Source: Candidatus Yanofskybacteria bacterium | GTDB taxonomy: Bacteria > Patescibacteriota > Minisyncoccia > 2-02-FULL-40-12 > GWA2-44-9 | Assembly (NCBI GenBank): GCA_020847715.1 | Contig: JADLBM010000014.1 | Coordinates: 14,420 to 78,419 of the forward strand | DNA length: 64,000 nucleotides | Direction of reading: 5' to 3' | In this document: piece after piece, positions 1 to 64,000 of the stretch | Layout of the letters: each line of letters starts with the position of its first letter | Numbering within the stretch: position 1 is the stretch's first letter | Translations under genes and position numbers: made by a program | The notes under the pieces: generated by a model | Seen by the model: the letters and a program-made list of their open reading frames with translations, nothing else | Databases searched by the model: none | What the model was told of the DNA's origin: nothing

Positions 1-228
1 CGCTGCTTTCGCCTGATGCGCGCTTCCTTCTTATCAATGCGTATGCGACCAACACGTCCGAGCTTGCGCTCAAGAATCTTCTTGAAGATGCGATGGCGGG
101 TCGTGGTGGAACGATTGAGGCAGGACAGCTGTGCCTCCAGCAGCGCGGGGGACGCCTCCTCTCGACCGGCATCTTTGCCCGCTGGTCGCGCTCGGCGTAG
201 ACTGGACAACACCTAATTCGTGTTGTAT
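1..228 (-). CDS. partial hypothetical protein: N-terminal part, continues beyond the window start. Basic and lysine/arginine rich (…RHRIFKKILERKLGRVGRIRIDKKEARIRRKQ…).
   Basis: Open frame on the minus strand from a GTG/TTG near 225-228 running off the window edge. Composition is protein-like, unlike the Arg-rich plus-strand ORF 16..216. No SD seen. Confidence 0.25.
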
Positions 229-383
229 TGTTTATCCACGCCTGCACACTGCGTGCGGTAGCGTGCGTGCCCTAATCCGGCGCGCGCTGTTTGAAAACCC
301 CTGACGGCCGTCGGAAGCGTATATCCGGCCGCTGTCACCCGCTCTGGCCGTATCGCACGGACAGAGCCGGAAAGGAACCTGCG

Positions 384-1247
384 ATGATTGACGGAACTGC
401 TGGACCCAGCCTCAAAGATGTCAAACCGATCCGTCTCCACTGGGCAGTCATACTCATGGCGTCCGTCTGGGGTGGATTTCTCTTTGCAGTCCATAAGAGT
501 GCGCTGGGCGACGACTTCAAGTTCCTCCTGGGAATGCTTGCGCCTGCCGTTTTGATGCTCTACATCTATGTGCTCGGCGGCCCAAAGAAGCTCTTCATGG
601 ATTGGTTCGCATGCAACTTTTGGGGCTACTACTGGGTGTTGCGGCGAACCGGGCAGAACACCTTTGCTGGCGAGGTCGTAAACGCTCGCAACCGTGAGTA
701 TGCTGCGCGAGGGGAGTGGGCAATCTATCTCCCCATCGGTGGCTGGTTCAACCGGCCCTACTTTCGGTATGGCAATCAGAGCCCGCTTGGCACGCTTGTG
801 ATCACCCGGGTGCGCCGGGAGTGGCTGGAAGACTTTGCGGAAATCACCGTGCAGGATCACATCGGCAATCGCCTGTCACATCATCCAGCGTGGTTCCTCG
901 AGCGTCTTTCCCAACTTCTTCCGCGGGAGCTTCCTTTTGGAGCAGAGGCGTTGCATCGCCTCATGACAACGGACGCCGAGCGGCTGGAGGTCGCAAAGAA
1001 AGTCGTCGAACAGGAGCGCGATGAGGCGAGGGCATCTTGGAAGAAGGCGAGCGCTGTAGCGTGCGGAGAGCTGGGAGTGCTGACAAAGGTCCTCCGAATC
1101 GCCGAGTCGAGCACCCGACTCCGGACGACCCGCGAGGGCAGAAAAATCTACGACCTCGTCGCCTACGAGGTGAACTGCATCAAGTTCTCGATGTCGCACT
1201 GGCTTCATCCTGAGGTTCGCTTGGACGACAAGAAGCCGTCCGCCTAA
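384..1247 (+). CDS. hypothetical membrane protein
   Basis: Long ORF, re-started at the internal ATG (MIDGTAGPS…). Hydrophobic segments. Followed by a terminator hairpin. Confidence 0.5.
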   Translation: MIDGTAGPSLKDVKPIRLHWAVILMASVWGGFLFAVHKSALGDDFKFLLGMLAPAVLMLYIYVLGGPKKLFMDWFACNFWGYYWVLRRTGQNTFAGEVVNARNREYAARGEWAIYLPIGGWFNRPYFRYGNQSPLGTLVITRVRREWLEDFAEITVQDHIGNRLSHHPAWFLERLSQLLPRELPFGAEALHRLMTTDAERLEVAKKVVEQERDEARASWKKASAVACGELGVLTKVLRIAESSTRLRTTREGRKIYDLVAYEVNCIKFSMSHWLHPEVRLDDKKPSA

Positions 1248-1252
1248 CCCTC

Positions 1253-1285
1253 ACCCCCGCCTTGCAAAGGGCGGGGGTCTTTCTA
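1253..1285 (+). terminator. rho-independent terminator (cccccgcc-ttgcaaa-gggcggggg + T-rich)
   Basis: Perfect GC hairpin followed by tctttct. Confidence 0.6.
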
Positions 1286-1427
1286 TACTGGGAGTGCTAT
1301 GAAGAAGAAGCTCCTCATCTTGCTGGGGATTGCTATCGCGGTAGGTATCGCGTTCGTGTTCTCGCGGCCGGCGGCAATCGCTCCGAATGGCGAATCTCCG
1401 CTTCCCACGGCAACGCGGTAGCACCCT

Positions 1428-2537
1428 ATGCGCGACCCCATCTCCACGCGCCTGATTGAGGCGTTCTATCGCTCTGCGGCAAAGCCGCTTCTGTTTCGGG
1501 CAGATCCCGAGCGTGTGCACGACCGCTTCACGGCGGTTGGCAGAGTGCTTGCATCCACCGGACTCACGCGGCGACTCACGCGTGCACTTTTTCGCTACGA
1601 CGACCCGATCCTTGCAACCGATGTCGCCGGCGTCCATTTTGAGAATCCCGTCGGTCTTGCGGCAGGGTTTGATAAGAATGCCCAGCTGTGGAACATCCTT
1701 CCGGATGTGGGATTTGGTTTTGCTGAGCTGGGAAGTATCACTGGAAAGCCATGTGAAGGAAATCCAAAGCCGCGACTGTGGCGTATGCCCGAGCGCGAAG
1801 CTCTGCAGGTGTACTACGGACTGAAGAACGACGGCGCGGAGGCTATCGCCGCGCGACTTCGCGGTGTGCGTTCGCGCATGCCTCTTGGCATTAGTGCCGC
1901 AAAAACCAACAGCGCCGAAACAAGCGATCCCGACGCTGCTATTTCGGACTACTGCGCCGTCATCGACGCATGTCGCGACATCGCCGGCTACTACACGATA
2001 AATATTAGCTGTCCCAACGCATTCGGTGGGCAACCGTTTACGGATCCCGCTCTACTCGACCGGCTTCTTGCGGCAGTCGATGCGCGGGCGGTTCGGCAAC
2101 CGGTGTTCGTGAAGCTCTCACCCGATCTCGACGACACGCAGCAGGATGCCGTTCTTGAGGTGCTCGGCGGACATCGAGTGCAGGGTATCGTGTGTACGAA
2201 TCTTACGAAGGATTACCGGCGGGTCGGCATTGAGGACGCACAGGTTCCGGGGCGTGGCGGTATTTCAGGGCGCGTTGTCCAGCAGGTTGCGGAGCGGCAG
2301 CTTGCGCGCATGTGGCAGCGGACGCAGGGGAAATATGCACTCATCGGTGTCGGCGGCATTTTCACGGCGGAAGACGCATATCGAAAAATTCGACTCGGGG
2401 CATCGCTGGTCCAGCTCATCACCGGTATGGTCTACCGAGGACCGCAGGTTATCGGACAGATTAATCGCGGTCTTGCCGCGCTGCTCCGTCGCGACGGGTT
2501 CAAGAGTGTCGCCGAGGCGGTTGGAGTAGGGACCTAA
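1428..2537 (+). CDS. pyrD: dihydroorotate dehydrogenase (quinone), class 2
   Basis: 369 aa. Motifs GLAAGFDKN, ISCPN and GVGGI are typical of class 2 DHODH. Confidence 0.9.
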   Translation: MRDPISTRLIEAFYRSAAKPLLFRADPERVHDRFTAVGRVLASTGLTRRLTRALFRYDDPILATDVAGVHFENPVGLAAGFDKNAQLWNILPDVGFGFAELGSITGKPCEGNPKPRLWRMPEREALQVYYGLKNDGAEAIAARLRGVRSRMPLGISAAKTNSAETSDPDAAISDYCAVIDACRDIAGYYTINISCPNAFGGQPFTDPALLDRLLAAVDARAVRQPVFVKLSPDLDDTQQDAVLEVLGGHRVQGIVCTNLTKDYRRVGIEDAQVPGRGGISGRVVQQVAERQLARMWQRTQGKYALIGVGGIFTAEDAYRKIRLGASLVQLITGMVYRGPQVIGQINRGLAALLRRDGFKSVAEAVGVGT

Positions 2538-2710
2538 ACAGAACACCCAGATGAGCGTTCTGTTGTTATGTGGGGACCTAGCGGGTATCGATCCCGCGAC
2601 CGCGCTTCCACAGAGCGCTGTGATACCATTTCACCATAGGTCCCATATCAACGAAGCAGCTTGCAGGACGGGAGGAATTATACCAGAATTCCACCGACTA
2701 CGCAATTTCC

Positions 2711-3292
2711 ATGCCGGTCATTACCATCGTTATTTCTGAGATTGCGGCGGTTCTCACCCGCTTTGCGGGGCACACCTGGTACGACGCTGTTTCGTACGGT
2801 CTTGTCGTTCCGGTGCTCGCGTTCGTGCCGAGCGCTATCCATCGACAGGCACCGCAGCTTTCGCCACGATGGCGAACAATGATGGAATGGCTGGCATTCG
2901 CACTCCTCGCAATCACTGCGCCGGCGACGGTGAAGCTGCACGCGATGGGGTTTCAGTACGACCGCTTCCTGCACTTCGCCGCGGCCTTTCTATCGCTCTT
3001 TGTCGCTGTCGGTATACTCACGGCGTATCGGCCGGAATTTGTGCGGCGGGGCTCGCGGCTCGTCGGTGCTGCGGCGCTATTCATGGTTGCCGCTCTCTTC
3101 GTGTGGGAGGGACATCAGTATACCGCCGACCGTATCTTCGGGACGCGACTGTTCTATGATTCACAGCAGTCTATGAAGCGAGACTTCTGGGAAGATATTG
3201 GATTTGGTATGCTGGGCATTATCGGTGGGCTCTGCGTGCTTGTCCCTCGGCGGGGACAGCTCGCCGAACTCACGCTACCACCTATCTCATGA
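2711..3292 (+). CDS. hypothetical integral membrane protein
   Basis: 193-aa ORF with several hydrophobic helices. Confidence 0.5.
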   Translation: MPVITIVISEIAAVLTRFAGHTWYDAVSYGLVVPVLAFVPSAIHRQAPQLSPRWRTMMEWLAFALLAITAPATVKLHAMGFQYDRFLHFAAAFLSLFVAVGILTAYRPEFVRRGSRLVGAAALFMVAALFVWEGHQYTADRIFGTRLFYDSQQSMKRDFWEDIGFGMLGIIGGLCVLVPRRGQLAELTLPPIS

Positions 3293-3753
3293 GCGTTCCG
3301 GTATTCAAGACTTCACTGGTCATCGCGGTCGTGGCAGTTGCCGTTATTGCGGGGGCATGGTATTTTCTTGCCCCTCCAGATGCTACTCCAGTTGCACTGA
3401 GCGGCCGCATTGAGGGCATTACCGGATACCCGAGCGAGTTCAATCCGGAACAAACGGTATGCGCTCAGTCTGTGACCGATGCCGCGCTTGTCCGTTGTGT
3501 GGACGCGCCGGAGCAGGAGGGTTCGGTTGCGCCTACATTTAGCATCAAAGTTCCGGCGGGGCGATACACGGTCTATGCCATCTTGAAGGATCCAGCCGAC
3601 CTTGGGCTTACCGAGCAGAAAAAAGCGTACTGGAGCGCATTCGTCACCTGCGGATTCCTTGCGTCATGCGCCGACCACTCTCCGCTTGAAGTTATTGTGA
3701 GTTCGGGTGCTACCGTGACCGGCATTCAGCCGCACGACTGGTATACCAACTAG
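3289..3753 (+). CDS. hypothetical exported/membrane-anchored protein
   Basis: 154-aa ORF with an N-terminal hydrophobic helix. Its ATGA start overlaps the upstream gene's stop. Confidence 0.5.
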   Translation: MSVPVFKTSLVIAVVAVAVIAGAWYFLAPPDATPVALSGRIEGITGYPSEFNPEQTVCAQSVTDAALVRCVDAPEQEGSVAPTFSIKVPAGRYTVYAILKDPADLGLTEQKKAYWSAFVTCGFLASCADHSPLEVIVSSGATVTGIQPHDWYTN

Positions 3754-3756
3754 ACT

Positions 3757-3888
3757 ATGTTCAAATCTCTTTCCGACGACGAGAAAAAATTCGTGTGGTT
3801 CTGGATTTTCGTTTTCAGCTCGGCAGTCGGCTTTTGGGTCGTCTTTGTTCACTGGGCATGGCAGCTTGCCCGAGCATCTCTGGCATAA
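3757..3888 (+). CDS. possible small hydrophobic peptide (43 aa, MFKSLSDDEKKFVWFWIFVFSSAVGFWVVFVHWAWQLARASLA)
   Basis: Short ORF read by eye. Ends just before a strong bidirectional terminator. No clear SD. Confidence 0.25.
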   Translation: MFKSLSDDEKKFVWFWIFVFSSAVGFWVVFVHWAWQLARASLA

Positions 3889-3892
3889 AAAG

Positions 3893-3925
3893 ACCCCCGC
3901 ATCGGTTCGTTGATGCGGGGGAGCG
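3893..3925. terminator. bidirectional terminator hairpin (cccccgcatc…gatgcggggg)
   Basis: 10-bp perfect stem between convergent genes, with A-run and T-run flanks. Confidence 0.6.
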
Positions 3926-3928
3926 GGA

Positions 3929-4327
3929 CTAGGCCTCGGGGAAGAGCGAGTGATGCACGGAGTGCATGTTCGGATTTCCGTGCTGCTCCGCCTCTTCCTG
4001 ACACGGTCGGCACCGGCCGGCCAGCAGGTTCGCTGCGAGGCGCTTCCACGGGATGGCCTTCCGGCAATCAAGGCAGACGCCGTACGTTCCGGCCGCGAGA
4101 CGCGTGAGCGCGATGCATGCGGCGCGGTGCCGCTGCTGCGCCACACTGATCTCCAGCGCGGTCACGGTCGAGTTGACCTCGTGGTCGACGCTCTCGACGG
4201 AGTCGCCGACCGTGCGATTGACCACCTGCCCAGCCAGCCCATTGCGGGTCGACCGGAACAGTGCGGCGGACTCGTCTCGGATGGCCTCCAGCCTCTTTCT
4301 GATGGTGGCCTGACTCAAGTGCGACAT
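3929..4327 (-). CDS. DksA/TraR-family C4 zinc-finger protein
   Basis: C-terminal CLDCRKAIPWKRL…GRCRPCQ matches the DksA/TraR C4 zinc finger. Start re-set to MSHLSQ. Confidence 0.7.
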   Translation of the reverse strand: MSHLSQATIRKRLEAIRDESAALFRSTRNGLAGQVVNRTVGDSVESVDHEVNSTVTALEISVAQQRHRAACIALTRLAAGTYGVCLDCRKAIPWKRLAANLLAGRCRPCQEEAEQHGNPNMHSVHHSLFPEA

Positions 4328-4423
4328 GCGCACCTCCTCGAGGATTACAATAACATATTTAGCGTAATTGGTCAATATCTGGCGTCCTTCAAATTCCCGC
4401 CGTTTTCGCTATACTACCTCCAC

Positions 4424-6184
4424 ATGACGCATCAAGAGCTCCGTGAACGGTATCTCGCATTCTTCCGCTCGAAAGGGCACGCGGTTATTCCGTCCGCACC
4501 CGTGGTGCCACTGAATGATCCAACCGTGCTGTTCACGACCGCGGGGATGCACCCTCTGGTTCCGTACCTGCTGGGAGAGCCTCATCCAGCGGGCACGCGT
4601 ATCGCCGATGTCCAGAAGTGCATCCGCACGGGCGACATCGACGATGTTGGCGACGACACGCACCTCACATTCTTCGAGATGCTGGGGAACTGGTCTTTCG
4701 GGGACTACTTCAAGCAGGAGGCTATCTCGTGGAGCTTCGAGTTTCTTACATCCTCGGAGTGGCTCGGTATTCCGCTGGAGCGACTCGCGTTCACCTGCTT
4801 CGTCGGCGATGAGCATGCTCCAAAAGATGAAGAAGCCGCCGGCATCTGGCGCTCGCTTGGTGTTCCGGAGGAGCGTATCGCGTTCCTCGGCCGCGATGAT
4901 AACTGGTGGGGACCCGCCGGCACGACCGGTCCCTGTGGCCCCGACACCGAGATGTTCTACTGGATCGACAACGCGACTCCCGCACCGGAGCGCTTCAATC
5001 CGTCCGACAAGCGTTGGGTCGAGATTTGGAATGATGTGTTCATGCAGTATCGGAAGACTGAATCCGGTTCCTACGAGAAGCTCGCGAAACCGAATGTCGA
5101 CACCGGCATGGGGCTTGAGCGCACACTTACCGTGCTCACCGGCAAGCGCTCGGTGTACGAAACGGAGCTCTTCGTGCCGCTCCTTGCCGCGCTCCGCGAG
5201 CAGGCGACACTCGAACACGAGCACCGTGAGAAGTTTCTACGCATCCAAGCCGACCACCTGCGCGCCGCCGCGTTCATGATGACCGATGGCGTCGAACCAA
5301 CGAACAAAGACCGTGGGTATGTACTTCGCCGCCTCCTGCGCCGGAGCATGGTGTACGCGCGCCAGCTGGGCATGCACGAGTACTGGTGGCGCCCGATGAT
5401 GGACGCGCTTCGTGGTGTGCTCGGGGGCGTATACCCGGAGCTGGTCGCCAACGAGGAAGTCATTGACCGTGTCATCACTGCGGAGGACAAGAAATTTAGC
5501 ACAACGCTCGACAAAGGCCTCCGCGAGTTCGGGAAGCTTGAAGTTATCGATGGAGAGGCCGCATTCAATCTGTATCAGACCTATGGATTCCCGTGGGAGC
5601 TCACCTACGAGCTCGCCCATGCAAGAGGATTGAGCCCCGATCGCGGCGCGTTCGAACTTGCGTTCACAAAGCACAAAGATCTCTCCCGTACCGCATCAGC
5701 CGGCACCTTCAAGGGCGGTCTCGCGGACCATTCCGAGGTCGTCGTCCGCTACCACACCGCAACACACCTGATGCATCAGGCGCTGCGTACGGTGCTGGGC
5801 GACCATGTTATTCAAAAGGGGAGCAACATCAACGCCGAGCGCACACGGTTCGATTTCTCGCACCCGCAGAAGGTTACACCGGAAGAATTGCACCGCGTGG
5901 AGGAGCTCGTGAACGGGTGGATTCAGCGCGACCTACCCGTCACGCGCGAGATGATGTCGCAGGAGCGGGCGCGCGAGCTTGGCGCTATCGGCGCGTTCGG
6001 CGAGAAGTACGGGGACACGGTTTCTGTCTATACCGTCGAAGACCCCGCAACGCACGAGGTGGTCAGCCGTGAGTTCTGCGGCGGTCCCCATGTGGAGCAC
6101 ACGGGTGTCATCGGCCATTTCCGTATCCTGAAAGAGGAGGCCGTCTCCGCCGGCATCCGCCGCATCAAGGCGGTGCTGGAGTAG
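4424..6184 (+). CDS. alaS: alanyl-tRNA synthetase, short form (~586 aa: catalytic + tRNA-binding + editing domains, no C-Ala domain)
   Basis: N-terminal region matches the AlaS catalytic core. The C-terminal part carries the HxxxH…CGGxH editing-domain motif (HTATHLMH…FCGGPH). Start re-set to MTHQELRERY at 4424. Confidence 0.9.
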   Translation: MTHQELRERYLAFFRSKGHAVIPSAPVVPLNDPTVLFTTAGMHPLVPYLLGEPHPAGTRIADVQKCIRTGDIDDVGDDTHLTFFEMLGNWSFGDYFKQEAISWSFEFLTSSEWLGIPLERLAFTCFVGDEHAPKDEEAAGIWRSLGVPEERIAFLGRDDNWWGPAGTTGPCGPDTEMFYWIDNATPAPERFNPSDKRWVEIWNDVFMQYRKTESGSYEKLAKPNVDTGMGLERTLTVLTGKRSVYETELFVPLLAALREQATLEHEHREKFLRIQADHLRAAAFMMTDGVEPTNKDRGYVLRRLLRRSMVYARQLGMHEYWWRPMMDALRGVLGGVYPELVANEEVIDRVITAEDKKFSTTLDKGLREFGKLEVIDGEAAFNLYQTYGFPWELTYELAHARGLSPDRGAFELAFTKHKDLSRTASAGTFKGGLADHSEVVVRYHTATHLMHQALRTVLGDHVIQKGSNINAERTRFDFSHPQKVTPEELHRVEELVNGWIQRDLPVTREMMSQERARELGAIGAFGEKYGDTVSVYTVEDPATHEVVSREFCGGPHVEHTGVIGHFRILKEEAVSAGIRRIKAVLE

Positions 6185-6186
6185 AT

Positions 6187-6215
6187 TGACGTGAGCGGTT
6201 TTGTGCAGTATATTC
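6187..6215 (+). promoter_or_regulatory. sigma70-like promoter (TTGACG-17-TATATT)
   Basis: The -35/-10 hexamers with 17-nt spacing sit upstream of a GGAGGTG SD and the ATG at 6232. Confidence 0.4.
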
Positions 6216-6231
6216 GCGCTGGAGGTGACGC

Positions 6232-6543
6232 ATGGATTCGGAGAAGCTGTTCATCGTCTTTCTCATGTTCGGGGCGCCAGGAGCTGGGGTGTTCTTGGGT
6301 GTGGAGGGGACGATGCTGACGCTCGGCCTCGTAACCGCCACAGCATTGGCGGTCTCCTGGGTAACCGGCTTTACGAAAGAGCTGGGCGGCGGCGACTCTC
6401 TCATGCTCGGACCACTGAGCGACATCCTCGCGGTCATCGCAATCGCACTCTCCGTCACTGCTCTCGCCGCATGGGTGACTGTGGGGTTCCGATTCCTGTT
6501 CGTGACCGCGCATCCGCTCACCTGGGGCATGTTCTTCCGCTAG
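6232..6543 (+). CDS. small hypothetical membrane protein
   Basis: 103 aa, three hydrophobic helices, good SD. Confidence 0.5.
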   Translation: MDSEKLFIVFLMFGAPGAGVFLGVEGTMLTLGLVTATALAVSWVTGFTKELGGGDSLMLGPLSDILAVIAIALSVTALAAWVTVGFRFLFVTAHPLTWGMFFR

Positions 6544-6620
6544 TTCTGTCGGGGGCCTCGCATCACGCGGGGCCATTTTTGTACCTATCGTGAAGGCGCA
6601 TGTTCTGGTATATACATATC

Positions 6621-7028
6621 ATGAGCATTACCACGCGCTTCATTCTTGTATGCCGAGAAGCATTTCTGACGGCCGGCACCAATAATCTGAACCTTATCGG
6701 CATCTTCACGCAGATCAACGCCGAGCAATTCCCGTTCGCCTATCCGCACTTTGCGCTGGTGGTAAACTTCGATGTTGATAGGAGCGGGGAACACCGTCTT
6801 GAGGCCGACATTGTGGGTCCGACCGGCGCGCGTGTTGCGCATTCCGACCTGCCGGTAGTCGCCCATGCGGGGAACATGCAGGTCATCGCAAACTTCGAGC
6901 ACATGCAGTTCGCGGCACCCGGGACCTACACGTTCCGTGTTTCCATTGACGGCGCGCTTCTGGGTGAGCGTTCGCTCGACGTAAAGCCGGTTATTGCCCC
7001 CGGTCCTCAACAGAACAACCTTGCGTAA
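6621..7028 (+). CDS. hypothetical protein
   Basis: ORF 6600..7028 re-started at MSITTRF. No recognisable motif. Confidence 0.4.
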   Translation: MSITTRFILVCREAFLTAGTNNLNLIGIFTQINAEQFPFAYPHFALVVNFDVDRSGEHRLEADIVGPTGARVAHSDLPVVAHAGNMQVIANFEHMQFAAPGTYTFRVSIDGALLGERSLDVKPVIAPGPQQNNLA

Positions 7029-7971
7029 CTTCTGGTCCACGCTCCCGACGCCATTCTTCGTGCTCGCCCCGATGGCGGATGTTACCGACGTGCCGTTTCG
7101 GTCCATTGTGGCACAGTGCGGGCGACCCGATGTGTTCTACACCGAATTCGTATCGGCGCATGGCTTGGCCTCATCAGGACGCGAGCGGCTCTTGTTGGAT
7201 CTCGCGCTCACCGACCGCGACCACCCTATCGTGGCACAGTTCTTCGGCACGGTACCCGAGCATCTGCATGCGGCGGGGAAGCTTGCGCGAGAGCTTGGGT
7301 TTGATGGTGTCGACATCAACATGGGTTGTCCCGACCGCGCCATCATGAAGCAGGGCGCAGGTGCGGCGCTAATGCGGGAACCGTCGCGTGCGGTCGAGCT
7401 TATCGCGGCGTTGCGCGAAGGTGCTGGCGACCTGCCGGTTGCCGTGAAGACGCGGCTTGGCCTGCGGAGTACCGATGAAATGGATGCGTGGGTAGGGATG
7501 GTGCTGTCGGCAAAGCCCGATGTGCTCGTGGTGCACGGCCGTACCGTTAGTGAAATGAGCAAGGTGCCTGCGCACTGGGAGCTCATCGGTCGCGCTGCGC
7601 AGATGGCGCATGATGCAGGCGCGCTCTGCATTGGAAATGGCGATATCATGAGCCGCGCGCAGGGACTTGAGAGGGCGTCATTGTCGGGGGTTGATGGTGT
7701 TATGGTCGGGCGCGGCATCTTCCATAATCCATGGTTGTTTGCAGGTTCTCCCGAGCTGCGTACGCCCGCCGAGCGCCTCCGCCTCCTGCTCGCGCACACG
7801 GATGCGTGGGTCGCGCACTGGGGTGGTATCAAATCGTTCGATCTCATGAAGAAGTTCTATAAGGTGTATGTGTCCGGATGGGACGGTGCCGCGCACCTTC
7901 GCGCAAAACTTATGGAGGCGCACGACGCCGAAACCGTCCGCTCCATCGTCGCAGAAAGTGGTATCCTCTGA
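6994..7971 (+). CDS. dus: tRNA-dihydrouridine synthase
   Basis: Dus-family motifs LAPMADVTD and GVDINMGCP, ~320 aa. Confidence 0.85.
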   Translation: MPPVLNRTTLRNFWSTLPTPFFVLAPMADVTDVPFRSIVAQCGRPDVFYTEFVSAHGLASSGRERLLLDLALTDRDHPIVAQFFGTVPEHLHAAGKLARELGFDGVDINMGCPDRAIMKQGAGAALMREPSRAVELIAALREGAGDLPVAVKTRLGLRSTDEMDAWVGMVLSAKPDVLVVHGRTVSEMSKVPAHWELIGRAAQMAHDAGALCIGNGDIMSRAQGLERASLSGVDGVMVGRGIFHNPWLFAGSPELRTPAERLRLLLAHTDAWVAHWGGIKSFDLMKKFYKVYVSGWDGAAHLRAKLMEAHDAETVRSIVAESGIL

Positions 7972-7973
7972 AC

Positions 7974-10900
7974 ATGCCGACGACACCGGAATTCGAACGC
8001 CGCTACGGGATGCTGAATCCCCGCCAGAAGGAGGCGGTTGATGCGATTGACGGTCCGGTGATGGTTATCGCAGGTCCCGGCACGGGAAAGACAACCATCC
8101 TCACGCTTCGTATTGCGAATATTCTTACGAAGACGGACACACCGCCCGACGCCATTCTCGCGCTGACATTCACCGAATCCGGTGCCGCAGAAATGAAAGC
8201 GCGCCTCGCCGTGTTCATCGGAACCGACGCGTATCGCGTCACGATGACGACATTCCACTCCTTCTGTAATGGCATTATCCAAGAGTACCCAGAATCGTTT
8301 GGGGCGCTCGCAGGGGCGGCATCGCTTGCGGAGACCGACCAAGCAGTCCTTGTGCAGGAACTCATCGATACGACCGCTGGGCTTGAGCTGTTACGGCCAG
8401 TGAACGCACCCGATTTGTACTTGAAGGCCGTACTTGCGAGCATCAACACGCTGAAGCGGGAGGATGTGGAGCCGGAACGACTACGGCAGATCGCCGAGCA
8501 GCAGGAGCGCGCCGTGATGACCGCCGACGACGTGTACCACGAAAAGGGTGCATATAAAGGAACAATGAAGGGCGTGTACAGCGATGCGTTGAAGCAGGCT
8601 TCGAAACTGAAAGAACTTGCGGCGGTGTATCAGGCGTACCAGCACGCACTTCGGGAGCGAAAGCTGTACGACTACAACGATATGGTTATGGAGGTGGCGC
8701 GCACGCTTCGCACTGACGAGGAGCTACGACTTCTCCTGCAGGAGCGATACCACTATTTCTTGGTGGACGAGCATCAGGACACGAACAATGCACAGAACAC
8801 GGTCATTGAGCTCCTTGCATCATTCTGGGAGCGGCCGAATCTGTTTGTAGTCGGCGATGCGAAGCAGGCGATCTATCGCTTCCAAGGTGCGTCTACGGAG
8901 AATTTTACCTATTTCCAAAACAAGTATCAGGAAGTTCGCCTCATCGAACTTGATGCCAATTATCGGTCGAGTCAGGCGCTTCTTGACGCGGCCCATGGTG
9001 TGCGGCCGTCGGGAGGAGATGGTCTCCACGCGCAGAGCGCACATCCGGACGCACTCATTAGTCTGCTCGCCTGTAGTGATCCTGATGCGCAGTCGTGGAT
9101 CGTCACGCAACGGATCCGCGAGTACATCGAGCAGGGGACTCCGCCCGAACAGATCGCCGTTCTGTATCGCGACAATGCCGACGGGCTCGCACTTGCGGAG
9201 TTCTTGCAGCGGGCAAATATTCCGTATGCCATATCGGCGACGCGCGACATGACCGCCGACCCACTCATGCGGCAGCTCCTCGCTATTCTCGATGCGGCGG
9301 CGCAGTTCGGGAGCGCGGAGGCGCTGTATCCGGCGCTTCACGCTCCGGTGCTGGCAATTGATCCGCTTGACCTCTACAAGCTCATTGACGCGTGCCGTCA
9401 GGGGCGGAATCCCTACGATGTCATGCGGTCTCCCGCGCTCATGCATCAGGCGGGCATCGATGATGTGCCGCGGATGCAGGCGCTCGCGGCGTCGCTGGCG
9501 CGATGGTCGCGCCAGATGCGGCAACCGACCGCGGCGGAAACGCTTGAGCTGGTCGTTCGAGAGTCCGGCGTGCTGGATGCTGCGGTGGCAGATGCAGATT
9601 CCCATGACCGGCTCGCCCTCCTCCATGGGCTGTATGACCGAATTCGTTCCCATGTCCAGCGCGATCGGGCGCTCACGCTTGCAGCATTCGTAGAGCATCT
9701 CGCATTCCTCCGTGAACGCGGCATCTCGCTCACCGCCAAAGGCGGTGGCGTCGCGCCGGGGAAAGTGCGCCTCATGACCGCGCACAAGAGCAAGGGACTG
9801 GAGTTCGATGTCGTGGTTCTCATTGATTGCGTTGATGGTCACTGGGGCTCGCGCACTCGCCGTTCGCTCATCAAGCTGCCACCCGAGGTGTTCGCAAAGC
9901 CTGCCGGTGCGGTCCCGAGCGCACCTGAGGGAGACGACGAAGAGCGGAACCTGTTCTATGTTGCTCTCACGCGTGCCCGTCGGCAGGTCATCCTCGCGCT
10001 CCCTGAGCGAGACCGCGACGGGAATGAACAGCTTCCGGCGCGCTACATTGCCGATATTCGTCCTGAGCTCGTCGTGCGTCCCGAGATGGCTGCCGCGGAG
10101 GAGGCGTGGACCGCTGCGCGCGCAGTTCGGTTCGCGGCGGCGCCGGAGCGTGCCGCACAAATTGGCGAGAAGGCGTTCTTGAACGACCTCTTTACGCGAC
10201 AGGGACTCTCGGTTACCGCGTTGAACAACTACCTCGCCTGTCCGTGGCGGTATTTCTATTCAAACCTTGTCCGCATTCCTGAGGCGCCCGCATTCGCCCT
10301 CATGTACGGCAATGCAGTGGATCGCGCGCTGCAGGAGTATTTCGACAAGCTTCGAGAGGGAGAGCGCGGAACGAAAGCAGAGCTTTGCGCAATCTTTGAG
10401 CGCTTCCTCGCGGACCAACCGCTACAGACGGTGGAGCTCGCTCGGGCGCGTGCCAGAGGCATTGCCGCATTGAGTGCGTACTACGATCGGTACCACAGTG
10501 AATGGCATGCGAACATCATCAACCAACTTCGCATCCCTGCCGTCGAGCTTGCGGATGGACTCATCCTGAATGGGAAAATAGACAAGGTAGAGCTCCTCGA
10601 TGCCTCGGGAGCAGTTCGCGTCATAGATTACAAAACCGGCGCGCCGAAAAGTCGCGGGCACATTGCCGGAACCACAAAGAGCGGGGATGGGAACTACCTT
10701 CGCCAACTCGTGTTCTACAAACTGCTCTTAGATCGCTGGCAGAATGGCCGCTACCGCACGGGAGTCGGAGTCATCGACTTTGTCGAGCCGGATGAACGAG
10801 GAAAGCTCCACCGTGAGGAATTCGCGCTGACGCCTGCGATGGTTTCCGAGCTTGAGGCAATCATTCAGAGGGTCGCGCAGGAGATTCGCGAGCTCACCTT

Positions 10901-10985
10901 TTGGAATGCCCGATGCGATGACCGTGATTGCCGCTCCTGCGCGCTTCGTGCAGGAATGAAGGGGTTGCCGCCTGCTTCGATATAA
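7974..10985 (+). CDS. ATP-dependent helicase/nuclease: UvrD/PcrA-like SF1 helicase fused to a C-terminal PD-(D/E)xK (Cas4/AddB-type) nuclease domain
   Basis: Walker A GPGTGKT, and UvrD motifs TFHSFC and VDEHQDTN. The C-terminus has CPWRY…DYKTG…CDDRDCRSC, a four-Cys nuclease signature. Start re-set to MPTTPEF. Confidence 0.85.
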   Translation: MPTTPEFERRYGMLNPRQKEAVDAIDGPVMVIAGPGTGKTTILTLRIANILTKTDTPPDAILALTFTESGAAEMKARLAVFIGTDAYRVTMTTFHSFCNGIIQEYPESFGALAGAASLAETDQAVLVQELIDTTAGLELLRPVNAPDLYLKAVLASINTLKREDVEPERLRQIAEQQERAVMTADDVYHEKGAYKGTMKGVYSDALKQASKLKELAAVYQAYQHALRERKLYDYNDMVMEVARTLRTDEELRLLLQERYHYFLVDEHQDTNNAQNTVIELLASFWERPNLFVVGDAKQAIYRFQGASTENFTYFQNKYQEVRLIELDANYRSSQALLDAAHGVRPSGGDGLHAQSAHPDALISLLACSDPDAQSWIVTQRIREYIEQGTPPEQIAVLYRDNADGLALAEFLQRANIPYAISATRDMTADPLMRQLLAILDAAAQFGSAEALYPALHAPVLAIDPLDLYKLIDACRQGRNPYDVMRSPALMHQAGIDDVPRMQALAASLARWSRQMRQPTAAETLELVVRESGVLDAAVADADSHDRLALLHGLYDRIRSHVQRDRALTLAAFVEHLAFLRERGISLTAKGGGVAPGKVRLMTAHKSKGLEFDVVVLIDCVDGHWGSRTRRSLIKLPPEVFAKPAGAVPSAPEGDDEERNLFYVALTRARRQVILALPERDRDGNEQLPARYIADIRPELVVRPEMAAAEEAWTAARAVRFAAAPERAAQIGEKAFLNDLFTRQGLSVTALNNYLACPWRYFYSNLVRIPEAPAFALMYGNAVDRALQEYFDKLREGERGTKAELCAIFERFLADQPLQTVELARARARGIAALSAYYDRYHSEWHANIINQLRIPAVELADGLILNGKIDKVELLDASGAVRVIDYKTGAPKSRGHIAGTTKSGDGNYLRQLVFYKLLLDRWQNGRYRTGVGVIDFVEPDERGKLHREEFALTPAMVSELEAIIQRVAQEIRELTFWNARCDDRDCRSCALRAGMKGLPPASI

Positions 10986-10988
10986 AAA

Positions 10989-11012
10989 CGACCCCGCGCG
11001 AAGCGCGGGGCG
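10989..11012. terminator. bidirectional terminator hairpin (ccccgcgc-gaag-cgcgggg)
   Basis: Perfect GC stem-loop between the helicase and small minus-strand ORFs. Confidence 0.55.
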
Positions 11013-11023
11013 GTGAAGAACTG

Positions 11024-11140
11024 GCTACTTGCTGGGCGAGGACGCTCGGCAGAGCTTCTTCTGGATGGGTCTGCGAACCAGCGCCCACCACAGGATGCGC
11101 ATGCCGATTGCGGCGAGCGCGACGGCGACGATCCAGGTCA
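11024..11140 (-). CDS. possible small membrane peptide (MTWIVAVALAAIGMRILWWALVRRPIQKKLCRASSPSK)
   Basis: Read by eye. Single TM helix plus basic tail. Below the ORF-track size cutoff. Confidence 0.3.
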
Positions 11141-11150
11141 TGTTCTCCTC

Positions 11151-11342
11151 CTACTGCCGGAGCAGGTTCTGGAGACGGGCAGCTTCCGCTTCCTCCTGCT
11201 GTCGGCGCACCTTCGCGGCGTGCTCGGCGGTGTAGGTCCGCCGCGCCCACCGACTCAACGACACGGCGGCGAAGACGGCTCCTGCGATGAGCGGGAACGC
11301 GACGGCGGTGACCGCCGCCACCTTCTTTTGGCCCTCGGTCAT
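11151..11342 (-). CDS. possible small membrane protein (63 aa, MTEGQKKVAAVTAVAFPLIAGAVFAAVSL…)
   Basis: Internal ATG of ORF 11151..11699. One TM helix plus a charged coiled tail. Confidence 0.35.
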   Translation of the reverse strand: MTEGQKKVAAVTAVAFPLIAGAVFAAVSLSRWARRTYTAEHAAKVRRQQEEAEAARLQNLLRQ

Positions 11343-11412
11343 ACGACCTCCTTCGAAATCCATTATAGCATATACAACAGAAAAGTCAACTATCACGCAA
11401 CCGGACCACCCG

Positions 11413-11492
11413 GCCCCTGGAAGGGTCAGTTGCTGTACCAAAGCCGAGCGGACAGCGATGGCGGCGTTACGCACTCTGACCCGAGTAGGGGC
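11413..11492 (+). repeat. copy 1 of a conserved ~60-nt structured element (core …TCAGTTGCTGTACCAAAGCCGAGCGGACAGCGA…TTACGCACTCTGAC…), enclosed by the stem gcccct/aggggc
   Basis: Near-identical to 58061..58145. Two nested internal stems (GUCAG/CUGAC, GCUGU/ACAGC) plus a distinct but complementary outer stem. Confidence 0.6.
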
Positions 11493-11570
11493 TGGGTGGG
11501 GAGGAGGCGTGAGCGACCGTCCACATGTGCGGCGTTGGCGCCTGTAACAGGTTGCGCTATACTGGGGTAC

Positions 11571-13586
11571 GTGAAGATCATCAACGTCCTGAAGGACGAT
11601 ACGCTCGCAGAGATCCTCGATCTGTTCCGGCAGGCACCTGCCGGCGAGGTCATCCTCGTCTTGCCCCGTGTCGGCAAGCTCTTTCGTACCGAAGACCACT
11701 TTGCGGCGTTCGCATCGGAGGCCTCACAGGGCGGAAAAACCGTTTCCTTGCTGACTGCGAACGCAACCACCGCGCAACTAGCGCGGAAGTTCGGATTTAC
11801 GGTTATGGCGTCGGGAAATGTGAAAAAGCCCGTTGCGGTGAAGGGAAAGAAGAAGGCGACCGCGCCCACTGCTCAGCTTGCGACCGCGCCGCTTCCCGCG
11901 GATGACGACATTCAAGACTTCGGAGACAACGCCGATCTTGGCGATGTTGTCCTCCCTTCGGATCAAACGATGGGCATTAGTCCGAGCGGCTCCGATGAAG
12001 TAGATCCCCTCCACGGCATGACGCTCCTCGATGAAGAGGGGAATCCAGTAGACGAGAACGAAGATGGGGAGCCCGACCAGCCCGACAACGACGACCTCAC
12101 CATCGGCGACGAATCGGCCGACCTGCTTGCGGCGTCCGAGGATGCGCCCACCGCAACGCTCGCTGCCGCAGTCGATGGCATCCGGCACGGCACCACTCGG
12201 AAAACCATCACACCCGCCGCTCGAGCAGAGCGTCCCATGAGGGTACCCGTTCAGCGTAGTGCCGCTCGCGATGACCTCGACTACATCGACGCCATGTGGC
12301 GCGATAAGGTTGGCCGCTCTTCGGCCCGCCCGCTCGCATCCTCACGACTTGCGGCGCGCATCCCGTCGTTCCTATCGCGCGTATTCGGAGGTGCGGCGCG
12401 TTCGCTAGGCACCGTTCCGACATCAAAGCGTGTGGCTGCTGGTATGTTAGGGGGCACCATCATTGTTCTCGCGGCTGTCGTCTATATGGTGACCGGTTCC
12501 GCACGGGTTTCCCTTGTTCCGGTTGCGCACTCGGTGGATGCTCAATACACCGTGCAGGCATCGGATGTCTTTTCGAGCATCGACGACACATTCCTGAAGA
12601 TTCCGGGGCAGCTCCTCGAGGTCAGCAAGACGCAGTCCGTTACGGTTCCTGCAACGGGTACGCGGGATGTTGCCTCGAAGGCACGGGGGAGCATCGTCAT
12701 TTCCAACGAGTACTCGTCATCCCCGCAAACGCTCATCGCTACCACCCGTTTCCGCTCCGAGGACGGCCACATCTTCCGCACGCTCCAGTCGGTCGTCGTC
12801 CCTGGAAGCACCATGGAAGCCGGAAAGCCGGTTGCGGGGACGGTTCGTGTTGAGGTTATCGCCGACAAGCCGGGTCCGGAATACAATGTTCCCGCTGGAA
12901 AGTTTGTCATTGCGGCATTCCTCGAGAAGGGCGACACCGAGAAGGCCGGCAAGCTGTACGGAACGTCGTTACAGACGATGTCTGGCGGCGCGAGCGGACC
13001 GTCCAAAGTCGTCACGCAAGCTGATTTTGACCAAGCCAAAGCGCTCGCAACGGCGGGTGTAAAAGAACAGATCAAAGCCGCGCTTGCCGCGCAGGGGAGC
13101 ACGCTCATGGTCATTCAAGCGGATGCGCCCACGTTCGCAGAGGCGCAGGCGACTGCCCAGCCGGATGACGCGGCAGAAACCGTCACCGTCACCGCATCCG
13201 CGCGACTCAAGACCATCGCATTCCGAGCGGAAGACCTCAACGAGCTCATCCGCCGATTTGCGCTGAAGAAGGATCGTCTTGTTGTCGATCCTGGAGCACT
13301 CAAGGCTGAATACACCGAGGTGCGCTTCAAGGAGGACATGGGGATTTTGAGTTTCACACTCTCGCTGACCGGCTCTGGCTATCAGCCGATTGACGTATCG
13401 GCAATTCAGAAGGATGTCGCTGGCAAGAATGGCAGTGAGATTCGTGAGTATTTCCGCCAACAGAGCGAGATTCAGTCTGCCACCATCACGCTGTCGCCAT
13501 TCTGGGTGCGAAGTGCGCCTGCAAAATCGGGCAGAATCCACGTCGATATCGTATTCCCAGCCGAAGGCGAGACATCCACGGAATAG
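11571..13586 (+). CDS. large hypothetical membrane protein (~670 aa): cytoplasmic N-domain, one TM helix, large extracytoplasmic domain
   Basis: Long ORF. The first in-frame start after the upstream stops is GTG at 11571 (VKIINVLKDD…). TM segment LGGTIIVLAAVVYMV. No recognisable catalytic motif. Confidence 0.55.
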   Translation: MKIINVLKDDTLAEILDLFRQAPAGEVILVLPRVGKLFRTEDHFAAFASEASQGGKTVSLLTANATTAQLARKFGFTVMASGNVKKPVAVKGKKKATAPTAQLATAPLPADDDIQDFGDNADLGDVVLPSDQTMGISPSGSDEVDPLHGMTLLDEEGNPVDENEDGEPDQPDNDDLTIGDESADLLAASEDAPTATLAAAVDGIRHGTTRKTITPAARAERPMRVPVQRSAARDDLDYIDAMWRDKVGRSSARPLASSRLAARIPSFLSRVFGGAARSLGTVPTSKRVAAGMLGGTIIVLAAVVYMVTGSARVSLVPVAHSVDAQYTVQASDVFSSIDDTFLKIPGQLLEVSKTQSVTVPATGTRDVASKARGSIVISNEYSSSPQTLIATTRFRSEDGHIFRTLQSVVVPGSTMEAGKPVAGTVRVEVIADKPGPEYNVPAGKFVIAAFLEKGDTEKAGKLYGTSLQTMSGGASGPSKVVTQADFDQAKALATAGVKEQIKAALAAQGSTLMVIQADAPTFAEAQATAQPDDAAETVTVTASARLKTIAFRAEDLNELIRRFALKKDRLVVDPGALKAEYTEVRFKEDMGILSFTLSLTGSGYQPIDVSAIQKDVAGKNGSEIREYFRQQSEIQSATITLSPFWVRSAPAKSGRIHVDIVFPAEGETSTE

Positions 13587-13590
13587 GCCG

Positions 13591-13619
13591 TTGACAGCCT
13601 GAAAGGGGTCTGCTATCAT
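13591..13619 (+). promoter_or_regulatory. sigma70 consensus-like promoter (TTGACA-17-TATCAT) for the infA-ribosomal operon
   Basis: Exact -35 hexamer, 17-nt spacer, good -10, ~55 nt upstream of infA. Confidence 0.55.
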
Positions 13620-13674
13620 GGCCTAGCTTTGTTGCTCTGCCTCAGTGGCAGACTTCGGGCTTTTGTAAGCACCC

Positions 13675-13887
13675 TTGAGCGACCAGAAAAAGCAAAAAGT
13701 CATCGGCACCGTCATTGAGGCGTTGCCCGACGCCACGTTCCGCGTCCAGCTCGACGACGGAACCGTTGTGCTGGCATACTTAGCGGGCCGCATGCGGCTT
13801 CACTATGTCAAAGTTATGCTCAGCGACAAGGTGACCCTCGAGCTGAGCCCCGACCGCACCCGTGGCCGGATCGTATATCGCAACTGA
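13675..13887 (+). CDS. infA: translation initiation factor IF-1
   Basis: 70 aa, S1-like. [34 protein letters not shown]…GRIVYR aligns with IF-1. TTG start. Confidence 0.85.
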
Positions 13888-13897
13888 GTCTTCTGCT

Positions 13898-14011
13898 GTG
13901 AAAGTACGCGCTTCTGTAAAACCGATGTGCAAGAACTGTAAACTCGTACGGCGCAAAAAGCGCTTGTATTGTGTGTGCAAGATTGCAAAGCACAAGCAGC
14001 GTCAGGGATAA
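13898..14011 (+). CDS. rpmJ: 50S ribosomal protein L36
   Basis: Read by eye: 37-aa [37 protein letters not shown], the classic L36 zinc ribbon. GTG start. Below the ORF-track size cutoff. Confidence 0.85.
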
Positions 14012-14029
14012 CACCTATTTCAATTCCAC

Positions 14030-14416
14030 ATGCCCCGTATTTTCGGTGTCACGATTCCAGATAATAAGAAGATCCTGTACTCCTTGCCGTACCTGTTTGG
14101 CATTGGGTTGACGACCGCGGGGGTCATCTTGAAGAGCGCGGGTATCGACCCGACCAAGAAGGCCAGCGAACTGTCGGGTGAAGAGCTCGGAAAGATCCAA
14201 AAGATCATCGAGCGCGCATACAAGATCGAGGGAGACCTTCGCAAGGAGATCGGTTCCAACATCAAACACTACCGTGAGACGGGGACCTGGCGCGGCTCGC
14301 GCCTCGCTCGCCGCCTGCCGGTGAAGGGCCGCAGTAAGACCAACAGTCGCACGACGCGCGGAAACGTTCGCCGGACGATGGGTTCCGGTCGCGCGAAGGC
14401 AGCTGAGAAGACATGA
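14030..14416 (+). CDS. rpsM: 30S ribosomal protein S13
   Basis: MPRIFGVTIPDNKKI…, canonical S13. Confidence 0.95.
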   Translation: MPRIFGVTIPDNKKILYSLPYLFGIGLTTAGVILKSAGIDPTKKASELSGEELGKIQKIIERAYKIEGDLRKEIGSNIKHYRETGTWRGSRLARRLPVKGRSKTNSRTTRGNVRRTMGSGRAKAAEKT

Positions 14417-14424
14417 TCTGACAT

Positions 14425-14859
14425 ATGGGAAAGAGGACTATCATCACAAAAGAAGGAGAATCCGCCGCCCCCGAGGCTGCTGCAGCTCCCGCACGCAAGA
14501 GCGCCAAGAAGCAGGTGCTCAACGGTGTCGTGCACATCAATATTTCGTACAACAACACGCTCATCGCCGTGTCTGATTTGGCTGGCAATGTTATCGCATT
14601 CTCCAGCGCCGGCCTTTTGGGCTTCAAGGGGAGCAAGAAGTCCACACCGTACGCCGCCAACCTCGTCGCAAAGGATGCCGTTGAGAAGGCAAAGCGGTTT
14701 GGTCTTACCAATGTTCGCATCGTGGTAAAGGGCGTCGGTCCGGCTCGTGAGAGCGCCGTCCGCGGTGTCGCCGGTACGGGTCTCAACATCACTTCACTGA
14801 TGGATACCACGCCGGTTCCGCATAATGGCGTGAAGTCTCCGAAGCCTCGCCGCATCTAG
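14425..14859 (+). CDS. rpsK: 30S ribosomal protein S11
   Basis: Canonical S11 core (VHINISYNNTLIAVSD…). Confidence 0.95.
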   Translation: MGKRTIITKEGESAAPEAAAAPARKSAKKQVLNGVVHINISYNNTLIAVSDLAGNVIAFSSAGLLGFKGSKKSTPYAANLVAKDAVEKAKRFGLTNVRIVVKGVGPARESAVRGVAGTGLNITSLMDTTPVPHNGVKSPKPRRI

Positions 14860-14871
14860 CAATTTCTACAC

Positions 14872-15516
14872 ATGGCACGTTACCTCGGACCAAAAGAAAA
14901 GATCGAACGACGACTGGGCGAACGCCTCGGGTTGAAGGGTGAGCGCAGCAACTCACCGAAGTCAGCTCTCGTGAAGCGCCCGTATCCGCCCGGCCAGCAC
15001 GGCAGCGGACGTCGTCCCCGAAAGCTCTCTGAATTCGGTACCCAGCTGCGCAGCAAGCAGAAGGTCCGCCAGATGTACCGCCTCCTTGAGAAGCCGTTCA
15101 AAGCATATGTGAAGAAGGCGCTCGAGAATGTGAAGCGCGAATCCCCGTACATCGGTGTGGTGCGCTCACTGGAAACCCGCCTCGACAATGTCGTCTTCCG
15201 GATGGGTATCGCACAGTCCCGCGATCAGGCTCGCCAGATCGTCGGTCACGGCCACATCACGGTGAACGGCAAGCGCGCGAAGACTCCTTCGTACGTGGTC
15301 CGCATTGGTGATGTCGTCGGTGTTCGCGAGCAGTCGAAGGCGTCCCCATACTTCACCGCCCTGTTGCCCCGCTGGTTCGCCACCTATGTCGTTCCTGAGT
15401 GGCTCGAGGTCGATAAGACCAAGCTCACCGGTTCGCTGAAGGCGATTCCGACGGCAGATCAGAGCGGCGTTCAGTCAGGCGACCTGCAGGCACTCATCGA
15501 GTATTACAGTCGGTAA
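14872..15516 (+). CDS. rpsD: 30S ribosomal protein S4
   Basis: MARYLGPKEKIERRLG…, canonical S4. Confidence 0.95.
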   Translation: MARYLGPKEKIERRLGERLGLKGERSNSPKSALVKRPYPPGQHGSGRRPRKLSEFGTQLRSKQKVRQMYRLLEKPFKAYVKKALENVKRESPYIGVVRSLETRLDNVVFRMGIAQSRDQARQIVGHGHITVNGKRAKTPSYVVRIGDVVGVREQSKASPYFTALLPRWFATYVVPEWLEVDKTKLTGSLKAIPTADQSGVQSGDLQALIEYYSR

Positions 15517-15606
15517 CCATAATCTGCGTCCTCAGCGACGGTTCCGCGAGTCCCCACCCAGTAACCTCCTTCCCTCGCGATTCCCGACCCGAGTCCGCAT
15601 GCAGTC

Positions 15607-16344
15607 ATGATCCAGCTCCCCGAAGCAATCAGCGTAGTGAAGAAAGAAGGAAATGTTGCCGTCTTCGAGATCGGTCCGTTGATGCCGGGCTATGGAGCTA
15701 CGGTCGCAAACCCGCTCCGCCGCGTGCTGCTCTCGTCCCTCGAGGGCGGTGCGGTCACCTCGCTGAAAATCAAGGGTATCGACCATGAGTTCGCCGCGAT
15801 TCCGGGCGTCCATGAGGATATCATCCAGATCATCCTGAATCTCAAGAAGCTCCGCTTCCGCGTCTTCACCGACGAGCCGGTTCTTCTGAACATCGTCGCA
15901 AAGGGTGAGACCACCGTTACCGGCGAAGACATCCAGCTTACATCGGATGTCGAGCTCTGCAATCCGGAGCAGGCCATCTGCACGCTTACCGACAAGAAGA
16001 TTACGCTCGAGATGGAGCTCACGGTCCAGAAGGGTCGTGGGTATGTGTCCGTGGAGCAGCGCCAGAAGGAGAAGCTCCCCATCGGCGTTATGGCCGTGGA
16101 TGCCGCCTTTTCGCCCGTCCGCGTGGTAAACTTCACCATCGAAGATGTCCGCGTCGGGCAGCGCATCGACTTCAACAAGGTCGTTATGGAGGTGCAGACC
16201 GACGGTTCCATCCAGCCCGAGCAGGCGATGAAAGAAGCGGCGACCATTTTGGCCGACCACTTCAATGTCGTCGCCCAGATCGCGGTGCCGGAACCGGAGG
16301 CAAAGCCCGCCAAAAAGGCCAAGAAAGCGAAGAAGAGCGAGTAA
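15607..16344 (+). CDS. rpoA: DNA-directed RNA polymerase subunit alpha, N-terminal domain only (245 aa, no alpha-CTD)
   Basis: Alpha-NTD dimerisation and assembly motifs. Ends in a Lys/Ala-rich tail. rplQ starts 39 nt later, so no CTD is encoded here. Confidence 0.9.
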   Translation: MIQLPEAISVVKKEGNVAVFEIGPLMPGYGATVANPLRRVLLSSLEGGAVTSLKIKGIDHEFAAIPGVHEDIIQIILNLKKLRFRVFTDEPVLLNIVAKGETTVTGEDIQLTSDVELCNPEQAICTLTDKKITLEMELTVQKGRGYVSVEQRQKEKLPIGVMAVDAAFSPVRVVNFTIEDVRVGQRIDFNKVVMEVQTDGSIQPEQAMKEAATILADHFNVVAQIAVPEPEAKPAKKAKKAKKSE

Positions 16345-16382
16345 CTGGACTGAAATACTAAGTCGTGATATTGTAAAGCGCC

Positions 16383-16730
16383 ATGAAACGTGGAAGCAAC
16401 AGACTATTCGGCAGGGAATTCCAACAGCGCAAAGCCTTTCTGAAGGCCCTGTTGACGGCACTCGTGAGCCACGGCAAGATCCGCACCACGGTTGCCCGCG
16501 CGAAGTCCATCCGTCCTGCCGCTGAAAAGCTGGTCACGCAGGCGAAGCGCGGTACACTGGCGAGTCGCCGGCTCCTGCTCCGCTCGGTCGGCACCAAGGC
16601 GGCCGCAACGCTCGCCAAGGATATTGCGCCGAAGTTCGCTTCTCGCGCTGGGGGATACACCCGCATCGTGAAGCTCGGCCAGCGCGCATCCGATGGATCG
16701 CCGATGGCAGTCATTGAATTTGTCCAATAG
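16383..16730 (+). CDS. rplQ: 50S ribosomal protein L17
   Basis: Canonical L17 sequence. Confidence 0.95.
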   Translation: MKRGSNRLFGREFQQRKAFLKALLTALVSHGKIRTTVARAKSIRPAAEKLVTQAKRGTLASRRLLLRSVGTKAAATLAKDIAPKFASRAGGYTRIVKLGQRASDGSPMAVIEFVQ

Positions 16731-16733
16731 ACC

Positions 16734-17075
16734 ATGATCGTACACGAGATTGACGCAACCAATCAGTCCCTCGGCCGCATGGCGAGTCGCATCGCGATGA
16801 TGCTGCGCGCCAAAGATACCCCGGGCTGGACTCCGAACATCATGCCGGAGGTTCAGGTGGTCGTACATAACCTCGATAAGGTCGTGTTCAAAGGCACGAA
16901 GGCAACCAGCACCGTCTACTACCGCCACTCGGGATACCCGGGCGGCCTCCGCGAGCGCACGCTCGAGGAGATGTGGGAGCGCAACAAGAAGGAAGTCTTG
17001 CGCCTCGCCGTTCGTGGCATGTTGCCGGAGAACCGCCAGCGCGATCAGCTGCTCAAGAACCTCATCGTCAAATAA
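16734..17075 (+). CDS. rplM: 50S ribosomal protein L13
   Basis: Canonical L13 sequence. Confidence 0.95.
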   Translation: MIVHEIDATNQSLGRMASRIAMMLRAKDTPGWTPNIMPEVQVVVHNLDKVVFKGTKATSTVYYRHSGYPGGLRERTLEEMWERNKKEVLRLAVRGMLPENRQRDQLLKNLIVK

Positions 17076-17080
17076 GCACT

Positions 17081-17623
17081 ATGGCATCCACTGACACCAC
17101 CAACCTGCAGGAACCGACGACCAATCCGACCTTTGTGGACACCGTCCGCGAGGAGGATGATATCGATCTCGGTCCCGTGACGCTCGAAGAGCTCCCCGAG
17201 GGTGCTCGCGAGAAGTACTTCGAAGCCGTCGGCCGCCGCAAGGAGGCTGTTGCCCGCGTCCGCTTGATGACCCGCAAGTCCGGCGATCCGGCGACCGAGG
17301 ATGCCGCACTCATGACGGTCAACGGCAAGGACTATGCCGCATACTTTTTGGATAAGAACCTCATTCTCCGCGTCGAGCAGCCGCTCCGCCGCCTGAAGTC
17401 GCTCCAGCGCTTCAAGGTGAGCGCAAGGGTGCAGGGTGGTGGTATCTCCGGACAGGCTGATGCGGTTCGCCACGGTATCTCCCGCACGCTCGAGCTCTTC
17501 GACGCGAACTTCCGCAAGAAGCTCAAGAAGGCAGGATTCCTCACCCGCGACTCCCGCAAGGTGGAGCGCAAGAAGCCGGGGCTCAAAAAAGCACGAAAAG
17601 GACCCCGCTGGGCGAAACGATAA
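17081..17623 (+). CDS. rpsI: 30S ribosomal protein S9 (with an N-terminal extension)
   Basis: C-terminal GGGISGQADAVRHGISRTL…KKPGLKKARKGPRWAKR is canonical S9. Start re-set to MASTDTT. Confidence 0.9.
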   Translation: MASTDTTNLQEPTTNPTFVDTVREEDDIDLGPVTLEELPEGAREKYFEAVGRRKEAVARVRLMTRKSGDPATEDAALMTVNGKDYAAYFLDKNLILRVEQPLRRLKSLQRFKVSARVQGGGISGQADAVRHGISRTLELFDANFRKKLKKAGFLTRDSRKVERKKPGLKKARKGPRWAKR

Positions 17624-17658
17624 CATTCTGGCGATCTGCATTGTTGCAGGTCCGCGAT

Positions 17659-17682
17659 GGCCGACCTTCTGGGTCGGCTTTT
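17659..17682 (+). terminator. rho-independent terminator after rpsI (gccgacc-ttct-gggtcggc-tttt)
   Basis: Hairpin plus T-run directly after the S9 stop. Confidence 0.55.
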
Positions 17683-17915
17683 CGCACGACCCGGTCGGCA
17701 TCGCTCTCCGGTCCTCCCTCACCGTATGCCCGATACGGCTCGGTTCGGTCCTCGCCTGCGCCTCGCATCTCATCCAGAATGTTACGTTTCGGAAGATGCT
17801 CACCACTCGCTCGGACCTCGTCGGGGTCGAAGCGGATTTATCGCTGATTGAGAAAAGCGCGTAGAATGGTTGTAAGCCATTCTACGGTGCGGTATAACGG
17901 TGACGGAGGTGAGGG

Positions 17916-18134
17916 ATGCCAAGCTACGGCATACAGTACCTGGCGGACTACGAGGAGCTCGGGAAGACGACGGAGCGGGTCATTTTTCAGGCAAGAGACG
18001 ACCGGCGAGCTATCCGCAGTTTCTGTCGACGTGCGGCCAACCTGCGTTGCAGACGCGACAACATCGAGGGCGAGATTTTCCTGTTTCGCCTCAATCGTCG
18101 ACACACTGACGGCACCAGAATCGCTATCGCCTAA
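17916..18134 (+). CDS. small hypothetical protein (72 aa): first cassette of the small-gene island
   Basis: Strong SD (ACGGAGGTGAGGG) 5 nt before the ATG. Followed by a terminator at 18141..18168. Confidence 0.4.
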   Translation: MPSYGIQYLADYEELGKTTERVIFQARDDRRAIRSFCRRAANLRCRRDNIEGEIFLFRLNRRHTDGTRIAIA

Positions 18135-18140
18135 CACGTT

Positions 18141-18168
18141 GGCAGAGCCCTTCCCGGGCTCTTTTTAC
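18141..18168 (+). terminator. rho-independent terminator (gagccc-ttcc-cgggctc-ttttt)
   Basis: Perfect hairpin plus T5. Confidence 0.6.
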
Positions 18169-18189
18169 TGCCATTGCCAGCCCCGCTGC

Positions 18190-18495
18190 AGAGTGATAGT
18201 ATTCTAACGCGACTGGAAAGTCTCTGGCGGGGCTGGGGGAAGACTCCAAGAACCCAAGGTCAGCCGTTGGAGTACAGGGACGAGAGGGGATTGCTTCGTA
18301 CGCGAGGCAATAGCCCAGACTGGTAGCTAAGGCAGCTAATCCGGCAGGACCGGAGCCGAAGCTCCAGAGTCGGGGACTTAGACTCCCTACGGGAGTGCAC
18401 TCCGTATAGGGAAGTCCGGACTTAGTCCTCCGCACCAACCGACTGGTACAGTCGCTTCGTACACGCCCGCGCTTCGGCTCGGGCGTCTTTTTATT
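18190..18495 (+). ncRNA. candidate structured non-coding RNA (~300 nt), class unknown. Ends in an intrinsic terminator (cgcccgcgcttcggctcgggcg + T5).
   Basis: No credible ORF on either strand. Bounded by two terminators. Many local hairpins (ggagc-cgaa-gctcc, ctccc-tac-gggag, cgactg-gta-cagtcg, attgc…gcaat). Contains GGAAAGUC and GGGAAGUCCGGAC strings. Confidence 0.35.
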
Positions 18496-18546
18496 TGCAT
18501 ATTTACTTTCTCGAAGATTAGTGGTATAAAAGCTGCGGAGGCTCCT

Positions 18547-18771
18547 ATGAGCATTTTGGGTAGATTCAGTGCATCGGCGTTGCTGTTGTTCAGTGCGGGT
18601 CTTTTCTCCGGTGTGATGCAGAGTCAATGGAGCGCCGCAGGGCGCCTCATGGTCGGCATCGTCTGTATCGGGTGCTTCGGCATGACCATCGCGAATGAGG
18701 TGATTTCCGCGATTCGCGACTCAAAGCGAGAGGGGTCAGCGGGTGCCGGGGATACCGCAGGCATCAAGTAG
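18547..18771 (+). CDS. small hypothetical membrane protein (74 aa)
   Basis: SD GCGGAGG. Two hydrophobic helices. Own promoter-like TATAAA upstream. Confidence 0.45.
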   Translation: MSILGRFSASALLLFSAGLFSGVMQSQWSAAGRLMVGIVCIGCFGMTIANEVISAIRDSKREGSAGAGDTAGIK

Positions 18772-18840
18772 GCGCAACTCGCATGCGAGTTCTGAGTCCG
18801 CCCCGCGGACTCTTTTCTTCCCAATTTCCGGAGGTGAGAA

Positions 18841-19005
18841 GTGGATCTCGTTCTGAACTGCGAGCTGTGCGGGGATTCGATGGTCGTCACGGAGCTCCTG
18901 AGGTGTCCGAACTGCGGACTAAGCGTCGCGCTCTGCGAGGATTGCATCAGCGAGCACGATTGCGTGGCCGCGCAGGAGGAGCTCGAAGCGCGCGAGTGCG
19001 AGTAG
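18841..19005 (+). CDS. small Cys-rich zinc-ribbon protein (54 aa; CELC…CPNC…CEDC)
   Basis: GTG start 6 nt after GGAGG. Two CxxC pairs. Below the ORF-track size cutoff; the overlapping listed ORF 18783..19010 is Arg-rich off-frame. Confidence 0.4.
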   Translation: MDLVLNCELCGDSMVVTELLRCPNCGLSVALCEDCISEHDCVAAQEELEARECE

Positions 19006-19021
19006 GGTGAGTCACTGTCTT

Positions 19022-19050
19022 CCCGAGCCCACGCATGTGGGCTCTTTTTC
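19022..19050 (+). terminator. terminator (gagcccac-gca-tgtgggctc + T5); family member also at 21379..21410
   Basis: Perfect hairpin plus T-run. Near-identical copy downstream of the 21108 gene. Confidence 0.6.
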
Positions 19051-19100
19051 ATTGACATTTCCTATATAATTTTGCACAATAGCCATCGGAGGATACCCAA

Positions 19101-19343
19101 ATGGAGCAGCTCCTTGCGCAATTGGCTCAGTTCATGGACCCGCAAGACCACGATCTCGACACGTTCAAGCTCGAACGACTCGTCGCGGCGCTCAAGAAGG
19201 CGCGGGAGGCGCGGCTACACGTGACGGTGGATCTCCAGCTTGTGCGGGTGGTCGTCATCAAGACGCCCGAAACGGCGGGCGCTGCGGAGGCGCTTCGGCA
19301 GGAGATGGCCGTGATGGACATGCTCGACATGCTGCGCTCCTAG
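19101..19343 (+). CDS. small hypothetical protein (80 aa, helical/acidic)
   Basis: SD CGGAGGA. Followed by a hairpin terminator at 19352..19378. Confidence 0.45.
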   Translation: MEQLLAQLAQFMDPQDHDLDTFKLERLVAALKKAREARLHVTVDLQLVRVVVIKTPETAGAAEALRQEMAVMDMLDMLRS

Positions 19344-19449
19344 CGCTACCGACCGGAGATGCTGTCTCCGGTTTTTTGTTTGAAGCTTGCTCGGGTTTTG
19401 TATTTGGCAAAGAAGGCTAAGCGTGGTACAACAACGGCGGAGGTGAGGT

Positions 19450-19884
19450 ATGGAGCGAAGCCGCGTTGTGGTGACATCTCGGTACGGGGGTCAACTCGAA
19501 TGCACCTTTGATGGATACCGTCAGGAACCCGAACGGCTGGGTCCCGATGGAGCCCCGGAGAAGGTTGTGCAGTGGCGGGGGACGGGCGTTCTCGTTGATA
19601 ATGGCAGACGCTTTCCGTTCCTATTTACCACCGAACCCGAGCATGACCACCGATTCTACGCGCTTCGTGCTGCGGTGATTGCGATCCGGGACGACCGAGG
19701 CAATCGCCGGAATCCGATGTTCGTGTTCAACTGGCTCTCGATCGAGACGGATGTCGTCGAAACCATCCGATGGATGCTGAGATCGCGAATGGAAGAAGTG
19801 CTTCCGACCATTCGCATTCCTTCGCTTTCGGCAACCGCCCTCATGATGCGCGGCCTGATCTCGACGATTGACCGCATCACATAA
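19450..19884 (+). CDS. hypothetical protein (144 aa)
   Basis: SD GGCGGAGGTGAGG before the ATG. No recognisable motif. Confidence 0.5.
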   Translation: MERSRVVVTSRYGGQLECTFDGYRQEPERLGPDGAPEKVVQWRGTGVLVDNGRRFPFLFTTEPEHDHRFYALRAAVIAIRDDRGNRRNPMFVFNWLSIETDVVETIRWMLRSRMEEVLPTIRIPSLSATALMMRGLISTIDRIT

Positions 19885-19942
19885 TCCCCATGAGGCTTGG
19901 CAGGAAGATTGCGTTGCGGTAATATTGCGGTAGAGGTGTGAG

Positions 19943-20002
19943 ATGAAGAAAGCAAAGACCCGAAAGGTGAAGACGCGACGGAAGGTTCGGATTCTGCGCT
20001 GA
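19943..20002 (+). CDS. possible 19-aa basic micro-protein (MKKAKTRKVKTRRKVRILR)
   Basis: Read by eye. SD GAGGTGTGAG before the ATG. Immediately followed by a dedicated terminator at 20016..20044. Confidence 0.25.
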   Translation: MKKAKTRKVKTRRKVRILR

Positions 20003-20015
20003 CCCAGCGCCACGA

Positions 20016-20044
20016 CCGAGGTTTACCCTCGGTCTTTTCTTTTC
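20016..20044 (+). terminator. terminator (ccgaggtttaccctcgg + tcttttcttttc); repeat family also at 21009..21035 and 22127..22156
   Basis: Hairpin plus T-run. Three near-identical copies, each ending a cassette. Confidence 0.6.
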
Positions 20045-20080
20045 GGGAGCGCACTGGTATAACCACCTCGGAGGTGTGAG

Positions 20081-20407
20081 ATGCAAATGGTTCTTTCAGA
20101 AGCCGAAAGTCGGGCAAATCTGCTTAGGAGGTTCATAAGCATTCGCCCAGGCATGCTGTTTTCCTACCAGAAAGAGGGCGACTCCTCGCTGAAGCATCGA
20201 TTCTGTATTGCCATCAAGCAGTCGGGATCGCTGAGCTGGACTGTCGTCGAGCTGACGCGCGGGAACCGTGAGAAAATCACGAAGGGCCTGCCGTGCCGGC
20301 GCACCGACCTGAGCGCCTTCTCCATGTCGTGCATGAACATACCCGACACAACCGGGTACACGCGAAAAGCGCTCGCCGAGCTCGCTGGCGCCTCTGGGCG
20401 GAAGTGA
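20081..20407 (+). CDS. hypothetical protein (108 aa)
   Basis: SD CGGAGGTGTGAG. First of a contiguous three-gene operon. Confidence 0.45.
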   Translation: MQMVLSEAESRANLLRRFISIRPGMLFSYQKEGDSSLKHRFCIAIKQSGSLSWTVVELTRGNREKITKGLPCRRTDLSAFSMSCMNIPDTTGYTRKALAELAGASGRK

Positions 20408-20410
20408 CGC

Positions 20411-20731
20411 ATGGAACGCGCATTCAGTGAGCAAGAGCGGCAGGAGGCAAAGCGGAGGCTCCTCGCATACCTGCGCGAGATGCCTGATGACGGGAAGTGC
20501 TGTGTGTCGTGTACCTGCGGCCAGCACTCCTATACGGTCGCCGACCTCATTCAGGCGGTCGAACAGGAGACGGGCGAGGGGAAGAACCTCATCAGCCTCT
20601 TCCTTGAGGAAGACTTCCTTGAGACGGATGAGCTGCCGGTTCCAGATCCGCCACGGTCATTCTTCGGCCGTCTCTGGGACTCACTCAGGAGCCTCCGCGT
20701 TCCCGTGGAGGACAAGCACATCAAGCCGTGA
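20411..20731 (+). CDS. hypothetical protein (106 aa; CCVSCTCGQH Cys cluster)
   Basis: Starts 4 nt after the previous stop. No recognisable family. Confidence 0.45.
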   Translation: MERAFSEQERQEAKRRLLAYLREMPDDGKCCVSCTCGQHSYTVADLIQAVEQETGEGKNLISLFLEEDFLETDELPVPDPPRSFFGRLWDSLRSLRVPVEDKHIKP

Positions 20732-21003
20732 GCGACCGCGCGAGCGCCGATGAGTATGCGGAGATTGTCAGGAGGGCGCGAGCGATTTTTCTCGAGGCGT
20801 ATACCCGTTCTGATGGAAGCGTGCGAACACGCCCTGTGCCGATCGCCTGCTCCGATCACGACGGCATTCTTGCCATGAACGTATTCGTGGCGACAGGTCT
20901 GTTCGAGCTTGCCGTTCAGGCAGACCAGCCTCCCGATGGTTCGTGTCGGCTTTTCCGAATCACGACCGCAGGCATCGAGTTTGCTGAGCTGACGAAGTCG
21001 TAG
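20728..21003 (+). CDS. hypothetical protein (91 aa)
   Basis: Start overlaps the previous stop by 4 nt. Terminator follows at 21009..21035. Confidence 0.45.
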   Translation: MSDRASADEYAEIVRRARAIFLEAYTRSDGSVRTRPVPIACSDHDGILAMNVFVATGLFELAVQADQPPDGSCRLFRITTAGIEFAELTKS

Positions 21004-21107
21004 TCTGACCGAGGTTTACCCTCGGTCTTTTCTTATCTGAAATAGACTCACGTGGAGCCTATTTACAAAATATATAAATGTAGTATTATAAAGACAAGGA
21101 GGTGCGC

Positions 21108-21371
21108 ATGGAGCAAGTCAGCTCAGCGGGGCAGCGTCCCACCAGCAGCATCGAAGGCGTTTCGACGAACCTGTCGCCTGAGGAATTCGCGGAGGTGATG
21201 CAGGCTGTCCGCGACGAGCGTGTCGTGTGGGACCTCTCGAAGGCGGTCTTCCTTCCTTTCGCGTGTGCAGGGGAGTTTGCCTCCGGAGAGTTCGTCCACA
21301 AGGGGCAGCGCTACCGGTTCACGGAGTCGTGGGAATCTCCGACGACCCTCATGCAGATCCGCGAGACCTAG
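21108..21371 (+). CDS. hypothetical protein (88 aa)
   Basis: SD GGAGGTGCGC before the ATG. Terminator at 21379..21410. Confidence 0.45.
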   Translation: MEQVSSAGQRPTSSIEGVSTNLSPEEFAEVMQAVRDERVVWDLSKAVFLPFACAGEFASGEFVHKGQRYRFTESWESPTTLMQIRET

Positions 21372-21446
21372 ACCGTTTCCCGAGCCCACGCTGTGGGCTC
21401 TTTTCTTTTCTGGAACATATTGCAGAATAGGTACGGAGGTGGGCAT

Positions 21447-22119
21447 GAGGATAGAAGAGTTGGTCGAGCTGCTGCGCGTTCGTGGCACCCGTGGGTTGGC
21501 GGTCGACATCGACGAAACCCTGTCGGACTCCAACCGGCACTGGTTCGACGCCATGTTCGCATTCGCCCGTCCGCACGGGAAGTCGCGCGACGACATCATG
21601 CGCGACCACAAGTTCGTCGAGGATGTGCCTGAGTGGCGCACGCCGGAGGCACGCGCGCGCATTCACGCGCTCCTACACTCCAACGAGTTCTGCACTGACA
21701 TCCCCGTTATCTCCGGCGCGCTGGAAGGGGCGTGGAGGGTCCACCTAATGGCGCGTATCGCCGCGTACATCACTGCCCGACCCGAAGCCGTCCGTCAGGG
21801 GACACTGCAGTGGCTCAAGCACCGAGGGTTTCCTGAGGCGCCCATCATCATGCGGGATGAAGATGTCGACCTGTCCGCCCACAACGACGGGAAGAACGGG
21901 TGGAAGGCGCGCATGCTTTCGGCCGCATACCCCTTCATCCTCGGTATCGTGGACGACAACGCCGGACTCACGCGAGCGCTCCGCGCTGTGAACTATGCGG
22001 GCACGCTGTTTCTGTACGGTCCCCAGTGGCAACCGGTGAACGCCAGTCCGAGCGTGATACTCTGTCCGACATGGAATGATGTCTCACAGGCGATACACCT
22101 GCGCTCCTGCGCATGGTAG
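21447..22119 (+). CDS. HAD-superfamily hydrolase, 5'(3')-deoxyribonucleotidase (NT5C)-like
   Basis: Motif I GLAVDIDETL (DxDxT) near the N-terminus. Start re-set to MRIEELV after the SD ACGGAGGTGGGC. Confidence 0.55.
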
Positions 22120-22206
22120 CTCTCGACCGAGGCTCACCCCTCGGTCTTTTCTTTTCTAAAATATGTGGTATTATGTGTCTGTTCGTTTCCAATGAAAGGG
22201 GAACCA

Positions 22207-22947
22207 ATGCTGCAAGGCATGTTGGCGGCCGCGCTCGGCGCGGCTACGGGAACGGTTCTGGCGCTCATGATGGGCGCGCTGTGGCCGCTGGGCACCCTTC
22301 TGGGTGGCTTGGTCGGCTATCTCTCGTACAACACTCGCGAGGTCGCCGAGGCGACCCGACGGGCTCTTTCGGAGGTCCCGTGGCGCGTCTTCGCTCGGCG
22401 ATGGCCTGCGCTTCTGTGGAGCGTTCTCGCATTCACCTGTATCTCGCAGACCGTTGCCGTTCTGGTCTGGCCCTTCATGCATGAGATTGGGGTGCAGACC
22501 CCCGGTGTCATCTGGCGGATCCTTGTGGTTGCGACCCTCTTCGGCCCGTTGCCCGGCTTTTTTGGCGGTGTCGCCGCCATGATTGACCCCGATCCCACGA
22601 GTGTCTGGAGCTCCACCAAGCTTTACCGCTGGATGGCCATCAACCTGAACCTCGTCGTGCTCGCGTTCTACTGGGCTCCCGTCCTGCTCTTCCGTACGGC
22701 CAAGTGGTTGTTCGGAGTGCTCCAGCTCGGCATTCTCGCGATGCGCATCTGCGCGATGATGGCTCCACACATCCTCCGCGATGTGTACAGCGAGAAGCGG
22801 CTCATCGCCGGTCTCTCGGCGTTCCAAGGGGCGGTCATCGGCTACCTCGCCCACGACTGGGTCTTTGCGGGTGTCGCCGGCCTGTCGTTCTTCGTACTGC
22901 AGGTGAGCTTCATCCACCGACGCCTCGCGCCGCAGCAGGGGTGGTGA
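22207..22947 (+). CDS. hypothetical polytopic membrane protein (~246 aa)
   Basis: Six or more hydrophobic helices. Start re-set to MLQGML. Confidence 0.5.
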   Translation: MLQGMLAAALGAATGTVLALMMGALWPLGTLLGGLVGYLSYNTREVAEATRRALSEVPWRVFARRWPALLWSVLAFTCISQTVAVLVWPFMHEIGVQTPGVIWRILVVATLFGPLPGFFGGVAAMIDPDPTSVWSSTKLYRWMAINLNLVVLAFYWAPVLLFRTAKWLFGVLQLGILAMRICAMMAPHILRDVYSEKRLIAGLSAFQGAVIGYLAHDWVFAGVAGLSFFVLQVSFIHRRLAPQQGW

Positions 22948-22948
22948 C

Positions 22949-23356
22949 ATGATTACCACCTACGCCGTCGTCGGCGCTTTCGCGCTCTGGTACGCCTACT
23001 TCGGAACCGAATACTACCTGAACGGTGGAGCCCTCGGCCGAGGCCCCAGTCTCATGCCGTTTCAGTGTTTCTGGGACGAAGTCCGCCAAAACATCCCGGG
23101 AGGGTTGACCCGCAAGGCAGCCTTCATCCGCGAGCTTGCCGCACTGAAGCCCCATGGCGCCATCGTCGGGCGTCGTCGCGTCTGGCGGTATGCCGATGTT
23201 GCGGCTCACAGCCTCTACCGCGAGTGCGCGGCCGATGTGCTTCGAGGTTCGATTGAGTTCTGGGCAACGGTCGTTGGGGTTGTGAGTGTTGGCGCCATGC
23301 TCGGCATCGGCCTCAGCCTACTGCTCAAAGACGCACTCCACCTTCTGCTGTCGTAG
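22949..23356 (+). CDS. hypothetical membrane protein (135 aa)
   Basis: Translationally coupled to the previous gene (TGAcATG). Terminator at 23365..23398. Confidence 0.5.
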   Translation: MITTYAVVGAFALWYAYFGTEYYLNGGALGRGPSLMPFQCFWDEVRQNIPGGLTRKAAFIRELAALKPHGAIVGRRRVWRYADVAAHSLYRECAADVLRGSIEFWATVVGVVSVGAMLGIGLSLLLKDALHLLLS

Positions 23357-23364
23357 TACACCAC

Positions 23365-23398
23365 ACACCTCATGCAATACGCATGAGGTGTTTTCTTT
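23365..23398 (+). terminator. terminator (cacctcatgc-aatacg-catgaggtg + ttttc)
   Basis: 10-bp stem plus T-run. Ends the small-gene island. Confidence 0.55.
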
Positions 23399-23431
23399 AC
23401 AACAACGCCCCGGTGAGGGGGCGTAGAGGGG

Positions 23432-23926
23432 CTAGGCTTTTGGTAGGTCATCATCGTCTCTGACCCGTCGAGTAGCTTCCTCAAGGTCGGGAGAATCGTC
23501 CCGTTCTTCGCTGTTGCCAAGCCTTGCTGCCATGTCGCAGACACGTTCGTCGATGGCAAGGTCGCATCCAGTAGCGGCCGCGATGGCAATTCCATCAGCA
23601 TCAGAAGTGTTCTGCGTCCATCGAGTGTTACCCTGTGCGAAGCGCACCACGGACATGGAGTCGTCGTCCCCGTTCGGAACGATGGCGACTCGCTCGACAC
23701 GGACATCGAATCGCTTGAGCAGATGAACGGTCAATCCGTGACACACAGGAAACTCGTATGAGCTTGTGTGTTTGACTTGCTGCGCCGCCGCGCGAATAAG
23801 CGCGACAACCTCTTCGCCGAAGTACATATTAAGTTGCCTCGATCCACTCACCTCATGGAGTACAATGAGCGGCTCTCCTGTTTGCGCGTGCCTTCCGATT
23901 GCAACGATCTTGAAAAGGATCTCCAT
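23432..23926 (-). CDS. bifunctional nuclease (BFN/DUF151) family protein
   Basis: IVLHEVSGSRQLNMYFGEEVVALIRAA…DGIAIAAATGCDLAIDERV matches the BFN-domain pattern. Confidence 0.7.
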   Translation of the reverse strand: MEILFKIVAIGRHAQTGEPLIVLHEVSGSRQLNMYFGEEVVALIRAAAQQVKHTSSYEFPVCHGLTVHLLKRFDVRVERVAIVPNGDDDSMSVVRFAQGNTRWTQNTSDADGIAIAAATGCDLAIDERVCDMAARLGNSEERDDSPDLEEATRRVRDDDDLPKA

Positions 23927-23981
23927 CCCACCCTCCTCTGTACGAGCCTAGGAAAGAATCCGGAACCCGTCAATGCCACGA

Positions 23982-24770
23982 CTAGAGCTTAATAATGTTC
24001 ACGCCGCCCCGCGTATCGATTTCGAGAATGCGGTAGCTCTGGCTGCCGAGATCAATCACAATGTGGTCGCGGCCACGGAACCACGCGGCGCGACGGATAG
24101 GCACCGAAAGGCGCGTAATCTGCTGGCGATCTCCCTCAGTGTGGAACGGCTGGTAGTCGGTGTTGCGGAGCCACAGCACAAAGACATCGTTTCGCGTCCA
24201 CCAGAGAATACGGCTGTTGTCGGTGGGGCGTGCGAATCCCAGCACCGATTCCGCAACGATGGAGGCAGATGCCGCATCGGTACGCCAGAGCGTCGTGCCC
24301 TTGAGCGTGAAGATGCCATCAGCCACACCGACTGCTGCCTTGTGTGGCTCAGATGAAAGTCGCGCAAGCGAGAGCGAAGCCGACGCTTCGTGCTTAAGAT
24401 CGATGACCGATTCGTCATCGAGAGGTAGAAGCATGACCGAAGGGAAATCAGTCAGGAAGCCCTCCTGCACAATTGCTTCTTTTCGCCATGTCGAGTGCCC
24501 GTCGCGCGAGAGGCGCACCTGGTAGGTGCCGGGGAGGAGGCGATCCTGCCCCGCACGATTGCCGAGGAACGAGGTCGAACCGCTCAGCTGGTCGTCTACG
24601 AAAAGCTCAGCTGATGTATTGACTGTTACCGCGATAGCTCCGGTGCGAACAAACTGGCCAGCGTTCCAATCGTAGGCGTAGCCCTGGGCATACCGGATGA
24701 CCACCCACGTAGCGACCGCAAACACGACAACTGCAATCCAAAAGAGGATCCTTCGCGTCCGTTTCTTCAT
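23982..24770 (-). CDS. hypothetical membrane-anchored protein
   Basis: Start re-set to MKKRTRRILFW, then a TM helix and a ~230-aa extracytoplasmic part. Confidence 0.5.
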   Translation of the reverse strand: MKKRTRRILFWIAVVVFAVATWVVIRYAQGYAYDWNAGQFVRTGAIAVTVNTSAELFVDDQLSGSTSFLGNRAGQDRLLPGTYQVRLSRDGHSTWRKEAIVQEGFLTDFPSVMLLPLDDESVIDLKHEASASLSLARLSSEPHKAAVGVADGIFTLKGTTLWRTDAASASIVAESVLGFARPTDNSRILWWTRNDVFVLWLRNTDYQPFHTEGDRQQITRLSVPIRRAAWFRGRDHIVIDLGSQSYRILEIDTRGGVNIIKL

Positions 24771-24832
24771 GTCCCAAGTATACCGCATCCGCGTATTGAA
24801 ATATAGGCGAAATACCGCTATATTCAGGCGCA

Positions 24833-25837
24833 ATGACCCGCAAGATCGGCATCGACCTTGGCACCACAAATACCGTCGTTTTCACGCCGAAGAAGGGCAT
24901 CGTCATCAACGAGCCATCGGTTGTCGCTGTTTCAGTGCTCGATAACAAAATCCTTGCGGTCGGCAATGCGGCGAAGGATATGATTGGCCGCACACCCGAC
25001 AGCATCACCATCGTTCGTCCGCTCATTGATGGGGCGGTTGCCGATTACCGCGTAACCGGAGCGATGCTCCGGTACTTCATCAAGAAGGCGAGCGGCGTGT
25101 TCAATCTCCTCAAGCCGGAAGTGCTCGTATCGGTACCCGCGGGCATCACGAGCGCTGAGAAGCGCGCCGTTATCGAGAGCACGCTCGGTGCTGGCGCAAA
25201 AGCAGTCTACCTCGTAAAGGAGCCGGTGCTTGCCGCCATCGGTGCGCAAATTCCCATCAACAGCCCTATCGGCAACATGATCCTTAACATCGGCGGAGGA
25301 ACCACGGAGCTCGCCGTTATCTCGTTGGGCGGCATCGTATCCGCAAAGTCAGTTCGCGTCGGTGGGAACAAGTTCGACCTCGCCATCGTCGAGTACATCA
25401 AAAAGAAGCACGGCCTTGCGGTAGGGGAGCGCACCGCGGAGCTCATTAAGATCAATATCGGCAGCGCACTCCGCGGCACCCATGAGGATTCACTGAATGT
25501 GAAGGGTCGCGACCTTACGACCGGCCTTCCGAAGACCGTGCAGGTCACGAGCAACGAGGTCACTGAGGCGCTGGGAGAGCACCTGCGTGAGATTGTGCAG
25601 ATTATCAAGGGCGTACTCGAGATGACGCCTCCTGAGCTTTGCTCGGACATTATGGATCGCGGCATTATCATCTCCGGCGGCGGCGCCCTCCTCCGCGACA
25701 TTGCCGACCTCATCACGAAGGTGACGGGTGTTCCGGCACGTGTCGCGACCGACCCACTCTTCTGTGTTGCGCGCGGCACCGGAAAGGTGCTCGAGAACCT
25801 CGAGACCTACAAACGCAACGTCATCGCGAAGCGGTAG
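24833..25837 (+). CDS. mreB: rod-shape-determining protein MreB
   Basis: Actin-fold motifs GIDLGTTNT… of the MreB family. Confidence 0.9.
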   Translation: MTRKIGIDLGTTNTVVFTPKKGIVINEPSVVAVSVLDNKILAVGNAAKDMIGRTPDSITIVRPLIDGAVADYRVTGAMLRYFIKKASGVFNLLKPEVLVSVPAGITSAEKRAVIESTLGAGAKAVYLVKEPVLAAIGAQIPINSPIGNMILNIGGGTTELAVISLGGIVSAKSVRVGGNKFDLAIVEYIKKKHGLAVGERTAELIKINIGSALRGTHEDSLNVKGRDLTTGLPKTVQVTSNEVTEALGEHLREIVQIIKGVLEMTPPELCSDIMDRGIIISGGGALLRDIADLITKVTGVPARVATDPLFCVARGTGKVLENLETYKRNVIAKR

Positions 25838-25850
25838 GCATACTTCACGC

Positions 25851-26918
25851 GTGAAACTCGCTATCGTACACGACTGGATTGTCGACATGGGAGGCGCTGA
25901 GCGCGTGCTTATTGCGCTGCATCGACTGTGGCCGGAAGCGCCCATCTATACACTGGTCGCGAAGCCATCGACCGTGCAGCAATGGTTTCCGAACGCAACC
26001 ATCGTTCCGTCAGTCCTCCAGCGACTTCCTCGCGCATGGGCATACTATCCCGCGCTCGCGCCGATGATGCCATCGGCTATTGAGTCGTTTGACCTCTCTG
26101 GATTTGATACCGTTCTTTCTTCGTCCGCGCTCTTCTCAAAGGGCATCGTCGTCCGCCCCGGCACGCGCCACCTGAGCTACTGCTACAGCCCCGCGCGCAT
26201 GCTCTGGGACCGTTCCGCATCGTACGAACGCCGCGGGATATTCTCGCGGCTCTATCGCCATACGCTTCGTATCTGGGATGTCGCCGCCGCACAACGCCCC
26301 GACGAGCTCATCGCCATTTCCGCAACTGCTGCCGCCCGTATTTCGAAGTACTACCGGCGCTCCGCTATCGTCGTCCCGCCACCGACCCGCTCCGCCCCGC
26401 TTCCCGTCGCAGCATCCGCTCCCGCGCATCCATTCTTCTTGATTGTCGCACGACTCGTGCCACACAAGTCCCTCGAGCTGGTCGTTGACGCGTTCGCAAA
26501 ACTCAAATACCAGCTGGTTATCGTCGGCGACGGCCCGCTCCGGAGACGCCTGAGTCGCCGCGCACGCGCGAACATCACCTTCGCCGGAGCGGTATCCGAC
26601 GAACAACTCGACGAGCTCTACGCCACCTGCCAGGCGGTCGTCGTCCCAAACGAAGAGGACTGGGGGCTCACGGCGGTAGAAGCAATGATGCACGGAAAAC
26701 CCGTGCTCGCACTTCGTCGCGGAGGAGCGACCGAAACGGTTATCGAAGGCCTAACGGGAGAATTTTTCGATGACCCCATTCCGGAAGCACTTGCCGACGG
26801 CATCAAGCGCATCCGAACGAATATCCACACGTACGACGCCGAGAGAATCCGTACGCACGCAGATCAGTGGAACTCCGAGCGCTTCGAGCGCCGCATGCGC
26901 ACGCTCATCGAAGTATGA
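25851..26918 (+). CDS. glycosyltransferase family 4 (GT4-like)
   Basis: GTG start. C-terminal motif (EDWGLTAVEAMMHGKPVL) typical of GT4. Confidence 0.8.
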   Translation: MKLAIVHDWIVDMGGAERVLIALHRLWPEAPIYTLVAKPSTVQQWFPNATIVPSVLQRLPRAWAYYPALAPMMPSAIESFDLSGFDTVLSSSALFSKGIVVRPGTRHLSYCYSPARMLWDRSASYERRGIFSRLYRHTLRIWDVAAAQRPDELIAISATAAARISKYYRRSAIVVPPPTRSAPLPVAASAPAHPFFLIVARLVPHKSLELVVDAFAKLKYQLVIVGDGPLRRRLSRRARANITFAGAVSDEQLDELYATCQAVVVPNEEDWGLTAVEAMMHGKPVLALRRGGATETVIEGLTGEFFDDPIPEALADGIKRIRTNIHTYDAERIRTHADQWNSERFERRMRTLIEV

Positions 26919-28903
26919 TTACGCTCATCACCGTCAATTTCAATAACGCGAATGCCACTCTCAGGCTACTCCGAGCACTCGAACAGCAGTCAGAGCGAGA
27001 ATTCGATATCATTGTCGTCGATAACGACAGCACTGATGACGACCGTGCCGCGCTCGGAGCATATGCCGCGCAGAGCCCACTGAGGCTGGATATCATCTAT
27101 AGTGCGTGGAACCGAGGGTTCTCCGGCGGGAACAATCTTGCGATTCGGAAGGCGCTTGCCCACGGAAGCGATTGGCTTCTCCTCATCAACAACGACACGA
27201 CGGTCTCGCCGGATTTCATCGAACGCCTCGTGGCGCAGCTACCTGCCGCTCCCTGTATTGCGGGCATCCTGCTTCACGAAGGGGAGCATACCGCATTTGC
27301 CGGTATCGTCCGCTGGCTCCATCCGACACTTCCGCACCAGTACACCCTTCAGCATCGCGACGCCCTTCGCTATGCGATTGGTGCGGGTATGCTCGTTCAC
27401 CGCAGTGTATTTGAATCGGTAGGGCTCCTCGATGAGGCGTACTTTCTATACTTCGAGGATGCCGACTTCTCGCTTCGGGCGCAGCGTTTCGGCATTCCCG
27501 TCGTATTCCTCTCCGACCCCGTCATCTTGCACCGTCCGTCCGAGAGCACCTCGAAGCTCGGGCACCCGCTCCTCGTTCGTTACCACGCGCGAAATGCACT
27601 GCGCTTCAATTGGCGCAATGGTCCGTGGTGGGTACGAGCGCTGGTACCGTTCGCAGTCGGATACGGCATCGCATACGAAACGCTCAAGCTTCTCGTGGGG
27701 CGACATCCCACTGAAAGTCGCGCAACGCGCGCGGGCATCATGGATTTCATTTGCGGTCGGTGGGGGCGTATCGGTACCGAGGCGAGCATCGCCGTCGAGT
27801 GCGAGTCGCTCGAGGATACCTCGTGGGGCGTGGCCCGAATGATTCGCGGCGCACTGGGAGAAATTGCTGCGCATCCTGACGAGTACTCACAGTACCGGTT
27901 CGATCTCTATTTTAAGAGTCGCGTTCCCGACGAACCGTGGCTCCAGAGTCCATTGTTTCGTACGCATGTCGTCCGCGCACCCCGGTGGCTTCCGGTGCCG
28001 CTTTCATTCAGCCTATACTACTACCTCCTCCTTCCGTTGCGCCTCTGGGTGGATCGGCCCGCACTGACGTACTGGCCGAACTACATGCTCCCACTCATTG
28101 CGCCACGGCCATCGCTTGTCATGCTTACTGAGGATGTGTGGCACGAGGCGCGCAACCCGCATCGGGCGCTTCGCTACCGGCTTGGGTATCGGATATTTGC
28201 AACATGGGCTGCTCGTTCCGCGAGCTGCATTATGGCGATATCCCATGCGTCGAAAGTGCGTATTGCAAACCTATTCAAGGTCTCGGAAGAGCGCATTGCG
28301 GTCAACGAACTTGCAGTAGATGCCTCCTCGCACACCGTCGAGCCGATGCCGGGGCCGTACCTCTTGTTTGTCGGACAAGCGCTGGAACGACGACACCTTC
28401 GCGAGACCATCGAGGCGTTCGAACGCGTCGCTCCGCAGCGTCCCACACTCCGCCTTGTCGCCATCGGACCCGACAAGTACGATACACCGATCATCGACCA
28501 CATGGTCACGGAAGCGAATGAGCGTCTCAGGCGTCCGGCGATTCAACACCTCGTCTGGGTATCCGGAGCCGACCTCCTCCGATTCTACGCCGGTGCCGCC
28601 GCCATCGTGTATGTATCTGATGTTGAGGCGTTCGGCCTCCCGCCGCTGGAGGCGCTCAGCTACGGAGTGCCTCCCATCGTGCGGGAAGACCCGCTGAATC
28701 GAGAGATTTACGGCGAGCACGCATTCTACGCACGCACCGGAAGCACCGACGATATCACCGAGGCAATGCTCTGCGCACTCGACGACCACGCCCACCGAGC
28801 ACGCATCACAGCGGCGGCACCAATCATTGTTGCGCGGTATACTTGGAAGGCGCATGCTGACCGGCTCCGAACTATTATCGAACGGCTCATTCGTCGCCCA
28901 TGA
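26915..28903 (+). CDS. bifunctional glycosyltransferase: N-terminal GT2 plus C-terminal GT4/GT1-like domain
   Basis: N-terminus TVNFNN…VVDNDSTD…YFEDADFS is GT2-like. C-terminus EAFGLPPLEALSYGVPPIV is GT4-like. ATGA overlap with the upstream gene. Confidence 0.75.
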   Translation: MITLITVNFNNANATLRLLRALEQQSEREFDIIVVDNDSTDDDRAALGAYAAQSPLRLDIIYSAWNRGFSGGNNLAIRKALAHGSDWLLLINNDTTVSPDFIERLVAQLPAAPCIAGILLHEGEHTAFAGIVRWLHPTLPHQYTLQHRDALRYAIGAGMLVHRSVFESVGLLDEAYFLYFEDADFSLRAQRFGIPVVFLSDPVILHRPSESTSKLGHPLLVRYHARNALRFNWRNGPWWVRALVPFAVGYGIAYETLKLLVGRHPTESRATRAGIMDFICGRWGRIGTEASIAVECESLEDTSWGVARMIRGALGEIAAHPDEYSQYRFDLYFKSRVPDEPWLQSPLFRTHVVRAPRWLPVPLSFSLYYYLLLPLRLWVDRPALTYWPNYMLPLIAPRPSLVMLTEDVWHEARNPHRALRYRLGYRIFATWAARSASCIMAISHASKVRIANLFKVSEERIAVNELAVDASSHTVEPMPGPYLLFVGQALERRHLRETIEAFERVAPQRPTLRLVAIGPDKYDTPIIDHMVTEANERLRRPAIQHLVWVSGADLLRFYAGAAAIVYVSDVEAFGLPPLEALSYGVPPIVREDPLNREIYGEHAFYARTGSTDDITEAMLCALDDHAHRARITAAAPIIVARYTWKAHADRLRTIIERLIRRP

Positions 28904-30483
28904 ACCATAGCATTACCCTCAATCGTATATTTGCGCTCTACGTACTCGCGTTCGCCGGCATCATCACCGGCCTTCTTCCGCGCGAGACCGCTCTTGTGTG
29001 CGCGGTGGGGTTGGGCGCATGGATGCTCTGGCGCCCACTCGAGGATGGGGTTCAGCTGTTCATCCGTTGTATTCCGTTGTTCATCGCACTTCCGCTCACC
29101 ACCACCTACGACAACCTTACGATGTGGCGCCCACTCGCGCTCATCCTCGTGCTCCGCGCTGCGCTCGACCCCGCCGTGCGCGCACATCTGCGGGGGCTCA
29201 TTATGGATGCGCTCCGCCGTCCGAACGCATGGTTGAAGGGGCATGCGGTAACGCGACGCCTCCTGATTCTCCTTGCCATCGCGATGCTCTCCCTTTGGGG
29301 CGCGCAGTATCCGCTTACCGGAGCCATTCGCATCATCTATTTCATTAACCTCTCCCTTGTGCCGGTCATCGTCGGGTATCTCGTGCGGCAGGGGAGGCTT
29401 GCCGCTGAACGCGTCTTCGTAAGTATGGCACTCCCCACAATAATCGTGGTCGTCGGAGGCTACCTACAATTAGCTTCAACGTACCTCGTCGATGTGTATC
29501 AGTTTATGCGACTCTGGGGGGAAAACATTCAGATGCGACAGTATGGCATCGAGTGGTCTCGCACGGCGGTCGAAGTAGGGAACACGTGGCTCGCATACTA
29601 CGGCGACCAGCTTTCCCTCCGTGTGTTCTCACTCTTCCCCGATTCGCACTCGTTCCCGACATTCGTTCTTTTGGGAATTCCCGCCCTCTTTGCTATTGCA
29701 GTTGGCCCGATCCTTCGCGCCGCAGAGACGCTGCCACTCCGTCGTCTGGCGCGGACGATTGCGACGAAATCAATCCTCTGGATACCCGCCGCCTACCTTA
29801 TCGCTATCCTCTCGGGTACCCGCGGCATTTGGGCGGCATCACTGGGCGTCGTTGCACTCGCTCCCATTCTTCTCCTTGCCATGCGGCACACTCGCGTTGA
29901 TGCGGTTCGCCAGCGCGTGTTCTCGTATACCTCGTCCTACCTTGTTGCATGGTTCATGCTATTCGCAGTGGCATGGCCGATATTCATTTCGCCGCAATTT
30001 CTAATCGGGAAAGCAGACATCAACATGCTCGGTCGCCGCATCCGAAGCGTCATCGATTTCGGAGAAACATCCAACGCTCTTCGGCTCGCCATCTGGAAGT
30101 CGTCCGCGGAGTCCATTGTCCGCCACCCATTCCTCGGGGTTGGCATTGGAAACTTTCCGGTTGTTCTCGATCAAGATATCCGCCTCGCGCGAGCCGGTTC
30201 GACCGCACACAACCTCTACCTCCACGTCGCAGCGGAGATGGGCATTGTTGCTGCACTCGAAGGAGTTATCCTACTCGCGAGCGCGTGGTATGCCGCGTGG
30301 CGGTGGTTTGCGCACGCGCGTGGACCCGCATTGGCGTATGCGGCCTCCCTCCTGTTGTATCTCCCGTGGGTGTTCGCATATGTACTGACCGACCCGATTA
30401 TCTTCGATGAACGGGTATTTCTTCTGTTCGCCACCGTGCTTGCGCTCGCATGGGCGTCTGCTGAACAACCAAACACCACATGA
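28900..30483 (+). CDS. O-antigen ligase / polymerase (Wzy_C)-like polytopic membrane protein
   Basis: 527 aa with ten or more TM helices. Loop motif AHNLYLHVAAEMG is typical of the O-antigen ligase family. Confidence 0.7.
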   Translation: MNHSITLNRIFALYVLAFAGIITGLLPRETALVCAVGLGAWMLWRPLEDGVQLFIRCIPLFIALPLTTTYDNLTMWRPLALILVLRAALDPAVRAHLRGLIMDALRRPNAWLKGHAVTRRLLILLAIAMLSLWGAQYPLTGAIRIIYFINLSLVPVIVGYLVRQGRLAAERVFVSMALPTIIVVVGGYLQLASTYLVDVYQFMRLWGENIQMRQYGIEWSRTAVEVGNTWLAYYGDQLSLRVFSLFPDSHSFPTFVLLGIPALFAIAVGPILRAAETLPLRRLARTIATKSILWIPAAYLIAILSGTRGIWAASLGVVALAPILLLAMRHTRVDAVRQRVFSYTSSYLVAWFMLFAVAWPIFISPQFLIGKADINMLGRRIRSVIDFGETSNALRLAIWKSSAESIVRHPFLGVGIGNFPVVLDQDIRLARAGSTAHNLYLHVAAEMGIVAALEGVILLASAWYAAWRWFAHARGPALAYAASLLLYLPWVFAYVLTDPIIFDERVFLLFATVLALAWASAEQPNTT

Positions 30484-31505
30484 CCACGCCGCTCGTGAGT
30501 ATCCAAATCGTTGTCCGGAACGGGGGAGCCTACCTTCACCGGTGCCTCGCGTCGGTGCGCGCACAGACCCACCCGAACTGCGAGGTCGTCGTATTGGACA
30601 ATGCTTCGACCGATGCAACTCGCGATATCGTGCGGTCATTCGGATTCCGTCTTATCGAGAGCGCGACCAACTGGGGTATGTGGCCAGGACAGGAGCGCCT
30701 CCTACCTGAGACGTCCGGTGACTACGTGCTCGCGCTCAGCGTTGATGTTATTTTACACCCGCGATTCGTCGAGGAGGCGGTTCGCGCCTGCGAGGGCGAC
30801 CGCGGCATCGCGGCAGTCCAAGGAAAATTCTACCAGTATGATGTCGAAAATCTTCCCGCCTCCGATGCCGATCTCCCGCGGTCTACCATCGACACCTGCG
30901 GATTTGCAGTGACCCGAGGACGAACGGTGGTGAATATTGGACACGGAAAACAGGACTGCGACGCACCAGATGCACCGCGGGCAATTTTTGGCGTTGAGGG
31001 AGCTGCTCCCTTCTTTCGACGGAGCGCCCTCGAGGATTGCCGCATCGAAGGCATGCTTATCGATCCGGACTACTTCTGGTATGGCGACGATCTCGACCTC
31101 GCGTGGCGCATGACCCTCCTCGGACACCGGCAGATGTTCATCCCAAGTGTCGTCGCATGGCACGACCGCTCTACAACGAAAGGGGGAGCGGCCATCCCGA
31201 TTATCGGACAGCTACGGCGCCTCCGTATTCGTCGTGCGATACCACTTATGAAGCGCCGCCTCGATTGGACAAATGTGCGGTTTACAATCATTAAAAATGA
31301 CTATATAATCAACATCTTCAGAGATGCCATACCCTTCGGAATGCGCGAATTAGGCGTCCTTGGGTATTCGGTACTCTTTGAGCCGGGTGTGCTTGGCGGC
31401 CTGGGACGATTCTTCCGCCTCCTTCCGCGTATGCTCCGGCGTCGCCGCGCGGTCATGCGCCGTGCGGTCGTTCCACCCGCACGCATGCACCAATGGTATC
31501 TATGA
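30480..31505 (+). CDS. glycosyltransferase family 2
   Basis: VSIQIVVRNG…VVVLDNASTD and the DxD region. Confidence 0.8.
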   Translation: MTTPLVSIQIVVRNGGAYLHRCLASVRAQTHPNCEVVVLDNASTDATRDIVRSFGFRLIESATNWGMWPGQERLLPETSGDYVLALSVDVILHPRFVEEAVRACEGDRGIAAVQGKFYQYDVENLPASDADLPRSTIDTCGFAVTRGRTVVNIGHGKQDCDAPDAPRAIFGVEGAAPFFRRSALEDCRIEGMLIDPDYFWYGDDLDLAWRMTLLGHRQMFIPSVVAWHDRSTTKGGAAIPIIGQLRRLRIRRAIPLMKRRLDWTNVRFTIIKNDYIINIFRDAIPFGMRELGVLGYSVLFEPGVLGGLGRFFRLLPRMLRRRRAVMRRAVVPPARMHQWYL

Positions 31506-32569
31506 CACCCATCGACTTCATTCAACCAATTCCGCCTCGCCGCCGCATCACCGGCCGGCACCTTCGCATTGGACTGGGCCTACTGGGTATCGGCGTTCTC
31601 GTCGCTCTGCTCTTCGGGCGCATCGGCAACGCAACCGTGTCGGTGGTTAATCGTATCACCCGCGGCAACAACCTCACCGCGAATGGTTCCGACCGCATCA
31701 CGCCAATCGATAAGGATCCGGAGTACGCCATGCCGGAGAATTCCAAGAAACGGCTCGACATTCTGGTCCTCGGTATTCGCGGTCGCGACGATGTCGAGAA
31801 CGGGGGACTCCTGACCGACACCATCGTACTCTTCTCCCTCGACACCACATCGGGCAAAGCAACCATGACATCCATTCCGCGCGACCTTATGGTCCGCATC
31901 ACCGACGAACGGAGCGACAAGATCAACGGGGTGTACGCCCACTACGGCGTGAACGGAAGCAAGAAGCTCTTCTCGCGCATTCTCGGTGTTGCCATCGACC
32001 ACGTTGTCGTCGTCGATTTTGCCGCCTTCAGCACAATCGTCGATACATTAGGCGGCGTGACCGTTACCCTTGAGAAGCCGTTCACAGAAACCACCCAGTG
32101 GGGATACGAGTTCTCTTTGCCGGCGGGGGAGAACACGCTCACCGGAGAGCAGGCGCTCTACTATGTGCGCAGCCGCTACGGCACCAGTGACTTCGACCGT
32201 TCTCGACGGCAAATGCAGGTGCTCCTCGCCATCAAGGCAAAAGCGGCGGCGCTTGATCTGACCAACGACCCGATTCGTGCTGTTCAACTCGCATCGACCG
32301 TGCGGAAACATGTTGAGACCGACCTGAACATCTTCGACATCGGAACAGCACGCGACCTCTTAGAGCAGCAAGAGAGTCTTGGACGCATCAAGCGGTACCA
32401 ACTTACGACCGAAAACCTGCTGTATGAAACACACCGTGACGGGGCATATGTGCTCCTCCCGCTGGGCGACACGCTCTCGCACATCAAAGAGTTTTTCTCG
32501 ACCATCCTGACCGATGCGCCGGTCATCTGGACGCCTACGCCAACTCCCACGGCATCGTCAACTCCATGA
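31502..32569 (+). CDS. LytR-CpsA-Psr (LCP) family protein
   Basis: TM anchor then LVLGIRGRDD…DTIVLFSLD…SIPRDL, the LCP core. Confidence 0.8.
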   Translation: MTPIDFIQPIPPRRRITGRHLRIGLGLLGIGVLVALLFGRIGNATVSVVNRITRGNNLTANGSDRITPIDKDPEYAMPENSKKRLDILVLGIRGRDDVENGGLLTDTIVLFSLDTTSGKATMTSIPRDLMVRITDERSDKINGVYAHYGVNGSKKLFSRILGVAIDHVVVVDFAAFSTIVDTLGGVTVTLEKPFTETTQWGYEFSLPAGENTLTGEQALYYVRSRYGTSDFDRSRRQMQVLLAIKAKAAALDLTNDPIRAVQLASTVRKHVETDLNIFDIGTARDLLEQQESLGRIKRYQLTTENLLYETHRDGAYVLLPLGDTLSHIKEFFSTILTDAPVIWTPTPTPTASSTP

Positions 32570-33417
32570 CGCTCTCCGTTATCATCGTCAACTTCCGGAA
32601 CGCCCCGCTCTTACGGTTGGCGCTCACGTCGCTCGCGCGAACCCTCGGCCGCCAGCTCTCGTATGAGGTGATTGTCATCGACTCCGAGAGCTCGGTTGAA
32701 ACACAGAATGTCGTGCACCACGACTGCGTCGGTCTGTTCGAGCGTCTCAGCATCATTCCATTTGCGGATAACATTGGATACACGCGCGGCGTGAACGAGG
32801 GGCTTCGTCGCGCAGCGGGAGCCTATATCCTGAATCTGAATCCGGACATCGTTATCCTCCCTGGAGCGGTCGAGGGAATGATGCAGTATCTCGCAGACCA
32901 CCCGCAGGTCGGACTCATCGGACCTGGACTCCTGAACTTCGACGACACTCGACAGGATTCTTGCTTCCGATTCTACACGCCGCTCACGATGCTTGCCCGC
33001 CGCATTCCGCTCCCGTTTACGAAGAGCCTCATTGAGCGATTCCTTCTGCGCGATCAGGACTGCTCTGAGCCGGTCGCTGTCGACTGGGTCATGGGGTCAG
33101 CTCTCATGATGACCCGCGAGGCCGTGGACCGCGTTGGCATGATGGACGAGCAATTTTTCCTCTATCTAAGCGAAGTTGACTGGGCATGGCGCTTTTGGGA
33201 AAATGGATTTACTGTCGTCTATCTACCGACTGTGCGCATGTACCATTACCACCAGCGGCAATCGAAAGGCCGCTTCGGTATTCTTGATATCATTGTGCGC
33301 GCGCAGACCCGATGGCATCTTCGCGATGCGATTCGGTACTTCCGGAAACACGGCGTGAGCGGTCAACGCCCGCAGGCGGCGCCAGAGACGCAAGAGCCGC
33401 TGATTTCATCTTTATAG
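32566..33417 (+). CDS. glycosyltransferase family 2
   Basis: LSVIIVNFRN…VIDSES…DWVMGSALMMTREA GT2 motifs. Confidence 0.8.
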   Translation: MTLSVIIVNFRNAPLLRLALTSLARTLGRQLSYEVIVIDSESSVETQNVVHHDCVGLFERLSIIPFADNIGYTRGVNEGLRRAAGAYILNLNPDIVILPGAVEGMMQYLADHPQVGLIGPGLLNFDDTRQDSCFRFYTPLTMLARRIPLPFTKSLIERFLLRDQDCSEPVAVDWVMGSALMMTREAVDRVGMMDEQFFLYLSEVDWAWRFWENGFTVVYLPTVRMYHYHQRQSKGRFGILDIIVRAQTRWHLRDAIRYFRKHGVSGQRPQAAPETQEPLISSL

Positions 33418-33420
33418 TCC

Positions 33421-34659
33421 ATGCAACGATCCCGCCTTATCCTCATCGCCTCCATTCTCCTGTCGCTCGGCATCGGTTTTGGTGCGGGATACGGATATGT
33501 AACTCGTCAGCAGGGAGCCGACATTGACCCCATCGTCAAGCAGATTATTAATCAAGACGAGGGCCGGTCCGCAGCAGTCGACTTTTCGCTCTTCTGGCAG
33601 GTCTGGGACCGCCTCCACGCCCGTTATGTCGAATCAGATAAGCTCGACACGCAGAAGTTGGTATACGGCGCTATTAGCGGCATGGTTGCGGCCGCGGGGG
33701 ATCCGTACACGGCATTCTTCGAGCCGGAGACGAACAAGAAGTTCCAAGAAGAAGTCTCTGGAGCATTCTCGGGTGTCGGCATGGAAATCGGCAAACGGGA
33801 TGGAAATCTGGTTGTTATCACACCCATCAAAGACTCTCCTGCCATGCGAGCCGGTATTCGAGCGGGGGATATTATTCTCACCGTGGACGGCACCCCAGTC
33901 GACGGGTGGAGCGTCGAGGAGGCGGTCTCACGCATTCGCGGAAAGAAGGGAACGACCGTGGCGCTCACGATTGCGCGCGACGGAGCGGGGGACATCCTCT
34001 CATTCACGCTCACCCGCGATACCATTCGTGTTCCGGCCGTTGAGTGGCGCATGCTCGACAGTTCCACTGCGTACCTCCAAATCATGTCGTTCAACGCGAA
34101 TGTCGACGATGAGTTCGCGCATGCAGCGCGCGAAATCGCTTCCTCCGGAGCGCAGCGACTCGTCCTCGATGTCCGCAATAATCCGGGAGGACTTCTGGAT
34201 TCTGCGGTGAATGTTGCTGGGTGGATGTTGAAGCCGGAGACCACCGTCGTACAAGAGCGCTTCTCCGACGGTCTCACGCAGCATCTCCGCACCAGCGGCA
34301 ACGCACGGCTCGCGTCGTTGCCGACCGTTATCCTCATCAATGGCGGCTCCGCATCGGCAGCAGAGATTATTGCCGGCGCGCTCCATGATGTGCGCGCGAT
34401 ACCGCTCATCGGCGAGACGTCGTTCGGAAAGGGTTCTGTGCAGCAGCTCGAAGAGTTCTATAACGGCTCCTCGCTCAAGGTCACGGTCGCGAAGTGGTTC
34501 ACCCCGAACGGGGTCAGCATCTCGGACTCCGGCATCGCCCCGACGACCGAAGTCATTATGGATCCAAAGGAATACGAGGCAAAGAAGTGGGAGCTCGGCA
34601 CCCCAGGGAAGGATCCGCAACTCGATCGGGCGCTTGAAATCGTCCGCGGGGTCAAGTAG
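33421..34659 (+). CDS. ctpA: carboxyl-terminal processing peptidase (S41)
   Basis: PDZ region plus S41 catalytic region (VILINGGSASAAEI…GKGSVQ). Confidence 0.85.
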   Translation: MQRSRLILIASILLSLGIGFGAGYGYVTRQQGADIDPIVKQIINQDEGRSAAVDFSLFWQVWDRLHARYVESDKLDTQKLVYGAISGMVAAAGDPYTAFFEPETNKKFQEEVSGAFSGVGMEIGKRDGNLVVITPIKDSPAMRAGIRAGDIILTVDGTPVDGWSVEEAVSRIRGKKGTTVALTIARDGAGDILSFTLTRDTIRVPAVEWRMLDSSTAYLQIMSFNANVDDEFAHAAREIASSGAQRLVLDVRNNPGGLLDSAVNVAGWMLKPETTVVQERFSDGLTQHLRTSGNARLASLPTVILINGGSASAAEIIAGALHDVRAIPLIGETSFGKGSVQQLEEFYNGSSLKVTVAKWFTPNGVSISDSGIAPTTEVIMDPKEYEAKKWELGTPGKDPQLDRALEIVRGVK

Positions 34660-34668
34660 GGTAGAGAT

Positions 34669-35118
34669 ATGAAAGTCGTCCTCCTCGACAACATCCGGGG
34701 TATTGGAAAGGTCGGAGAAGTGAAAGAAGTGAACGACGGGTACGCCCGCAATTTTCTCATTCGCCGGGGCCTTGGCAAGCCGGCAAGCGCCGGCGCCATA
34801 AAAGAATCAGAGCAGCTCAAAGCGGCAAAACTCGAAGCGCGTACGCTCGCGCACGCGCAGGCGGTCGCGATGGCGGCAACACTTGCGAACACCCCCATCA
34901 CCGTACGCGGGAAAGCCAACGACCATGGAACACTCTTCTCCGGCATCACGGAGACCGACATCGCTGAGCATCTCAGCGCGGCTGCTGGCGCACACATTGC
35001 ACCCACTGCAGTCAGACTCGACGGTCACCTGAAGACCCTCGGGGAACACACGGTTCATGTCCGTCTTACTGAGGATGTAGGCGTCGATATCGTCGTCCGC
35101 GTCGAAGCGGCCTCATAG
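34669..35118 (+). CDS. rplI: 50S ribosomal protein L9
   Basis: MKVVLLDNIRGIGKVGEVKEVNDGYARNFL…, canonical L9. Confidence 0.9.
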   Translation: MKVVLLDNIRGIGKVGEVKEVNDGYARNFLIRRGLGKPASAGAIKESEQLKAAKLEARTLAHAQAVAMAATLANTPITVRGKANDHGTLFSGITETDIAEHLSAAAGAHIAPTAVRLDGHLKTLGEHTVHVRLTEDVGVDIVVRVEAAS

Positions 35119-35127
35119 AGACAACAA

Positions 35128-35152
35128 CACACCGCCCCTTCAGGGGCGGTGT
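35128..35152. terminator. bidirectional terminator (ccgcccct-tcag-gggcgg)
   Basis: Hairpin between the convergent rplI and rpmA. Confidence 0.55.
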
Positions 35153-35172
35153 ATGTATATCGAGGGGAACGG

Positions 35173-35451
35173 TTAGGCTGCAACAACGGAGACCACTTTG
35201 ATTGCCTTGCGCGAACCGTCGTGGTTGACCTTCTTGCGGGTCGAGAACTTTACGACACCGGTAGCAACCGCGTAGATCGTATAGTCGGAACCCTGGCGGA
35301 CTCCGGTACCCGGCCAGAACGAGCTGCCAGTTTGTCGCACGATAATGTTGCCGGCCTTAGCCTTTTCGCCGTCATGGAGCTTCACGCCGCGGTATTTCGG
35401 GCGTGAGTCCTTTCCGTATTTACCTGCACCAATCGCTTTTACATGTGCCAT
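35173..35451 (-). CDS. rpmA: 50S ribosomal protein L27
   Basis: MAHVKAIGAGKYGKDSRPKYRGVK…, canonical L27. Confidence 0.95.
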   Translation of the reverse strand: MAHVKAIGAGKYGKDSRPKYRGVKLHDGEKAKAGNIIVRQTGSSFWPGTGVRQGSDYTIYAVATGVVKFSTRKKVNHDGSRKAIKVVSVVAA

Positions 35452-35513
35452 GGAGAGTTGTTTACAGTAACGCTATTCCTAGGTACAGTTGCCGGAACGG
35501 ACGAGAACCGGGG

Positions 35514-35939
35514 ATGTCGGCATCCGCTCGACCGATCAACGTGATGGGTATCATAACAAAAACAGGGGATAGGGTCAAGCGGTTTCGGGACCTCCTGTGG
35601 ACCGTCCTTATTGTCGCCCTCGCGGGGTGGTCTGCGTATAATCTCGGCCTCCTCCGCGCCCGGCAGGGGGTCCTTCCGGCTCAGGAGGCGTCACTGTTTC
35701 GCGCTCGAGCGACCTTCACCCCTCCGAGCTCAACAGGGCAGGGGAAGAGCACCCCCGCCGCAACCCCCGCCCGTACCGACCCCCGCGTGGTAGCCTCAAA
35801 AACCTCCTCCAGCAAGAAATACCACCACCCGTGGTGCTCCAGCGCCAACCGCATCAAGGAGGCTAATCGCCTCTGGTTCCCCACGGCTCAGGCCGCTCAG
35901 GCGGCCGGCTATACCCTCGCCGCCAACTGTAAGGAGTAG
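35514..35939 (+). CDS. hypothetical membrane-anchored protein with a C-terminal Ada-like Zn-binding-like motif
   Basis: TM helix, Ser/Thr/Pro linker, then C-terminal YHHPWCSS…EANRLWFPTAQAAQAAGYTLAANC, which resembles the Ada Zn-binding fold pattern. Confidence 0.45.
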   Translation: MSASARPINVMGIITKTGDRVKRFRDLLWTVLIVALAGWSAYNLGLLRARQGVLPAQEASLFRARATFTPPSSTGQGKSTPAATPARTDPRVVASKTSSSKKYHHPWCSSANRIKEANRLWFPTAQAAQAAGYTLAANCKE

Positions 35940-36018
35940 TCTCCTTCGCTCCCCACCGCATTTTGTAGCCGCTCCGCGCTCCCTCCCCACTCGTGCCTCG
36001 GGTGGGGAGCGGAGGGGG

Positions 36019-36759
36019 TTAGATGAGCTGCGAAAGCCAGTCGCGGTGTTCCCACTCCCAGAGGGTCTTCGCGGCGAGGAATGCCTGAAGATCGTGGGGA
36101 TGCGCGCCAAGCTCGCTGAATTCGAAGCGTCCCTCCATCGGACCCCATTGGTGCGTGCATCCTTTTCCACCGGCGCTCACACGGAACATGCCACCCTTGG
36201 TGCGAAGCGAGACGCCGCAGAGCTGGCAGGTACGGCATTGGTCGAGGCGAAGGACCCAGCTTGTCGTCGGGCGCTCAACATTCGGTATCTCTGTGAGTGC
36301 ACTCAGGTATGCAGCCGTCTGCATGGTGTAATCGCGATACACCGCCTTACTGGTTTTGATGTCGAGCACTCCGACAACGCCATTGATGCGAGCAAGCGCG
36401 TCGATGGTGCCGGCATAGCGGTGCGTACGACTCACAACCCGCTCTTCGATCATGAGCGGCTCAACGTGGTTGTTACGGAGAAATTCACGGAATGCATCGA
36501 CCGACGGCTCAATAACTGAGGGGACCGCCTCGTGCGTACCACGAAGGATTGCCTCCACGGCCTCATGGACCATCGTGCCCTCGCGCGCACTGGCTTCTTT
36601 TGCATCGTCGGCCGCCTTGAAACTCCGCATGCCTCCGTAGTAGCGGTAGAGCGCCGGCTTCGCCTTGATGGACACGATTGATGTGACCCGAGGGTACCAG
36701 ACGCCATCAATGGTGTACCCGGCTCGCTCTTGGAATTCTGCCAGAGATTCGTACTCCAC
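36019..36759 (-). CDS. PD-(D/E)xK nuclease, Cas4/RecB-like
   Basis: GTIDALARINGVVGVLDIKTSK…YTMQTAAYLSA (D…D/ExK…QxxxY) plus a Cys cluster (CRTCQLC…C). Confidence 0.7.
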   Translation of the reverse strand: MEYESLAEFQERAGYTIDGVWYPRVTSIVSIKAKPALYRYYGGMRSFKAADDAKEASAREGTMVHEAVEAILRGTHEAVPSVIEPSVDAFREFLRNNHVEPLMIEERVVSRTHRYAGTIDALARINGVVGVLDIKTSKAVYRDYTMQTAAYLSALTEIPNVERPTTSWVLRLDQCRTCQLCGVSLRTKGGMFRVSAGGKGCTHQWGPMEGRFEFSELGAHPHDLQAFLAAKTLWEWEHRDWLSQLI

Positions 36760-37440
36760 CTATTTGATATTGATGTACTCGTTCCAGTACGCAAAAAGCT
36801 CCGCCGTTGCACGAATATCGTCGAAGCAGTACCGCGCGATGTCGAGGTATTTGCCCTCCTTAAAGAAGCGGGGGACCTCATACCCCGTAATTCCACCTTC
36901 CTTGCTGGAGCGGATCCCAAGCGCCTGACACCACATATGCAAACTCATCGTGCGGCGCACCGCACCGAAGAATCCAAGACGGTCGTACAGATCGATATGC
37001 TCATCTCCGTAGCGATAGGGAACGAGGTTCTTTGTCGGGCGGACCTTGTTGACCGCAGAGCGGACCATGAGGAACGGACAGTCGAACGAGCGTCCGTTGA
37101 ATGTGACGAACTGGTCGTAGAACGCAATGGTGCGCCAGAACTTCTCAAGTACCTGCGCCTCGGTTCCGGAGGCGTAGACGATGCCATTCTCCTCAAATTC
37201 TGACGGCTCGACACCCGGCGCTTGGTAGTACACCGCACCCTTGCCGGTGTCAGGATTCAAGAGCGCAATAGCCACCACCTGTCCCGTAAGAGGGGAGAAG
37301 CTCAGCTGTTCTGGCACCAACTCCTTCTCTTCTGGAGTGCGGGCGGCCTTCAGGAGGTACTCCTGCGCCTGCTCATCGAGAGAATCAAAGTCGACTCCAA
37401 CGGTTTCGATGTCGAATACGACGCGTGGCATAGGGCTCAT
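36760..37440 (-). CDS. 3'-5' exonuclease, DEDD type, related to the PolB exonuclease domain
   Basis: VVFDIETVG (Exo I), FNGRSFDCPF (Exo II), YCFDDIRAT (Exo III). Start re-set to MSPMP. Confidence 0.7.
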   Translation of the reverse strand: MSPMPRVVFDIETVGVDFDSLDEQAQEYLLKAARTPEEKELVPEQLSFSPLTGQVVAIALLNPDTGKGAVYYQAPGVEPSEFEENGIVYASGTEAQVLEKFWRTIAFYDQFVTFNGRSFDCPFLMVRSAVNKVRPTKNLVPYRYGDEHIDLYDRLGFFGAVRRTMSLHMWCQALGIRSSKEGGITGYEVPRFFKEGKYLDIARYCFDDIRATAELFAYWNEYINIK

Positions 37441-37502
37441 CGTACCGCTTGCCAGGGGGTGGCGCAAGGAGTACCATTCCGCCCAATAGTCGGAGGTGGA
37501 CC

Positions 37503-37934
37503 ATGTTGGCAATAGCGCTTCTGCTACTTGTTGCCGGGGCACCTGGAGACCACCAAAAGAAGAGCACAAACCGTTCGGTATCGGCGTCGCTCCAGCGCCT
37601 TGCAAAGGAGCCGGTCAGAATCCTTCGGATACCTTCGCGTCCGGTTGTCATGTCGCCTCGCCCAATTGAGGTGGAACTCCATGTGACCGTGCGAAGCACT
37701 TCTGAAGAGCTCTGGTGTCCTGGCATTGAAATTGAGTGGGGGGACGGTGAGCTGTCCGCTGTCACACCCGACTGCGACCCGTTTGAGCAGGCGAGTGACG
37801 AGGACAAGCTGGAGCAGCGGTACGGACCGTTCTCGCATCTCTACCGAGTGAAGGGGCAGCACACGATTCTCGTGAACGTCATGAAGAACGGGAAGAGGAT
37901 TCGGCAGGTGACGAACAAGCTCGACTACCGCTGA
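37503..37934 (+). CDS. hypothetical secreted protein
   Basis: N-terminal signal-like helix. No recognisable motif. Confidence 0.45.
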   Translation: MLAIALLLLVAGAPGDHQKKSTNRSVSASLQRLAKEPVRILRIPSRPVVMSPRPIEVELHVTVRSTSEELWCPGIEIEWGDGELSAVTPDCDPFEQASDEDKLEQRYGPFSHLYRVKGQHTILVNVMKNGKRIRQVTNKLDYR

Positions 37935-37945
37935 GGATCGTCAGA

Positions 37946-37972
37946 TGGCACACCATTCTCGGTGTGCCTTTT
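37946..37972 (+). terminator. terminator (ggcacacc-attctc-ggtgtgcc + tttt)
   Basis: Perfect 8-bp stem plus T-run. Confidence 0.55.
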
Positions 37973-38336
37973 CTTGCCGTCCGCACAGCGAGGGGAGACC
38001 CGGCGCCCGCTGTTTCAATGCGTCGTACAATGTAGGTTATGCGACTCTATAACCCCGCATACTCCCCTACATATGCCCAAAAAATAGGCTTTCCAAGAAT
38101 GTGCCAAAAATCATATTGCCCTCTTTTTTGTACATGCACACGATCCCCTCCACTCGCCGTGCGACTCCTCTCTCCGTACCGCTCTGCGGCATCGCATGCG
38201 TCATCCTAAACGACTTCTCCGGAGTACAAAAAACGACGCCCGCGAAACGGCGCCGCCCGTCGAGATTCAGTTCTGTCTATTCTTCACGTCCGACGATTTC
38301 CGTTTTTCCTTCACTCCCCCTCCCCCATTGGTACGC

Positions 38337-39581
38337 CTAGAGGTAATCTGCGGGATTGAGCGTTCCTTCGAAGTAGTTGAAGTAGAGATCATCTCCCTTG
38401 AGGTAGGTGAAGAACTCTTTATAGAGCGAGAGGTGAAGGTGAGAACCGGTCACCTTTCCGGTGGTACCTTCGTAGCCGATGATGTCGCCGGTCTTTACCT
38501 GCGAGCCGACCTTCAAGAATGAGAGCGAGCTCATGTGGCCATACACGCTCACCATATTATTGGTGTGCTGGATGGCAACCCAGTTCCCCCATCCGCTATT
38601 CGTTCCATTCGCGACAATACGGCCATCTCCGATAGTCTTAATCGGCGTTCCATAACCCGATGCGATGTCGATGCCGTTATGCGGTGCTCCCCCGTAGGCG
38701 CCACGCTTTGCGTACTTGGTCATGCCGTACCCCTGTGTCAGATGGTAATCATCCTCCGGCCAACTAAAAAGCTTCGTCCCGCGGGGAGGAACACGATCCG
38801 CCTTGATGTGGACGATGTAGAGTCCACCGGAAACAACCTTCAATTCAAGTTCGCGGAGCTCTTTGAAGAACGCTGCCTTCTGCTTCTCAATCTCAGTTAG
38901 CTGTTTCTGGTAGGCCGCCTCTTGCCCTTTGGTCACCTGCAACACGCGATCGCGCTCTCCCTTGACACCGGCGAGCTGCTGACGACGCTGGAGCGCCTGC
39001 GCATTAAGATCCTCCAGTTGGTGCTGTTTCCCCTCGAGCTCGGCCTGATCCCGCTCAAGCGCAACTTTCGCATCTTTCAGGTCGGCAATCATGCCAAGGA
39101 GCCGGTCTTGAATGGTCGCGAGATCGTGGAACTGCTGAAGGAAACTCGAAAGGTTCGCGTACTTAAAGAGGCTTGCCGCAAGATCCTCGTGATCGCGCTG
39201 TTCAAGGAATAGGACCATGCGCCCGATGGTCTCCCGCTTGCGACTCATATCGTCGCGCTTGTCGATAATCTGCGCTTCAATCTGACCAATCTCAGTCTTC
39301 GTGAGATCAATCTTCTTTCCGGTCGCAGCAATCTGCGCTTCAATCTGACCAATCTGTCCCTTGAGAACGGCGATCTCTTTCTTTAGCGTATCCGCCTTTG
39401 CTCGCTCAGTGGCGATACTCGAACGGAATTGTGCCGCTTGCTGCTCGAGTTTTTCAATTTGCCCCTGAAGCTCTTGGATACGCGCCTCCTCAGGCGTGAG
39501 CGCGAACGCACGGGAGGGGAAGAGCGCGCACAAAACAAGGAGAGCTCCGGCAAGAACGATTCCGCGATGAAATGTGTTCAT
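38337..39581 (-). CDS. M23 family metallopeptidase with an N-terminal coiled-coil (EnvC-like)
   Basis: Signal peptide, ~200-aa coiled-coil, then C-terminal HNGIDIA…GHMS…GSHLHLS M23 motifs. Confidence 0.85.
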   Translation of the reverse strand: MNTFHRGIVLAGALLVLCALFPSRAFALTPEEARIQELQGQIEKLEQQAAQFRSSIATERAKADTLKKEIAVLKGQIGQIEAQIAATGKKIDLTKTEIGQIEAQIIDKRDDMSRKRETIGRMVLFLEQRDHEDLAASLFKYANLSSFLQQFHDLATIQDRLLGMIADLKDAKVALERDQAELEGKQHQLEDLNAQALQRRQQLAGVKGERDRVLQVTKGQEAAYQKQLTEIEKQKAAFFKELRELELKVVSGGLYIVHIKADRVPPRGTKLFSWPEDDYHLTQGYGMTKYAKRGAYGGAPHNGIDIASGYGTPIKTIGDGRIVANGTNSGWGNWVAIQHTNNMVSVYGHMSSLSFLKVGSQVKTGDIIGYEGTTGKVTGSHLHLSLYKEFFTYLKGDDLYFNYFEGTLNPADYL

Positions 39582-39592
39582 CCTCCGTACGG

Positions 39593-40888
39593 TTATACGA
39601 GCTTCTTCAATGCGTTTGCGATACGTGTTCGAACCTGTTCTGGGCCGATGACCGCCGCAATATCGAGAGGGCCGGCACTGTTTTGCCGACCGGAGAGGGC
39701 GACCCGCAACGGCCAGTAGATACTCCCCTTCTTGCCCGCGAAACGGTCCGCGGCGGCAGCATCAAGTGCGGCCTGCGTGAGCTCTCCAGATTCTGCAAGC
39801 TGGGCGCAGAGCTCCAGCGCTCCGCGCGTTGTCTCAAGAGCATCATCTTTCCATGCCAGCAACGCACCCTCGTATTCCGGTTCCTCCCAGAAGTACGAAA
39901 ATTGAGCAATATCGGTCAGGCGCTCGAGCCGCTCAGTCATGAGCGGAACCGCGGCGTCAGGAAGGTCGGGCTTTCCGATAAGCACCTTGAATGTTTCAGA
40001 CGGAAGTCGCTTCAGGTATTGCGCGTTGGTCCAGTTGAGCTTTTGCTGGTCAAACACCGCGCCAGAGGTGTGCACGCGCGACAAATCGAACTGCTCCGCC
40101 ATGGCACGCATATCAAGGAGCTCCGCATCGTAGGTGTACCCCAACTGTCCCATGAACGACACAAGCGCTTCCGGAAGGTAGTCGGTTTGATAGTCGGCAA
40201 TGTTCGTCGCTCCGTGACGCTTCGACATCTTCGAGCGATCAGGACCAAGGATAAGCGGCAAGTGCGCAAAAACGGGCGGAGTTGCCTGGAGCGCCTCGTA
40301 GATAAGAAGCTGCTTCGGCGTGTTCGAGATATGATCCTCACCGCGAATGACATGCGTAATCTCCATATCGAGATCGTCCACGACGACGGCAAAGTTATAG
40401 AGCGGCGTATCGAGATCCTTCGCAAGCACAACTTGACCGACATGCTGCGCTCGGACCGCAACCCTGCCGCGAATGACATCGTCGAATGCAATCTCCCGTT
40501 CCGAATCAGTGGGCGGCGTCAGCGCGATAACACGGTCCCGTGCGGTACGTCCATCACGCTCCATATCCGCTTTCTCCTCGTCGCTATACTCGCGCCAAAA
40601 TGCGGAACCACTCTCCAATAGGCGCTCGAGGTACGCGCGATACACCGGAAGGCGCTCCGTCTGTCGTATGATGTGCTCATTATCCCAATCGAGCCCAAGC
40701 CACTGAAGACCCTCGATGATGTTCGTTTCGTACTCCTTTTTGCTGCGCTCGAGGTCGGTATCTTCGATGCGAAGGATAAATTGGCCGCCATGGTGACGAG
40801 CAAAGAGCCAATTAAAAAGCGCCGTACGGGCGGTTCCAATATGGAGATTGCCGGTCGGGGATGGGGCGATGCGTACGTTGACGGTCAT
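39593..40888 (-). CDS. gltX: glutamyl-tRNA synthetase
   Basis: HIGTARTALFNWLFARHHGG class-I signature and a KMSKRH motif. Start re-set to MTVNVRIAPSPTG. Confidence 0.9.
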   Translation of the reverse strand: MTVNVRIAPSPTGNLHIGTARTALFNWLFARHHGGQFILRIEDTDLERSKKEYETNIIEGLQWLGLDWDNEHIIRQTERLPVYRAYLERLLESGSAFWREYSDEEKADMERDGRTARDRVIALTPPTDSEREIAFDDVIRGRVAVRAQHVGQVVLAKDLDTPLYNFAVVVDDLDMEITHVIRGEDHISNTPKQLLIYEALQATPPVFAHLPLILGPDRSKMSKRHGATNIADYQTDYLPEALVSFMGQLGYTYDAELLDMRAMAEQFDLSRVHTSGAVFDQQKLNWTNAQYLKRLPSETFKVLIGKPDLPDAAVPLMTERLERLTDIAQFSYFWEEPEYEGALLAWKDDALETTRGALELCAQLAESGELTQAALDAAAADRFAGKKGSIYWPLRVALSGRQNSAGPLDIAAVIGPEQVRTRIANALKKLV

Positions 40889-40995
40889 GGATACAGCATA
40901 CGAGAAAAACCCGCATCGTTCAAACCGGAAGGGCATCACAAGGCAAAAGACGTCAAGACGTCGCAATCCCCTACAAGTATGCTTCAATACAGACA

Positions 40996-42891
40996 ATGTT
41001 CGTCATCCGCGTCGTCCCGTTGGCATCGCTTCCGGCGACCGCTCCGGCGGTGCTGGATTACTTCTGGAACACTCCCCTGCCCGCAGGTGCGGTTGTGCGT
41101 ATTTCGTGGGGTCACCGAAGCTCGTCCGCGGTTGTCCTTCACTCGCTCGACGTTCGTCAGGCGAAGCTCGCCGTAAAAAGCTCGGACTTTGCGCTCAAAC
41201 GGATAGACGCCATCCTTATCGAGGATCAACAAGCGACGCACGGACAGCTCGCCCTCGCACAGTGGCTCGCGACACAGTACGCCGCATCACTGGCAACATC
41301 GTTGAAGACGGTACTCCCGCCGTTCTTTGGAAAGCGCGGGCATCGCATCGCCCTCCCCGTAGAATCCGAACAGAAGGGTGACGCACCACCCGGCACATTC
41401 CTCCTTACCCAGCCGGATACCGCCCTCACCGAGCTTCGCGCCCATATCAAGCACGCCAAGGGACCACTCGTGGTCATCGCGCCCGAGCGGTCAATCGCCG
41501 AGCATCTTGCAGAAGCACTCTCCGACGAGCACCCGCTCCTCATGCATAGCGCGCTCTCGACGAAAGCTCATGCCGCAGTCTACCGAGCGGTCGCTTCCGG
41601 TGATGCGCGGGTCGTGATCGGCACTCGTGGGGCGCTATTTCTCCCATGGACTGCGCTCGCCCACATCGTCGTCGAAGACCCACTCAACGAAGCGTATAAG
41701 AGCGAAGCGGCACCGCGCTACAACACGCCCGATGTCGCCCGCCAGCTCGCCACGCTGCACGGAGCCGCACTCACGTGGCTCTCGCCTGCCATTAGTACCG
41801 TCCATTTCCATCTCCGTGAAACAGGAGTTCTCCGCATTGCCGACCGCAAGCCCCACTGGCCGACCGTGACGCAGGTCTCGATGGACCGTGAACAGCTCGA
41901 CGGGAACCGTTCATTCCTTTCCCGCGCCGTCCAAGATGCGATTCTCGATGCGTATGAACAGCAGCGCCCACTCCTGCTCATGTCGGCACGGAAAGCATAT
42001 GCAACGGCAATGCGGTGCGTACGGTGTCATGCCGCTCCCCAGTGCGACACCTGCCACATCCCGCTCCGTCTGCACCGTACGGTGGAGGATATGCTCGTGT
42101 GCTACCACTGCGGCACATTTGTATCCGTTCCAAAACAGTGCCCATCCTGCACGGCCGGGGCATTGAAACCAGCCGGAATACCGGGGAGTCAGAAGATTGC
42201 CGAAGCGGTCGCAACGCTTCTGGACCGGCATGGCTACCCGAAGCTAGTCCCTCCAATCCTCGACGGAGATCTTGTGCGGAGCGAGGCCAACGAGCGCGCC
42301 ATGCTCGCTCAGTTCGATGCGATGGAGCGGCCACTGATGGTTGCATCATCCATGATTTTCGGGCACCGCTACCGGCGCACATTTGATACGGTCATCGTCT
42401 CGCATCTGGACGCGCTTGGGTTCAGCCCTGACTTCAGGACGAACGAGCGGCTCGTTGCCCAGCTCGAGCGGCTTGCCGATTTTATGCCGTCTCGCATGAT
42501 CATCCAGCACTGGCACGATGAGAGCCAGCTCGGAGACCTCTCTGCACGATCGTGGGAAGCGCTCTATCGGGACGAGCTTACCCAACGCAAAATGCTCCGA
42601 TGGCCACCGTATGCCCGCATCGTTAAGCTGACCGCCCGACATCGCGACCGGCGAGCACTCGGTCGACTGACCGCCATCGGTGCGGATCGGCTGAAACGCG
42701 CCATCGAGCATATCGGCGCGCGCGGAACTCAGATTCTCGGACCGTCGCCGGCGCTCGTCGAACGGGCACGGGGACAGTGGACCCAGCATTTGATTCTCAA
42801 GAGCACACTGAGCGGGCACCGGCTCACCGAACTGCTCGGATACCTTCCGGTCGGGTGGACGGTAGATGTTGACCCAAGGTCAATCACATGA
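40996..42891 (+). CDS. priA: primosomal protein N' (PriA)-like; Walker A/B appear degenerate
   Basis: PriA architecture and Cys-rich zinc-binding region (CVRCHAAPQCDTCH…CYHCG…CPSC). Has LTQPDTALTE where GxGKT is expected, and VEDPLNEAYK where DExH is expected. Confidence 0.7.
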   Translation: MFVIRVVPLASLPATAPAVLDYFWNTPLPAGAVVRISWGHRSSSAVVLHSLDVRQAKLAVKSSDFALKRIDAILIEDQQATHGQLALAQWLATQYAASLATSLKTVLPPFFGKRGHRIALPVESEQKGDAPPGTFLLTQPDTALTELRAHIKHAKGPLVVIAPERSIAEHLAEALSDEHPLLMHSALSTKAHAAVYRAVASGDARVVIGTRGALFLPWTALAHIVVEDPLNEAYKSEAAPRYNTPDVARQLATLHGAALTWLSPAISTVHFHLRETGVLRIADRKPHWPTVTQVSMDREQLDGNRSFLSRAVQDAILDAYEQQRPLLLMSARKAYATAMRCVRCHAAPQCDTCHIPLRLHRTVEDMLVCYHCGTFVSVPKQCPSCTAGALKPAGIPGSQKIAEAVATLLDRHGYPKLVPPILDGDLVRSEANERAMLAQFDAMERPLMVASSMIFGHRYRRTFDTVIVSHLDALGFSPDFRTNERLVAQLERLADFMPSRMIIQHWHDESQLGDLSARSWEALYRDELTQRKMLRWPPYARIVKLTARHRDRRALGRLTAIGADRLKRAIEHIGARGTQILGPSPALVERARGQWTQHLILKSTLSGHRLTELLGYLPVGWTVDVDPRSIT

Positions 42892-42903
42892 CATAATCAG
42901 ACC

Positions 42904-43377
42904 ATGCAGCTGACCCATGTCCCCCACCCCGTGCTCGCGAAACAGTGCGCCCCGCTCACACCGGCGGATTTGAAGGCAGGCGTTCATGCAGCGCTCATCA
43001 AGGAGATGAAGAAAGACATGGTCGCCAATAATGGCATTGGACTTGCGGCAAATCAGGTCGGCCTCGATCTTGCCCTCTTCGTCATCGACGAGGCTCTCGC
43101 CGCCGAGAATAACGTGCCATCGGCATTCGCGAATCCAGAAATTACCGAATACGGCAAAGAAGCCGATGAGATCGAGGAGGGGTGCCTCTCCATCCCCGGC
43201 ACCTGGCTCACCATCCGTCGCGCCAAGAAAATCATGTTCAAGGGGCTCGACGAGCACGGAAATAAGGTAAAGTTCCGCGCCCGCGGCATGCTCGCCCGCG
43301 TCCTCCAGCATGAGACGGACCACCTCTTCGGCCTCACCATCAAGGATCGTGCAACAAAAAAGTCCCGCTCCTCGTAA
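42904..43377 (+). CDS. def: peptide deformylase
   Basis: GIGLAANQVG, EGCLSIPG and HETDHL motifs. Confidence 0.9.
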   Translation: MQLTHVPHPVLAKQCAPLTPADLKAGVHAALIKEMKKDMVANNGIGLAANQVGLDLALFVIDEALAAENNVPSAFANPEITEYGKEADEIEEGCLSIPGTWLTIRRAKKIMFKGLDEHGNKVKFRARGMLARVLQHETDHLFGLTIKDRATKKSRSS

Positions 43378-43393
43378 GGGCGGGACGTTCGCA

Positions 43394-43636
43394 CTACCAC
43401 ATCAGCGTTGTCGCGCTCGAGACCCTCGCACCGCTGATGACACCATTCCAGACAAACCCAACGATGGACAGGAGCGTCAGCATCACGGAACAGACTCCCA
43501 CCAGTAGCCCTGCCGGCGTGCGCCATCCGCGTCTGCCCAAGAGACTAATGGCGATGATGCCGAGTACCACCCCGATGAGGAGTACTCTCCAGAGCATCAC
43601 CCCAGGAAACATCTCAAACATCGCCGGATCACCCAT
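43394..43636 (-). CDS. small hypothetical membrane protein
   Basis: Two hydrophobic helices. Sits between def and fmt on the opposite strand. Confidence 0.35.
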   Translation of the reverse strand: MGDPAMFEMFPGVMLWRVLLIGVVLGIIAISLLGRRGWRTPAGLLVGVCSVMLTLLSIVGFVWNGVISGARVSSATTLMW

Positions 43637-43731
43637 GCAACCTCCTTCGGAGAACGGCAAGACCTACAATACATTATAATCAGCATGCAGTCAATTTTTC
43701 TCCCCCTCTGCGCGCGGTATACTGAACCCAC

Positions 43732-44721
43732 ATGTCTATCGTTATTCCTGCCCCGAAATCTGCGGTACGCGTCTCAGTAGCATCTCGCTCGGAGGCGCGC
43801 ATTGTGTTCTTCGGTACGCCACTCTTCGCCGTACCCGCGTTGCGGCGACTCACCGCCGATGGCTGGCCAATTGCCGCCGTCATCACTGCACCCGACCGTC
43901 CGGTCGGTCGTCGCATGCTTCTCACTCCGAGTCCCGTCAAGAGCGCAGCGCTTGAGCTGGGCATCCCCGTGTGGACACCCCAAACACTGAAAGACGACGA
44001 AGTGTTCGTCCGATTCTCAGACCTCCAGCCGACGATTGGCATCGTGGTTGCCTACGGAAAACTCATCGGACAACGCTACCTCGAAGCGGTCTCGAGGGGG
44101 TTTCTGAATATTCACCCCTCACTGCTTCCGGCATATCGTGGGCCTTCCCCCATCCAGTCTGCTATTCTCGACGGCTGCTCGAATACCGGCGTCTCCCTCA
44201 TGCAACTGGATGCCGAAATGGACCACGGCCCCGTGGTCGCACAGGAGTCATGGGCTATCCCTCGAGGCTTTGACGCGCCGATGTGTGAAGATGAACTCTC
44301 GCACCTCGGGGCCGATCTCCTCGCGCGCTCCCTGCAGAACTACCTCGACGGTACGCTCGTGCCTATTCCCCAGAACGACGCCCTCGCGACATTCACGAAG
44401 AAGTTCGAGCGGCCCGACGGAAGAATTGTTTGGGCACAGGCCGCTACTGAGATTAGCAACCGCATCCGTGCGCTTGCGGCGAATCCGGGCACATGGACCA
44501 CCTGGAATGAGCACACCCTCAACATCGCGCACGCCCACCCGATAGACAGCGCATCCACCGAAGCCCCCGGAACCGTTGTTCTGCACGGCTCCGAAGTGTG
44601 CGTCGTGTGTGGCACCGGTATGCTTGCGCTGGAAACCATTCAACTCGAAGGCGGCACCCGACAACAGGCACGCGACTTCGTAAACGGTCGCCCCGCGTTC
44701 GTGGGAGCAGTTCTGTCTTGA
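43732..44721 (+). CDS. fmt: methionyl-tRNA formyltransferase
   Basis: IVFFGTP…NIHPSLLPAYRG formyltransferase core and C-terminal domain. Confidence 0.9.
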   Translation: MSIVIPAPKSAVRVSVASRSEARIVFFGTPLFAVPALRRLTADGWPIAAVITAPDRPVGRRMLLTPSPVKSAALELGIPVWTPQTLKDDEVFVRFSDLQPTIGIVVAYGKLIGQRYLEAVSRGFLNIHPSLLPAYRGPSPIQSAILDGCSNTGVSLMQLDAEMDHGPVVAQESWAIPRGFDAPMCEDELSHLGADLLARSLQNYLDGTLVPIPQNDALATFTKKFERPDGRIVWAQAATEISNRIRALAANPGTWTTWNEHTLNIAHAHPIDSASTEAPGTVVLHGSEVCVVCGTGMLALETIQLEGGTRQQARDFVNGRPAFVGAVLS

Positions 44722-44758
44722 CCTCAAGTGCATACACTGCATACTAGAAGCGGTCACT

Positions 44759-45313
44759 TTGACATGCGCGGAGCAGACCATGGAATCCTTGATCGAGCTC
44801 GTCATGCCCTGGGATATTGCCGTTCTCCAGGAGATTGGTGACAACCAGAAACTATCCGCGAACCCTGCGGAAGCGCTGGCAACCCAACGATCGTGGTGTC
44901 TTGACATTTTTCGCCTGCTCGCCCGTATTGCTGAGCGGCGTAGTGCGCGACGGGCATACATCGCAGATCTTACTCATACTCCCGATGAACACGAGATGCT
45001 CTGGGCGGCTTTGGGAAAGGATATCCTCACATCCATGCTGGCCGGCCAGAACATCGCCGTCATCGATTCGGAAAGTGTTCGCGCCCTCCTTCGTCTGAAC
45101 CCGCACCTTACCGAACAATTCCAAGAAGTGCGCAACCCCTTCTTCGATCTGTTCTTTGGGTGTCGCATCGCTCACCAGCTCTACCTTCCAATGAGTGGCA
45201 TCGACAACCCGAAAAACGAGCTCCTCATTCGAGAGGCTTGTGAGAAGCACATCGAAATCATCCACTGGCAGGTCATCCAAGAGTTTGTTGTTCGAGCGCC
45301 GCGGAGCACCTAG
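44759..45313 (+). CDS. hypothetical protein
   Basis: 184-aa ORF. No recognisable motif. Confidence 0.45.
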   Translation: MTCAEQTMESLIELVMPWDIAVLQEIGDNQKLSANPAEALATQRSWCLDIFRLLARIAERRSARRAYIADLTHTPDEHEMLWAALGKDILTSMLAGQNIAVIDSESVRALLRLNPHLTEQFQEVRNPFFDLFFGCRIAHQLYLPMSGIDNPKNELLIREACEKHIEIIHWQVIQEFVVRAPRST

Positions 45314-45389
45314 CTCGCGGCGTTCTTTCTTGCCGATATCGCTCTCCTGTGCTATAATCCCACGGCTGTATTTAATTCATACCCTCGCT

Positions 45390-45956
45390 ATGTCTCTCGG
45401 CGTCAACGACCTCAAACCAAAGACGTATTTCATTTATGAAGACCAGCCCTACATGGTGCTGGAGACCCATCACCTGAAGATGCAGCAGCGCCGTCCGGTG
45501 GTGCAGACGCGCATGCGCAATCTGCTCAACGGGAAGGTGCTCGAGCGCAACCTCGCCCAGTCCGACTTCTTCGAGGAAGCGGATGTCCAGCGGAAGAGCG
45601 TGAAATTCCTGTATAACCACCGCGACCAGTACTGGTTCGCCGATCCGAATGACCCGAGCAACCGCTTCGAGCTTCCGCAGGAGACCATCGGTGATCAGGT
45701 GCGTTTCATGAAGCCGAACACCGTCCTCGAGGCGCTCTCGTGGGATGACAAGGTCATCAACATCTCGCTTCCCATCAAGATGCAGTTCACGGTCACCGAG
45801 GCTCCCCCGGGCATCAAGGGAGACACCGCCACGGGAGGGACCAAGCAGGTCGTCCTCGACACCGGCGCGACCATCAACGCACCGCTGTTCGTGAACGAAG
45901 GCGACGTCATTGTAGTAAACACGGAAACCGGAGAGTACGTCGAGCGCGCGAAGTAA
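45390..45956 (+). CDS. efp: elongation factor P
   Basis: LKPKTYFIYEDQPYMVLETHHLKMQQRRPVVQTRMRNL…, canonical EF-P. Start re-set to MSLGVNDL. Confidence 0.9.
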   Translation: MSLGVNDLKPKTYFIYEDQPYMVLETHHLKMQQRRPVVQTRMRNLLNGKVLERNLAQSDFFEEADVQRKSVKFLYNHRDQYWFADPNDPSNRFELPQETIGDQVRFMKPNTVLEALSWDDKVINISLPIKMQFTVTEAPPGIKGDTATGGTKQVVLDTGATINAPLFVNEGDVIVVNTETGEYVERAK

Positions 45957-46002
45957 CCAATCAGAGTGCGCAAAAAACGCCGGGCACTTGCTCGGCGTTT
46001 TG

Positions 46003-46656
46003 CTACGCTTCGGCTTCTGTAAGCACAAGGTTCACCAGCTCCCGCTCGGTTATATGGGCACCGTACCGTTCGGCAATGATCCGCTCGACCATACGCGCGT
46101 CGAACTCCTCGATGCTCAAACTGCTCGTGATGAGCCGAGGATCATCCCATATGCGGCGGCCGCGCTCAATATTGAGCCAGTACTGGACGCGCTCGAACTC
46201 CCACAGATCACGAAGCCACGGATCACGCGGCACGGCCTCGAGACTGGGAGAGAATCGCCGCAGGACAACTCCCGAAGCTTGCAGTCGATGACGAACCTCG
46301 TGGGCAGCGATCGCGAGAATGCGACAGCGCATACTCACCGGCTCCGCGCCACGCGTCACCGAAACTTCATCGTTCAAGATCTGCAGATCATGCAGGATCT
46401 TCCGCTCCATGCGGTGCGGGTAAATAAAGTAGGACTCTTCCCCACTTTTGAAAGATACGTAGTACGCTACGTAATCCGTAATGACGTCGTGCACGATAAT
46501 GGGAGCGCGCGCCGATGCCCCAAATATTCGCTCATCGAACCAGCGGATGTACCACATGAGAGCGAGGGCCATATGCGCGTCCCGCGTCTCGATGTTGTGA
46601 CACCGGATCCGCCAGAAGTGCAGTCGCTTGAACTCACGAAAGGCAAGTTCTCGCAT
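46003..46656 (-). CDS. hypothetical protein with an HExxH motif (possible zinc metallopeptidase)
   Basis: AAHEVRH motif. Otherwise no recognisable family. Confidence 0.45.
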   Translation of the reverse strand: MRELAFREFKRLHFWRIRCHNIETRDAHMALALMWYIRWFDERIFGASARAPIIVHDVITDYVAYYVSFKSGEESYFIYPHRMERKILHDLQILNDEVSVTRGAEPVSMRCRILAIAAHEVRHRLQASGVVLRRFSPSLEAVPRDPWLRDLWEFERVQYWLNIERGRRIWDDPRLITSSLSIEEFDARMVERIIAERYGAHITERELVNLVLTEAEA

Positions 46657-46720
46657 CTCGCCTCCCCTTCAAAGAACGTTCCGGAAAGCGTATCGAAAAG
46701 CGCGCGGCGGCACAAGCGCC

Positions 46721-47230
46721 CTACTCTTCGCTGCGAGACGTGCGCATGAACGGGAGGATTGCCAGCGATGCCGCGGGCCACGCCCAACGGGCGTACGTCC
46801 CAGCAAGGGGGTCGTAGAGAACTCCCGCGATGCTCCGTGCAGCCGCTTCTTCGGTAAGGGCGAGGGCGATGCTTGCCAAGAGCCCTATCTGTACCAGAGA
46901 GATTGCGACCACATGCCATAGCGCAAGCTCACCGAGTGTGAGGCGCCCTCGCCGCACTGATGAAGAAAGAATGCTGAACACAACGAGGTACCCCGCGAGG
47001 AACACGAGTGGAAGCGCGTACGCCCGCAGATACTCAGGAAGACGCGCGGCAAGCTCTGGAACGAAGGGGAAGAGAACTGCGAGCGTGTACGCCACATAGA
47101 TGGCAAGGAGTGACACCAGCGCCCGCGTACGCCCGACTGATATCCCGTAGAGCACGAGCACAAGCGCCACAAGCGCCACGCCAAGCCCCCGTGGATCTCG
47201 GAGTGCCCTGACAATGACCGCCATGTCCAT
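46721..47230 (-). CDS. hypothetical membrane protein (CvpA-like topology)
   Basis: Four hydrophobic helices, 169 aa. Confidence 0.5.
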   Translation of the reverse strand: MDMAVIVRALRDPRGLGVALVALVLVLYGISVGRTRALVSLLAIYVAYTLAVLFPFVPELAARLPEYLRAYALPLVFLAGYLVVFSILSSSVRRGRLTLGELALWHVVAISLVQIGLLASIALALTEEAAARSIAGVLYDPLAGTYARWAWPAASLAILPFMRTSRSEE

Positions 47231-47248
47231 ACCGTTAGTATACTCCTC

Positions 47249-48007
47249 CTATTTCGGGAAGAGCGTAATGAGAAGGTCGCCGGGTGGCGTCCCCTGCGGG
47301 CCGGCATTCCCCTCTTTCGGAAACGCGATGAGATATCTGCCGTCGATGTGATTCGGGATGTGGAGCTCGAGCGTACGCTTCCCCTTCCGGCGACCGGCGC
47401 CTCCGCACTCGTCACACACATGCTGTGGCACCTCACCGTCACCGCCGCACTCGGGACACACTGCCACCTGCGCGAATGTGCCGAACGGGGTTCGCACCGC
47501 CTGCCGCACGCGCCCCTGTCCCTTGCACTGCCCACACGCCTTCACCTTCCCCCCGCGGGCACCGGAGCCGCCGCACTCGATGCATGGCGAGAATGCCTCG
47601 AACTCATACACCTTTCGTTTCCCAAGGTCTCCCTTGCCAATGGTCATGTGAAGCTGGAGGTCTTCGCCCTTCTCCGGTTTTTGCCGCTGGGCACCCATGC
47701 CTCCCCCGAACATATCAAAAATACTCTCGAACCCGCCACCCATTCCACTAAAATCGAAATCTTGGAACCCACCCTGCTGACCACCAAATCCTGCAGGACC
47801 TTCGGCCGAGCCAAACCGGTCATAGCGCGCCTTCTTGTCGGGGTCACTCAACACCTGGTACGCCTCATTGATCTCTTTGAAGCGCGCTTCATTGCCACCC
47901 TTCTTATCTGGGTGGTGCTGGTGGGCAAGTTTCCGGTACGCCTTTTTAATCTCCTCTGCCGAGGCGCTTCGTGAAACTCCGAGTGTTGTATATGGATCTG
48001 CTGCCAT
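47249..48007 (-). CDS. dnaJ: chaperone DnaJ (short form: J domain, G/F region, Zn finger, truncated CTD)
   Basis: [31 protein letters not shown]-domain. CxxCxGxG repeats. Start re-set to [10 protein letters not shown]. Confidence 0.8.
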
Positions 48008-48057
48008 AGTGGTGCGCATGTGCTGCCCGCCGTAAGGGGCGGGCTCTCTGCAAAATC

Positions 48058-48858
48058 CTACAATGAAAGCACCTCGGCTTTCACATCCTGCTCCTCCACA
48101 CGGACGAACTTCGTTGCCTTGAGAAGCGCGAAGATACCGACACCAGTCCAGATGGCCACCTCGCGGAAGATGAACGACACCGACCACAAGGCAAGGAAGA
48201 GCGCGAAGGCAAGAATTGGCGGCACGAGCGGCCCGAGTGGGCCAAGCACACGCTTCACCCAGTCGTCGACGAACCGAGCCAAATCCCTTTTCACTTGCGC
48301 CTGCATTCCTGCCGGAAGCTGGGACAACTGCTGCTGGACCAGCGGCTGGTCATAGGTACTTTCCAATGAACTCTGTAGCCCCTTGCTCACGACTCGGAAG
48401 TCCGCTTGCTGACTCGACGGAAGCAGATAAAAACCCAGCGATATCATGAGGAACGCGCCGAGCAGGATGAACTTTACCCCTTGCCCGAGCGTTGCATTCA
48501 CCCGTAACCTCCTTCGGTCTACCATATCCCCTTGGATGCGACGAGATGCCTCATACCAGAAGAAAAGGAGCACCGGCAACACCGAGAGGTACCAGATGTC
48601 CGGTCGCCAGAACAGAATGAAGGTGGCCCATGACGCCAGCATCGCCGCAAGACGCTCCACCGGCCGCGGCAGCAGCATCCATGCGTTCGCGGCGACTGCC
48701 GCAAGGAGGACCACGGCGACCGACGGCCAGAGTGCGGCCATGAAGCTCGAAAAGCGGTCTGGACTCTCAAGCCACGGGCGTGCGGTTGCCCAGGTAAGCG
48801 TCGCGCACAGCACGACCGCGACAATGAGCCCAATGCGCTTGTAATCCACGGCCTTCAT
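48058..48858 (-). CDS. hypothetical membrane protein
   Basis: Multiple TM helices. Lies between dnaK and dnaJ. Confidence 0.5.
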
Positions 48859-48882
48859 GCATTCTATCCTACCACAGCGGAC

Positions 48883-50745
48883 CTATTTCTGCTCCTCAGG
48901 CTTCACCTCCTCGGCTGTCTGAGCGGCCGGTGCTCCCTCCGGTTTCTGCTGGTAGAGGGCGGCACCCACCTTCTGTGCGGCCTGTCCTAGCGCGTCCCCA
49001 GCCTCCTTCACCTTCGCCATGTCGCCGCCCTGCAGCGCGGTCTTCAGCGCGGCGATCTTCTCTTCGAGGTCCTTGGTGTCTTCGGCGCTAATCTTCTCCT
49101 TGTTGTCGGCAATCATTTTCTCGGTGGTCCACACCAGCGTCTCCGCTGCGTTCTTTGCGTCCACCTCTTCCTTTTTCTTGGCATCTTCGGCGGCGTGCTC
49201 CTGCGCTTCACGCACCATGCGCTCCTTCTCCTCTTTCGAGAGCCCGCCAGAACCTTCGATGCGAATGGAGTGCTCCTTGCCCGTGCCCTTATCTTTTGCC
49301 TTCACATGCAGAATACCGTTCGCATCGATATCGAACGTAACCTCAATCTGCGGAACGCCGCGCGGTGCCGGCGGAATACCATCGAGGTTGAACTCGCCCA
49401 AATACTTATTGTCCCCGAACATCGGCCGCTCGCCCTGCGCGACACGAATCTGCACAGAGGGCTGATTGTCCGCCGCAGTGCTGAATGTCTGCGATTTGCT
49501 GGTCGGCACGGTCGTGTTCTTCTCGATCATCGGCGTCATCACGCTCCCGAGCGTCTCGATGCCCAACGTGAGCGGGGTTACATCGAGCAATAGCACGTCG
49601 CGCACATCGCCCTGCATGATGCCGCCCTGAATAGCCGCGCCGATGGCGACAACCTCATCCGGATTAATGTCGCGGTGCGGATCTTTCCCGAAGAGTGCCT
49701 TCACGGCCTCAACGATAGCCGGCATGCGGGTCTGCCCGCCGACCATCACCACCTCGTCGATATCCGAGAGCTGGAATCCGGCATCCTTCACGGCCTGCTG
49801 TGTCAGCTCAATAGAGCGGTCGATGAGATCCTTCGTGAGAGACTCGAGCTTTGCGCGCGTAAAGGTGAGTGCGAAGTGCTTCGGACCTGCGGCATCAGCC
49901 GTGAGGAACGGGATGTTCACATCGGTCTGAGCCGTGCTGGAAAGCTCGTGCTTTGCCTTCTCTGCCGCATCCTTGAGGCGCTGGAGCGCGAGCTGGTCTT
50001 TGCTGATATCAACGCCCTGCTCCTTTTTGAACTCGTCGGCGAAGTAACCAATGATACGCTGGTCGATGTCGTCGCCACCCAGGTGGGTGTCGCCACCGGT
50101 CGCCCGCACTTCGATTGTGTCCTGCGACACTTCAAGAACCGAAATGTCGAATGTCCCGCCGCCGAAGTCGTAGACGACGATTTGTTCATCCTTCTTCTTG
50201 TTGAACCCATACGCCAGTGCGGCCGCGGTCGGCTCGTTGATGACGCGCTTCACGGTCAAACCCGCGATCTCGCCGGCATCCTTCGTGGCTTGGCGCTGGG
50301 CATCGTCGAAGTACGCCGGAACCGTCACGATGGCTTCCGTAATCTTCGTCCCAAGCTTCGCTTCAGCATCCGCCTTAAGTTTCTGGAGCACCATCGCCGA
50401 AATCTCGGCCGGCTTGTACCACTTATCTCCCATCTTCACCTCGACCGAGTCTCCCGCGCCCTGTCGGATCTCGTAGGGTAGCAGCTTCTGGTCGCGTTGT
50501 ACTTCGGGGTCACTAAACCGGCGACCGATGAGTCGCTTCACAGAGAAGAGTGTGTTCGTCGGGTTCGTCACAGCCTGCCGCTTCGCGGTCACACCCGCGT
50601 AGCGCTCACCGTTCTTTCCCAGCGCCACAATCGACGGTGTTGTCCGCACACCTTCGCTGTTCTCCAATACTCGGGGCGTTCCCCCGTCGACGACCGCCAT
50701 GCAGGAGTTCGTCGTTCCCAAGTCGATACCAAGAATATTGCTCAT
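48883..50745 (-). CDS. dnaK: chaperone DnaK (Hsp70)
   Basis: [17 protein letters not shown] and the full Hsp70 domain order. Confidence 0.95.
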
Positions 50746-50813
50746 GTGTGTTATGTAATTCGTCCCTCAGTCTCGACCGGAACCGTGTTCCGGTCGCTCA
50801 GAGGGACCAATGG

Positions 50814-51236
50814 TTACTTCACCTCCACCTCGATGGCCTTCGGCTTCGCCTGCTCGGTTTTCGGCAGGGTCACCTTCAAGACACCGTGCTCAAATGTCGC
50901 CTTCGCCTCGCCTTCCTTCACCGATACCGGCAGGGACAACATGCGCATGAAGTGTCCACGGCGAATCTCACGGCGGAAGTACTCTTTGCTCTTCTCCTCC
51001 TTCTCTTCGGTCGCACCGCCTTCCACCTTCAAGACGCCGTCTTCGACGGTCACCTTGATGTCCTTCGGGTCGGTCTTTGGCACCTGCAGTTCAACGATAA
51101 GGTCGTGCTCGGTCTGATACACATCCATCGCCGGCTCCATCGACCGCTTCACGGCCGGAATGAATCCGAACGACGGAAACTCTTCATCGAAGAAACGCTC
51201 GATCTCACGGAACGGATCATGTCGGATGATTGGCAT
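50814..51236 (-). CDS. Hsp20/alpha-crystallin small heat-shock protein
   Basis: Alpha-crystallin domain (…GVLKVTLPK). Start re-set to MPIIRHD. Confidence 0.8.
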   Translation of the reverse strand: MPIIRHDPFREIERFFDEEFPSFGFIPAVKRSMEPAMDVYQTEHDLIVELQVPKTDPKDIKVTVEDGVLKVEGGATEEKEEKSKEYFRREIRRGHFMRMLSLPVSVKEGEAKATFEHGVLKVTLPKTEQAKPKAIEVEVK

Positions 51237-51261
51237 AGGTAGAATGGATGAGATAAATACC

Positions 51262-51732
51262 TTACTGATAGATAACAACGCGTGCGGGACGAATGACGCG
51301 ACCCCGCAGCGTATAGCCCGCGCGCACCTCGCTCTGAACGGTGTGACTCGGACCATCGGCTACCATGGAGACGGCTTCCATCGTAGCAGGGTCGAACGGC
51401 TGGGCGGCCGTCGCAATGCGCTCAACCCCGAATTTCTTCATCGTTGCAAGGAACTGTGCGCCGATCTGCTGGAATCCTGCGAACCATTCGCTCTGTTCAC
51501 GCACGATTGGCGGCGCGTGAGCGATGGCCTGCTCAACATGGTCCAGGACATCGACCATCTCCCGGACGACCGAGGTAGCGCCAAAGTGCGCGACCTCGGT
51601 AAGCTCTCCCTCCATACGCCGACGATAGTTGTCAAAATCAGCCGCAAGTCGCAGATACTGCTCCTTCGGAACCGTCTCAACAGCAGGTTCCGGCGGGTGT
51701 TCGTGTTCAGTGGTGTCGTTGGTCATAGACAT
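51262..51732 (-). CDS. grpE: nucleotide exchange factor GrpE
   Basis: LRLAADFDNYRRRM signature. Start chosen 1 nt after the hrcA stop. Confidence 0.85.
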   Translation of the reverse strand: MSMTNDTTEHEHPPEPAVETVPKEQYLRLAADFDNYRRRMEGELTEVAHFGATSVVREMVDVLDHVEQAIAHAPPIVREQSEWFAGFQQIGAQFLATMKKFGVERIATAAQPFDPATMEAVSMVADGPSHTVQSEVRAGYTLRGRVIRPARVVIYQ

Positions 51733-51733
51733 G

Positions 51734-52507
51734 TTAGGAATGGGCAATACGCTGTGCCAGCTGGGCGACATAGGTCATGAGACCGATATTGCGTCGGTAG
51801 TCCATACGCATGGGGCCTACGAGCGTCAGAGTGCCCTCGTGACCCTTCGGGAGGCGGTATCGTGCGCAAATCATGGTCTCATCCTTCATGCGGTCGTCAG
51901 AGTTTTCGGCACCGATGAGAACGCGCACTTCGCCCTTTGATGAACGCGCGGGCATGTACGCCGAACCGAACGCCTGCCGCATAATGCTGTCCGCCATCGC
52001 ATCGAACTGGTCGAAAAACTCCGCAAGTCCGGCGATGCGGCCGACCTCTTGAAACTCAGGGAATGCCATTAGGTTGGAAATGCCGAACTTATACGCTTCT
52101 TCGCGCTCACTCATCGAAGCCATCACGAGTGCTCCAGAAATTTGCCCTACGATGCGGGCCAGCGCCTTGTTGATCTGCTCCGGATCGCGCAAGTCGATAG
52201 CGGCGAGCGCCTCATCAATGCGATGGCGATGCGGATGGCTGATGCTCACCCCCTCGCTCGCGATTAGCTGATTCACATAGAGACGGTACGCCTTCGCGGT
52301 CGGCACGCGCCCGCCGGAGGTGTGCAGCTGCTCGAGGTAGCCCGTCGCTTCAAGGTCTGCCATCTCGTTGCGAATGGTCGCCGAGCGTACGTCGAAATAG
52401 CCGCTCTGCGCGATGGCCTTGCTTGAGACCGGCTCGGCGGTCTGGATGTATTCCTCGATGACCTTGGCGACCAGCTGGTGCTGTCGCGGGGTTAGCAATC
52501 CGTTCAT
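51734..52507 (-). CDS. hrcA: heat-inducible transcription repressor HrcA
   Basis: LTPRQHQLVAKVIEEYIQTAEPVSSKAIA… HrcA N-terminal winged helix. Start re-set to MNGLL, downstream of CIRCE. Confidence 0.85.
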   Translation of the reverse strand: MNGLLTPRQHQLVAKVIEEYIQTAEPVSSKAIAQSGYFDVRSATIRNEMADLEATGYLEQLHTSGGRVPTAKAYRLYVNQLIASEGVSISHPHRHRIDEALAAIDLRDPEQINKALARIVGQISGALVMASMSEREEAYKFGISNLMAFPEFQEVGRIAGLAEFFDQFDAMADSIMRQAFGSAYMPARSSKGEVRVLIGAENSDDRMKDETMICARYRLPKGHEGTLTLVGPMRMDYRRNIGLMTYVAQLAQRIAHS

Positions 52508-52526
52508 CACAGTGCCAGTATAGGAA

Positions 52527-52555
52527 ACTGGCACTCAGCAGTCAAGAGTGCTAAT
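52527..52555 (-). promoter_or_regulatory. CIRCE operator (TGGCACTC-N9-GAGTGCTAA) upstream of hrcA
   Basis: One arm matches the CIRCE consensus TTAGCACTC-N9-GAGTGCTAA exactly; the other has two mismatches. ~20 nt upstream of the hrcA start. Confidence 0.7.
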
Positions 52556-52625
52556 TATCCACACACGCCCCCTCCCAAAAGTTGACAAAATCCACTTATT
52601 TCGTACTCTATGTTCGGAGGTGCAC

Positions 52626-53209
52626 ATGGAGCACGAGTGGCAATTGCCGCCCACCGTGGACCGCATGGAGGTGAACGCAGCACTCACTGTTCTCACGGAG
52701 CGGTTCGATGCCGATGCGGCTCGCCTGGTCATTAGGGCGTTTTGCGACATGCCAGTGTCCGCGAGCAGCTTCGATGAATTCCGTGACTCGAAGCGAACAA
52801 ACCGCACAATCACAGGAGAAACCCCTGAGTTCGGTTCGGTCGGCATCCGTGAAACCGTGGACGAATCGCGGTGGGAGGGAGGGGCGGAGCATGTTGCTCG
52901 CGTTGGACAGTTCAAGGTCTACCCATGTCCAACGCGGCGCACGAGACTGTTGCATTCCGGCGTTACTGGAAAGGCAGTCTCGCGACCGCGTTCGACATCA
53001 TTCAGGAGCAGCAACTCGCATTCCGCGCTTCTGACAAACTCCCGCTTGCTCTCGCGCGCATCGTTTGGAGCCCCCAGTCTCCCTCCCTCTTGGTGCGACT
53101 GAGAGTCGCAATCCAATATCGGAATTTCCCCGCCCTCTGGAGATCCATGAAGTACTGGACGCCGCGCGCGGTTTCAATGTACACCCATCCGTCATACAGG
53201 CTTTCATAG
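52626..53209 (+). pseudogene. hypothetical gene apparently split by a frameshift near 52905-52930 (frame A 52626..~52925, frame B 52925..53209)
   Basis: Frame A (SD GGAGGTG, MEHEWQLPPTVDR…) is protein-like for ~100 aa, then turns Arg/Ser-rich. Frame B (MSNAAHETVAF…) becomes protein-like exactly there and ends at a terminator. Confidence 0.35.
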
Positions 53210-53225
53210 ATGAGCACCCCCGTTC

Positions 53226-53250
53226 CACGGGGGATTTTTTTACGCTGATA
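53226..53250 (+). terminator. terminator (cccccgt-tcca-cggggg + T7)
   Basis: Hairpin plus a long T-run on the plus strand. Confidence 0.6.
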
Positions 53251-53266
53251 CGATATACTAGACGAC

Positions 53267-54520
53267 ATGAAGAAGAAGCTTCTCCGGTTTTGGAAGGCGC
53301 TCGGACCCGGCATCATCACGGGCGCAGCAGACAACGACCCCTCCGGCATTACCACCTACTCAATTGCAGGCGCCCGCTTCGGCACCGCACCGCTCTGGAT
53401 TCTCCTCTACATCCTGCCATTCATGATCGCCATCCAGAACATGTGCGCGCGTATTGGCGCACTCTCGGGATGCGGACTCGCGGGCAACATCCGCCGCCAC
53501 TACCCCGCCGGACTTCTTGCGATTGTCGCTGTGGCGCTCGTAGCCGCTAATATATTCAACGTTGGCGCCGACATCTACGGTATGGCGGGTGCGCTGAACC
53601 TTATCATTCCGCTCGATATTCGCCTCCTCGGCACCCTCATGGCAATCGCTATCATGGCATTGGTTATCACGCTTCGATATCGCCACATTGAGAGCATCTT
53701 TCGCTGGTTTGCCATTTCACTGTTCGTATACGGCATCGCGCTGTTCTTGGTGAATCCAGACTGGATGACCATCGCGCGTTCGCTCCTAATCCCCGTATGG
53801 ACGAACGGCGACGCATTCTTCCTCACGCTGTTTGCCATGATGGGGACCACCATTTCACCATACCTGTTCTTCTGGCAGGCCTCACAGGAAGCGGAGGACG
53901 TTCGCCAGGATCGCCCCACTCTACGCGTATGCAAGTTCCGCACCGTGCGGCCGGGCATTCTCCACCAAATTGAGCTCGACACACGCCTAGGCATGATTGC
54001 GTCGAACCTCGTTTCATTCTTCATTGTGTCACTCACCGCCTCCACTATTTTCACCGCCGGTAGCGACGACATCACAACACTCCGCGACGCCGCTCTGGCG
54101 CTGAAGCCGCTGGCAGGAGAGTATGCCTTCATCCTCTTTGCGCTCGGCGTGGTCGGGTCTGGCCTCCTCGCCATTCCGGTTCTCGCTGGTTCCGCCGCCT
54201 ATGTGGTTGCCGAGTTTATGGGATGGTCTGCATCGCTCGACAAGCCATTCAATCGCGCCCGCCAGTTCTATCTTGTCATGGTCGGAGCGGTCGCAGTAGG
54301 CATGCTTATGCCATTCCTTGGCATGACACCCGTACAGGCGCTCTACTGGGCTGCTATCATCAACGGCATGATTGCCCCGCCGCTCATTATGCTCATCATC
54401 CACATGGCCAATAATCCCGACATCGTCGGTCCGCACCGCAGCAGCGCACCCGTGCACTACCTCGGCGTCATCGCCATGATGCTCATGTTGACCGGCACCT
54501 TGTTCGTGGTATTTTCCTAG
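53267..54520 (+). CDS. mntH: NRAMP-family divalent metal (Mn2+/Fe2+) transporter
   Basis: GAADNDPSGI motif and 11-12 TM helices. Confidence 0.9.
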   Translation: MKKKLLRFWKALGPGIITGAADNDPSGITTYSIAGARFGTAPLWILLYILPFMIAIQNMCARIGALSGCGLAGNIRRHYPAGLLAIVAVALVAANIFNVGADIYGMAGALNLIIPLDIRLLGTLMAIAIMALVITLRYRHIESIFRWFAISLFVYGIALFLVNPDWMTIARSLLIPVWTNGDAFFLTLFAMMGTTISPYLFFWQASQEAEDVRQDRPTLRVCKFRTVRPGILHQIELDTRLGMIASNLVSFFIVSLTASTIFTAGSDDITTLRDAALALKPLAGEYAFILFALGVVGSGLLAIPVLAGSAAYVVAEFMGWSASLDKPFNRARQFYLVMVGAVAVGMLMPFLGMTPVQALYWAAIINGMIAPPLIMLIIHMANNPDIVGPHRSSAPVHYLGVIAMMLMLTGTLFVVFS

Positions 54521-54526
54521 CCGCAT

Positions 54527-55933
54527 ATGCCCATCCACCTCTACAATTCGCTCACCCGGAACGTTGAACCCCTCACTCCACGCACCGAGGGCGTCATCCA
54601 GATGTTCGTCTGCGGACCGACCGTGTTCGACTTCATCCATGTCGGCAACGCTCGCACCTTCACCATTTTCGATGTTGTTGCCAAATGGCTTCGGTATCGC
54701 GGGTATGAGGTCACGTACCTCCAGAACATCACCGACATCGACGACAAGATCATTCGTCGCGCAGGCGAGCAAGGCCGCGACCCGCTCGAGTACGCCCGCG
54801 AGTACGAGCAGTACTACCGCGACGACATGCAGGCACTCGGAAACACCGCCGTCACCCAGTACCCCCGCGCCACCGACCACATCGAACAGGTCAAAGCTCA
54901 GGTGAAAACCCTCATTGCGAAGGGTAATGCCTACCTCATCGAGGGCGACGGCTGGTACTACGACCTCACAACCTTTCCCGACTACGGCAAACTCTCCGGC
55001 CGCACAGGCCTGCAAGCAGATGATGCCGTCTCCCGCATCGACGACGCCGAAAAGAAGCGCAACACGGGCGATTTCGCGCTGTGGAAGCTCTCGAAACCGG
55101 GCGAGCCCACATGGGACGACGCCGAGCTTGGCGCCGGACGCCCAGGGTGGCACATCGAGGACACCGCCATCACCCAGCACTATTTTGGGCCGCAGTACGA
55201 CCTCCACGGCGGCGCGATGGACCTCAAGTTCCCCCATCATGAAGCCGAGATTGCCCAGCAGGAAGCCGCCTCCGGCCTCGTGCCATTCGTACGACACTGG
55301 ATGCACGCAGGGTTCCTACAAATCGACCAGAAGCGTATGGGCAAGAGCATGGGCAACATGCTTGGCCTTCGCGAGGCACTAAAGCGCTGGTCGCCGGAAA
55401 CGCTCCGCTTCTTCCTGCTCTCAGGACACTATCGCGCACCGCTGGACTTCTCCGAGGCGAGCCTTGATGCCGCGCAAGCCGCGGTACAGCGCATCACCGA
55501 GCTTCTTACAAAAGTACACGCGCTTCCGCCATCACAGAAAGATGATAGCGCGCTCATGCACATCATCACCGAAACACGCAGAGCGGTCGAAGATGCGATG
55601 GACAATGACTTCAATACTGCCGCCGCATTCGGCGCCGTATTCGCGCTCATCTCCGCCGCCAATAAAGCATTCACCGAGAATCGCGTTGGCACGGAAGCCA
55701 GCGCAGCTCTCAAGGCGTTCTTCGAGTTCCTCTCGGAGCAATTCGGCATCGTTCCTGCGGGCGGCGCCCCACTCTCCGCCGACATTCAGAGCCTCGTAGA
55801 CGAGCGACAGCTTGCACGTGAACAAAAGGATTTCGCGACCGCCGACCAACTCCGTGATGAGCTCGCCAAACTAGGCTACACCGTCGACGACACCGCCTAC
55901 GGCCCTCTCGTGAAGGAGAAGATCAAGAGTTAA
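54527..55933 (+). CDS. cysS: cysteinyl-tRNA synthetase
   Basis: CGPTVFDFIHVGNAR (HIGH-like) and KRMGKSMGN (KMSKS) motifs. Confidence 0.9.
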   Translation: MPIHLYNSLTRNVEPLTPRTEGVIQMFVCGPTVFDFIHVGNARTFTIFDVVAKWLRYRGYEVTYLQNITDIDDKIIRRAGEQGRDPLEYAREYEQYYRDDMQALGNTAVTQYPRATDHIEQVKAQVKTLIAKGNAYLIEGDGWYYDLTTFPDYGKLSGRTGLQADDAVSRIDDAEKKRNTGDFALWKLSKPGEPTWDDAELGAGRPGWHIEDTAITQHYFGPQYDLHGGAMDLKFPHHEAEIAQQEAASGLVPFVRHWMHAGFLQIDQKRMGKSMGNMLGLREALKRWSPETLRFFLLSGHYRAPLDFSEASLDAAQAAVQRITELLTKVHALPPSQKDDSALMHIITETRRAVEDAMDNDFNTAAAFGAVFALISAANKAFTENRVGTEASAALKAFFEFLSEQFGIVPAGGAPLSADIQSLVDERQLAREQKDFATADQLRDELAKLGYTVDDTAYGPLVKEKIKS

Positions 55934-56057
55934 GGAAGCGGAGAAGCGCGGAGCGGAAACCGACTAGAAAGCAAGCACTGGTTTTCAACTCGCCATCAAC
56001 ACTTCGGTTGCCCCCGCTCTGTAATTTTCGGATAATGCGGGAGCATCCAATCGAGCC

Positions 56058-57425
56058 ATGGCGAACGTACTCCCCGACACCACTCCCCCGCAAAACCTCG
56101 ACGCCGAGCGTTCGCTCTTGGGGTCGCTCCTGTCAGACCGCGAGGCCATCAACAAGGTCATCGATATGGTCAACGCGGAGCACTTCTACCAGCGGAATCA
56201 CCAGCTCATCTGGACCGCACTCTCGAGTCTCTGGGAACACCATGAGAACATCGACATCCTCTCCGTCTCCACGAAGCTCGGCGACATGGGGCACCTTGAT
56301 GCCATCGGCGGAGTCGCCGCGCTCACCGCGCTTGCGAGCGAAATTCCGACCGCTGCGCATGTACAGACCTACGCGCGCATCGTCCAACGGAAGAAATCCC
56401 TCCGCGACCTGCTCGACGTCTCGCATCGCATTAAAGCGCTCGCGTACCGCGAAGACGACGACATCGACGCCGTGCTCGGCGAGGCGGAACAGCAGCTCTT
56501 CTCGGTCACCCAGAAAACCCTCAGTAATAAGTTTGATGCCCTCGCCGGAGAACTCGACCGTGCCATGGAGCGCATCCAGACCCAAGACGACGGTCAGCTC
56601 CGCGGCGTACCCACAAAGCACACAAAGCTGGATCAGACACTCGGCGGATTCCAGAAGTCCGACCTTATCATCCTCGCCGCCCGTCCATCGGTCGGTAAAA
56701 CCGCCTTCGCAATTGACATCGCCCGCCGTGTTGCCGAGAGTCAAACACCCGTCGGCATCTTCAGCTTGGAAATGAGCGTCGACCAAGTCGTCGACCGTCT
56801 CATCGCCGCAAAGGCGCGCGCTTCGTTGTGGCGTCTCCGCACGGGAAAGCTCTCCCATGAAGGCGAGCACAACGACTTCCTCAAGATTACCAACGCTATC
56901 TCTGAGCTCCGCGATATGCCCGTCTTCATCGACGATACGCCAGGCCTGAATGTGATGCAGATGCGCGCCATGGCGCGGCGCCTGAAAGCCGAGCACGGCC
57001 TCGGCATGCTCATCGTGGACTACTTGCAGCTCATGAGTGCCCGCCGCAACTACGACTCCCCCGTCCAGCAGGTCACGGAAATCAGCCGCGGCCTCAAAGC
57101 GCTGGCGAAGGAGCTGCAGATTCCTGTCATCGCCCTCTCTCAGCTCTCGCGCGCCGTCGAGAACCGCGAAGGCAACCGGCCTCGCCTGTCCGACCTCCGC
57201 GACTCCGGCTCCATCGAGCAAGACGCCGACGTGGTCATGTTCATCCACCGCGACGACAAGATCAACTTCCAACGCGCCCAGGAGCAGGGCCGGCAAAACC
57301 TCGCCCAGCTCGTCATCGCCAAACACCGCAACGGCCCCACCGGCGAGATTGATTTCCACATCAACCCTGAAAACCTCGAGTTCTCCGAGGTCGACACCGT
57401 GCACACCGACTCTGACTTCCTGTAA
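56058..57425 (+). CDS. dnaB: replicative DNA helicase DnaB
   Basis: DnaB N-domain plus RecA-like domain (ILAARPSVGKT, LIVDYLQLM). Confidence 0.9.
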   Translation: MANVLPDTTPPQNLDAERSLLGSLLSDREAINKVIDMVNAEHFYQRNHQLIWTALSSLWEHHENIDILSVSTKLGDMGHLDAIGGVAALTALASEIPTAAHVQTYARIVQRKKSLRDLLDVSHRIKALAYREDDDIDAVLGEAEQQLFSVTQKTLSNKFDALAGELDRAMERIQTQDDGQLRGVPTKHTKLDQTLGGFQKSDLIILAARPSVGKTAFAIDIARRVAESQTPVGIFSLEMSVDQVVDRLIAAKARASLWRLRTGKLSHEGEHNDFLKITNAISELRDMPVFIDDTPGLNVMQMRAMARRLKAEHGLGMLIVDYLQLMSARRNYDSPVQQVTEISRGLKALAKELQIPVIALSQLSRAVENREGNRPRLSDLRDSGSIEQDADVVMFIHRDDKINFQRAQEQGRQNLAQLVIAKHRNGPTGEIDFHINPENLEFSEVDTVHTDSDFL

Positions 57426-57430
57426 TCCTC

Positions 57431-58030
57431 ATGGATCCCTCCTTTGAACGTATCGCAAAACTCCTTCAGACACTCCCCGGCGTCGGCCCGCGCGCGTCGG
57501 TGCGGCTCGTGCTCGCGCTCCTCGACCGCCCACAGGCACAGCTCGACGAGCTGGGGAGCGCCATTAGCCAGCTCAAAGAGCGCGTTCGCCAGTGCACCGA
57601 GTGCTTCAATGTGAGCGAGGACGAGCTGTGTGGTATCTGCCGCGACCGGCGACGGGACGCCCGCTCGCTACTGGTCGTCGAGAAAATCACCGATCTGCAA
57701 TCCGTCGAGCGCGCCGGACTCTGGCGCGGCCTCTACCATGTCCTCGGCGGCGCCATTTCGCCGGTGGATGGCGTAGGACCGGAACACCTCCGCATTCGCG
57801 AGCTCACCGAACGCGTCGACCGCTTTGTCCAGCAAGCAGGGGCCGTGGAAATCGTCCTCGCCACGAACCCGACCTCCTCGGGAGAAATGACCGCACTCTA
57901 CATTCGCGACCTCTTCGCACGCGTCCCGGGCATCAAGGTCACGCGCCTTGCCCGCGGACTTGCGACCGGCACGCATCTCGAATACGCCGACGAAATCACG
58001 CTGAAGCATGCGCTCGACAGTCGGAAGTAG
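57431..58030 (+). CDS. recR: recombination protein RecR
   Basis: LPGVGPRAS HhH, CTECFNVSEDELCGIC zinc finger, Toprim domain. Confidence 0.9.
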   Translation: MDPSFERIAKLLQTLPGVGPRASVRLVLALLDRPQAQLDELGSAISQLKERVRQCTECFNVSEDELCGICRDRRRDARSLLVVEKITDLQSVERAGLWRGLYHVLGGAISPVDGVGPEHLRIRELTERVDRFVQQAGAVEIVLATNPTSSGEMTALYIRDLFARVPGIKVTRLARGLATGTHLEYADEITLKHALDSRK

Positions 58031-58060
58031 CCTCAGCGCAGGCAACCAAGAAGCAGATGA

Positions 58061-58145
58061 CCGGGCATGAAGGGAGTCAGTTGCTGTACCAAAGCCGAGC
58101 GGACAGCGACGGCGACGTTACGCACTCTGACGAGCGCATGCCCGG
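58061..58145 (+). repeat. copy 2 of the conserved ~60-nt structured element, enclosed by a perfect 9-bp outer stem ccgggcatg/catgcccgg
   Basis: Core identical to 11421..11480 apart from a 2-nt indel and 2 substitutions. The outer stem differs from copy 1 but remains complementary. Confidence 0.6.
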
Positions 58146-58189
58146 CCATCTGCGCACTCGGATCAATACATGCAGATAGTGCAACATAA

Positions 58190-58213
58190 CAAAACGCCCC
58201 TGTCGGGGCGCTG
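58190..58213 (-). terminator. terminator of rplU on the minus strand (gcgcccc-gaca-ggggcg + TTTTGTT)
   Basis: Hairpin plus T-run when read on the minus strand. Confidence 0.55.
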
Positions 58214-58215
58214 TG

Positions 58216-58533
58216 TTATTTTGCGGAGATCTTCGTGATTTTCACTTTCGTGAACGGCTGACGATGACCCTTCTTCTTGTGGTAGCGGGTCTTTGCTTTG
58301 TAGCGGAAGACCATCTTCTTCTCGCCTTTGCCCTCGGCAACCACCGTCGCGGCGACCGTTGCGCCCTCGATGAACGGCTGACCGATGACGGCCTTCTTCT
58401 CGGTCGCGATCAGAAGCACCTCGTCGAAGACGACTTTGTCGCCCTCGTGTTCGAGCTTCTCAATCTCAAGCTCAAGTCCTTCGTGGACGATGTACTGCTT
58501 CCCGCCGGTTTTGATGACAGCAAACGTAGTCAT
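58216..58533 (-). CDS. rplU: 50S ribosomal protein L21
   Basis: MTTFAVIKTGGKQYIVHEG…, canonical L21. Confidence 0.95.
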   Translation of the reverse strand: MTTFAVIKTGGKQYIVHEGLELEIEKLEHEGDKVVFDEVLLIATEKKAVIGQPFIEGATVAATVVAEGKGEKKMVFRYKAKTRYHKKKGHRQPFTKVKITKISAK

Positions 58534-58608
58534 GATGAGATGAAAAATGCCTGAATATCCTAGCAGAAACGCAAAATACTGTCAATTCCCGCCCCATCGG
58601 AGAAGATA

Positions 58609-58640
58609 TTGACCTCCATTGTATATGTGGTATAATGGGT
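58609..58640 (+). promoter_or_regulatory. strong sigma70-like promoter (TTGACC-16-TGgTATAAT, extended -10)
   Basis: Near-consensus -35, a TG-extended -10, ~40 nt before the SD/ATG at 58679. Confidence 0.5.
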
Positions 58641-58678
58641 CATCGCAGTTTGAAAATCAACACAAAACCGGAGGGTTC

Positions 58679-59452
58679 ATGAGGCAGGACTTGGCGCACA
58701 CGTTGAAGGACGTCGCCGGTCGGCGGTACACGCCGCACAAGAGCGGGTGGACCCCTGACCCCGCGCTGCTGGGCGAGGTTGACCTCGAACTCCTCGAGGG
58801 CGTGGACGAGTCCCCCCGTCGCATCCCCATGCGGCCGCGCATGCGCTCCCACGAGGCGCGCCGCAGCGGTTTCCGCTTCGGAGTGCTGCAGCGTGGGCTC
58901 GCCGCCCAGGTGGGCCGCCCGTGGAACGAGGTGTTCAGCGAACTCCTCGAAAAGCTCCCCGGTGACCGCGTCTGGGACATCCGGGAGGCCATCGGTTGGG
59001 CGGTGCAGACCAACTGCCGCCTCGCCAGCGACGGGTCCGTGTGCTGGACGAGGGACGGCCACCAGTGGTGGCCTGTGCGCGGCATGTACGTGCACCCCGA
59101 GACCGGCATCCTCTGCGAGGCCACGCCTCCCGCGAAGCCGGTCCGACTGCCGAAGGTGGTCAACCCGCTCACGGGCACGATGATGGAGGGCGCGTGGGCC
59201 CGCGACAACTACCGTCCCATCGACAAGAGCCGCTTCGCCCAGCGTGAGAACGGCATCTGGTACATCTACCAGGTCGCCGTGCACGCCCCCACGGACACGT
59301 ACGCGACCCGCTGGGACTGGCGGAACGACCGCGAGCAGGTCATCACCTACGGAGAGGTGCCCGCCGTGGACCGGCGGTACATCGCCTCCAAGAAGCAGGC
59401 CTGCCGCCGCCGACTCCGCGTCCTCGGGGTTCGCAACGACCCCGCGGCCTAG
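58679..59452 (+). CDS. hypothetical protein (257 aa, Arg/Trp-rich)
   Basis: SD CCGGAGGG before the ATG. Own promoter and terminator (59461..59495). No recognisable motif. Confidence 0.5.
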   Translation: MRQDLAHTLKDVAGRRYTPHKSGWTPDPALLGEVDLELLEGVDESPRRIPMRPRMRSHEARRSGFRFGVLQRGLAAQVGRPWNEVFSELLEKLPGDRVWDIREAIGWAVQTNCRLASDGSVCWTRDGHQWWPVRGMYVHPETGILCEATPPAKPVRLPKVVNPLTGTMMEGAWARDNYRPIDKSRFAQRENGIWYIYQVAVHAPTDTYATRWDWRNDREQVITYGEVPAVDRRYIASKKQACRRRLRVLGVRNDPAA

Positions 59453-59460
59453 AGCTTCCC

Positions 59461-59495
59461 GCCCCCGCTCCGACACTTGGAGCGGGGGCCTTTCA
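59461..59495 (+). terminator. terminator (gcccccgctcc-gacactt-ggagcgggggc + ctttc)
   Basis: 11-bp perfect stem. Confidence 0.55.
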
Positions 59496-59563
59496 ATTGA
59501 CGCACGCCGCTTAGCTGTGCCAGAATATGCCGCTACGAGAGCTCATTCATAAAGGAGACAGCA

Positions 59564-60520
59564 GTGAACATGGAATATCGCCACGAGCGTCTGGGAGCCA
59601 TTCAGGGCGTCCTCTGGCGAACGATGGCGCTCAACCTGACCGTTGCCGTCCTCAAGACCGTCGGCGGACTGGTAACGGGCATCACGGCTATCTGGGCTGA
59701 CGGCCTACACAGCATTGGCGACTCCCTGAGCAACATCGTCGGCTTGCTCGGCGTTCGCCTCGCGCGGCGCGAGCCAGACGAGGAGTACCCGTACGGATAC
59801 GACAAGTTCGAATCCATCGCGACCCTCGTTATCACGGGCATCATTTTCGTGACACTCTTCGAGGTCATTCGAGCAGGCATTGCGCGTCTGCGTGAGCCCA
59901 GCGATGCAATCGTGAACGGAACAACCATCGCCCTGCTCGTGTCGTCGATGACCATCAACCTCTTCGTGGTCTGGTACGAGGGACGGGCTGGGAAGCGCCT
60001 GAAGTCGGAACTCCTGATTGCGGACTCCAACGAAACAAAATCCGATGTCTTCGTGACGCTGGGCATCCTCTCGGGCGTGAGCACCATGGCGATATTCCCC
60101 GCCCTTGCATGGCTCGACGGTGTTCTGACCCTCTTGGTTGCGTGTGCCATCGGACACGTCATCTACGAAATCGTTACCAGCACCGCACGCGTTCTGGGTG
60201 ACGCGCAAGTCGTAGACCCACGCCGAGTGCACGCCATCGCCACGGCAGTCCCCGGCGTACAGTTTTGCCACGCCATTCGGAGCCGTGGCCGCGAGACGGG
60301 GTTCTACCTCGACCTCCACATCGGCGTTGAGCCGACCATCACCATCGAGGAGGCGCACGACGTTGTGTGCCATAACGTGAAACGCGCCCTCTACGACACG
60401 TTCCCCGAGCTCAAATCGGCGCACATCCACATCGAGCCCAACAATGAGAAGGGACGCACCCGCGAGGGCAGCGTCTTCGCCACTCGTGATCCGTACGGAC
60501 ACAACGGCAACGGCATCTAG
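59564..60520 (+). CDS. cation diffusion facilitator (CDF) family metal efflux transporter
   Basis: Six TM helices with the HSIGDSLSN motif and a cytoplasmic C-terminal domain. Confidence 0.85.
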   Translation: MNMEYRHERLGAIQGVLWRTMALNLTVAVLKTVGGLVTGITAIWADGLHSIGDSLSNIVGLLGVRLARREPDEEYPYGYDKFESIATLVITGIIFVTLFEVIRAGIARLREPSDAIVNGTTIALLVSSMTINLFVVWYEGRAGKRLKSELLIADSNETKSDVFVTLGILSGVSTMAIFPALAWLDGVLTLLVACAIGHVIYEIVTSTARVLGDAQVVDPRRVHAIATAVPGVQFCHAIRSRGRETGFYLDLHIGVEPTITIEEAHDVVCHNVKRALYDTFPELKSAHIHIEPNNEKGRTREGSVFATRDPYGHNGNGI

Positions 60521-60530
60521 CGTTCCCCAC

Positions 60531-60558
60531 AGCGCGCCCATCCAAAAGGATGGGCGCT
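60531..60558 (+). terminator. terminator (gcgcccatcc-aaaa-ggatgggcgc + T5)
   Basis: 10-bp perfect stem plus T-run after the CDF gene. Confidence 0.6.
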
Positions 60559-60564
60559 TTTTGT

Positions 60565-60651
60565 TTGGCGCTCTCGCGTCCCCTTCAAATCCAACAGGGT
60601 CACGATACCAAAACACCGCCCGTGCGGGTGGTGTTTTGGTATTTGTAGCCC
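60565..60651 (+). repeat. left direct repeat (R1) of the islet: TTGGCGCTCTCGCGTcCCCTTCAAATCC, then a 15-bp hairpin, then tATTTGTAGCCC
   Basis: Matches 63128..63227 (R2) in order and sequence: 27/28 identity in block 1, analogous hairpin, identical 11-nt tail shared with the tRNA 3' end. Confidence 0.55.
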
Positions 60652-60867
60652 TGGCGATGCGTTATCAAAACCCCTCATGAAGCTGGTCCAGGATCTCACA
60701 GCACTCGCCCAGAGGAGGCACTATACCCTGTAAAGCCTCCGAAATCAAGCATTAAACCCACTCCCACCCGTTTGTAAAACCTGTCTCCTCTGATAGAAAT
60801 CGCAGGTGTGCTAGCCCTGTCCATACAGGGCTTTCCTTATGGAATGGAAAGAGTACTATGTAGTGGT

Positions 60868-61122
60868 ATGTCCAACCCAGAGACAAACCGCGATGAGCGC
60901 GAAATACTAGCCAGCATCGATGCGAAGCTCACTGCGCTTTTGTCTGTAGCGCTCCGCTGTAATTCCGACGTAGTAGATAGGGTGAGCGTAGCAAGCGCAA
61001 AGAATGTTGGCTTCCTTACCTCTTGTGGGCTTTCCATTGAGGAGGTGGCAGCCGTGCTCGGAACTACCAAAGATAGCGCACGCAAGATACGTGATAACAA
61101 TAAAAAGAATGGCAAAAAGTAA
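60868..61122 (+). CDS. small HTH protein (sigma-70 region-4/LuxR-like), paralog 1
   Basis: C-terminal GLSIEEVAAVLGTTKDSARKIR plus a Lys-rich tail (…NGKK). Start re-set to MSNPETN. Confidence 0.45.
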   Translation: MSNPETNRDEREILASIDAKLTALLSVALRCNSDVVDRVSVASAKNVGFLTSCGLSIEEVAAVLGTTKDSARKIRDNNKKNGKK

Positions 61123-61306
61123 GACCGTGTCCAATCCCGAGACACTGATTGAAAAAACGCTAGAGGAAATAAAGCGCCTGCTTGTGTTGCAGCTTTCCAG
61201 CGCCAATGTCTCCAACGATGACATCGGTGCTGCGTTGGGCGTTTCTTACAAAACCGTTGAACGCATGCTCCCCAAAAAGGGTCGTGCGAAGAAGCGCGAT
61301 TAACCA
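61112..61306 (+). CDS. small HTH protein, paralog 2 (64 aa)
   Basis: NVSNDDIGAALGVSYKTVERML HTH. Its ATG is embedded in the NGKK codons of paralog 1 (ATGGCAAAAAG). Below the ORF-track cutoff in its own frame; read by eye. Confidence 0.4.
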
Positions 61307-61308
61307 TT

Positions 61309-61563
61309 ATGGCAAAGCCCCTAACACTCGAGGACATCGACATGCGCTTGCGCCAGCTGGCATTCCTGCTCGCGCAGCAGACGCTCGTGTCTTCGCTCAA
61401 AGAGGCAAAGCAGCGCGAGAAAATCGCATTTCTTAGCTGTGCAGGCCTTAGTAATGAAGACATAGCCGTGCTGCTTGGCACTACACCTCGCACTGTAACC
61501 GTCGAGTTGTCCGTACTACGGACAGCCGCCAAGAAGCCGAATGGCAAAAAGGCTAAATCCTAA
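61309..61563 (+). CDS. small HTH protein, paralog 3 (84 aa)
   Basis: GLSNEDIAVLLGTTPRTVTVELSVLR HTH plus an …NGKKAKS tail. Similar length and layout to paralog 1. Confidence 0.5.
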   Translation: MAKPLTLEDIDMRLRQLAFLLAQQTLVSSLKEAKQREKIAFLSCAGLSNEDIAVLLGTTPRTVTVELSVLRTAAKKPNGKKAKS

Positions 61564-62266
61564 TATTGTCGAGAAACTTGTAGAGCACACGGGCTACACC
61601 GAGCAAAGCGTGCGTAACGCTATCACCGCAATACGTAAAGAACACGGGTTTACGGCTACCACGCTGAATGGCGCCGCCCATGAATATGCGGGGCGGAAAG
61701 GTACTACCATTTGGCGCATGCTGGACGACGAGGATAGGGCCAGCATACCCAATATCGCCCCTGCAGTGCAGACCGTTGTGGTCAGTAAGAAAAGTGGGAA
61801 AGCTATAACCAATGTCAAGCCTAGCGTCGTTGTACTTACCTATGCAACAACCGACTCTTTTGGCCAGAAGCATGTAGAGGAAGCAAACCGTGCTTATAAC
61901 GCACAGTGCTACACCGCCGCATTCATTTTGTGTCGCAAGATTTTTGAGAATCTCATCATAAACGACCTTTTACTAAAACAGTTCCCTGATAAAAATGCCG
62001 CCAACCGAGCGCTGTACTACAACGAGGCCCAATCTCGTTTCAAGGACTTCTCCGAGATAGTAGATAATCTGTATAAGCAGCGCCTATCCTTTCCGGTGGC
62101 ATGCAGAAAACCTATCGAGCGACTACAAACCAAGCTGGGAGTGTTCATGGGCGGTGCTAATGACTATACGCATTCGTGGTATCACATCTGCGATAAAGCG
62201 GAATTCGATAAGGCTGACGTGCAACAAATAGCCGATCTGATTAGCACAATAGCTGCCGGCATATAA
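61541..62266 (+). CDS. hypothetical protein (241 aa); C-terminal half possibly DUF4145/HEPN-like
   Basis: Its start is nested in the NGKK codons of paralog 3 and its N-terminus resembles paralog 2 (MAK…NPxxxEK). The C-terminal AFILCRKIFENLI…GGANDYTHSW loosely resembles DUF4145. Confidence 0.45.
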   Translation: MAKRLNPNIVEKLVEHTGYTEQSVRNAITAIRKEHGFTATTLNGAAHEYAGRKGTTIWRMLDDEDRASIPNIAPAVQTVVVSKKSGKAITNVKPSVVVLTYATTDSFGQKHVEEANRAYNAQCYTAAFILCRKIFENLIINDLLLKQFPDKNAANRALYYNEAQSRFKDFSEIVDNLYKQRLSFPVACRKPIERLQTKLGVFMGGANDYTHSWYHICDKAEFDKADVQQIADLISTIAAGI

Positions 62267-62429
62267 GTTCAGCGTGAGCCGCACTCAGGGTGCGCTTCAA
62301 GGCACAATGCTGTTTACAATACCCTACTCGTAGGGCATAATTAGGATACAATTCATCGCCTAAACCTGCAGAGACGGCTCGGCGGGCATGGCGCAAAAGG
62401 ACTCCACGCGGCAACCCTAATATACGGAC

Positions 62430-62972
62430 ATGAAAGAAGGTGCGTACAAAGCAGCAATAAGCATCCTGGCGCTAGGCCTAGCCGCCTCAATCTATGTGGG
62501 GATTCAAGCCTCGCGTATTGAAAATCAGATCTCCCTCCCAAGCTTCGGCTATCACGACCTAAGAGAGTATGGATACGATGTTATCTCGGTAAGTGGAACG
62601 CTCGCTGGAGTGGAGGGCGGGAACATTGCCAACAGACTCAACACGAACGAGTTTACCTGCAACCGAGCAACTGGAACATGTCGCCTCGCTCAGGCCGAGA
62701 TAGGCTCTGGAGGCTTTCTATGGGTATATGCTGAGACTTTTGATATAGCATCCTGGGATTCAAACTTTGTTGTATTCAAAACGCAGCCAGGCAGCCTCGC
62801 CTGCGCCGCGTGGACATATCGCATCGACCGCATTAAAAAGGAGCTCATCGGTATCCGCGAGAAAGCAAACGGCTACGATAGCGATCGCTGTGCAGGCGTC
62901 GGACTCGAAAAATTTTCCGTCAAAATCATTGATGGGTTCGACGCCTCTGAGAAGATTCGGAAATCGAAGTAG
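62430..62972 (+). CDS. hypothetical secreted/membrane-anchored protein (180 aa)
   Basis: N-terminal hydrophobic anchor. Four Cys. No recognisable family. Confidence 0.45.
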   Translation: MKEGAYKAAISILALGLAASIYVGIQASRIENQISLPSFGYHDLREYGYDVISVSGTLAGVEGGNIANRLNTNEFTCNRATGTCRLAQAEIGSGGFLWVYAETFDIASWDSNFVVFKTQPGSLACAAWTYRIDRIKKELIGIREKANGYDSDRCAGVGLEKFSVKIIDGFDASEKIRKSK

Positions 62973-62980
62973 CGCCTCAT

Positions 62981-63003
62981 TGCCCCGACGGGGTTCCTGC
63001 AGG
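62981..63003 (-). other. tRNA-derived fragment (CCCCGACGGG+GTTCCTGC = tRNA 3' acceptor and anticodon-stem segments, T-loop deleted)
   Basis: An 11-mer and an 8-mer identical to segments of the tRNA at 63221..63259, in the same orientation, ~220 bp from the tRNA. Confidence 0.4.
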
Positions 63004-63127
63004 CATGAAGCAGTTCATGCCCTCGGATACCCTTCAAATCCATGCGACGGGATTTCTCTTCCTCCGCCACTCTCGGGTCGCTTCACGACAACCTCCGTGG
63101 CTTCCCCAGAGCCCGGGTCTCTCGAAC

Positions 63128-63227
63128 GCCAAGCAGTTGGCGCTCTCGCGTACCCTTCAAATCCCGAGGGGTTCAATATACGAAAAGACATCCACATGTA
63201 TGGATGTCTTTTCGTATTTGTAGCCCC
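63128..63227 (+). repeat. right direct repeat (R2): TTGGCGCTCTCGCGTaCCCTTCAAATCC, a 14-bp hairpin (cgaaaagacatcca/tggatgtcttttcg), then tATTTGTAGCCCC running into the tRNA 3' end
   Basis: See R1. The hairpin also serves as the tRNA's terminator when read on the minus strand. Confidence 0.55.
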
Positions 63228-63295
63228 GACGGGATTTGAACCCGTGTTCCTGCGCTGAGAACGCAATGTCCTAGACCAGGCTAGACGACAGGGCC
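63221..63295 (-). tRNA. tRNA, read as tRNA-Glu (anticodon CUC); 75 nt, no encoded CCA
   Basis: Cloverleaf folded by hand on the minus strand. Acceptor GGCCCUG/CGGGGCU (two G-U). U8, A14. D-stem GUCU/GGAC with an 11-nt D-loop containing GG. Anticodon stem UUGCG/CGCAG, loop UUCUCAG (U33, A37). 4-nt variable loop. T-arm ACGGG-UUCAAAU-CCCGU. Discriminator A. Confidence 0.6.
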
Positions 63296-63349
63296 AAGCG
63301 GTGTATCATTATAACCCGTCTGGACAGGTTTTGCAAATAGGAGGGTTCC

Positions 63350-63796
63350 GTGAAGGTCATCTTCCTGGACATTGATGGCGTGATGAACCGACGAGACACC
63401 GCGCCCCGCACGCGCTCTGCCGGATTCGACCCCGTTCCCATCAGCTGTCTCAACGAGATACTGGCGGCGACCGGTGCGAGCATCGTGGTCACGGGCGCTC
63501 TCGGGCGCGCGATGTACCTCGACGACCTCAAGCTCTTTTTCCAGCATTCCGGCATCTCGGGAGACGCAATCATCGGCGTGACCGAATTCGGAGGCGGAAC
63601 TCGCGGCGAAGACATCACCGCATGGCTCGACGAGCATCCGGACCATCGTGAGTACTACATCGTCATCGATGACGCGGGAATCGAAGATATCAGACCGCAC
63701 GGAAGCCGCTTCATCAAGACCGACTGGAACACGGGACTCACTCCGGCCTGCATCCCGCACGCCGTTCGCCTCCTCAACCGCAAGCGCCACCTCTAA
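63350..63796 (+). CDS. HAD-like hydrolase (polynucleotide 3'-phosphatase/HAD-family)
   Basis: N-terminal VIFLDIDGVMN (DxDGV motif I). GTG start with SD AGGAGGG. Confidence 0.5.
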   Translation: MKVIFLDIDGVMNRRDTAPRTRSAGFDPVPISCLNEILAATGASIVVTGALGRAMYLDDLKLFFQHSGISGDAIIGVTEFGGGTRGEDITAWLDEHPDHREYYIVIDDAGIEDIRPHGSRFIKTDWNTGLTPACIPHAVRLLNRKRHL

Positions 63797-63833
63797 GGTG
63801 GCGCCGTTTTTCGCTCAAACCCCTTCTACTCTT

Positions 63834-64000
63834 CTACTTGGAGAGCCAGCGAGCCGATTGCCGAACCAGCAGCTGCGGTGCCCGTTGTGGTTCTGCCATG
63901 ATCTCGCGCACGATGCGTTCCATGCGGACGCCTTGGCTCCCCTTCACAAGAATGATGTCGCCACTCCGAATGAGCTTCTGCACTTCCGGCGCCGCAGTTG
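63834..64000 (-). CDS. partial (3' end) Mur-ligase family protein, MurF-like C-terminus
   Basis: Minus-strand frame ends …IRSGDIILVKGSQGVRMERIVREIMAEP…, resembling the Mur ligase C-terminal domain. Gene continues beyond the window end. Confidence 0.5.
   Translation of the reverse strand, partial: TAAPEVQKLIRSGDIILVKGSQGVRMERIVREIMAEPQRAPQLLVRQSARWLSK

What the first reader, a model, noticed from the sequence alone, without database searches (positions are those of the whole stretch)
40996..42891. PriA homolog with degenerate Walker A and DExH motifs
The protein has PriA length and order and the Cys4-type zinc-binding insert (CVRCHAAPQCDTCH…CYHCG…CPSC). Where helicase motif I (GxxGSGKT) should be, it reads LLTQPDTALTE. 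Where motif II (DEEH) should be, it reads VVEDPLNEAYK. An ATPase-dead PriA would be unable to unwind but could still load DnaB (located 13 kb downstream) through structure-specific DNA binding. This could be an adaptation of a streamlined replisome.
Basis: partly seen in the sequence, partly recalled or inferred. Interest (0 to 1): 0.55.

Follow-up and report, generated by a model that had tools for sequence, protein, structure and literature searches.

The report
ATPase-dead PriA restart protein in Parcubacteria
This gene encodes a genuine PriA replication-restart protein whose ATP-binding helicase motifs have been erased; at least about 240 related Parcubacteria-type protein clusters share this state, and it was already known from Deinococcus, so the protein most likely recognises stalled forks passively and does not act as a motor.

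Summary
ORF 40996-42891 (+) is a 631-aa PriA orthologue from a Candidatus Yanofskybacteria MAG. It sits in the classic priA-def-fmt position. It keeps the 3'-end-binding domain, both RecA-like lobes, the eight-cysteine zinc region and the C-terminal domain (AF2 pLDDT 92; TM 0.85 to E. coli PriA 8FAK). Every nucleotide-handling motif is gone: Q is absent, motif I reads TQPDTA, DEEH reads EDPL, SAT reads SPA, and QxxGRxGR reads LADFMPS. No GK[ST], DExH or GRxGR occurs anywhere in the protein. The winged-helix domain is also absent. DNA-contact elements survive (Ia, IV, part of V, part of the aromatic-rich loop). dN/dS is about 0.13, and DnaB and an AddA-like helicase in the same window keep normal Walker motifs. 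The state is not peculiar to this genome. About 135 of the 150 closest 50%-identity clusters and all 104 further relatives examined lack the motifs; they form essentially one clade, and every specific label is Parcubacteria. The concept itself is not new, because D. radiodurans PriA is an experimentally shown pseudohelicase and E. coli PriA K230R supports restart. Best reading: an ATP-independent fork-recognition scaffold that recruits DnaB (inferred). This is a new member of a known kind, of moderate interest.

The parts
40996..42891 (+). priA orthologue encoding a 631-aa PriA pseudohelicase (stop codon included)
   Evidence: ORF; Pfam PriA_3primeBD and PriA_C; TIGR00595 at 4e-65; PDB PriA at 6e-31; AF2 pLDDT 92.1, and Foldseek TM 0.85 to 8FAK_H; identical to NCBI MAG protein IT405_02160 from Candidatus Yanofskybacteria
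40996..41319 (+). 3'-end-binding domain (aa 1-108); the LDY at residues 20-22 aligns with the E. coli FDY16-18 pocket
   Evidence: Pfam PF17764, residues 14-108; Y22 is invariant in alignments A2 and A3, and G31, V34 and G39 are conserved; alignment to E. coli
41320..41394 (+). 25-aa linker (aa 109-133) in place of the winged-helix domain and Q motif (E. coli residues about 111-215 absent)
   Evidence: Alignment to E. coli PriA; DSSP shows no secondary structure between H99-106 and E134-137, and pLDDT is 66 for residues 121-130; median spacer is 22 aa in this clade, 41 in canonical short PriAs and 101 in long PriAs
41395..41427 (+). Former motif I / Walker A position (aa 134-144, TFLLTQPDTAL): strand b1 runs almost directly into helix a1, with no Gly-rich loop and no Lys
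   Evidence: Alignments; DSSP shows E134-137 then H140-153; no GK[ST] anywhere in the protein
41470..41493 (+). Motif Ia retained (aa 159-166, VVIAPERS; P163 invariant)
41665..41733 (+). Former motif II (DEEH replaced by EDPL, aa 227-230) followed by a partly retained aromatic-rich loop (YK..PRY..D, aa 234-246)
   Evidence: PDB alignment; role of the loop in E. coli PriA from PMC5175346 and PMC10175261
41773..41799 (+). Former motif III (SAT replaced by SPA; aa 260-268)
42016..42150 (+). Cysteine-rich region, two Cys4 zinc sites (C341, 344, 350, 353, 369, 372, 382, 385), inserted in helicase lobe 2
   Evidence: All eight Cys are invariant across 61, 37 and 77 sequences and align with E. coli C436-C479
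42334..42369 (+). Motif V remnant (GTQM replaced by ASSM here, and A[TS]Q in most relatives)
42424..42450 (+). PriA-specific PDFRxxER element retained (E. coli D567, R569, E572 and R573 equivalents)
42460..42495 (+). Former motif VI (QVAGRAGR replaced by RLADFMPS): both arginines gone and the segment shortened
42607..42876 (+). PriA C-terminal domain (aa 538-627), ending in a conserved DVDP
   Evidence: Pfam PF18074; invariant P537, P538, D626 and P627
42904..43377 (+). def (peptide deformylase), 12 nt downstream of priA, probably co-transcribed
   Evidence: Pfam Pep_deformylase at 6.6e-42; spacing; order conserved in the nine of ten related loci that extend past priA
43732..44721 (+). fmt (methionyl-tRNA formyltransferase), completing the priA-def-fmt block
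   Evidence: Pfam Formyl_trans_N and Formyl_trans_C; synteny
39593..40891 (-). gltX (glutamyl-tRNA synthetase), transcribed divergently from priA
   Evidence: Pfam tRNA-synt_1c at 2e-84; found upstream of priA in nine of ten related loci
56058..57425 (+). dnaB replicative helicase, the presumed client; Walker A ARPSVGKT intact, so it also serves as an internal control
   Evidence: Pfam DnaB and DnaB_C; motif check

Best explanation
The gene is the organism's PriA orthologue, and the protein has become a pseudohelicase. It keeps the PriA fold and the modules that recognise an abandoned replication fork. These are the 3'-end-binding domain for the nascent leading strand, the lobe-1 loop that wedges at the fork junction, and the Cys-rich zinc region, lobe 2 and C-terminal domain, which in E. 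coli PriA encircle lagging-strand ssDNA. It has lost everything needed to bind and hydrolyse ATP: the Q motif, the P-loop, the DExH box, motif III and the motif VI arginines. It has also lost the winged-helix domain. It therefore cannot translocate or unwind. It most likely works as an ATP-independent, structure-specific landing pad that marks forks or D-loops and recruits DnaB, either directly or with the resident loader. There are no PriB/DnaT-type partners: the E. coli PriB-docking residues are not conserved. What is shown here: the identity, the fold, the loss of the motifs, the retention of DNA-contact elements, purifying selection, and clade-wide conservation. What is inferred: the absence of ATPase activity, fork binding, and DnaB recruitment, by analogy with D. 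radiodurans PriA and E. coli PriA K230R.
For: Identity and orthology: Pfam, NCBIfam and PDB hits. AF2 gives pLDDT 92.1 and pTM 0.91. The Foldseek top nine hits are all PriA (TM 0.85 to 8FAK_H), and the next family, Mfd, reaches only TM about 0.3. The M23-gltX | priA-def-fmt-efp order is conserved in the related GTDB loci as far as each locus extends. No second PriA lies in the window.

Loss of the ATP site: motif-by-motif alignments. None of the patterns occurs anywhere in the protein. The b1-a1 loop is only about 2 residues in the model. Of 105 positions that are at least 90% conserved in canonical PriAs, 64 are lost, including every Q, I, II, III and VI residue. The 41 kept positions fall mostly in the 3'BD, motif Ia (P163), motif IV (R332), motif V (T451), all eight Cys, PDFRxxER and the CTD. 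By established SF2 knowledge, this is the split between NTP motifs and nucleic-acid motifs.

Functional, not decaying: dN/dS is 0.12-0.17 with dS near saturation. Full-length conservation reaches down to 32% identity. The gene lies 12 nt upstream of def.

Specific to PriA: DnaB and the AddA-like helicase keep Walker A and B.

Clade-wide: about 135 of the top 150 50%-identity representatives and 104 of 104 further relatives lack the motifs. 165 degenerate sequences form one NJ clade that contains a single canonical sequence. Specific labels are Yanofskybacteria, Taylorbacteria, Portnoybacteria, Paceibacterota and the Parcubacteria group.

Precedent: D. radiodurans PriA has no ATPase or helicase activity but binds ssDNA, forks and DnaB (PMC4504706). 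priA300 K230R is restart-proficient (PMC5778457).
Against: No biochemical data exist for this protein or for any Parcubacteria PriA, so loss of ATPase, fork binding and DnaB interaction are all inferred. Only 64 kb of the genome was visible, so a second, canonical PriA or another fork-remodelling helicase elsewhere cannot be excluded. The acidic pair of Walker B survives in shifted form (E227, with D228 invariant), and TQPDTA/EDPL are themselves strongly conserved in the closest subclade. The old cleft may therefore have a new role that I cannot define. Absence of the winged-helix domain removes one parental-duplex contact used by E. coli PriA, so fork specificity may differ. No loader (DciA, DnaC or DnaI) or SSB gene was found in the window to support a pathway.
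Confidence: 0.72

Rival explanations
1. A repurposed PriA-derived DNA-binding protein. The scaffold is kept, but its job is no longer replication restart. Possible jobs include helping DnaB load at the origin, protecting or marking forks, or acting in recombination or repair. In this reading the conserved TQPDTA/EDPL cleft forms a new interaction or ligand site.
For: The former motif I and II positions are not merely relaxed in the window's subclade. They are among its most conserved segments (TQPDTA in most of P0001-P0027; E227 at 92%, D228 at 100%, P229 at 95%). The PriB-docking residues are not conserved. The winged-helix domain is absent.
Against: The fork-recognition elements are exactly the ones retained: the Y22 pocket of the 3'BD, part of the aromatic-rich loop, the CRR and the CTD. 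The gene stays at the ancestral priA-def-fmt locus as the only PriA homologue seen. Across the wider degenerate clade the cleft sequences differ freely (EDPL, DDES, DEEE, DKEE, DDVL), which argues against a common new ligand site. PriB is naturally absent from most bacteria (PMC4504706).
Confidence: 0.15
2. Still an active ATPase/helicase that uses a non-canonical nucleotide site.
For: An acidic pair (E227-D228) persists at the Walker B position, and motifs Ia, IV and V are partly kept.
Against: There is no P-loop: no Lys, no Gly-rich loop, and a loop of about 2 residues between b1 and a1. The Q motif is absent, and there are no motif VI arginines. In E. coli PriA the single change K230R already abolishes ATPase (PMC5778457). 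The cleft sequence varies freely among relatives.
Confidence: 0.03
3. A decaying, functionless relic of priA (a pseudogene in the making), or an assembly artefact.
For: NCBI annotates it only as 'hypothetical protein'. It scores below the TIGR00595 cut-off.
Against: The reading frame is intact over its full length in hundreds of independent MAGs. dN/dS is about 0.13. The eight Cys and many structural residues are invariant. The fold prediction is very confident. The operon position is conserved.
Confidence: 0.02
4. A degenerate paralogue that coexists with a canonical, active PriA encoded elsewhere in the genome.
For: Only 64 kb of the genome could be inspected. Canonical short PriAs do exist in Patescibacteria-labelled genomes (P0201; P0183 comes from an unlabelled uncultured-bacterium aquifer record).
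Against: The degenerate gene occupies the ancestral priA-def-fmt locus in every related locus that extends past priA. All PriA hits labelled Yanofskybacteria, Taylorbacteria, Portnoybacteria or Paceibacterota are of the degenerate type. Degenerate and canonical forms separate as clades and are not interleaved. From general knowledge, PriA is normally single-copy.
Confidence: 0.06

Closest known systems
Deinococcus radiodurans PriA pseudohelicase (Lopper, Boone & Morrow 2015, PMC4504706), and Deinococcus-Thermus PriAs generally
   Same: A bona fide PriA orthologue with poor matches to helicase motifs I and II. It is expected (and for D. radiodurans shown) to lack ATPase and unwinding activity while keeping DNA binding. 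The organism has no PriB or DnaT. The proposed role is ATP-independent replisome reloading through direct contact with DnaB.
   Different: The phylum is different (Patescibacteria/Parcubacteria), and the degenerate PriAs group with canonical CPR-type short PriAs as nearest relatives. This suggests an independent origin, though no Deinococcus sequence was available here to test that. The erosion goes further. According to the paper, the Deinococcus-Thermus proteins still have a recognisable Walker A box with Lys replaced by Arg. Here the loop itself is gone, and motifs Q, III and VI and the winged-helix domain are missing too. There is no biochemistry for this clade.
E. coli PriA K230R (priA300) and other ATPase-dead PriA mutants
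   Same: These show that a PriA without ATPase, helicase or translocase activity can still assemble a primosome and support restart (PMC5778457). This is the functional model for the present protein.
   Different: They are laboratory point mutants in an otherwise complete PriA that works with PriB and DnaT, and they fail in the PriA-PriC pathway. The present protein is a natural, long-established form. It lacks the PriB-docking residues (E. coli D438, S481, T482, H483 correspond to R, A, G, A here).
Canonical PriA (E. coli and K. pneumoniae; PDB 4NL4, 6DGD, 8FAK; TIGR00595)
   Same: The domain order is the same (3'BD, lobe 1, lobe 2 with inserted CRR, CTD), as is the fold (TM 0.85 to 8FAK_H). 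So are the eight Zn-binding Cys, motif Ia, the motif IV Arg, PDFRxxER, and the C-terminal PP and DVDP signatures.
   Different: There is no winged-helix domain and no Q, I, II, III or VI motif. The protein is about 100 aa shorter and scores below the TIGR00595 trusted cut-off (220 against 230 bits).
Short canonical PriAs of other Patescibacteria-type genomes (e.g. P0183, P0201, P0165)
   Same: These are the closest canonical relatives. They are also short (653-680 aa) with only about 41 residues between the 3'BD and lobe 1, which leaves no room for a winged-helix domain.
   Different: They retain GxTGSGKT, DEEH, SAT and QxxGRxGR. The winged-helix loss therefore appears to predate the ATPase loss.
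Actinobacterial PriA (PRK14873-type; P0059-P0062)
   Same: These also lack the Walker A Lys, DExH and the motif VI arginines in the alignments. They are similar in length (613-662 aa), and only the 3'BD is detected by Pfam.
   Different: They are very distant from this clade (21-22% identity; Kimura distance above 1.4 to everything else). They have a different motif V region. This was seen only in passing and not analysed further.

Membership tests
PriA / primosomal protein N' (homology family) | N-terminal 3'-end-binding domain (Pfam PF17764) | tested here: met
   PF17764 at E = 7e-9 and 35.9 bits, above the 22.7-bit cut-off, covering residues 14-108. The E. coli Y18 equivalent (Y22) is invariant.
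PriA / primosomal protein N' (homology family) | Two RecA-like SF2 lobes with the PriA-specific overall fold | tested here: met
   AF2 pLDDT 92.1. The Foldseek top nine hits are all PriA, with TM 0.85 and rmsd 4.3 A to 8FAK_H. phmmer aligns residues 181-606 to E. coli PriA at E = 6e-31.
PriA / primosomal protein N' (homology family) | Cysteine-rich region with two Cys4 zinc sites inserted in lobe 2 | tested here: met
   C341, 344, 350, 353, 369, 372, 382 and 385 align with E. coli C436-C479 and are invariant in all alignments.
PriA / primosomal protein N' (homology family) | PriA C-terminal domain (Pfam PF18074) | tested here: met
   PF18074 at E = 4e-9 and 37.5 bits, above the 26.9-bit cut-off, covering residues 538-627.
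PriA / primosomal protein N' (homology family) | Curated equivalog score (NCBIfam TIGR00595, replication restart helicase PriA) | tested here: not met
   220.2 bits against the 230.35-bit cut-off. The match starts at profile position 30, so the Walker A end of the model is unmatched. The shortfall reflects the lost motifs and does not put homology in doubt.
PriA / primosomal protein N' (homology family) | Winged-helix domain between the 3'BD and lobe 1 | tested here: not met
   E. coli residues about 111-215 have no counterpart. A 25-residue linker without secondary structure takes their place. The domain is also missing in the canonical short PriAs, so it is not universal to the family.
PriA as an active SF2 helicase | Motif I / Walker A (GxxGSGKT) | tested here: not met
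   The position reads TQPDTA, and no GK[ST] occurs anywhere in the protein.
PriA as an active SF2 helicase | Motif II / Walker B (DEEH) | tested here: not met
   EDPL lies at the aligned position, and no DExH occurs anywhere in the protein.
PriA as an active SF2 helicase | Motif VI arginines (QxxGRxGR) and the Q motif | tested here: not met
   Motif VI is replaced by RLADFMPS and shortened. The Q-motif segment is deleted.
PriA as an active SF2 helicase | DNA-dependent ATPase and 3'-5' unwinding activity | not testable with these tools
   This requires purified protein. Activity is predicted to be absent.
PriA pseudohelicase (as defined for D. radiodurans PriA) | PriA orthologue with non-consensus Walker A and Walker B | tested here: met
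   The definition comes from PMC4504706.
PriA pseudohelicase (as defined for D. radiodurans PriA) | No ATP hydrolysis or duplex unwinding in vitro | not testable with these tools
   Shown for D. radiodurans PriA only.
PriA pseudohelicase (as defined for D. radiodurans PriA) | Retained ssDNA and fork binding, and interaction with the cognate DnaB | not testable with these tools
   Only indirect support is available: conservation of the 3'BD, Ia, IV, V, CRR and CTD elements, and the presence of an intact dnaB in the window.
PriA pseudohelicase (as defined for D. radiodurans PriA) | Common descent with the Deinococcus-Thermus pseudohelicases | not tested
The nearest relatives found are canonical CPR-type PriAs, which favours an independent loss.

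The most novel reading that the evidence does not exclude
PriA lost its motor once, early in the Parcubacteria (Paceibacteria) radiation, so a large part of bacterial diversity restarts replication with an ATP-independent PriA. The protein lacks the winged-helix domain and may be fixed in the fork-bound, pore-open arrangement that E. coli PriA adopts only on DNA (the model fits 8FAK much better than the apo structures). If so, it would be a minimal, constitutively 'switched-on' DnaB-recruiting scaffold. Together with Deinococcus-Thermus and apparently Actinobacteria, this would overturn the textbook statement that PriA helicase activity is conserved across bacteria apart from Deinococcus.
Probability: 0.4. 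Interest if true: 0.55.

Novelty: new member of a known kind. Interest (0 to 1): 0.4.

Why it matters
[quoted passage not shown] The data here indicate that a very large, separate radiation (Parcubacteria) carries PriAs with the ATP site erased, and actinobacterial PriAs look similar. Motor-less PriA would then be a recurrent and successful solution, not a curiosity. That supports the view that PriA's essential job is structure-specific fork recognition and helicase recruitment, not unwinding. It also offers a naturally minimised PriA (no winged-helix domain, no ATP site, no PriB interface) as a simple system for studying how DnaB is reloaded in the many bacteria that lack PriB, DnaT and PriC. 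In practical terms, these proteins fall below the TIGR00595 cut-off and are sometimes annotated as 'hypothetical protein'. Pathway surveys of CPR genomes may therefore wrongly score PriA as absent, or wrongly score a helicase as present.

Tried and rejected
(1) I looked for an intact Walker A, Walker B or motif VI elsewhere in the protein by pattern search and found none.

(2) I looked for a second PriA in the window and in ten related loci, using HMMs of both canonical and degenerate PriAs against six-frame ORFs. Only the one gene per locus was found.

(3) I considered general sequence decay or poor assembly. This is rejected because DnaB and the AddA-like helicase keep their motifs and dN/dS is about 0.13.

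(4) The word-indexed search with the close-clade profile returned essentially the same set as the single-sequence search (one new protein) and added nothing useful. Only the exhaustive profile search and a profile of diverse representatives revealed the breadth of the clade.

(5) Attempts to label the more divergent subgroups taxonomically gave only assembly accessions or no names (cluster look-ups; contig look-ups). Membership of lineages outside Parcubacteria therefore remains open.

(6) Literature searches combining PriA with Patescibacteria, Candidate Phyla Radiation or Parcubacteria found no description of this. A search for actinobacterial PriA motif loss was uninformative.

(7) I scanned the remaining window ORFs for DciA, DnaC/DnaI, SSB or other restart partners and found none.

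Full report
**What is there.** The ORF at 40996-42891 (+) encodes a 631-aa protein starting MFVIRVVPL. It is identical to an NCBI MAG protein annotated only as 'hypothetical protein IT405_02160 [Candidatus Yanofskybacteria bacterium]'. NCBI taxonomy places that organism in the Patescibacteria group > Parcubacteria group. Pfam detects only the two PriA-specific end domains, PriA_3primeBD (residues 14-108) and PriA_C (538-627), and no DEAD or Helicase_C domain. NCBIfam TIGR00595 (replication restart helicase PriA) matches at E = 4e-65, but the 220 bits fall below the 230-bit cut-off and the match starts at model position 30, past Walker A. E. coli and K. pneumoniae PriA structures match at E about 6e-31 over residues 181-606. 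An AlphaFold2 model built on 61 homologues is very confident (pLDDT 92.1, pTM 0.91). Its nine best PDB matches are all PriA, with TM 0.85 and rmsd 4.3 A to 8FAK chain H. The next family (Mfd) reaches only TM about 0.3.

**Context.** The gene is transcribed divergently from gltX. def follows 12 nt after its stop, then fmt and efp. The order M23 peptidase-gltX | priA-def-fmt-efp recurs in ten loci from GTDB species genomes of Patescibacteria, as far as each locus extends. More distant relatives still have fmt next to priA. HMM searches of six-frame ORFs find no second PriA in the window or in those loci. This is therefore the orthologous priA, at what I recall is the ancestral priA-def-fmt position (the recollection of B. 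subtilis and other bacteria is my own knowledge).

**The observation checked.** Aligned with E. coli PriA (sequence taken from NC_000913) and with 21 canonical PriAs, the protein shows the following.
- E. coli residues about 111-215, which hold the winged-helix domain and the Q motif, are replaced by a 25-residue linker.
- Motif I, GVTGSGKT, is replaced by TQPDTA. The two alignments differ by about 4 residues in register, but neither places a Lys or a Gly-rich loop there. In the model, strand 134-137 runs into helix 140-153 with only two residues between them, so there is no room for a phosphate-binding loop.
- Motif II, DEEH, reads EDPL.
- Motif III, SAT, reads SPA.
- Motif VI, QVAGRAGR, reads RLADFMPS, with a 5-residue deletion directly downstream.

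They are invariant in every alignment made.

**What is kept and what is lost.** Of 105 positions that are at least 90% conserved in canonical PriAs, the window's clade keeps 41.
- Kept, among others: the E. coli Y18 equivalent of the 3'-end pocket and nearby 3'BD glycines; the motif Ia proline (100%); the motif IV arginine (100%); the motif V threonine; part of the aromatic-rich loop after motif II (Y-K ... R-Y ... D); all eight Cys; the PDFRxxER element; and the C-terminal PP and DVDP signatures.
- Lost: every residue of motifs Q, I, II, III and VI.

By established knowledge of SF2 helicases, Q, I, II and VI bind and hydrolyse NTP, III couples hydrolysis to movement, and Ia, IV and V contact the nucleic acid. 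The pattern is what one expects of a helicase that has kept DNA binding and given up ATP. In E. coli PriA the aromatic-rich loop wedges into the fork junction, and the CRR, lobe 2 and CTD form the pore for lagging-strand ssDNA (PMC5175346 and PMC10175261). The E. coli PriB-docking residues (D438, S481, T482, H483) correspond to R, A, G and A here, consistent with an organism that has no PriB.

**Functional, not decaying.** dN/dS against the two closest relatives is 0.12-0.17, with dS near saturation, so the true ratio is probably lower. Full-length homologues extend down to 32% identity. DnaB (56058-57425) and an AddA-like helicase-nuclease (7878-10985) in the same window have normal Walker A and B motifs. 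The erosion is therefore specific to PriA.

**How widespread.**
- A word-indexed search found 37 clusters at 90% identity of the same type, cleanly separated from canonical PriAs: at least 733 bits against at most 293 bits with the clade profile.
- An exhaustive HMMER search of 1.84 billion representatives with the clade profile showed much more. The 150 best 50%-identity clusters are almost all 600-690 aa. By alignment, about 135 of them lack the Walker A lysine and the motif VI arginines, and only nine are fully canonical; those nine appear only at about 400 bits or lower.
- A few look intermediate, with DEEH kept but I and VI lost (P0128, P0135, P0198).
- The former motif II differs between subgroups (EDPL, DDES, DEEE, DKEE, DDVL and others), as expected from an old loss followed by drift. 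The window's own subclade has fixed TQPDTA and EDPL.
- A further search with a profile of 77 diverse degenerate representatives gave 920 hits at E <= 1e-30. All 104 new proteins among the 120 listed lack Walker A and DExH.
- Source names, where present, are either generic ('bacterium', Patescibacteria group) or specific: Candidatus Yanofskybacteria (several RIFCSP genomes), Taylorbacteria, Portnoybacteria, Paceibacterota and the Parcubacteria group. Some TPA MAGs are labelled 'Saccharibacteria', which I regard as unreliable.
- Canonical short PriAs also occur in Patescibacteria-labelled genomes (P0201). P0183 comes from an aquifer 'ACD' record labelled only 'uncultured bacterium'.
- A rough neighbour-joining tree made without the motif columns places 165 degenerate sequences in one clade with a single canonical intruder. 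The canonical short PriAs are the nearest outgroup.
- Those canonical short PriAs already lack room for a winged-helix domain: the spacer is about 41 residues, against about 22 in the degenerate forms and about 101 in long PriAs.
- The likely order of events is therefore loss of the winged-helix domain first, then loss of the ATPase, essentially once.

**Mechanism proposed.** The protein is an ATP-independent fork-recognition scaffold. [quoted passage not shown] Lobe 1 and its loop sit at the junction. The CRR, lobe 2 and CTD hold lagging-strand ssDNA. The complex then recruits DnaB directly or through the resident loader. Sequence identity, fold, motif loss, retention of DNA-contact elements, selection and distribution are shown here. 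Lack of ATPase activity, fork binding and DnaB recruitment are inferred, from two precedents.
- D. radiodurans PriA hydrolyses no ATP and unwinds no DNA, but it binds ssDNA (Kd about 215 nM), forks (about 108 nM) and its own DnaB (PMC4504706).

As with D. radiodurans, it remains open whether another helicase remodels forks that carry duplex on the lagging arm, or whether only forks with an ssDNA gap are used.

**Comparison with what is known.** Lopper et al. (2015) established the concept of a 'PriA pseudohelicase' for Deinococcus-Thermus. The present clade is a separate lineage, and the erosion is more complete. In Deinococcus-Thermus the Walker A box is still recognisable, with Lys replaced by Arg. 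Here the loop is gone, together with Q, III, VI and the winged-helix domain. I found no paper in the searchable library that describes this for Patescibacteria, CPR or Parcubacteria, and a 2017 review still treats Deinococcus as the sole exception. Actinobacterial PriAs recovered as distant hits (P0059-P0062) also lack these motifs. From memory, protein databases flag mycobacterial PriA as lacking detectable helicase domains; I did not verify this. I therefore class the finding as a new member of a known kind. The mechanism class is known, while the lineage, the scale and the degree of erosion appear unreported.

**Caveats.** There is no biochemistry. Only 64 kb of the genome was visible. Taxon labels are sparse, so the limits of the degenerate clade within Patescibacteria are not fixed. 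The tree is a quick distance tree. No Deinococcus sequence was available to test independent origin directly. Model coordinates could not be inspected. That the model fits fork-bound 8FAK (TM 0.85) better than the apo structures, including the winged-helix-deletion crystal 6DCR (0.64-0.70), is only a hint that the CRR is predicted in the pivoted, pore-open position.

**Verdict.** Interest is moderate (0.4).

Noticed in passing
Proteins P0059-P0062 (distant hits; no window coordinates): Actinobacterial PriAs (613-662 aa; labelled 'Actinobacteria bacterium' and Dactylosporangium) also lack the Walker A lysine, DExH and the motif VI arginines in the alignments, and only their 3'BD is detected by Pfam. 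This looks like a third lineage of motif-less PriA besides Deinococcus-Thermus and Parcubacteria.
   Followed up: partly
window 40996-42891 (AF2 model m1b96f77cdffb): The predicted structure superposes much better on fork-bound E. coli PriA (8FAK_H: TM 0.85, rmsd 4.3 A) than on the apo crystal forms, including the winged-helix-deletion protein 6DCR (TM 0.64-0.70, rmsd about 9 A). This hints that the Cys-rich region is predicted in the pivoted, 'pore-open' arrangement even without DNA. It rests on a single model, and the coordinates were not inspectable.
   Followed up: no
window 41395-41427 and 41665-41703: In the window's own subclade the replacements at the former ATP site are strongly conserved, not relaxed: TQPDTA, and VEDPLxEAYKS with D228 invariant. 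Other degenerate subgroups carry quite different sequences at these positions. A subclade-specific structural or interaction role is possible but undefined.
   Followed up: partly
window 7878-10985 and 11013-13586: An AddA-like protein (UvrD helicase plus a C-terminal PD-(D/E)XK nuclease, Walker A intact) is immediately followed by an 857-aa ORF with no Pfam hit. That ORF may be a divergent AddB/RexB-type partner.
   Followed up: no
window 56058-58030: dnaB (56058-57425) is followed after 5 nt by recR (57431-58030), placing the replicative helicase next to a recombination-mediator gene.
   Followed up: no
window 36019-37605 (-): A PolB-type 3'-5' exonuclease/RNase H-fold protein (36760-37605) lies next to an ORF with a weak PD-(D/E)XK nuclease match (36019-36759).
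   Followed up: no
window 1-64000: G+C content is about 58-60% across the window. From my own knowledge this is high for a Patescibacteria genome. GC skew is persistently negative from about 26 kb to 58 kb. Many ORFs of 150-320 aa have no Pfam match, and some may be spurious ORFs typical of high-GC DNA.
   Followed up: no
L012 4001-7925; L013 4001-7399: In more divergent degenerate-PriA subgroups (assemblies GCA_041643155.1 and GCA_040961665.1) priA is still next to fmt, but def is not between them. The upstream neighbours differ too (LigT-like 2'-5' RNA ligase, WecG, Mur ligase).
   Followed up: no
L002, L004-L006, L008 (GTDB loci): Several TPA MAGs that carry this Parcubacteria-type PriA and the same gene order are titled 'uncultured Candidatus Saccharibacteria bacterium'. 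Their 49-59% identity to the Yanofskybacteria protein and the identical synteny suggest a taxonomic mislabel.
   Followed up: no

Follow-up and report, generated by a model that had tools for sequence, protein, structure and literature searches.

An islet without an integrase at the 3' end of a tRNA-Glu gene in Candidatus Yanofskybacteria, bounded by hairpin repeats and carrying a candidate defence operon

The tRNA-linked genomic islands of Prochlorococcus accumulate partial tRNAs and degenerate elements (bioRxiv 10.1101/2020.12.28.424599). The islet described here resembles these islands (Islander-type or tycheposon-associated) in being inserted next to a tRNA 3' end, with the tRNA gene left intact, and in being flanked by direct repeats that hold a copy of the tRNA end. 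It also shares with them internal partial tRNA fragments suggesting serial integrations, a foreign composition, cargo of the niche or defence kind, and strain variability confined to the island. It differs from them in its host, a CPR bacterium, in its size of only 2.65 kb, and in lacking a recombinase of the tyrosine or serine type, an excisionase and a replication module. Its repeats are also of another make, as their core has 13-19 nt (acceptor end and trailer) rather than the usual ~40 nt of a tRNA 3' half, and as conserved palindromes extend them ~75 nt past this core, on a single side. A second set of described systems, the defence-island hot spots of E. coli, Pseudomonas and Vibrio, is comparable in that near-identical strains hold alternative candidate modules at one site, exchanged with diverged flanks that bear the signature of homologous recombination. 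Unlike those hot spots, the islet is bounded by hairpin repeats derived from a tRNA end, and the left boundary of its cargo is the repeat core, to the nucleotide.

CPR bacteria (Patescibacteria) have tiny genomes and are largely uncultured, and little is known of their mobile elements or gene exchange. The present islet is an island of an ordinary kind, in an unusual host and with an uncharacterised cargo, and is best read as horizontally acquired by a Candidatus Yanofskybacteria genome, at an integration hot spot formed by the 3' end of tRNA-Glu(CTC). The database entries identical to the CDF protein and to ORF4 bear this organism name. Three comparable states of the locus are available: empty in one relative (L114), occupied by a candidate defence module in the window (the whole stretch of 64,000 nucleotides that was analysed), and occupied by a different one in a strain 98% identical to it (L115). 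The tRNA-linked island dynamics of model bacteria and Prochlorococcus appear to operate in this CPR lineage as well. The features of the locus are listed in Table 1.

Table 1. Features of the islet and its flanks, in window coordinates
Feature	Position	Strand	Evidence or detail
CDF cation-efflux gene, host, left flank	59564-60520	+	Pfam Cation_efflux 1e-39, ZT_dimer
Intrinsic terminator of the CDF gene	60534-60557	+	Terminator scan; L114 sequence
U-left, left boundary repeat	60565-60651	+	Block 1 60565-60592; hairpin 60605-60642; core GTATTTGTAGCCC 60639-60651
Strain-variable segment	60649-62347	+	blastn, window vs L115
Small HTH protein 1, 84 aa	60868-61122	+	ATG at 60868, as in the L029 orthologue
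Small HTH protein 2, 64 aa	61109-61303	+	HTH_23 8e-6; repeat D3
Small HTH protein 3, 84 aa	61309-61563	+	Sigma70_r4_2 and HTH matches; alignment A3
ORF4, 241 aa, cassette signature gene	61541-62266	+	N-terminal winged helix, C-terminal HEPN-fold domain
ORF5, 180 aa, membrane-anchored, four invariant cysteines	62430-62972	+	
Remnant zone	62982-63055	-	tRNA-end fragments; hairpin 62991-63032; third block-1 copy 63008-63041
U-right, right boundary repeat	63137-63226	+	Block 1 63137-63164; hairpin 63178-63217; core 63214-63226
tRNA-Glu(CTC), intact, integration target	63220/63221-63295	-	ARAGORN; Rfam tRNA 51.9 bits

Insertion at the tRNA 3' end, which a first-pass annotation made from the sequence alone had proposed, is borne out by the unoccupied site of L114. 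The CDF protein of this relative is 71% identical to that of the window, and its CDF stop codon is followed by the terminator, TATTGGTAGCC and tRNA-Glu(CTC), with the homologue of the CDF-terminator hairpin directly abutting the tRNA 3' end. As the tRNA comes directly after the CDF terminator in L114, the ~2.65 kb from about 60563 to 63213 are an insertion in the window, and the locus has the intact tRNA at one end and the 3'-side insertion of a tRNA island. A search of relatives for such an empty site had been suggested along with the initial claim, and L114 supplied it. The relatives found by scanning genome contigs with the CDF protein are at most 41% identical, show no synteny and give no empty site; exact look-ups of the CDF and HAD proteins of the window and of P0001 gave no record; more distant CDF relatives (P0004 and P0007) likewise lie in contexts without synteny, and on the P0003 contigs (gene calls, no DNA) the genes listed after the CDF gene include neither the cassette nor ORF5. 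The L114 empty site contains neither of the first two parts of the boundary repeats described below (block 1 and the hairpin), so that the left repeat can be assigned neither to the host nor to the element. Rfam matched the tRNA alone over 58-64 kb, and a promoter scan placed a promoter-like site for the tRNA at 63308-63337.

The insert is compositionally foreign. GC content is 0.50-0.51 at 61-63 kb, the minimum of the window; the drop reported at first sight is therefore real when computed by window, although the background against which it stands is ~0.59 (range 0.54-0.65) and not 0.65.

At its two ends the insert carries co-linear, imperfect direct repeats of ~90 bp, U-left and U-right. Alignment upholds the three-part layout originally described for them: a 28-nt block (block 1, TTGGCGCTCTCGCGTnCCCTTCAAATCC) identical at 27 positions, a hairpin whose sequence differs between the two copies, and a core identical at 13/13 positions (19/21 when extended into the stem, which none of 500 shuffles equalled), the whole likeness being far beyond chance. 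The start of the right repeat, first put at 63128, is at 63137. According to the ARAGORN and Rfam placements, the last 6-7 nt of this right copy are the 3' end of the minus-strand tRNA-Glu(CTC), in agreement with the ~7 nt claimed for it, and each repeat ends in a copy of the last nucleotides of the tRNA together with a 6-nt trailer. About 7-10 nt of the core are tRNA, the usual displaced copy being a tRNA 3' half and far longer; so short a tRNA-derived core (13 nt identical) is an observation that runs against the explanation we prefer below. The sequence CCCTTCAAATCC occurs 4 times in the window at no more than one mismatch (0.23 expected), and the 3 exact occurrences all lie at the islet locus.

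Both repeats are terminator-like hairpins and, as the first-pass annotation did not mention, long palindromes with arms that reproduce the end of the tRNA. As DNA, U-left folds at -25.3 kcal/mol (z -4.2) and U-right at -36.8 kcal/mol (z -10.6); the full palindrome of U-right extends over 63156-63240, including the last 21 nt of the tRNA, with an arm-to-arm alignment score of 51 (0/500 shuffles). Also missed at first was the content of the remnant zone between ORF5 and U-right, where two fragments of the tRNA 3' end (GCCCCGACGGG at 62982-62992 and CGACGGGATTT at 63045-63055) enclose a third, partial copy of block 1 at 63008-63041. The corresponding zone of L115 has a perfect 15-nt copy, GCCCCGACGGGATTT. 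Two further likenesses are marginal, that of 62982-62995 to the tRNA end (4/500 shuffles) and that of 60763-60785 to the tRNA promoter (6/500 shuffles). The idea that block 1 might be a remnant of the anticodon arm of tRNA-Glu was dropped, as the alignment was significant for the TTCAAATCC... part alone, as mirror arm of the palindrome, and did not take in the 5' part.

The two repeats had been interpreted as attL and attR. They do hold a duplicate of the tRNA 3' end, but they are not a simple pair: besides the modest length of the core (13-19 nt), either repeat has the 28-nt block and the palindrome on one and the same side of its core; the two are therefore not the product of a single attP x attB event unless the arms were already homologous. 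Moreover, the left repeat is unchanged where the cargo differs, and no repeat is present at the L114 empty site.

On balance it seems probable, though with considerable room for doubt, that the locus is a decayed defence islet linked to the tRNA and lacking an integrase, that its repeats are att-type scars, and that it is now exchanged between strains through flanking homology. The repeats and fragments would be scars of at least one past site-specific integration at the tRNA end, with older insertions displaced inward by newer ones; the recombinase genes would have been deleted or would have acted in trans. The islet would no longer be self-mobile and would be passed as a unit from one strain to another, through homologous recombination between conserved flanks. 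The hairpins may double as bidirectional terminators, insulating tRNA and cargo, and within the cargo the HEPN-fold ORF4 would be the effector, with the HTH proteins as regulators or antidotes. What counts against this reading is that both repeats have the 28-nt block on one side of the core, that block and hairpin are missing from the L114 empty site, and that neither a recombinase nor an excised circle or single-repeat allele came to light.

A difference of cargo between strains is documented by L115, in which window positions 58111-60648 and 62348-63209 are conserved (blastn). This strain keeps the left repeat (to 60648), ORF5 and the right repeat, and carries in the variable segment a 60-aa ORF and a 473-aa PDC-M36A-like gene (PADLOC 4e-9). 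Its cargo begins exactly after GTATTTGTAG, the break falling inside the core; where the swapped segment ends on the right (62347/62348), there is neither repeat nor core. Divergence between the strains is 0.56% at 58111-59910, 4.1% at 59911-60648 (a tract that includes the 3' part of the CDF gene from ~59911) and 2.5-5% beyond the right end of the swap. The flanks are about sevenfold (several-fold) more diverged than the background, and diverged flanks of this kind around a swap point to exchange by homologous recombination. Block 1 shows one concerted change, found in both copies of each strain.

Three outcomes had been offered for the islet by the first-pass annotation, and two of them fit: the "decayed island" and, as a 98%-identical strain has swapped its cargo within the same boundaries and between more diverged flanks, the "recombination-prone cassette". 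Nothing found at the locus speaks for the third, mobilisation as a satellite, or for excision.

A different history would dispense with site-specific integration altogether. A fragile palindromic terminator in the tRNA trailer would have been locally duplicated, by template switching or break repair, and illegitimate or homology-facilitated recombination would then have brought foreign DNA in between the copies, for example upon uptake, with the conserved tRNA as anchor. Several observations sit well with this: both repeats are long palindromes with arms copying the tRNA end, no integrase is found anywhere in the islet, cassette islets elsewhere lack att-like repeats, exchange from strain to strain demonstrably proceeds via flanking homology, and the concerted change of block 1 in each strain is what mutually converting repeats should show. 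We nevertheless consider such a history unlikely, if a serious contender, as the uneven identity of the repeats (27/28 and 13/13 in the blocks, with hairpin tops that largely differ) is unlike the decay of a neutral duplication, as the cassette adjoins one and the same tRNA species in three unrelated genomes, and as the extra direct-orientation fragments of the tRNA end resemble serial att scars.

The five proteins of the islet, which has no integrase next to its tRNA, include no recombinase according to Pfam, PHROGs, PADLOC and NCBIfam, and an Xer-type (XerD) probe, the positive control of which passed, had no match in the 64-kb window, so that the absence of an integrase and excisionase from the islet, as first noted, stands. 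The 64-kb window yielded no candidate recombinase. Neither an excised circle nor a single-repeat "excised" allele was found. Other element classes fare no better, as the islet proteins contain no integrase, primase/helicase or packaging-interference domain of a tycheposon or PICI-like satellite, and as the boundary repeats are direct and ~90 bp long, with no transposase to suggest an IS or MITE.

Integron cassettes and CALINs deserve closer comparison, as their sites also have conserved ends around a structured, variable stem, their modular cargo is swappable, and CALINs, like the islet, have no recombinase adjacent. However, the islet has two full sites only, these derive from a tRNA end, and the cargo, instead of promoterless single-ORF cassettes, is an operon of several genes that has a promoter of its own: four genes stand behind promoter-like signals, and ORF5 has a promoter-like site of its own at 62313-62341. 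Reading the sequence by eye for the attC sites R'' (RYYYAAC) and R' (GTTRRRY), we found ATCCAAC without a GTTRRRY partner in U-left and neither site in U-right, and on these consensus sites the attC reading was rejected.

A looser version of the same idea would treat the islet as an active platform mobilised in trans. Its palindromes would be live, structure-specific sites that mimic, when folded, the 3'-end duplex of tRNA-Glu (acceptor and T arm), and a recombinase encoded elsewhere or by a helper would swap defence modules at GTATTTGTAG, much as at integron attC sites. If true, CPR bacteria would possess an integron-like cassette platform anchored at a tRNA, and among its cargoes would be the HTH/HEPN operon, as a defence system hitherto undescribed and recurrently linked to tRNA-Glu(CTC). 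The conserved ends and the variable stem with compensatory changes would be accounted for, as would the strain break exactly inside the core and the fact that the cargo of either strain is a self-contained candidate defence module. We regard it as improbable all the same: the right end of the swap has neither repeat nor core, the diverged flanks point to homologous recombination and not to site-specific exchange, the window offers no candidate recombinase, R'' and R' are not both present to the eye, and block and core are absent from the 114 loci searched.

The cassette itself is a compact, widespread and uncharacterised operon that encodes three or four HTH paralogues together with a protein of winged-helix/HEPN fold. 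In the window it consists of four genes, with overlaps, the three HTH paralogues and ORF4; the start of HTH protein 2 overlaps the end of HTH protein 1 in the motif AATGGCAAAAAG, and promoter-like and hairpin signals are found upstream. Gene order is identical in L029, L031 and L032. The HTH proteins have weak CARF-HTH-like matches in PADLOC 2.0 and nothing stronger. ORF4 has at least 120 relatives in metagenomes and none in IMG/VR, the INPHARED phages or the PLSDB plasmids.

By its four-helix, up-down HEPN fold and the winged helix of DNA-binding type fused to it, ORF4 recalls the HEPN abortive-infection and toxin-antitoxin modules (AbiJ-like HTH-HEPN, HEPN-MNT, RnlA/LsoA, HepS), which are similarly AT-rich, horizontally moving operons with small partners, often beside restriction-modification genes. 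Unlike these, it lacks the canonical Rx4-6H motif, in place of which A206-N207-x3-H211, with no arginine, is conserved; R132/K133...E136/N137 and N207-x3-H211 form the conserved pairs, with the invariant R132 on another helix. As Rx4-6H is missing, nuclease activity is not to be assumed. Nor does ORF4 match any Pfam HEPN family (weak DUF5677 matches apart) or any PADLOC 2.0 model, and a profile search against PDB sequences gave weak matches only. The partners also depart from HEPN-MNT, a minimal nucleotidyltransferase being absent beside ORF4, where three small HTH proteins (three or four tandem paralogues in the cassette at large) are found. Fold and neighbourhood, and these alone, suggest that the cassette may be an abortive-infection or TA-like defence module. 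It travels without a recombinase and may reasonably be regarded as a candidate defence or toxin-antitoxin system.

Elsewhere the cassette occurs in unrelated contexts and unrelated phyla, and is common in CPR-type metagenome contigs. The loci examined are AT-rich islets without a recombinase, often adjoining restriction-modification genes and with Abi-type genes nearby, the enriched neighbours being N6_N4_Mtase, AAA_21, Eco57I, MutH and RE_TdeIII. Where flanks are long enough, the GC content of the cassette is below theirs or about equal to it, with a sharp drop in several loci (0.27 against 0.55 in L050). The islet might still be thought native, a vertically inherited AT-rich regulatory operon between chance repeats, as the cassette is so common in CPR-type contigs and has promoter-like and terminator-like signals of its own. 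This is highly implausible in view of the L114 empty site, the different cargo of a 98%-identical strain, the unrelated contexts and phyla with their sharp GC steps, and repeats far beyond chance.

Cassette islets in other genomes have no flanking repeats, and neither block 1 nor GGCGCTCTCGCG has a match in the 114 loci searched, so that the cassette does not generally come with the boundary repeat. The cassette adjoins tRNA-Glu(CTC) again in L029 and L103, with unrelated flanks; tRNA-derived repeats around these two cassettes do not rise above shuffles. That L029 and the window have the cassette in opposite orientations with respect to tRNA-Glu, and that repeats are lacking at other cassette islets, are further observations at odds with our preferred explanation.

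The cargo had been described as small paralogous HTH proteins and two unknowns. The HTH paralogues are indeed present; the unknowns are now partly identified, as the winged-helix/HEPN-fold ORF4 and the membrane-anchored ORF5. The latter, present in both strains, has no PADLOC 2.0 match and no relatives in IMG/VR, and its structure model (pLDDT 60) is too poor for a fold search. Relatives of it are encoded in the neighbourhood of serine recombinases, the homologue P0327 being situated among three large ones.

Comparison with the closest CDF relative offering usable DNA, an ENA contig (L114; 71% amino-acid identity), places the islet at the 3' end of a tRNA gene. After its CDF stop codon, L114 has a homologous terminator hairpin and then, no more than about 10 nt later, TATTGGTAGCCTCGACGGG, which is the 3' end of a tRNA-Glu(CTC) on the minus strand; the 28-nt block and a second hairpin are both absent. 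Relative to this empty site, about 60563-63213 is extra DNA, comprising both boundary repeats (each a 28-nt block, a hairpin and a 13-nt core), the remnant zone that separates ORF5 from the right repeat, and five genes. The first-pass annotation had proposed an insertion at a tRNA 3' end with no integrase, and both points hold: the L114 CDF terminator adjoins tRNA-Glu(CTC), and none of the islet proteins is a recombinase. The islet, part of an 82,967-bp metagenome-assembled contig of Candidatus Yanofskybacteria (CPR/Patescibacteria), coincides with the GC minimum of the window (0.50-0.51 at 61-63 kb); the drop reported earlier is real, against a computed background of about 0.59 rather than 0.65.

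The tRNA genes themselves differ, as CCA is not encoded in the window (…GGGGCTACAAATAC, 63214-63226) but is encoded by the L114 orthologue (…GAGGCTACCAATA, L114 1063-1075), and the U6-G67 wobble in the acceptor stem of the window tRNA is missing from L114. Both the wobble and the missing CCA might follow from replacement of the tRNA 3' end. Beside the 5' end of the tRNA gene, 63350-63796 encodes a HAD_SAK_2 domain protein (1e-19; also phrog_1818, 8e-21), the equivalent position in L114 being occupied by a different gene.

Coordinates of the islet features and distribution of differences from the near-identical strain L115 (window coordinates unless labelled)
Feature	Position	Detail	Difference
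28-nt block, left and right	60565-60592; 63137-63164	27/28 identical	
28-nt block, third partial copy	63008-63041	28/34	
Hairpin, left and right	60605-60642; 63178-63217		
13-nt core, left and right	60639-60651; 63214-63226		
HTH1	60868-61122		
HTH2	61109-61303		
HTH3	61309-61563		
ORF4	61541-62266		
ORF5	62430-62972	outside the cassette, own promoter-like site	
tRNA-Glu(CTC)	63220-63295	minus strand	
Alternative cargo	L115 2539-4675	60-aa ORF and 473-aa protein (minus strand)	
Window vs L115	58111-59910	10 in 1,800 bp	0.56%
Window vs L115	59911-60648	30 in 738 bp (4.1 expected at background rate)	4.1%
Window vs L115	62348-62947	15 in 600 bp	2.5%
Window vs L115	63048-63209	8 in 162 bp	about 5%

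The paired segments described earlier are indeed co-linear direct repeats, sharing the 28-nt block TTGGCGCTCTCGCGTnCCCTTCAAATCC and, at the other end, the 13-nt core GTATTTGTAGCCC. Given the position of the tRNA gene, the right core terminates in the last nucleotides of the tRNA. Read in tRNA orientation, the common stretch matches at 19/21 positions, above 500/500 shuffles, and the window has four copies of CCCTTCAAATCC with at most one mismatch (0.23 expected), three of these being exact and all at the islet locus. The long hairpins 3' of the block are alike in their stem bases (ATACnAAAAnAC...GTnTTTTnGTAT, with two compensated transversions) and unrelated in their tops. Three features had been overlooked: both repeats are long imperfect palindromes, a third, partial copy of the block lies between ORF5 and the right repeat, and the remnant zone includes two further pieces of the 3' part of the tRNA, both directly oriented (GCCCCGACGGG, 62982; CGACGGGATTT, 63045). 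On the right, 63156-63194 is an inverted copy of 63201-63240 (alignment score 51, shuffle maximum 23), an arm made of the last 21 nt of the tRNA, its trailer and the stem; the DNA fold reaches -36.8 kcal/mol (z -10.6). The left repeat has the same architecture with compensating changes of its own (CAGGG...CCCTG; -25.3 kcal/mol, z -4.2). A serious rival explanation starts from such structures and is purely non-site-specific, namely duplication at a fragile palindrome followed by illegitimate insertion.

A second allele of the locus was reached via an ORF5 homologue of 98% identity on a Logan contig of 5,597 bp (L115). This contig matches window 58111-60648 at 98.4%, through the L21 gene, a 277-aa ORF, the CDF gene with its terminator and the left repeat as far as ...GGTATTTGTAG. 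Beyond it come 2.1 kb of unrelated DNA, low in GC too, whose 473-aa protein matches the PADLOC candidate PDC-M36A (4e-9); precomputed hits of the collection list DUF8370/DUF8371 for this protein, and a separate Pfam scan gave no match. Homology restarts at 62348, in the ORF5 promoter, and continues across ORF5 and the remnant zone until the contig stops within the right repeat. At window 62989, L115 has 62 additional bp, among them a 15-nt stretch identical to the 3' part of the tRNA, GCCCCGACGGGATTT. The 277-aa ORF (58619-59452), just upstream of the CDF gene, has a GC content of 0.68-0.72 against the background of 0.59 and no Pfam or PHROG match; a similarly sized gene is present at this place in L115 and also beside the CDF gene of P0004, a more distant relative.

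The left break falls within the core, where GTATTTGTAG runs into CCC (window), GGC (L115) or CCCC (the real tRNA); the right break is without a repeat. Within the CDF gene, near 59.9 kb, the density of SNPs climbs about sevenfold (from 0.56% to 4.1%), and it is high beyond the swapped cargo too, so that the cargo difference arrived along with diverged flanking DNA. Diverged flanks are the signature of replacement by homologous recombination, and they mark a tract across the entire hot spot that begins, on the left, within the CDF gene. The islet appears now to pass between strains through homologous recombination in its flanks, as the two alleles show directly. An active, integron-like platform is disfavoured, as the right breakpoint lacks a repeat and the flanks have diverged. 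In the 28-nt block, the two window copies both have C at position 7 and the two L115 copies both have T (L115 2455-2482, 5527-5554), a single site that hints at gene conversion between the two repeats.

The simplest account covering all of this is that the islet is a miniature tRNA-linked island. The 3' end of tRNA-Glu(CTC) would have been the integration target of one or more elements that left copies of the tRNA end behind, the left-repeat core being one such copy and the fragments at 62982 and 63045 others. Such a history agrees with Prochlorococcus islands, in which newcomers push older elements inward and partial tRNAs and degenerate elements pile up (bioRxiv 10.1101/2020.12.28.424599). 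Recombinase genes would have been lost, or never present in cis, leaving selected cargo behind, namely a candidate defence or toxin-antitoxin cassette based on HEPN and a membrane protein associated with elements (ORF5). The earlier interpretation as a decayed, recombination-prone insertion at a tRNA end without integrase stands in outline, except that it treated the repeats too simply. A plain attL/attR reading leaves unexplained why the 28-nt block and palindromic design lie on the same side of the core in both repeats, and why the block is conserved while the hairpin tops differ. The design may reflect an att arm of the incoming element captured from a related tRNA-Glu trailer, tandem integration of two related elements with the first mostly deleted, or selection of the hairpins as bidirectional terminators with conversion keeping both alike. 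Objects of this kind are already known; this new member stands out by its host lineage, by tRNA-end repeats that are palindromic and by an HTH/HEPN cassette that is uncharacterised.

HTH1-HTH2-HTH3-ORF4 form an operon of overlapping or closely spaced genes, the three small HTH proteins being paralogues with a leucine-rich helix, an HTH and a basic tail. Two of the junctions (61098-61119, 61530-61551) have AATGGCAAAAAG in common, and at the junctions the basic tail (…NGKK) of the upstream protein overlaps the MAK… start of the downstream one, an arrangement pointing to translational coupling and to tandem duplication as the origin. Upstream of the cassette, 60763-60785 resembles the tRNA-Glu promoter (63323-63345) inverted (19/23), a marginal score reached by 6/500 shuffles. 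ORF4 has a winged-helix-like N-terminal domain, and its invariant residues include R132, K133, E136, N137, N207, H211 and S212; it lacks a canonical Rx4-6H motif, gives only weak DUF5677 hits in Pfam and has no match in PADLOC or NCBIfam. ORF5 has an N-terminal membrane helix, four invariant cysteines and relatives in 167 representative clusters, its structure model being too poor for interpretation. One relative, 52% identical, lies in a block (L116-L120; e.g. L116 673-4201, 10550-11899) that also has three large serine recombinases as well as numerous small unknown genes, with no tRNA within 7 kb.

ORF4 has about 50 relatives among database proteins and at least 120 among JGI metagenomes, usually preceded, where enough upstream sequence is available, by two to four small co-directional ORFs. 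The cassette was not found in IMG/VR, INPHARED phages or PLSDB plasmids. Its commonest neighbours (109 proteins, 22 loci) are DNA methylases, AbiEii-like AAA_21, Eco57I, and MutH-type and TdeIII restriction enzymes. At loci with sufficiently long flanks, the GC content of the cassette is about the same as in the surrounding DNA or lower, and in many of them the drop is clear: on a 2.7-Mb contig (L050) the cassette alone makes up a sharply bounded 1.8-kb islet of GC 0.27 amid 0.55-0.60. Flanking repeats were found neither there nor at three other cassette loci. A recombinase lies less than about 4 kb from the cassette at a single locus, L093; this large serine recombinase (L093 4148-5791) lies beside tRNA-Arg(GCG), about 3.5 kb upstream.

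Two more cassettes, with unrelated flanks, adjoin tRNA-Glu(CTC). In L029 (ORF4 identity 70%; nucleotide identity 74% over window 60818-62262) the tRNA is upstream and the cassette orientation relative to it reversed; in L103 (ORF4 identity 36%) it lies 330 bp downstream, with a truncated purB in between. Three cassettes at one tRNA species by chance would be very unlikely on our rough estimate, which takes about 45 tRNA genes per Mb. No significant tRNA-derived repeats were found at either locus. In L103 (568-1744) the cassette abuts the purB gene, cut off after about 110 codons, then comes the tRNA, with a XerD-like C-terminal fragment on its 5' side, where the contig ends.

Follow-up and report, generated by a model that had tools for sequence, protein, structure and literature searches.

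A worn tandem stack of small gene-less modules at the 3′ end of a tRNA-Glu gene in a Candidatus Yanofskybacteria bacterium

Adjacent to the 3′ end of an intact tRNA-Glu(CTC) gene in Candidatus Yanofskybacteria, a CPR bacterium, lies a worn tandem stack of at least three copies of a gene-less module of ~165-180 bp, here called E. The anatomy of this block, together with the empty sites, junctions, deletions and strain polymorphism observed at the same locus in relatives, probably came about when copies of a small element without genes were inserted serially into the tRNA gene at its 3′ end and then decayed. Scars at a tRNA hotspot are of an ordinary and familiar kind. The E module itself is unusually small, structured and conserved.

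The block occupies positions 60564-63219 of the window, by which we mean the whole 64-kb stretch of DNA that was analysed, and it is bounded by the terminator of a cation-efflux (CDF) protein gene and by tRNA-Glu(CTC) (Table 1). Judged by the homologous loci, this interval is inserted DNA, because a homologue of the CDF terminator hairpin directly abuts the 3′ end of tRNA-Glu in two relatives. Specifically, in L041, whose CDF protein is 71% identical to that of the window, the stop codon and the terminator hairpin are followed directly by tRNA-Glu(CTC). In L034, another Yanofskybacteria genome, the same hairpin lies against tRNA-Glu, and the CDF gene, the islet and the repeated motif are all missing. 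Both of these empty sites carry a single tRNA. All relatives compared are short metagenomic contigs. Collinear alignments and comparison with L043 give the order along the block as E3, islet, E2 and E1, with E1 nearest the tRNA. The layout of the spacer does not reflect mis-assembly, because two further sequencing runs, assembled independently in Logan, give exactly the window sequence: L036 matches throughout 62900-63223, and L037 from 62900 to the end of its contig at 63109.

Table 1. Features of the inserted block and its borders, in window coordinates. A slash marks a junction.
Feature	Position	Strand	Remarks
Cation-efflux (CDF) protein gene	59564-60520		Host gene beside the inserted block
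CDF terminator hairpin	60534-60557	+	Last host sequence ahead of the insert; terminator-like site call
E3, right end only	60565-60651	+	Collinear with unit C
Motif copy A (earlier R1)	60565-60592	+	Truncated right end of E3, putatively the oldest module; left arm of small hairpin missing
E3 right-end remainder	60593-60651	+	Spacer, terminator-type hairpin A (60606-60641), TTTGTAGCCC
tRNA fragment GTAGCCC	60645-60651
Islet, ~2.3 kb	60649-62981	+	Inside tRNA-end copy between E3 and E2; ~50% GC versus ~60% around it
Variable cargo of islet	60649 to ~62340		Three small ORFs (at least two helix-turn-helix), then 241-aa protein
Conserved 180-aa ORF of islet	62430-62972
tRNA 3′-end fragment GCCCCGACGGG	62982-62992	+	Equals tRNA 63223-63233; exact-match scan
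GTTCCTGC	62993-63000		Directly after GCCCCGACGGG; equals tRNA 63246-63253; exact-match scan
E2 remnant	62993-63044	+	GTTCCTGC body piece, hairpin, motif B, ATG; E2 of L043 is collinear with E1
E2 small hairpin	63002-63021		GGCATGAA-GCAG-TTCATGCC
Motif copy B	63022-63041		Followed by ATG
Displaced tRNA 3′-end fragment CGACGGGATTT	63045-63055	+	Equals tRNA 63227-63237; putatively pushed out by E1 insertion; junction GGGATTT/CTCTTCC in T-loop
E1, complete	63056-63219	+
E1 body with stem-loops	63056-63126
E1 small hairpin, GCAG loop	63127-63142
Motif copy C (earlier R2)	63137-63164
E1 inverted copy, tRNA T-loop to 3′ end	63156-63178
E1 bidirectional terminator hairpin	63179-63216
tRNA-Glu(CTC), intact	63220-63295	-	3′ end faces lower coordinates
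Promoter-like site upstream of tRNA-Glu	63336-63308

Module E is built of ~110 nt of GC-rich stem-loops that start with CT..TCC.CCG, a small hairpin with a GCAG loop, the repeated motif, a spacer, a bidirectional terminator hairpin and the last 18 nt of the tRNA, in that order. Intact copies are directly preceded by a tRNA 3′-end piece that stops in the T-loop at GGGATTT/. This junction is found in the window, in L035 and in L043, and the equivalent position is used in a tRNA-Val gene that carries a similar insertion, V1. The sequences at hand comprise three of E1, two of E2 and one of V1. In the window, E3 retains its right end, where TTTGTAGCCC is the start of a tRNA 3′-end copy that is cut off by the islet. 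This copy is split after GTAG and resumes at 62982 as GCCCCGACGGG, its right part. The palindromic right end of E2 is deleted in both the window and L043, whereas a 62-nt loss at its left junction is confined to the window strain.

The simplest form of the insertion is provided by L035, a sister species with 86% identity in the neighbouring HAD protein. Its locus carries one insertion of 180 nt, in which a perfect 58-nt direct repeat surrounds 122 nt that match window positions 63056-63167. The repeat consists of the terminator hairpin and the last 18 nt of the tRNA, ending at GGGATTT/ in the T-loop, and its tRNA part corresponds to window positions 63220-63237. The junction, with the full 18-nt fragment, is the same as that at 63055/63056 in the window, where the outer repeat of E1 is shortened to 11 nt. 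L035 keeps both att repeats, and recombination genes are absent. A retro-element reading, in which the 18-nt tRNA end is a primer-binding site, was rejected because the repeat continues into trailer and terminator sequences that are missing from the mature tRNA.

A less deleted array with different cargo is present in L043, a sister strain whose host genes are 98.5% identical to those of the window. The two sequences are the same up to TTTGTAG (60648), diverge, and match again from 62348. L043 then reads GCCCCGACGGGATTT/CTGCTCC...(62 extra nt)...CCGGG/GTTCCTGCG where the window reads CCCCGACGGG/GTTCCTGC, with 58 further bases following GCCCCGACGGGATTT. Its E2 is a full paralogue of E1 that is collinear with E1 over the whole length and has its own GGGATTT/ junction. 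Because CCCCGACGGG and GTTCCTGC are separated by 62 additional bases in L043, the window strain, by this comparison, carries a 62-nt deletion between two CGGG repeats, directly after 62992, that joins CCCCGACGGG to GTTCCTGC.

This deletion bears on the initial annotation of the locus, which described positions 62981-63003 as a copy of the adjacent tRNA from which the T-loop had been deleted. Indeed, GCCCCGACGGG is a true tRNA fragment, and the 12 tRNA bases ATTTGAACCCGT are missing between it and GTTCCTGC. However, GTTCCTGC belongs to the body of E2, aligns with the E1 body sequence GTCTCT-C, and lies 62 nt away from the fragment in L043, which rules it out as a second piece of the tRNA. A model in which crossover took place in the anticodon stem, with exchange at GTTCCTGC/, is ruled out by the same strain. 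Read against L043, the apparent tRNA copy lacking a T-loop is a coincidence in which a genuine fragment stands beside an 8-mer of the element. Fragments of tRNA genes that arise from integration are a known annotation problem (PMC9897764), and this locus is a case in which a fortuitous match of an 8-mer looks like a tRNA scar.

The strings listed in the initial annotation were all recovered by an exact-match scan, which also yielded a fragment that had been overlooked (CGACGGGATTT). All fragments are 3′ parts in tRNA orientation, and all lie on the 3′ side of the tRNA. Matches to the tRNA of at least 11 nt in the 247-nt spacer appear in 0.7% of 20,000 shuffles, and the real spacer has two, on the tRNA strand. 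By itself, the 8-mer GTTCCTGC falls within chance expectation. At six other tRNA loci used as controls, the longest match in the 300 nt downstream is 8 nt or less, the exception being the tRNA-Val mini-insertion in L032.

The initial annotation also counted a repeated motif among the tRNA scars. The copies are present: two of ACCCTTCAAATCC are exact (63029-63041 and 63152-63164), and a third, at 60580-60592, has one mismatch. Three occurrences compare with 0.03 expected, a count reached in 0 of 100 shuffles, and the repeat can be followed over 28-34 nt (families D4 and D9). As a whole, this motif is the conserved right end of the module, and its TTCAAATCC part is no direct scar of the tRNA but lies within an inverted copy of the T-loop and 3′ end.

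Recombination between motif copies has left a trace in another strain. Two contigs from one sample, L044 and L033, lack both the array and the islet and hold a single hybrid motif. In L044, the CDF terminator runs into a motif whose left side has the copy-A SNP and whose right side continues into the copy-C spacer. L033 starts inside the hybrid motif, overlaps L044 by 21 nt, and continues through spacer and hairpin to the tRNA. Copies A and C share just 22 identical bases, which is shorter than the 31-base word that we take to have been used for these Logan assemblies, and so the hybrid was not created by assembly. Because this strain has one hybrid motif and no array, the array form and the single-motif form differ by recombination between motif copies. 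The single-motif strain may be either ancestral or a deletion product. Homologous loci thus present empty sites (L041 and L034), a clean single insertion (L035), arrays, including the less deleted one of L043, shared junctions and a hybrid motif (L044 and L033), which bears out the earlier proposal of repeated integration and deletion at one tRNA hotspot.

The islet that interrupts the array has exchangeable cargo. In place of 60649 to ~62340, L043 carries genes for 60-aa and 474-aa DUF8370/8371 proteins (reverse complement 2539-4668). A four-gene cargo module of 1.45 kb (window 60818-62262) is 74% identical to positions 9278-10722 of L038, another CPR genome, where it lies 159 nt downstream of a different tRNA-Glu(CTC) and in the opposite orientation relative to the tRNA. 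No tRNA-fragment repeat was found around the islet-like module in L038. The first small ORF of the islet has no family match, and the 241-aa protein has no Pfam or PDB sequence match. An AlphaFold model of the latter (pLDDT 85.6) weakly resembles a HEPN-like helical bundle plus a winged helix, and the protein possibly contains such a HEPN-like bundle. Scans with Pfam, PHROGs and PADLOC detected no integrase or recombinase in the ORFs of the islet, and the same scans gave a recombinase domain in 0 ORFs of the region 60564-63219, which thus lacks the integrase that Islander demands. Nor was an integrase or recombinase found among the listed ORFs of at least 50 aa in 56000-64000, where the ORFs judged to be real were scanned with Pfam, PHROGs or PADLOC or placed by synteny with L034.

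Several properties of the modules go beyond those of ordinary scars. The E1 core of the window is 95.5% identical to that of L043, as compared with 98.5% for host genes. It is 91-94% identical to that of L035, as compared with 64% for third codon positions of a neighbouring gene and 70-76% for neighbouring hairpins (Fisher p = 7e-8 and 5e-4 for the excess). Because E1 divergence does not follow host divergence, these values suggest constraint, exchange between lineages, or both. Among the three E1 sequences, one pair of a 4-bp stem varies as A-U, G-U and G-C and another as G-C and G-U, such that pairing is kept only on the plus strand. Likewise, the small hairpins that accompany copies B and C differ at three pairs and retain pairing. 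Folding z-scores are -6.1 for the plus strand of E1, much of which comes from the terminator, and -8.1 for V1. Local alignments of the E and V bodies to direct or inverted tRNA sequence were no better than those of shuffles (p = 0.2-0.8), and we rejected the idea that these bodies are degenerate tRNA copies. In an Rfam search at E <= 10, only the tRNA was matched, apart from spurious hairpin matches far under threshold.

Each intact module also mirrors its target. Immediately to the left of the terminator is an inverted, slightly diverged copy of the tRNA that runs from the T-loop to past the 3′ end. In E1 this copy reads TTCAAATCCCG-A-GGGG at 63156-63171 and creates an imperfect palindrome of ~85 nt, in which the terminator and the final 18 nt of the tRNA together make up the right arm. 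The mirror copy is significant in E1 of the window, E1 of L035 and V1 at tRNA-Val (0 of 5000 shuffles each). Neither the empty sites nor the host-side repeat of L035 carries it. The putative exchange point, taken as the right-hand boundary of the direct repeat, is no more than ~3 nt away from where the palindrome's right arm has its outer end.

An analogue of E is found at a second tRNA. In the sister strain L032 (5858-6096), a 29-nt direct repeat flanks 181 nt at tRNA-Val(CAC) to form the mini-insertion V1. The repeat comprises 10 nt of trailer and 19 nt of tRNA-Val(CAC) up to the T-loop, and the 181-nt sequence folds strongly and has at its end a mirror copy of the 3′ end of tRNA-Val, together with a terminator. 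The insertion is missing in L034. A 96-aa ORF located just past V1 in L032 is likewise absent from L034, and the contig of L033 breaks within the tRNA-Val insertion. What is new here is the host group and a compact, conserved, target-mirroring module found at two tRNAs.

Under the serial-insertion model that we favor, strand exchange would take place in the T-loop at GGGATTT/, the module would supply a new 3′ end for the tRNA, and the old 3′ end would be pushed outward as a fragment. Repeated rounds would yield the array E3-E2-E1, with the newest member beside the tRNA. Later, E3 would have lost its left part, the 2.3-kb islet with its exchangeable cargo would have entered the tRNA-end copy between E3 and E2 as an unrelated insertion, and the palindrome of E2 would have been deleted. 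A 62-nt microhomology deletion between CGGG repeats fused CCCCGACGGG to GTTCCTGC in the window strain, and recombination between motif copies would have reduced the whole block to one hybrid motif in the other strain. We infer both this order of events and the participation of a tyrosine-type integrase encoded elsewhere.

Serial insertion has to be weighed against simpler origins of the fragments. Chance similarity in a GC-rich spacer, or an artefact of metagenome-bin assembly, is the least credible of these. An 8-mer such as GTTCCTGC and single 10-11-mers do arise by chance, and ~14 tRNA matches of at least 10 nt occur elsewhere in the 64-kb window. However, the fragments are clustered in one orientation, their junctions recur in L035 and L043, independent assemblies are identical to the window, and the motif count far exceeds its expectation. 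Hardly more plausible is the idea that the fragments are decayed remains of a former tandem array of tRNA-Glu genes, as their proximity to the tRNA and their shared orientation might suggest. Against this, the parts present are all 3′ parts that stop at one and the same T-loop position, and no 5′ parts and no second tRNA were detected by ARAGORN or by Rfam at E <= 10. In addition, the sequence between the fragments has no significant similarity to the tRNA, the empty sites hold one tRNA each, and the repeat in L035 includes the terminator, which is not expected from gene duplication.

The main rival, which we regard as unlikely, is that the E modules are small autonomous units rather than passive remnants of larger islands: either a structured RNA gene on the plus strand, or a palindromic cassette that would fold as single-stranded DNA to mimic the tRNA 3′ end and be moved by a host recombinase. 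The highly significant mirror of the T-loop-to-3′-end segment in both E1 modules and V1, the position of the putative exchange point at the outer edge of the palindrome, the cassette-like stacking of the arrays, the conservation of E1 well above the silent-site level, the preservation of plus-strand pairing in the stem and of pairing in the small hairpin, and the folding z-scores all favor such units. Against them, the covariation involves two pairs because three E1 sequences are available, the terminator supplies much of the folding energy, promoter evidence, an Rfam family and a nearby recombinase are all lacking, and the crossover of the L044 hybrid took place in the motif, which is at the palindrome's left edge and not its right one. 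A bolder version, to which we give somewhat less credence still, would make E and V1 a new class of gene-less miniature integrative cassettes of 165-210 bp. Each would have a structured body and a palindrome mirroring its own target tRNA, would insert at the T-loop as a folded single strand or through a trans-acting recombinase, would stack like integron cassettes and might express a plus-strand RNA.

Several observations count against the serial-insertion model, probable as it is. An inverted copy of the tRNA 3′ end is present in each module, is not a feature of a classical integrase attP, and is unexplained by the model. The 58-nt repeat of L035 includes a host-type terminator, which requires either that the element has resided in the lineage for long or that the exchange was homologous and not site-specific. 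Furthermore, no recombinase was found among the ORFs covered in 56000-64000, and 165-180 bp is far below the size of known decayed islands. A full-length element with E-type ends was not found in any collection searched.

These collections covered genomes, metagenomes and viruses. Among species-representative genomes, relatives of the CDF protein reach 41% identity at most, and synteny is therefore unreadable there; exact look-ups of window proteins left three without a record. Metagenome scans with the 41-nt 3′ half of the tRNA and with the motif pattern gave 0 matches each, as did viral-contig scans with the tRNA pattern. The motif gave four matches in viral contigs, of which two have 23-nt identity to copy C (IMG/VR L028 10243-10265, exact; L029 1450-1472, one mismatch). 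These were judged to be chance, as the L029 match is inside a 272-aa phage ORF (by the list of L029 ORFs) and has no flanking similarity. Viral-contig scans with two 20-mers of E1 returned 0 matches and one chance match, and BLAST against phage records matched only the tRNA, to phage tRNA-Glu genes.

Other repeats and an unusual ORF were noted elsewhere in the window. A 56-nt direct repeat with 96% identity, GTCAGTTGCTGTACCAAAGCCGAGCGGACAGCGA.GGCG.CGTTACGCACTCTGAC, occurs at 11425-11480 and 58076-58131. The RecR-L21 spacer holds the second copy, for which L034 (8414-8507) shows 91% conservation over 94 nt. A different outer inverted repeat surrounds each window copy, with pairing kept and sequence changed, and there is no Rfam match at E <= 10, making this repeat a candidate unclassified structured RNA with two copies. 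An ORF of 277 aa at 58619-59452 has no family match and a very high local GC content of 0.69-0.72 versus ~0.60 around it, and both L034 and L035 conserve it at the corresponding place. A 31-nt terminator-like hairpin, GACCGAGGTTTACCCTCGGTCTTTTCTTTTC, is present in three copies ~1 kb apart (20014-20044, 21007-21037 and 22126-22156), and a perfect 26-nt direct repeat, AATCTGCGCTTCAATCTGACCAATCT, is found at 39267-39292 and 39330-39355 with 63-nt spacing.

Mobile elements of CPR bacteria are poorly known, and this locus offers a worked example across at least four Yanofskybacteria strains or species. It documents the stacking of elements at a tRNA hotspot, the exchange of islet cargo, microhomology deletion and the putative collapse of a whole array. 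If the mini-modules are mobile units and not debris, they would rank with the smallest known site-specific integrative elements, and their target-mirroring palindrome would point to an unusual recombination mechanism.

Certain known systems share parts of this architecture. Integron attC sites and the folded hairpin attP of CTX phage have an imperfect palindrome at the end of the element with the exchange point at its edge, and they are inserted or excised by a host recombinase. The E modules are alike in their end palindrome with the putative exchange point at the edge and in their cassette-like stacking with the newest member beside the target. They differ in that the target is a tRNA T-loop rather than attI or dif, and in that one recombinant crossed at the other edge of the palindrome; an integrase was not found among the ORFs tested in 56-64 kb. 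Neisserial intergenic mosaic elements are short blocks flanked by dRS3 repeats, at which phages attach. As with the E modules, an attachment-site repeat recurs between the short non-coding blocks of an array, although the repeat, host and target are different and there is no link to a tRNA.

The islands catalogued by Islander and TIGER are closer in their target. Islander recognizes an island by a displaced 3′ tDNA fragment in tRNA orientation, places the fragment end in the T-stem or in the anticodon region, of which the former defines a T-stem class of sites, and requires an integrase (PMC4383910). As in those islands, the tRNA here is intact, direct 3′ fragments mark the ends of the inserts, several inserts share one tRNA, and relatives have empty sites; the T-loop junction corresponds to the T-stem class. 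In contrast, no member here has an integrase, the inserts measure 165-180 bp rather than kilobases, and the repeat can include the tRNA terminator. The accretion model for elements of the ICESt1 type describes CIMEs, decayed elements without integration genes that keep attL and attR and lie in tandem with later arrivals (PMC5704250). E modules similarly keep att repeats, lie in tandem where the target gene ends, and have lost segments by recombination between repeats. However, they do not look like random decay products, because three genomes share one compact architecture for them and their conservation exceeds that of silent sites; moreover, a helper element is not known, and a CPR bacterium is the host. 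The window array with its decayed, gene-less member fits the accretion model of CIMEs.
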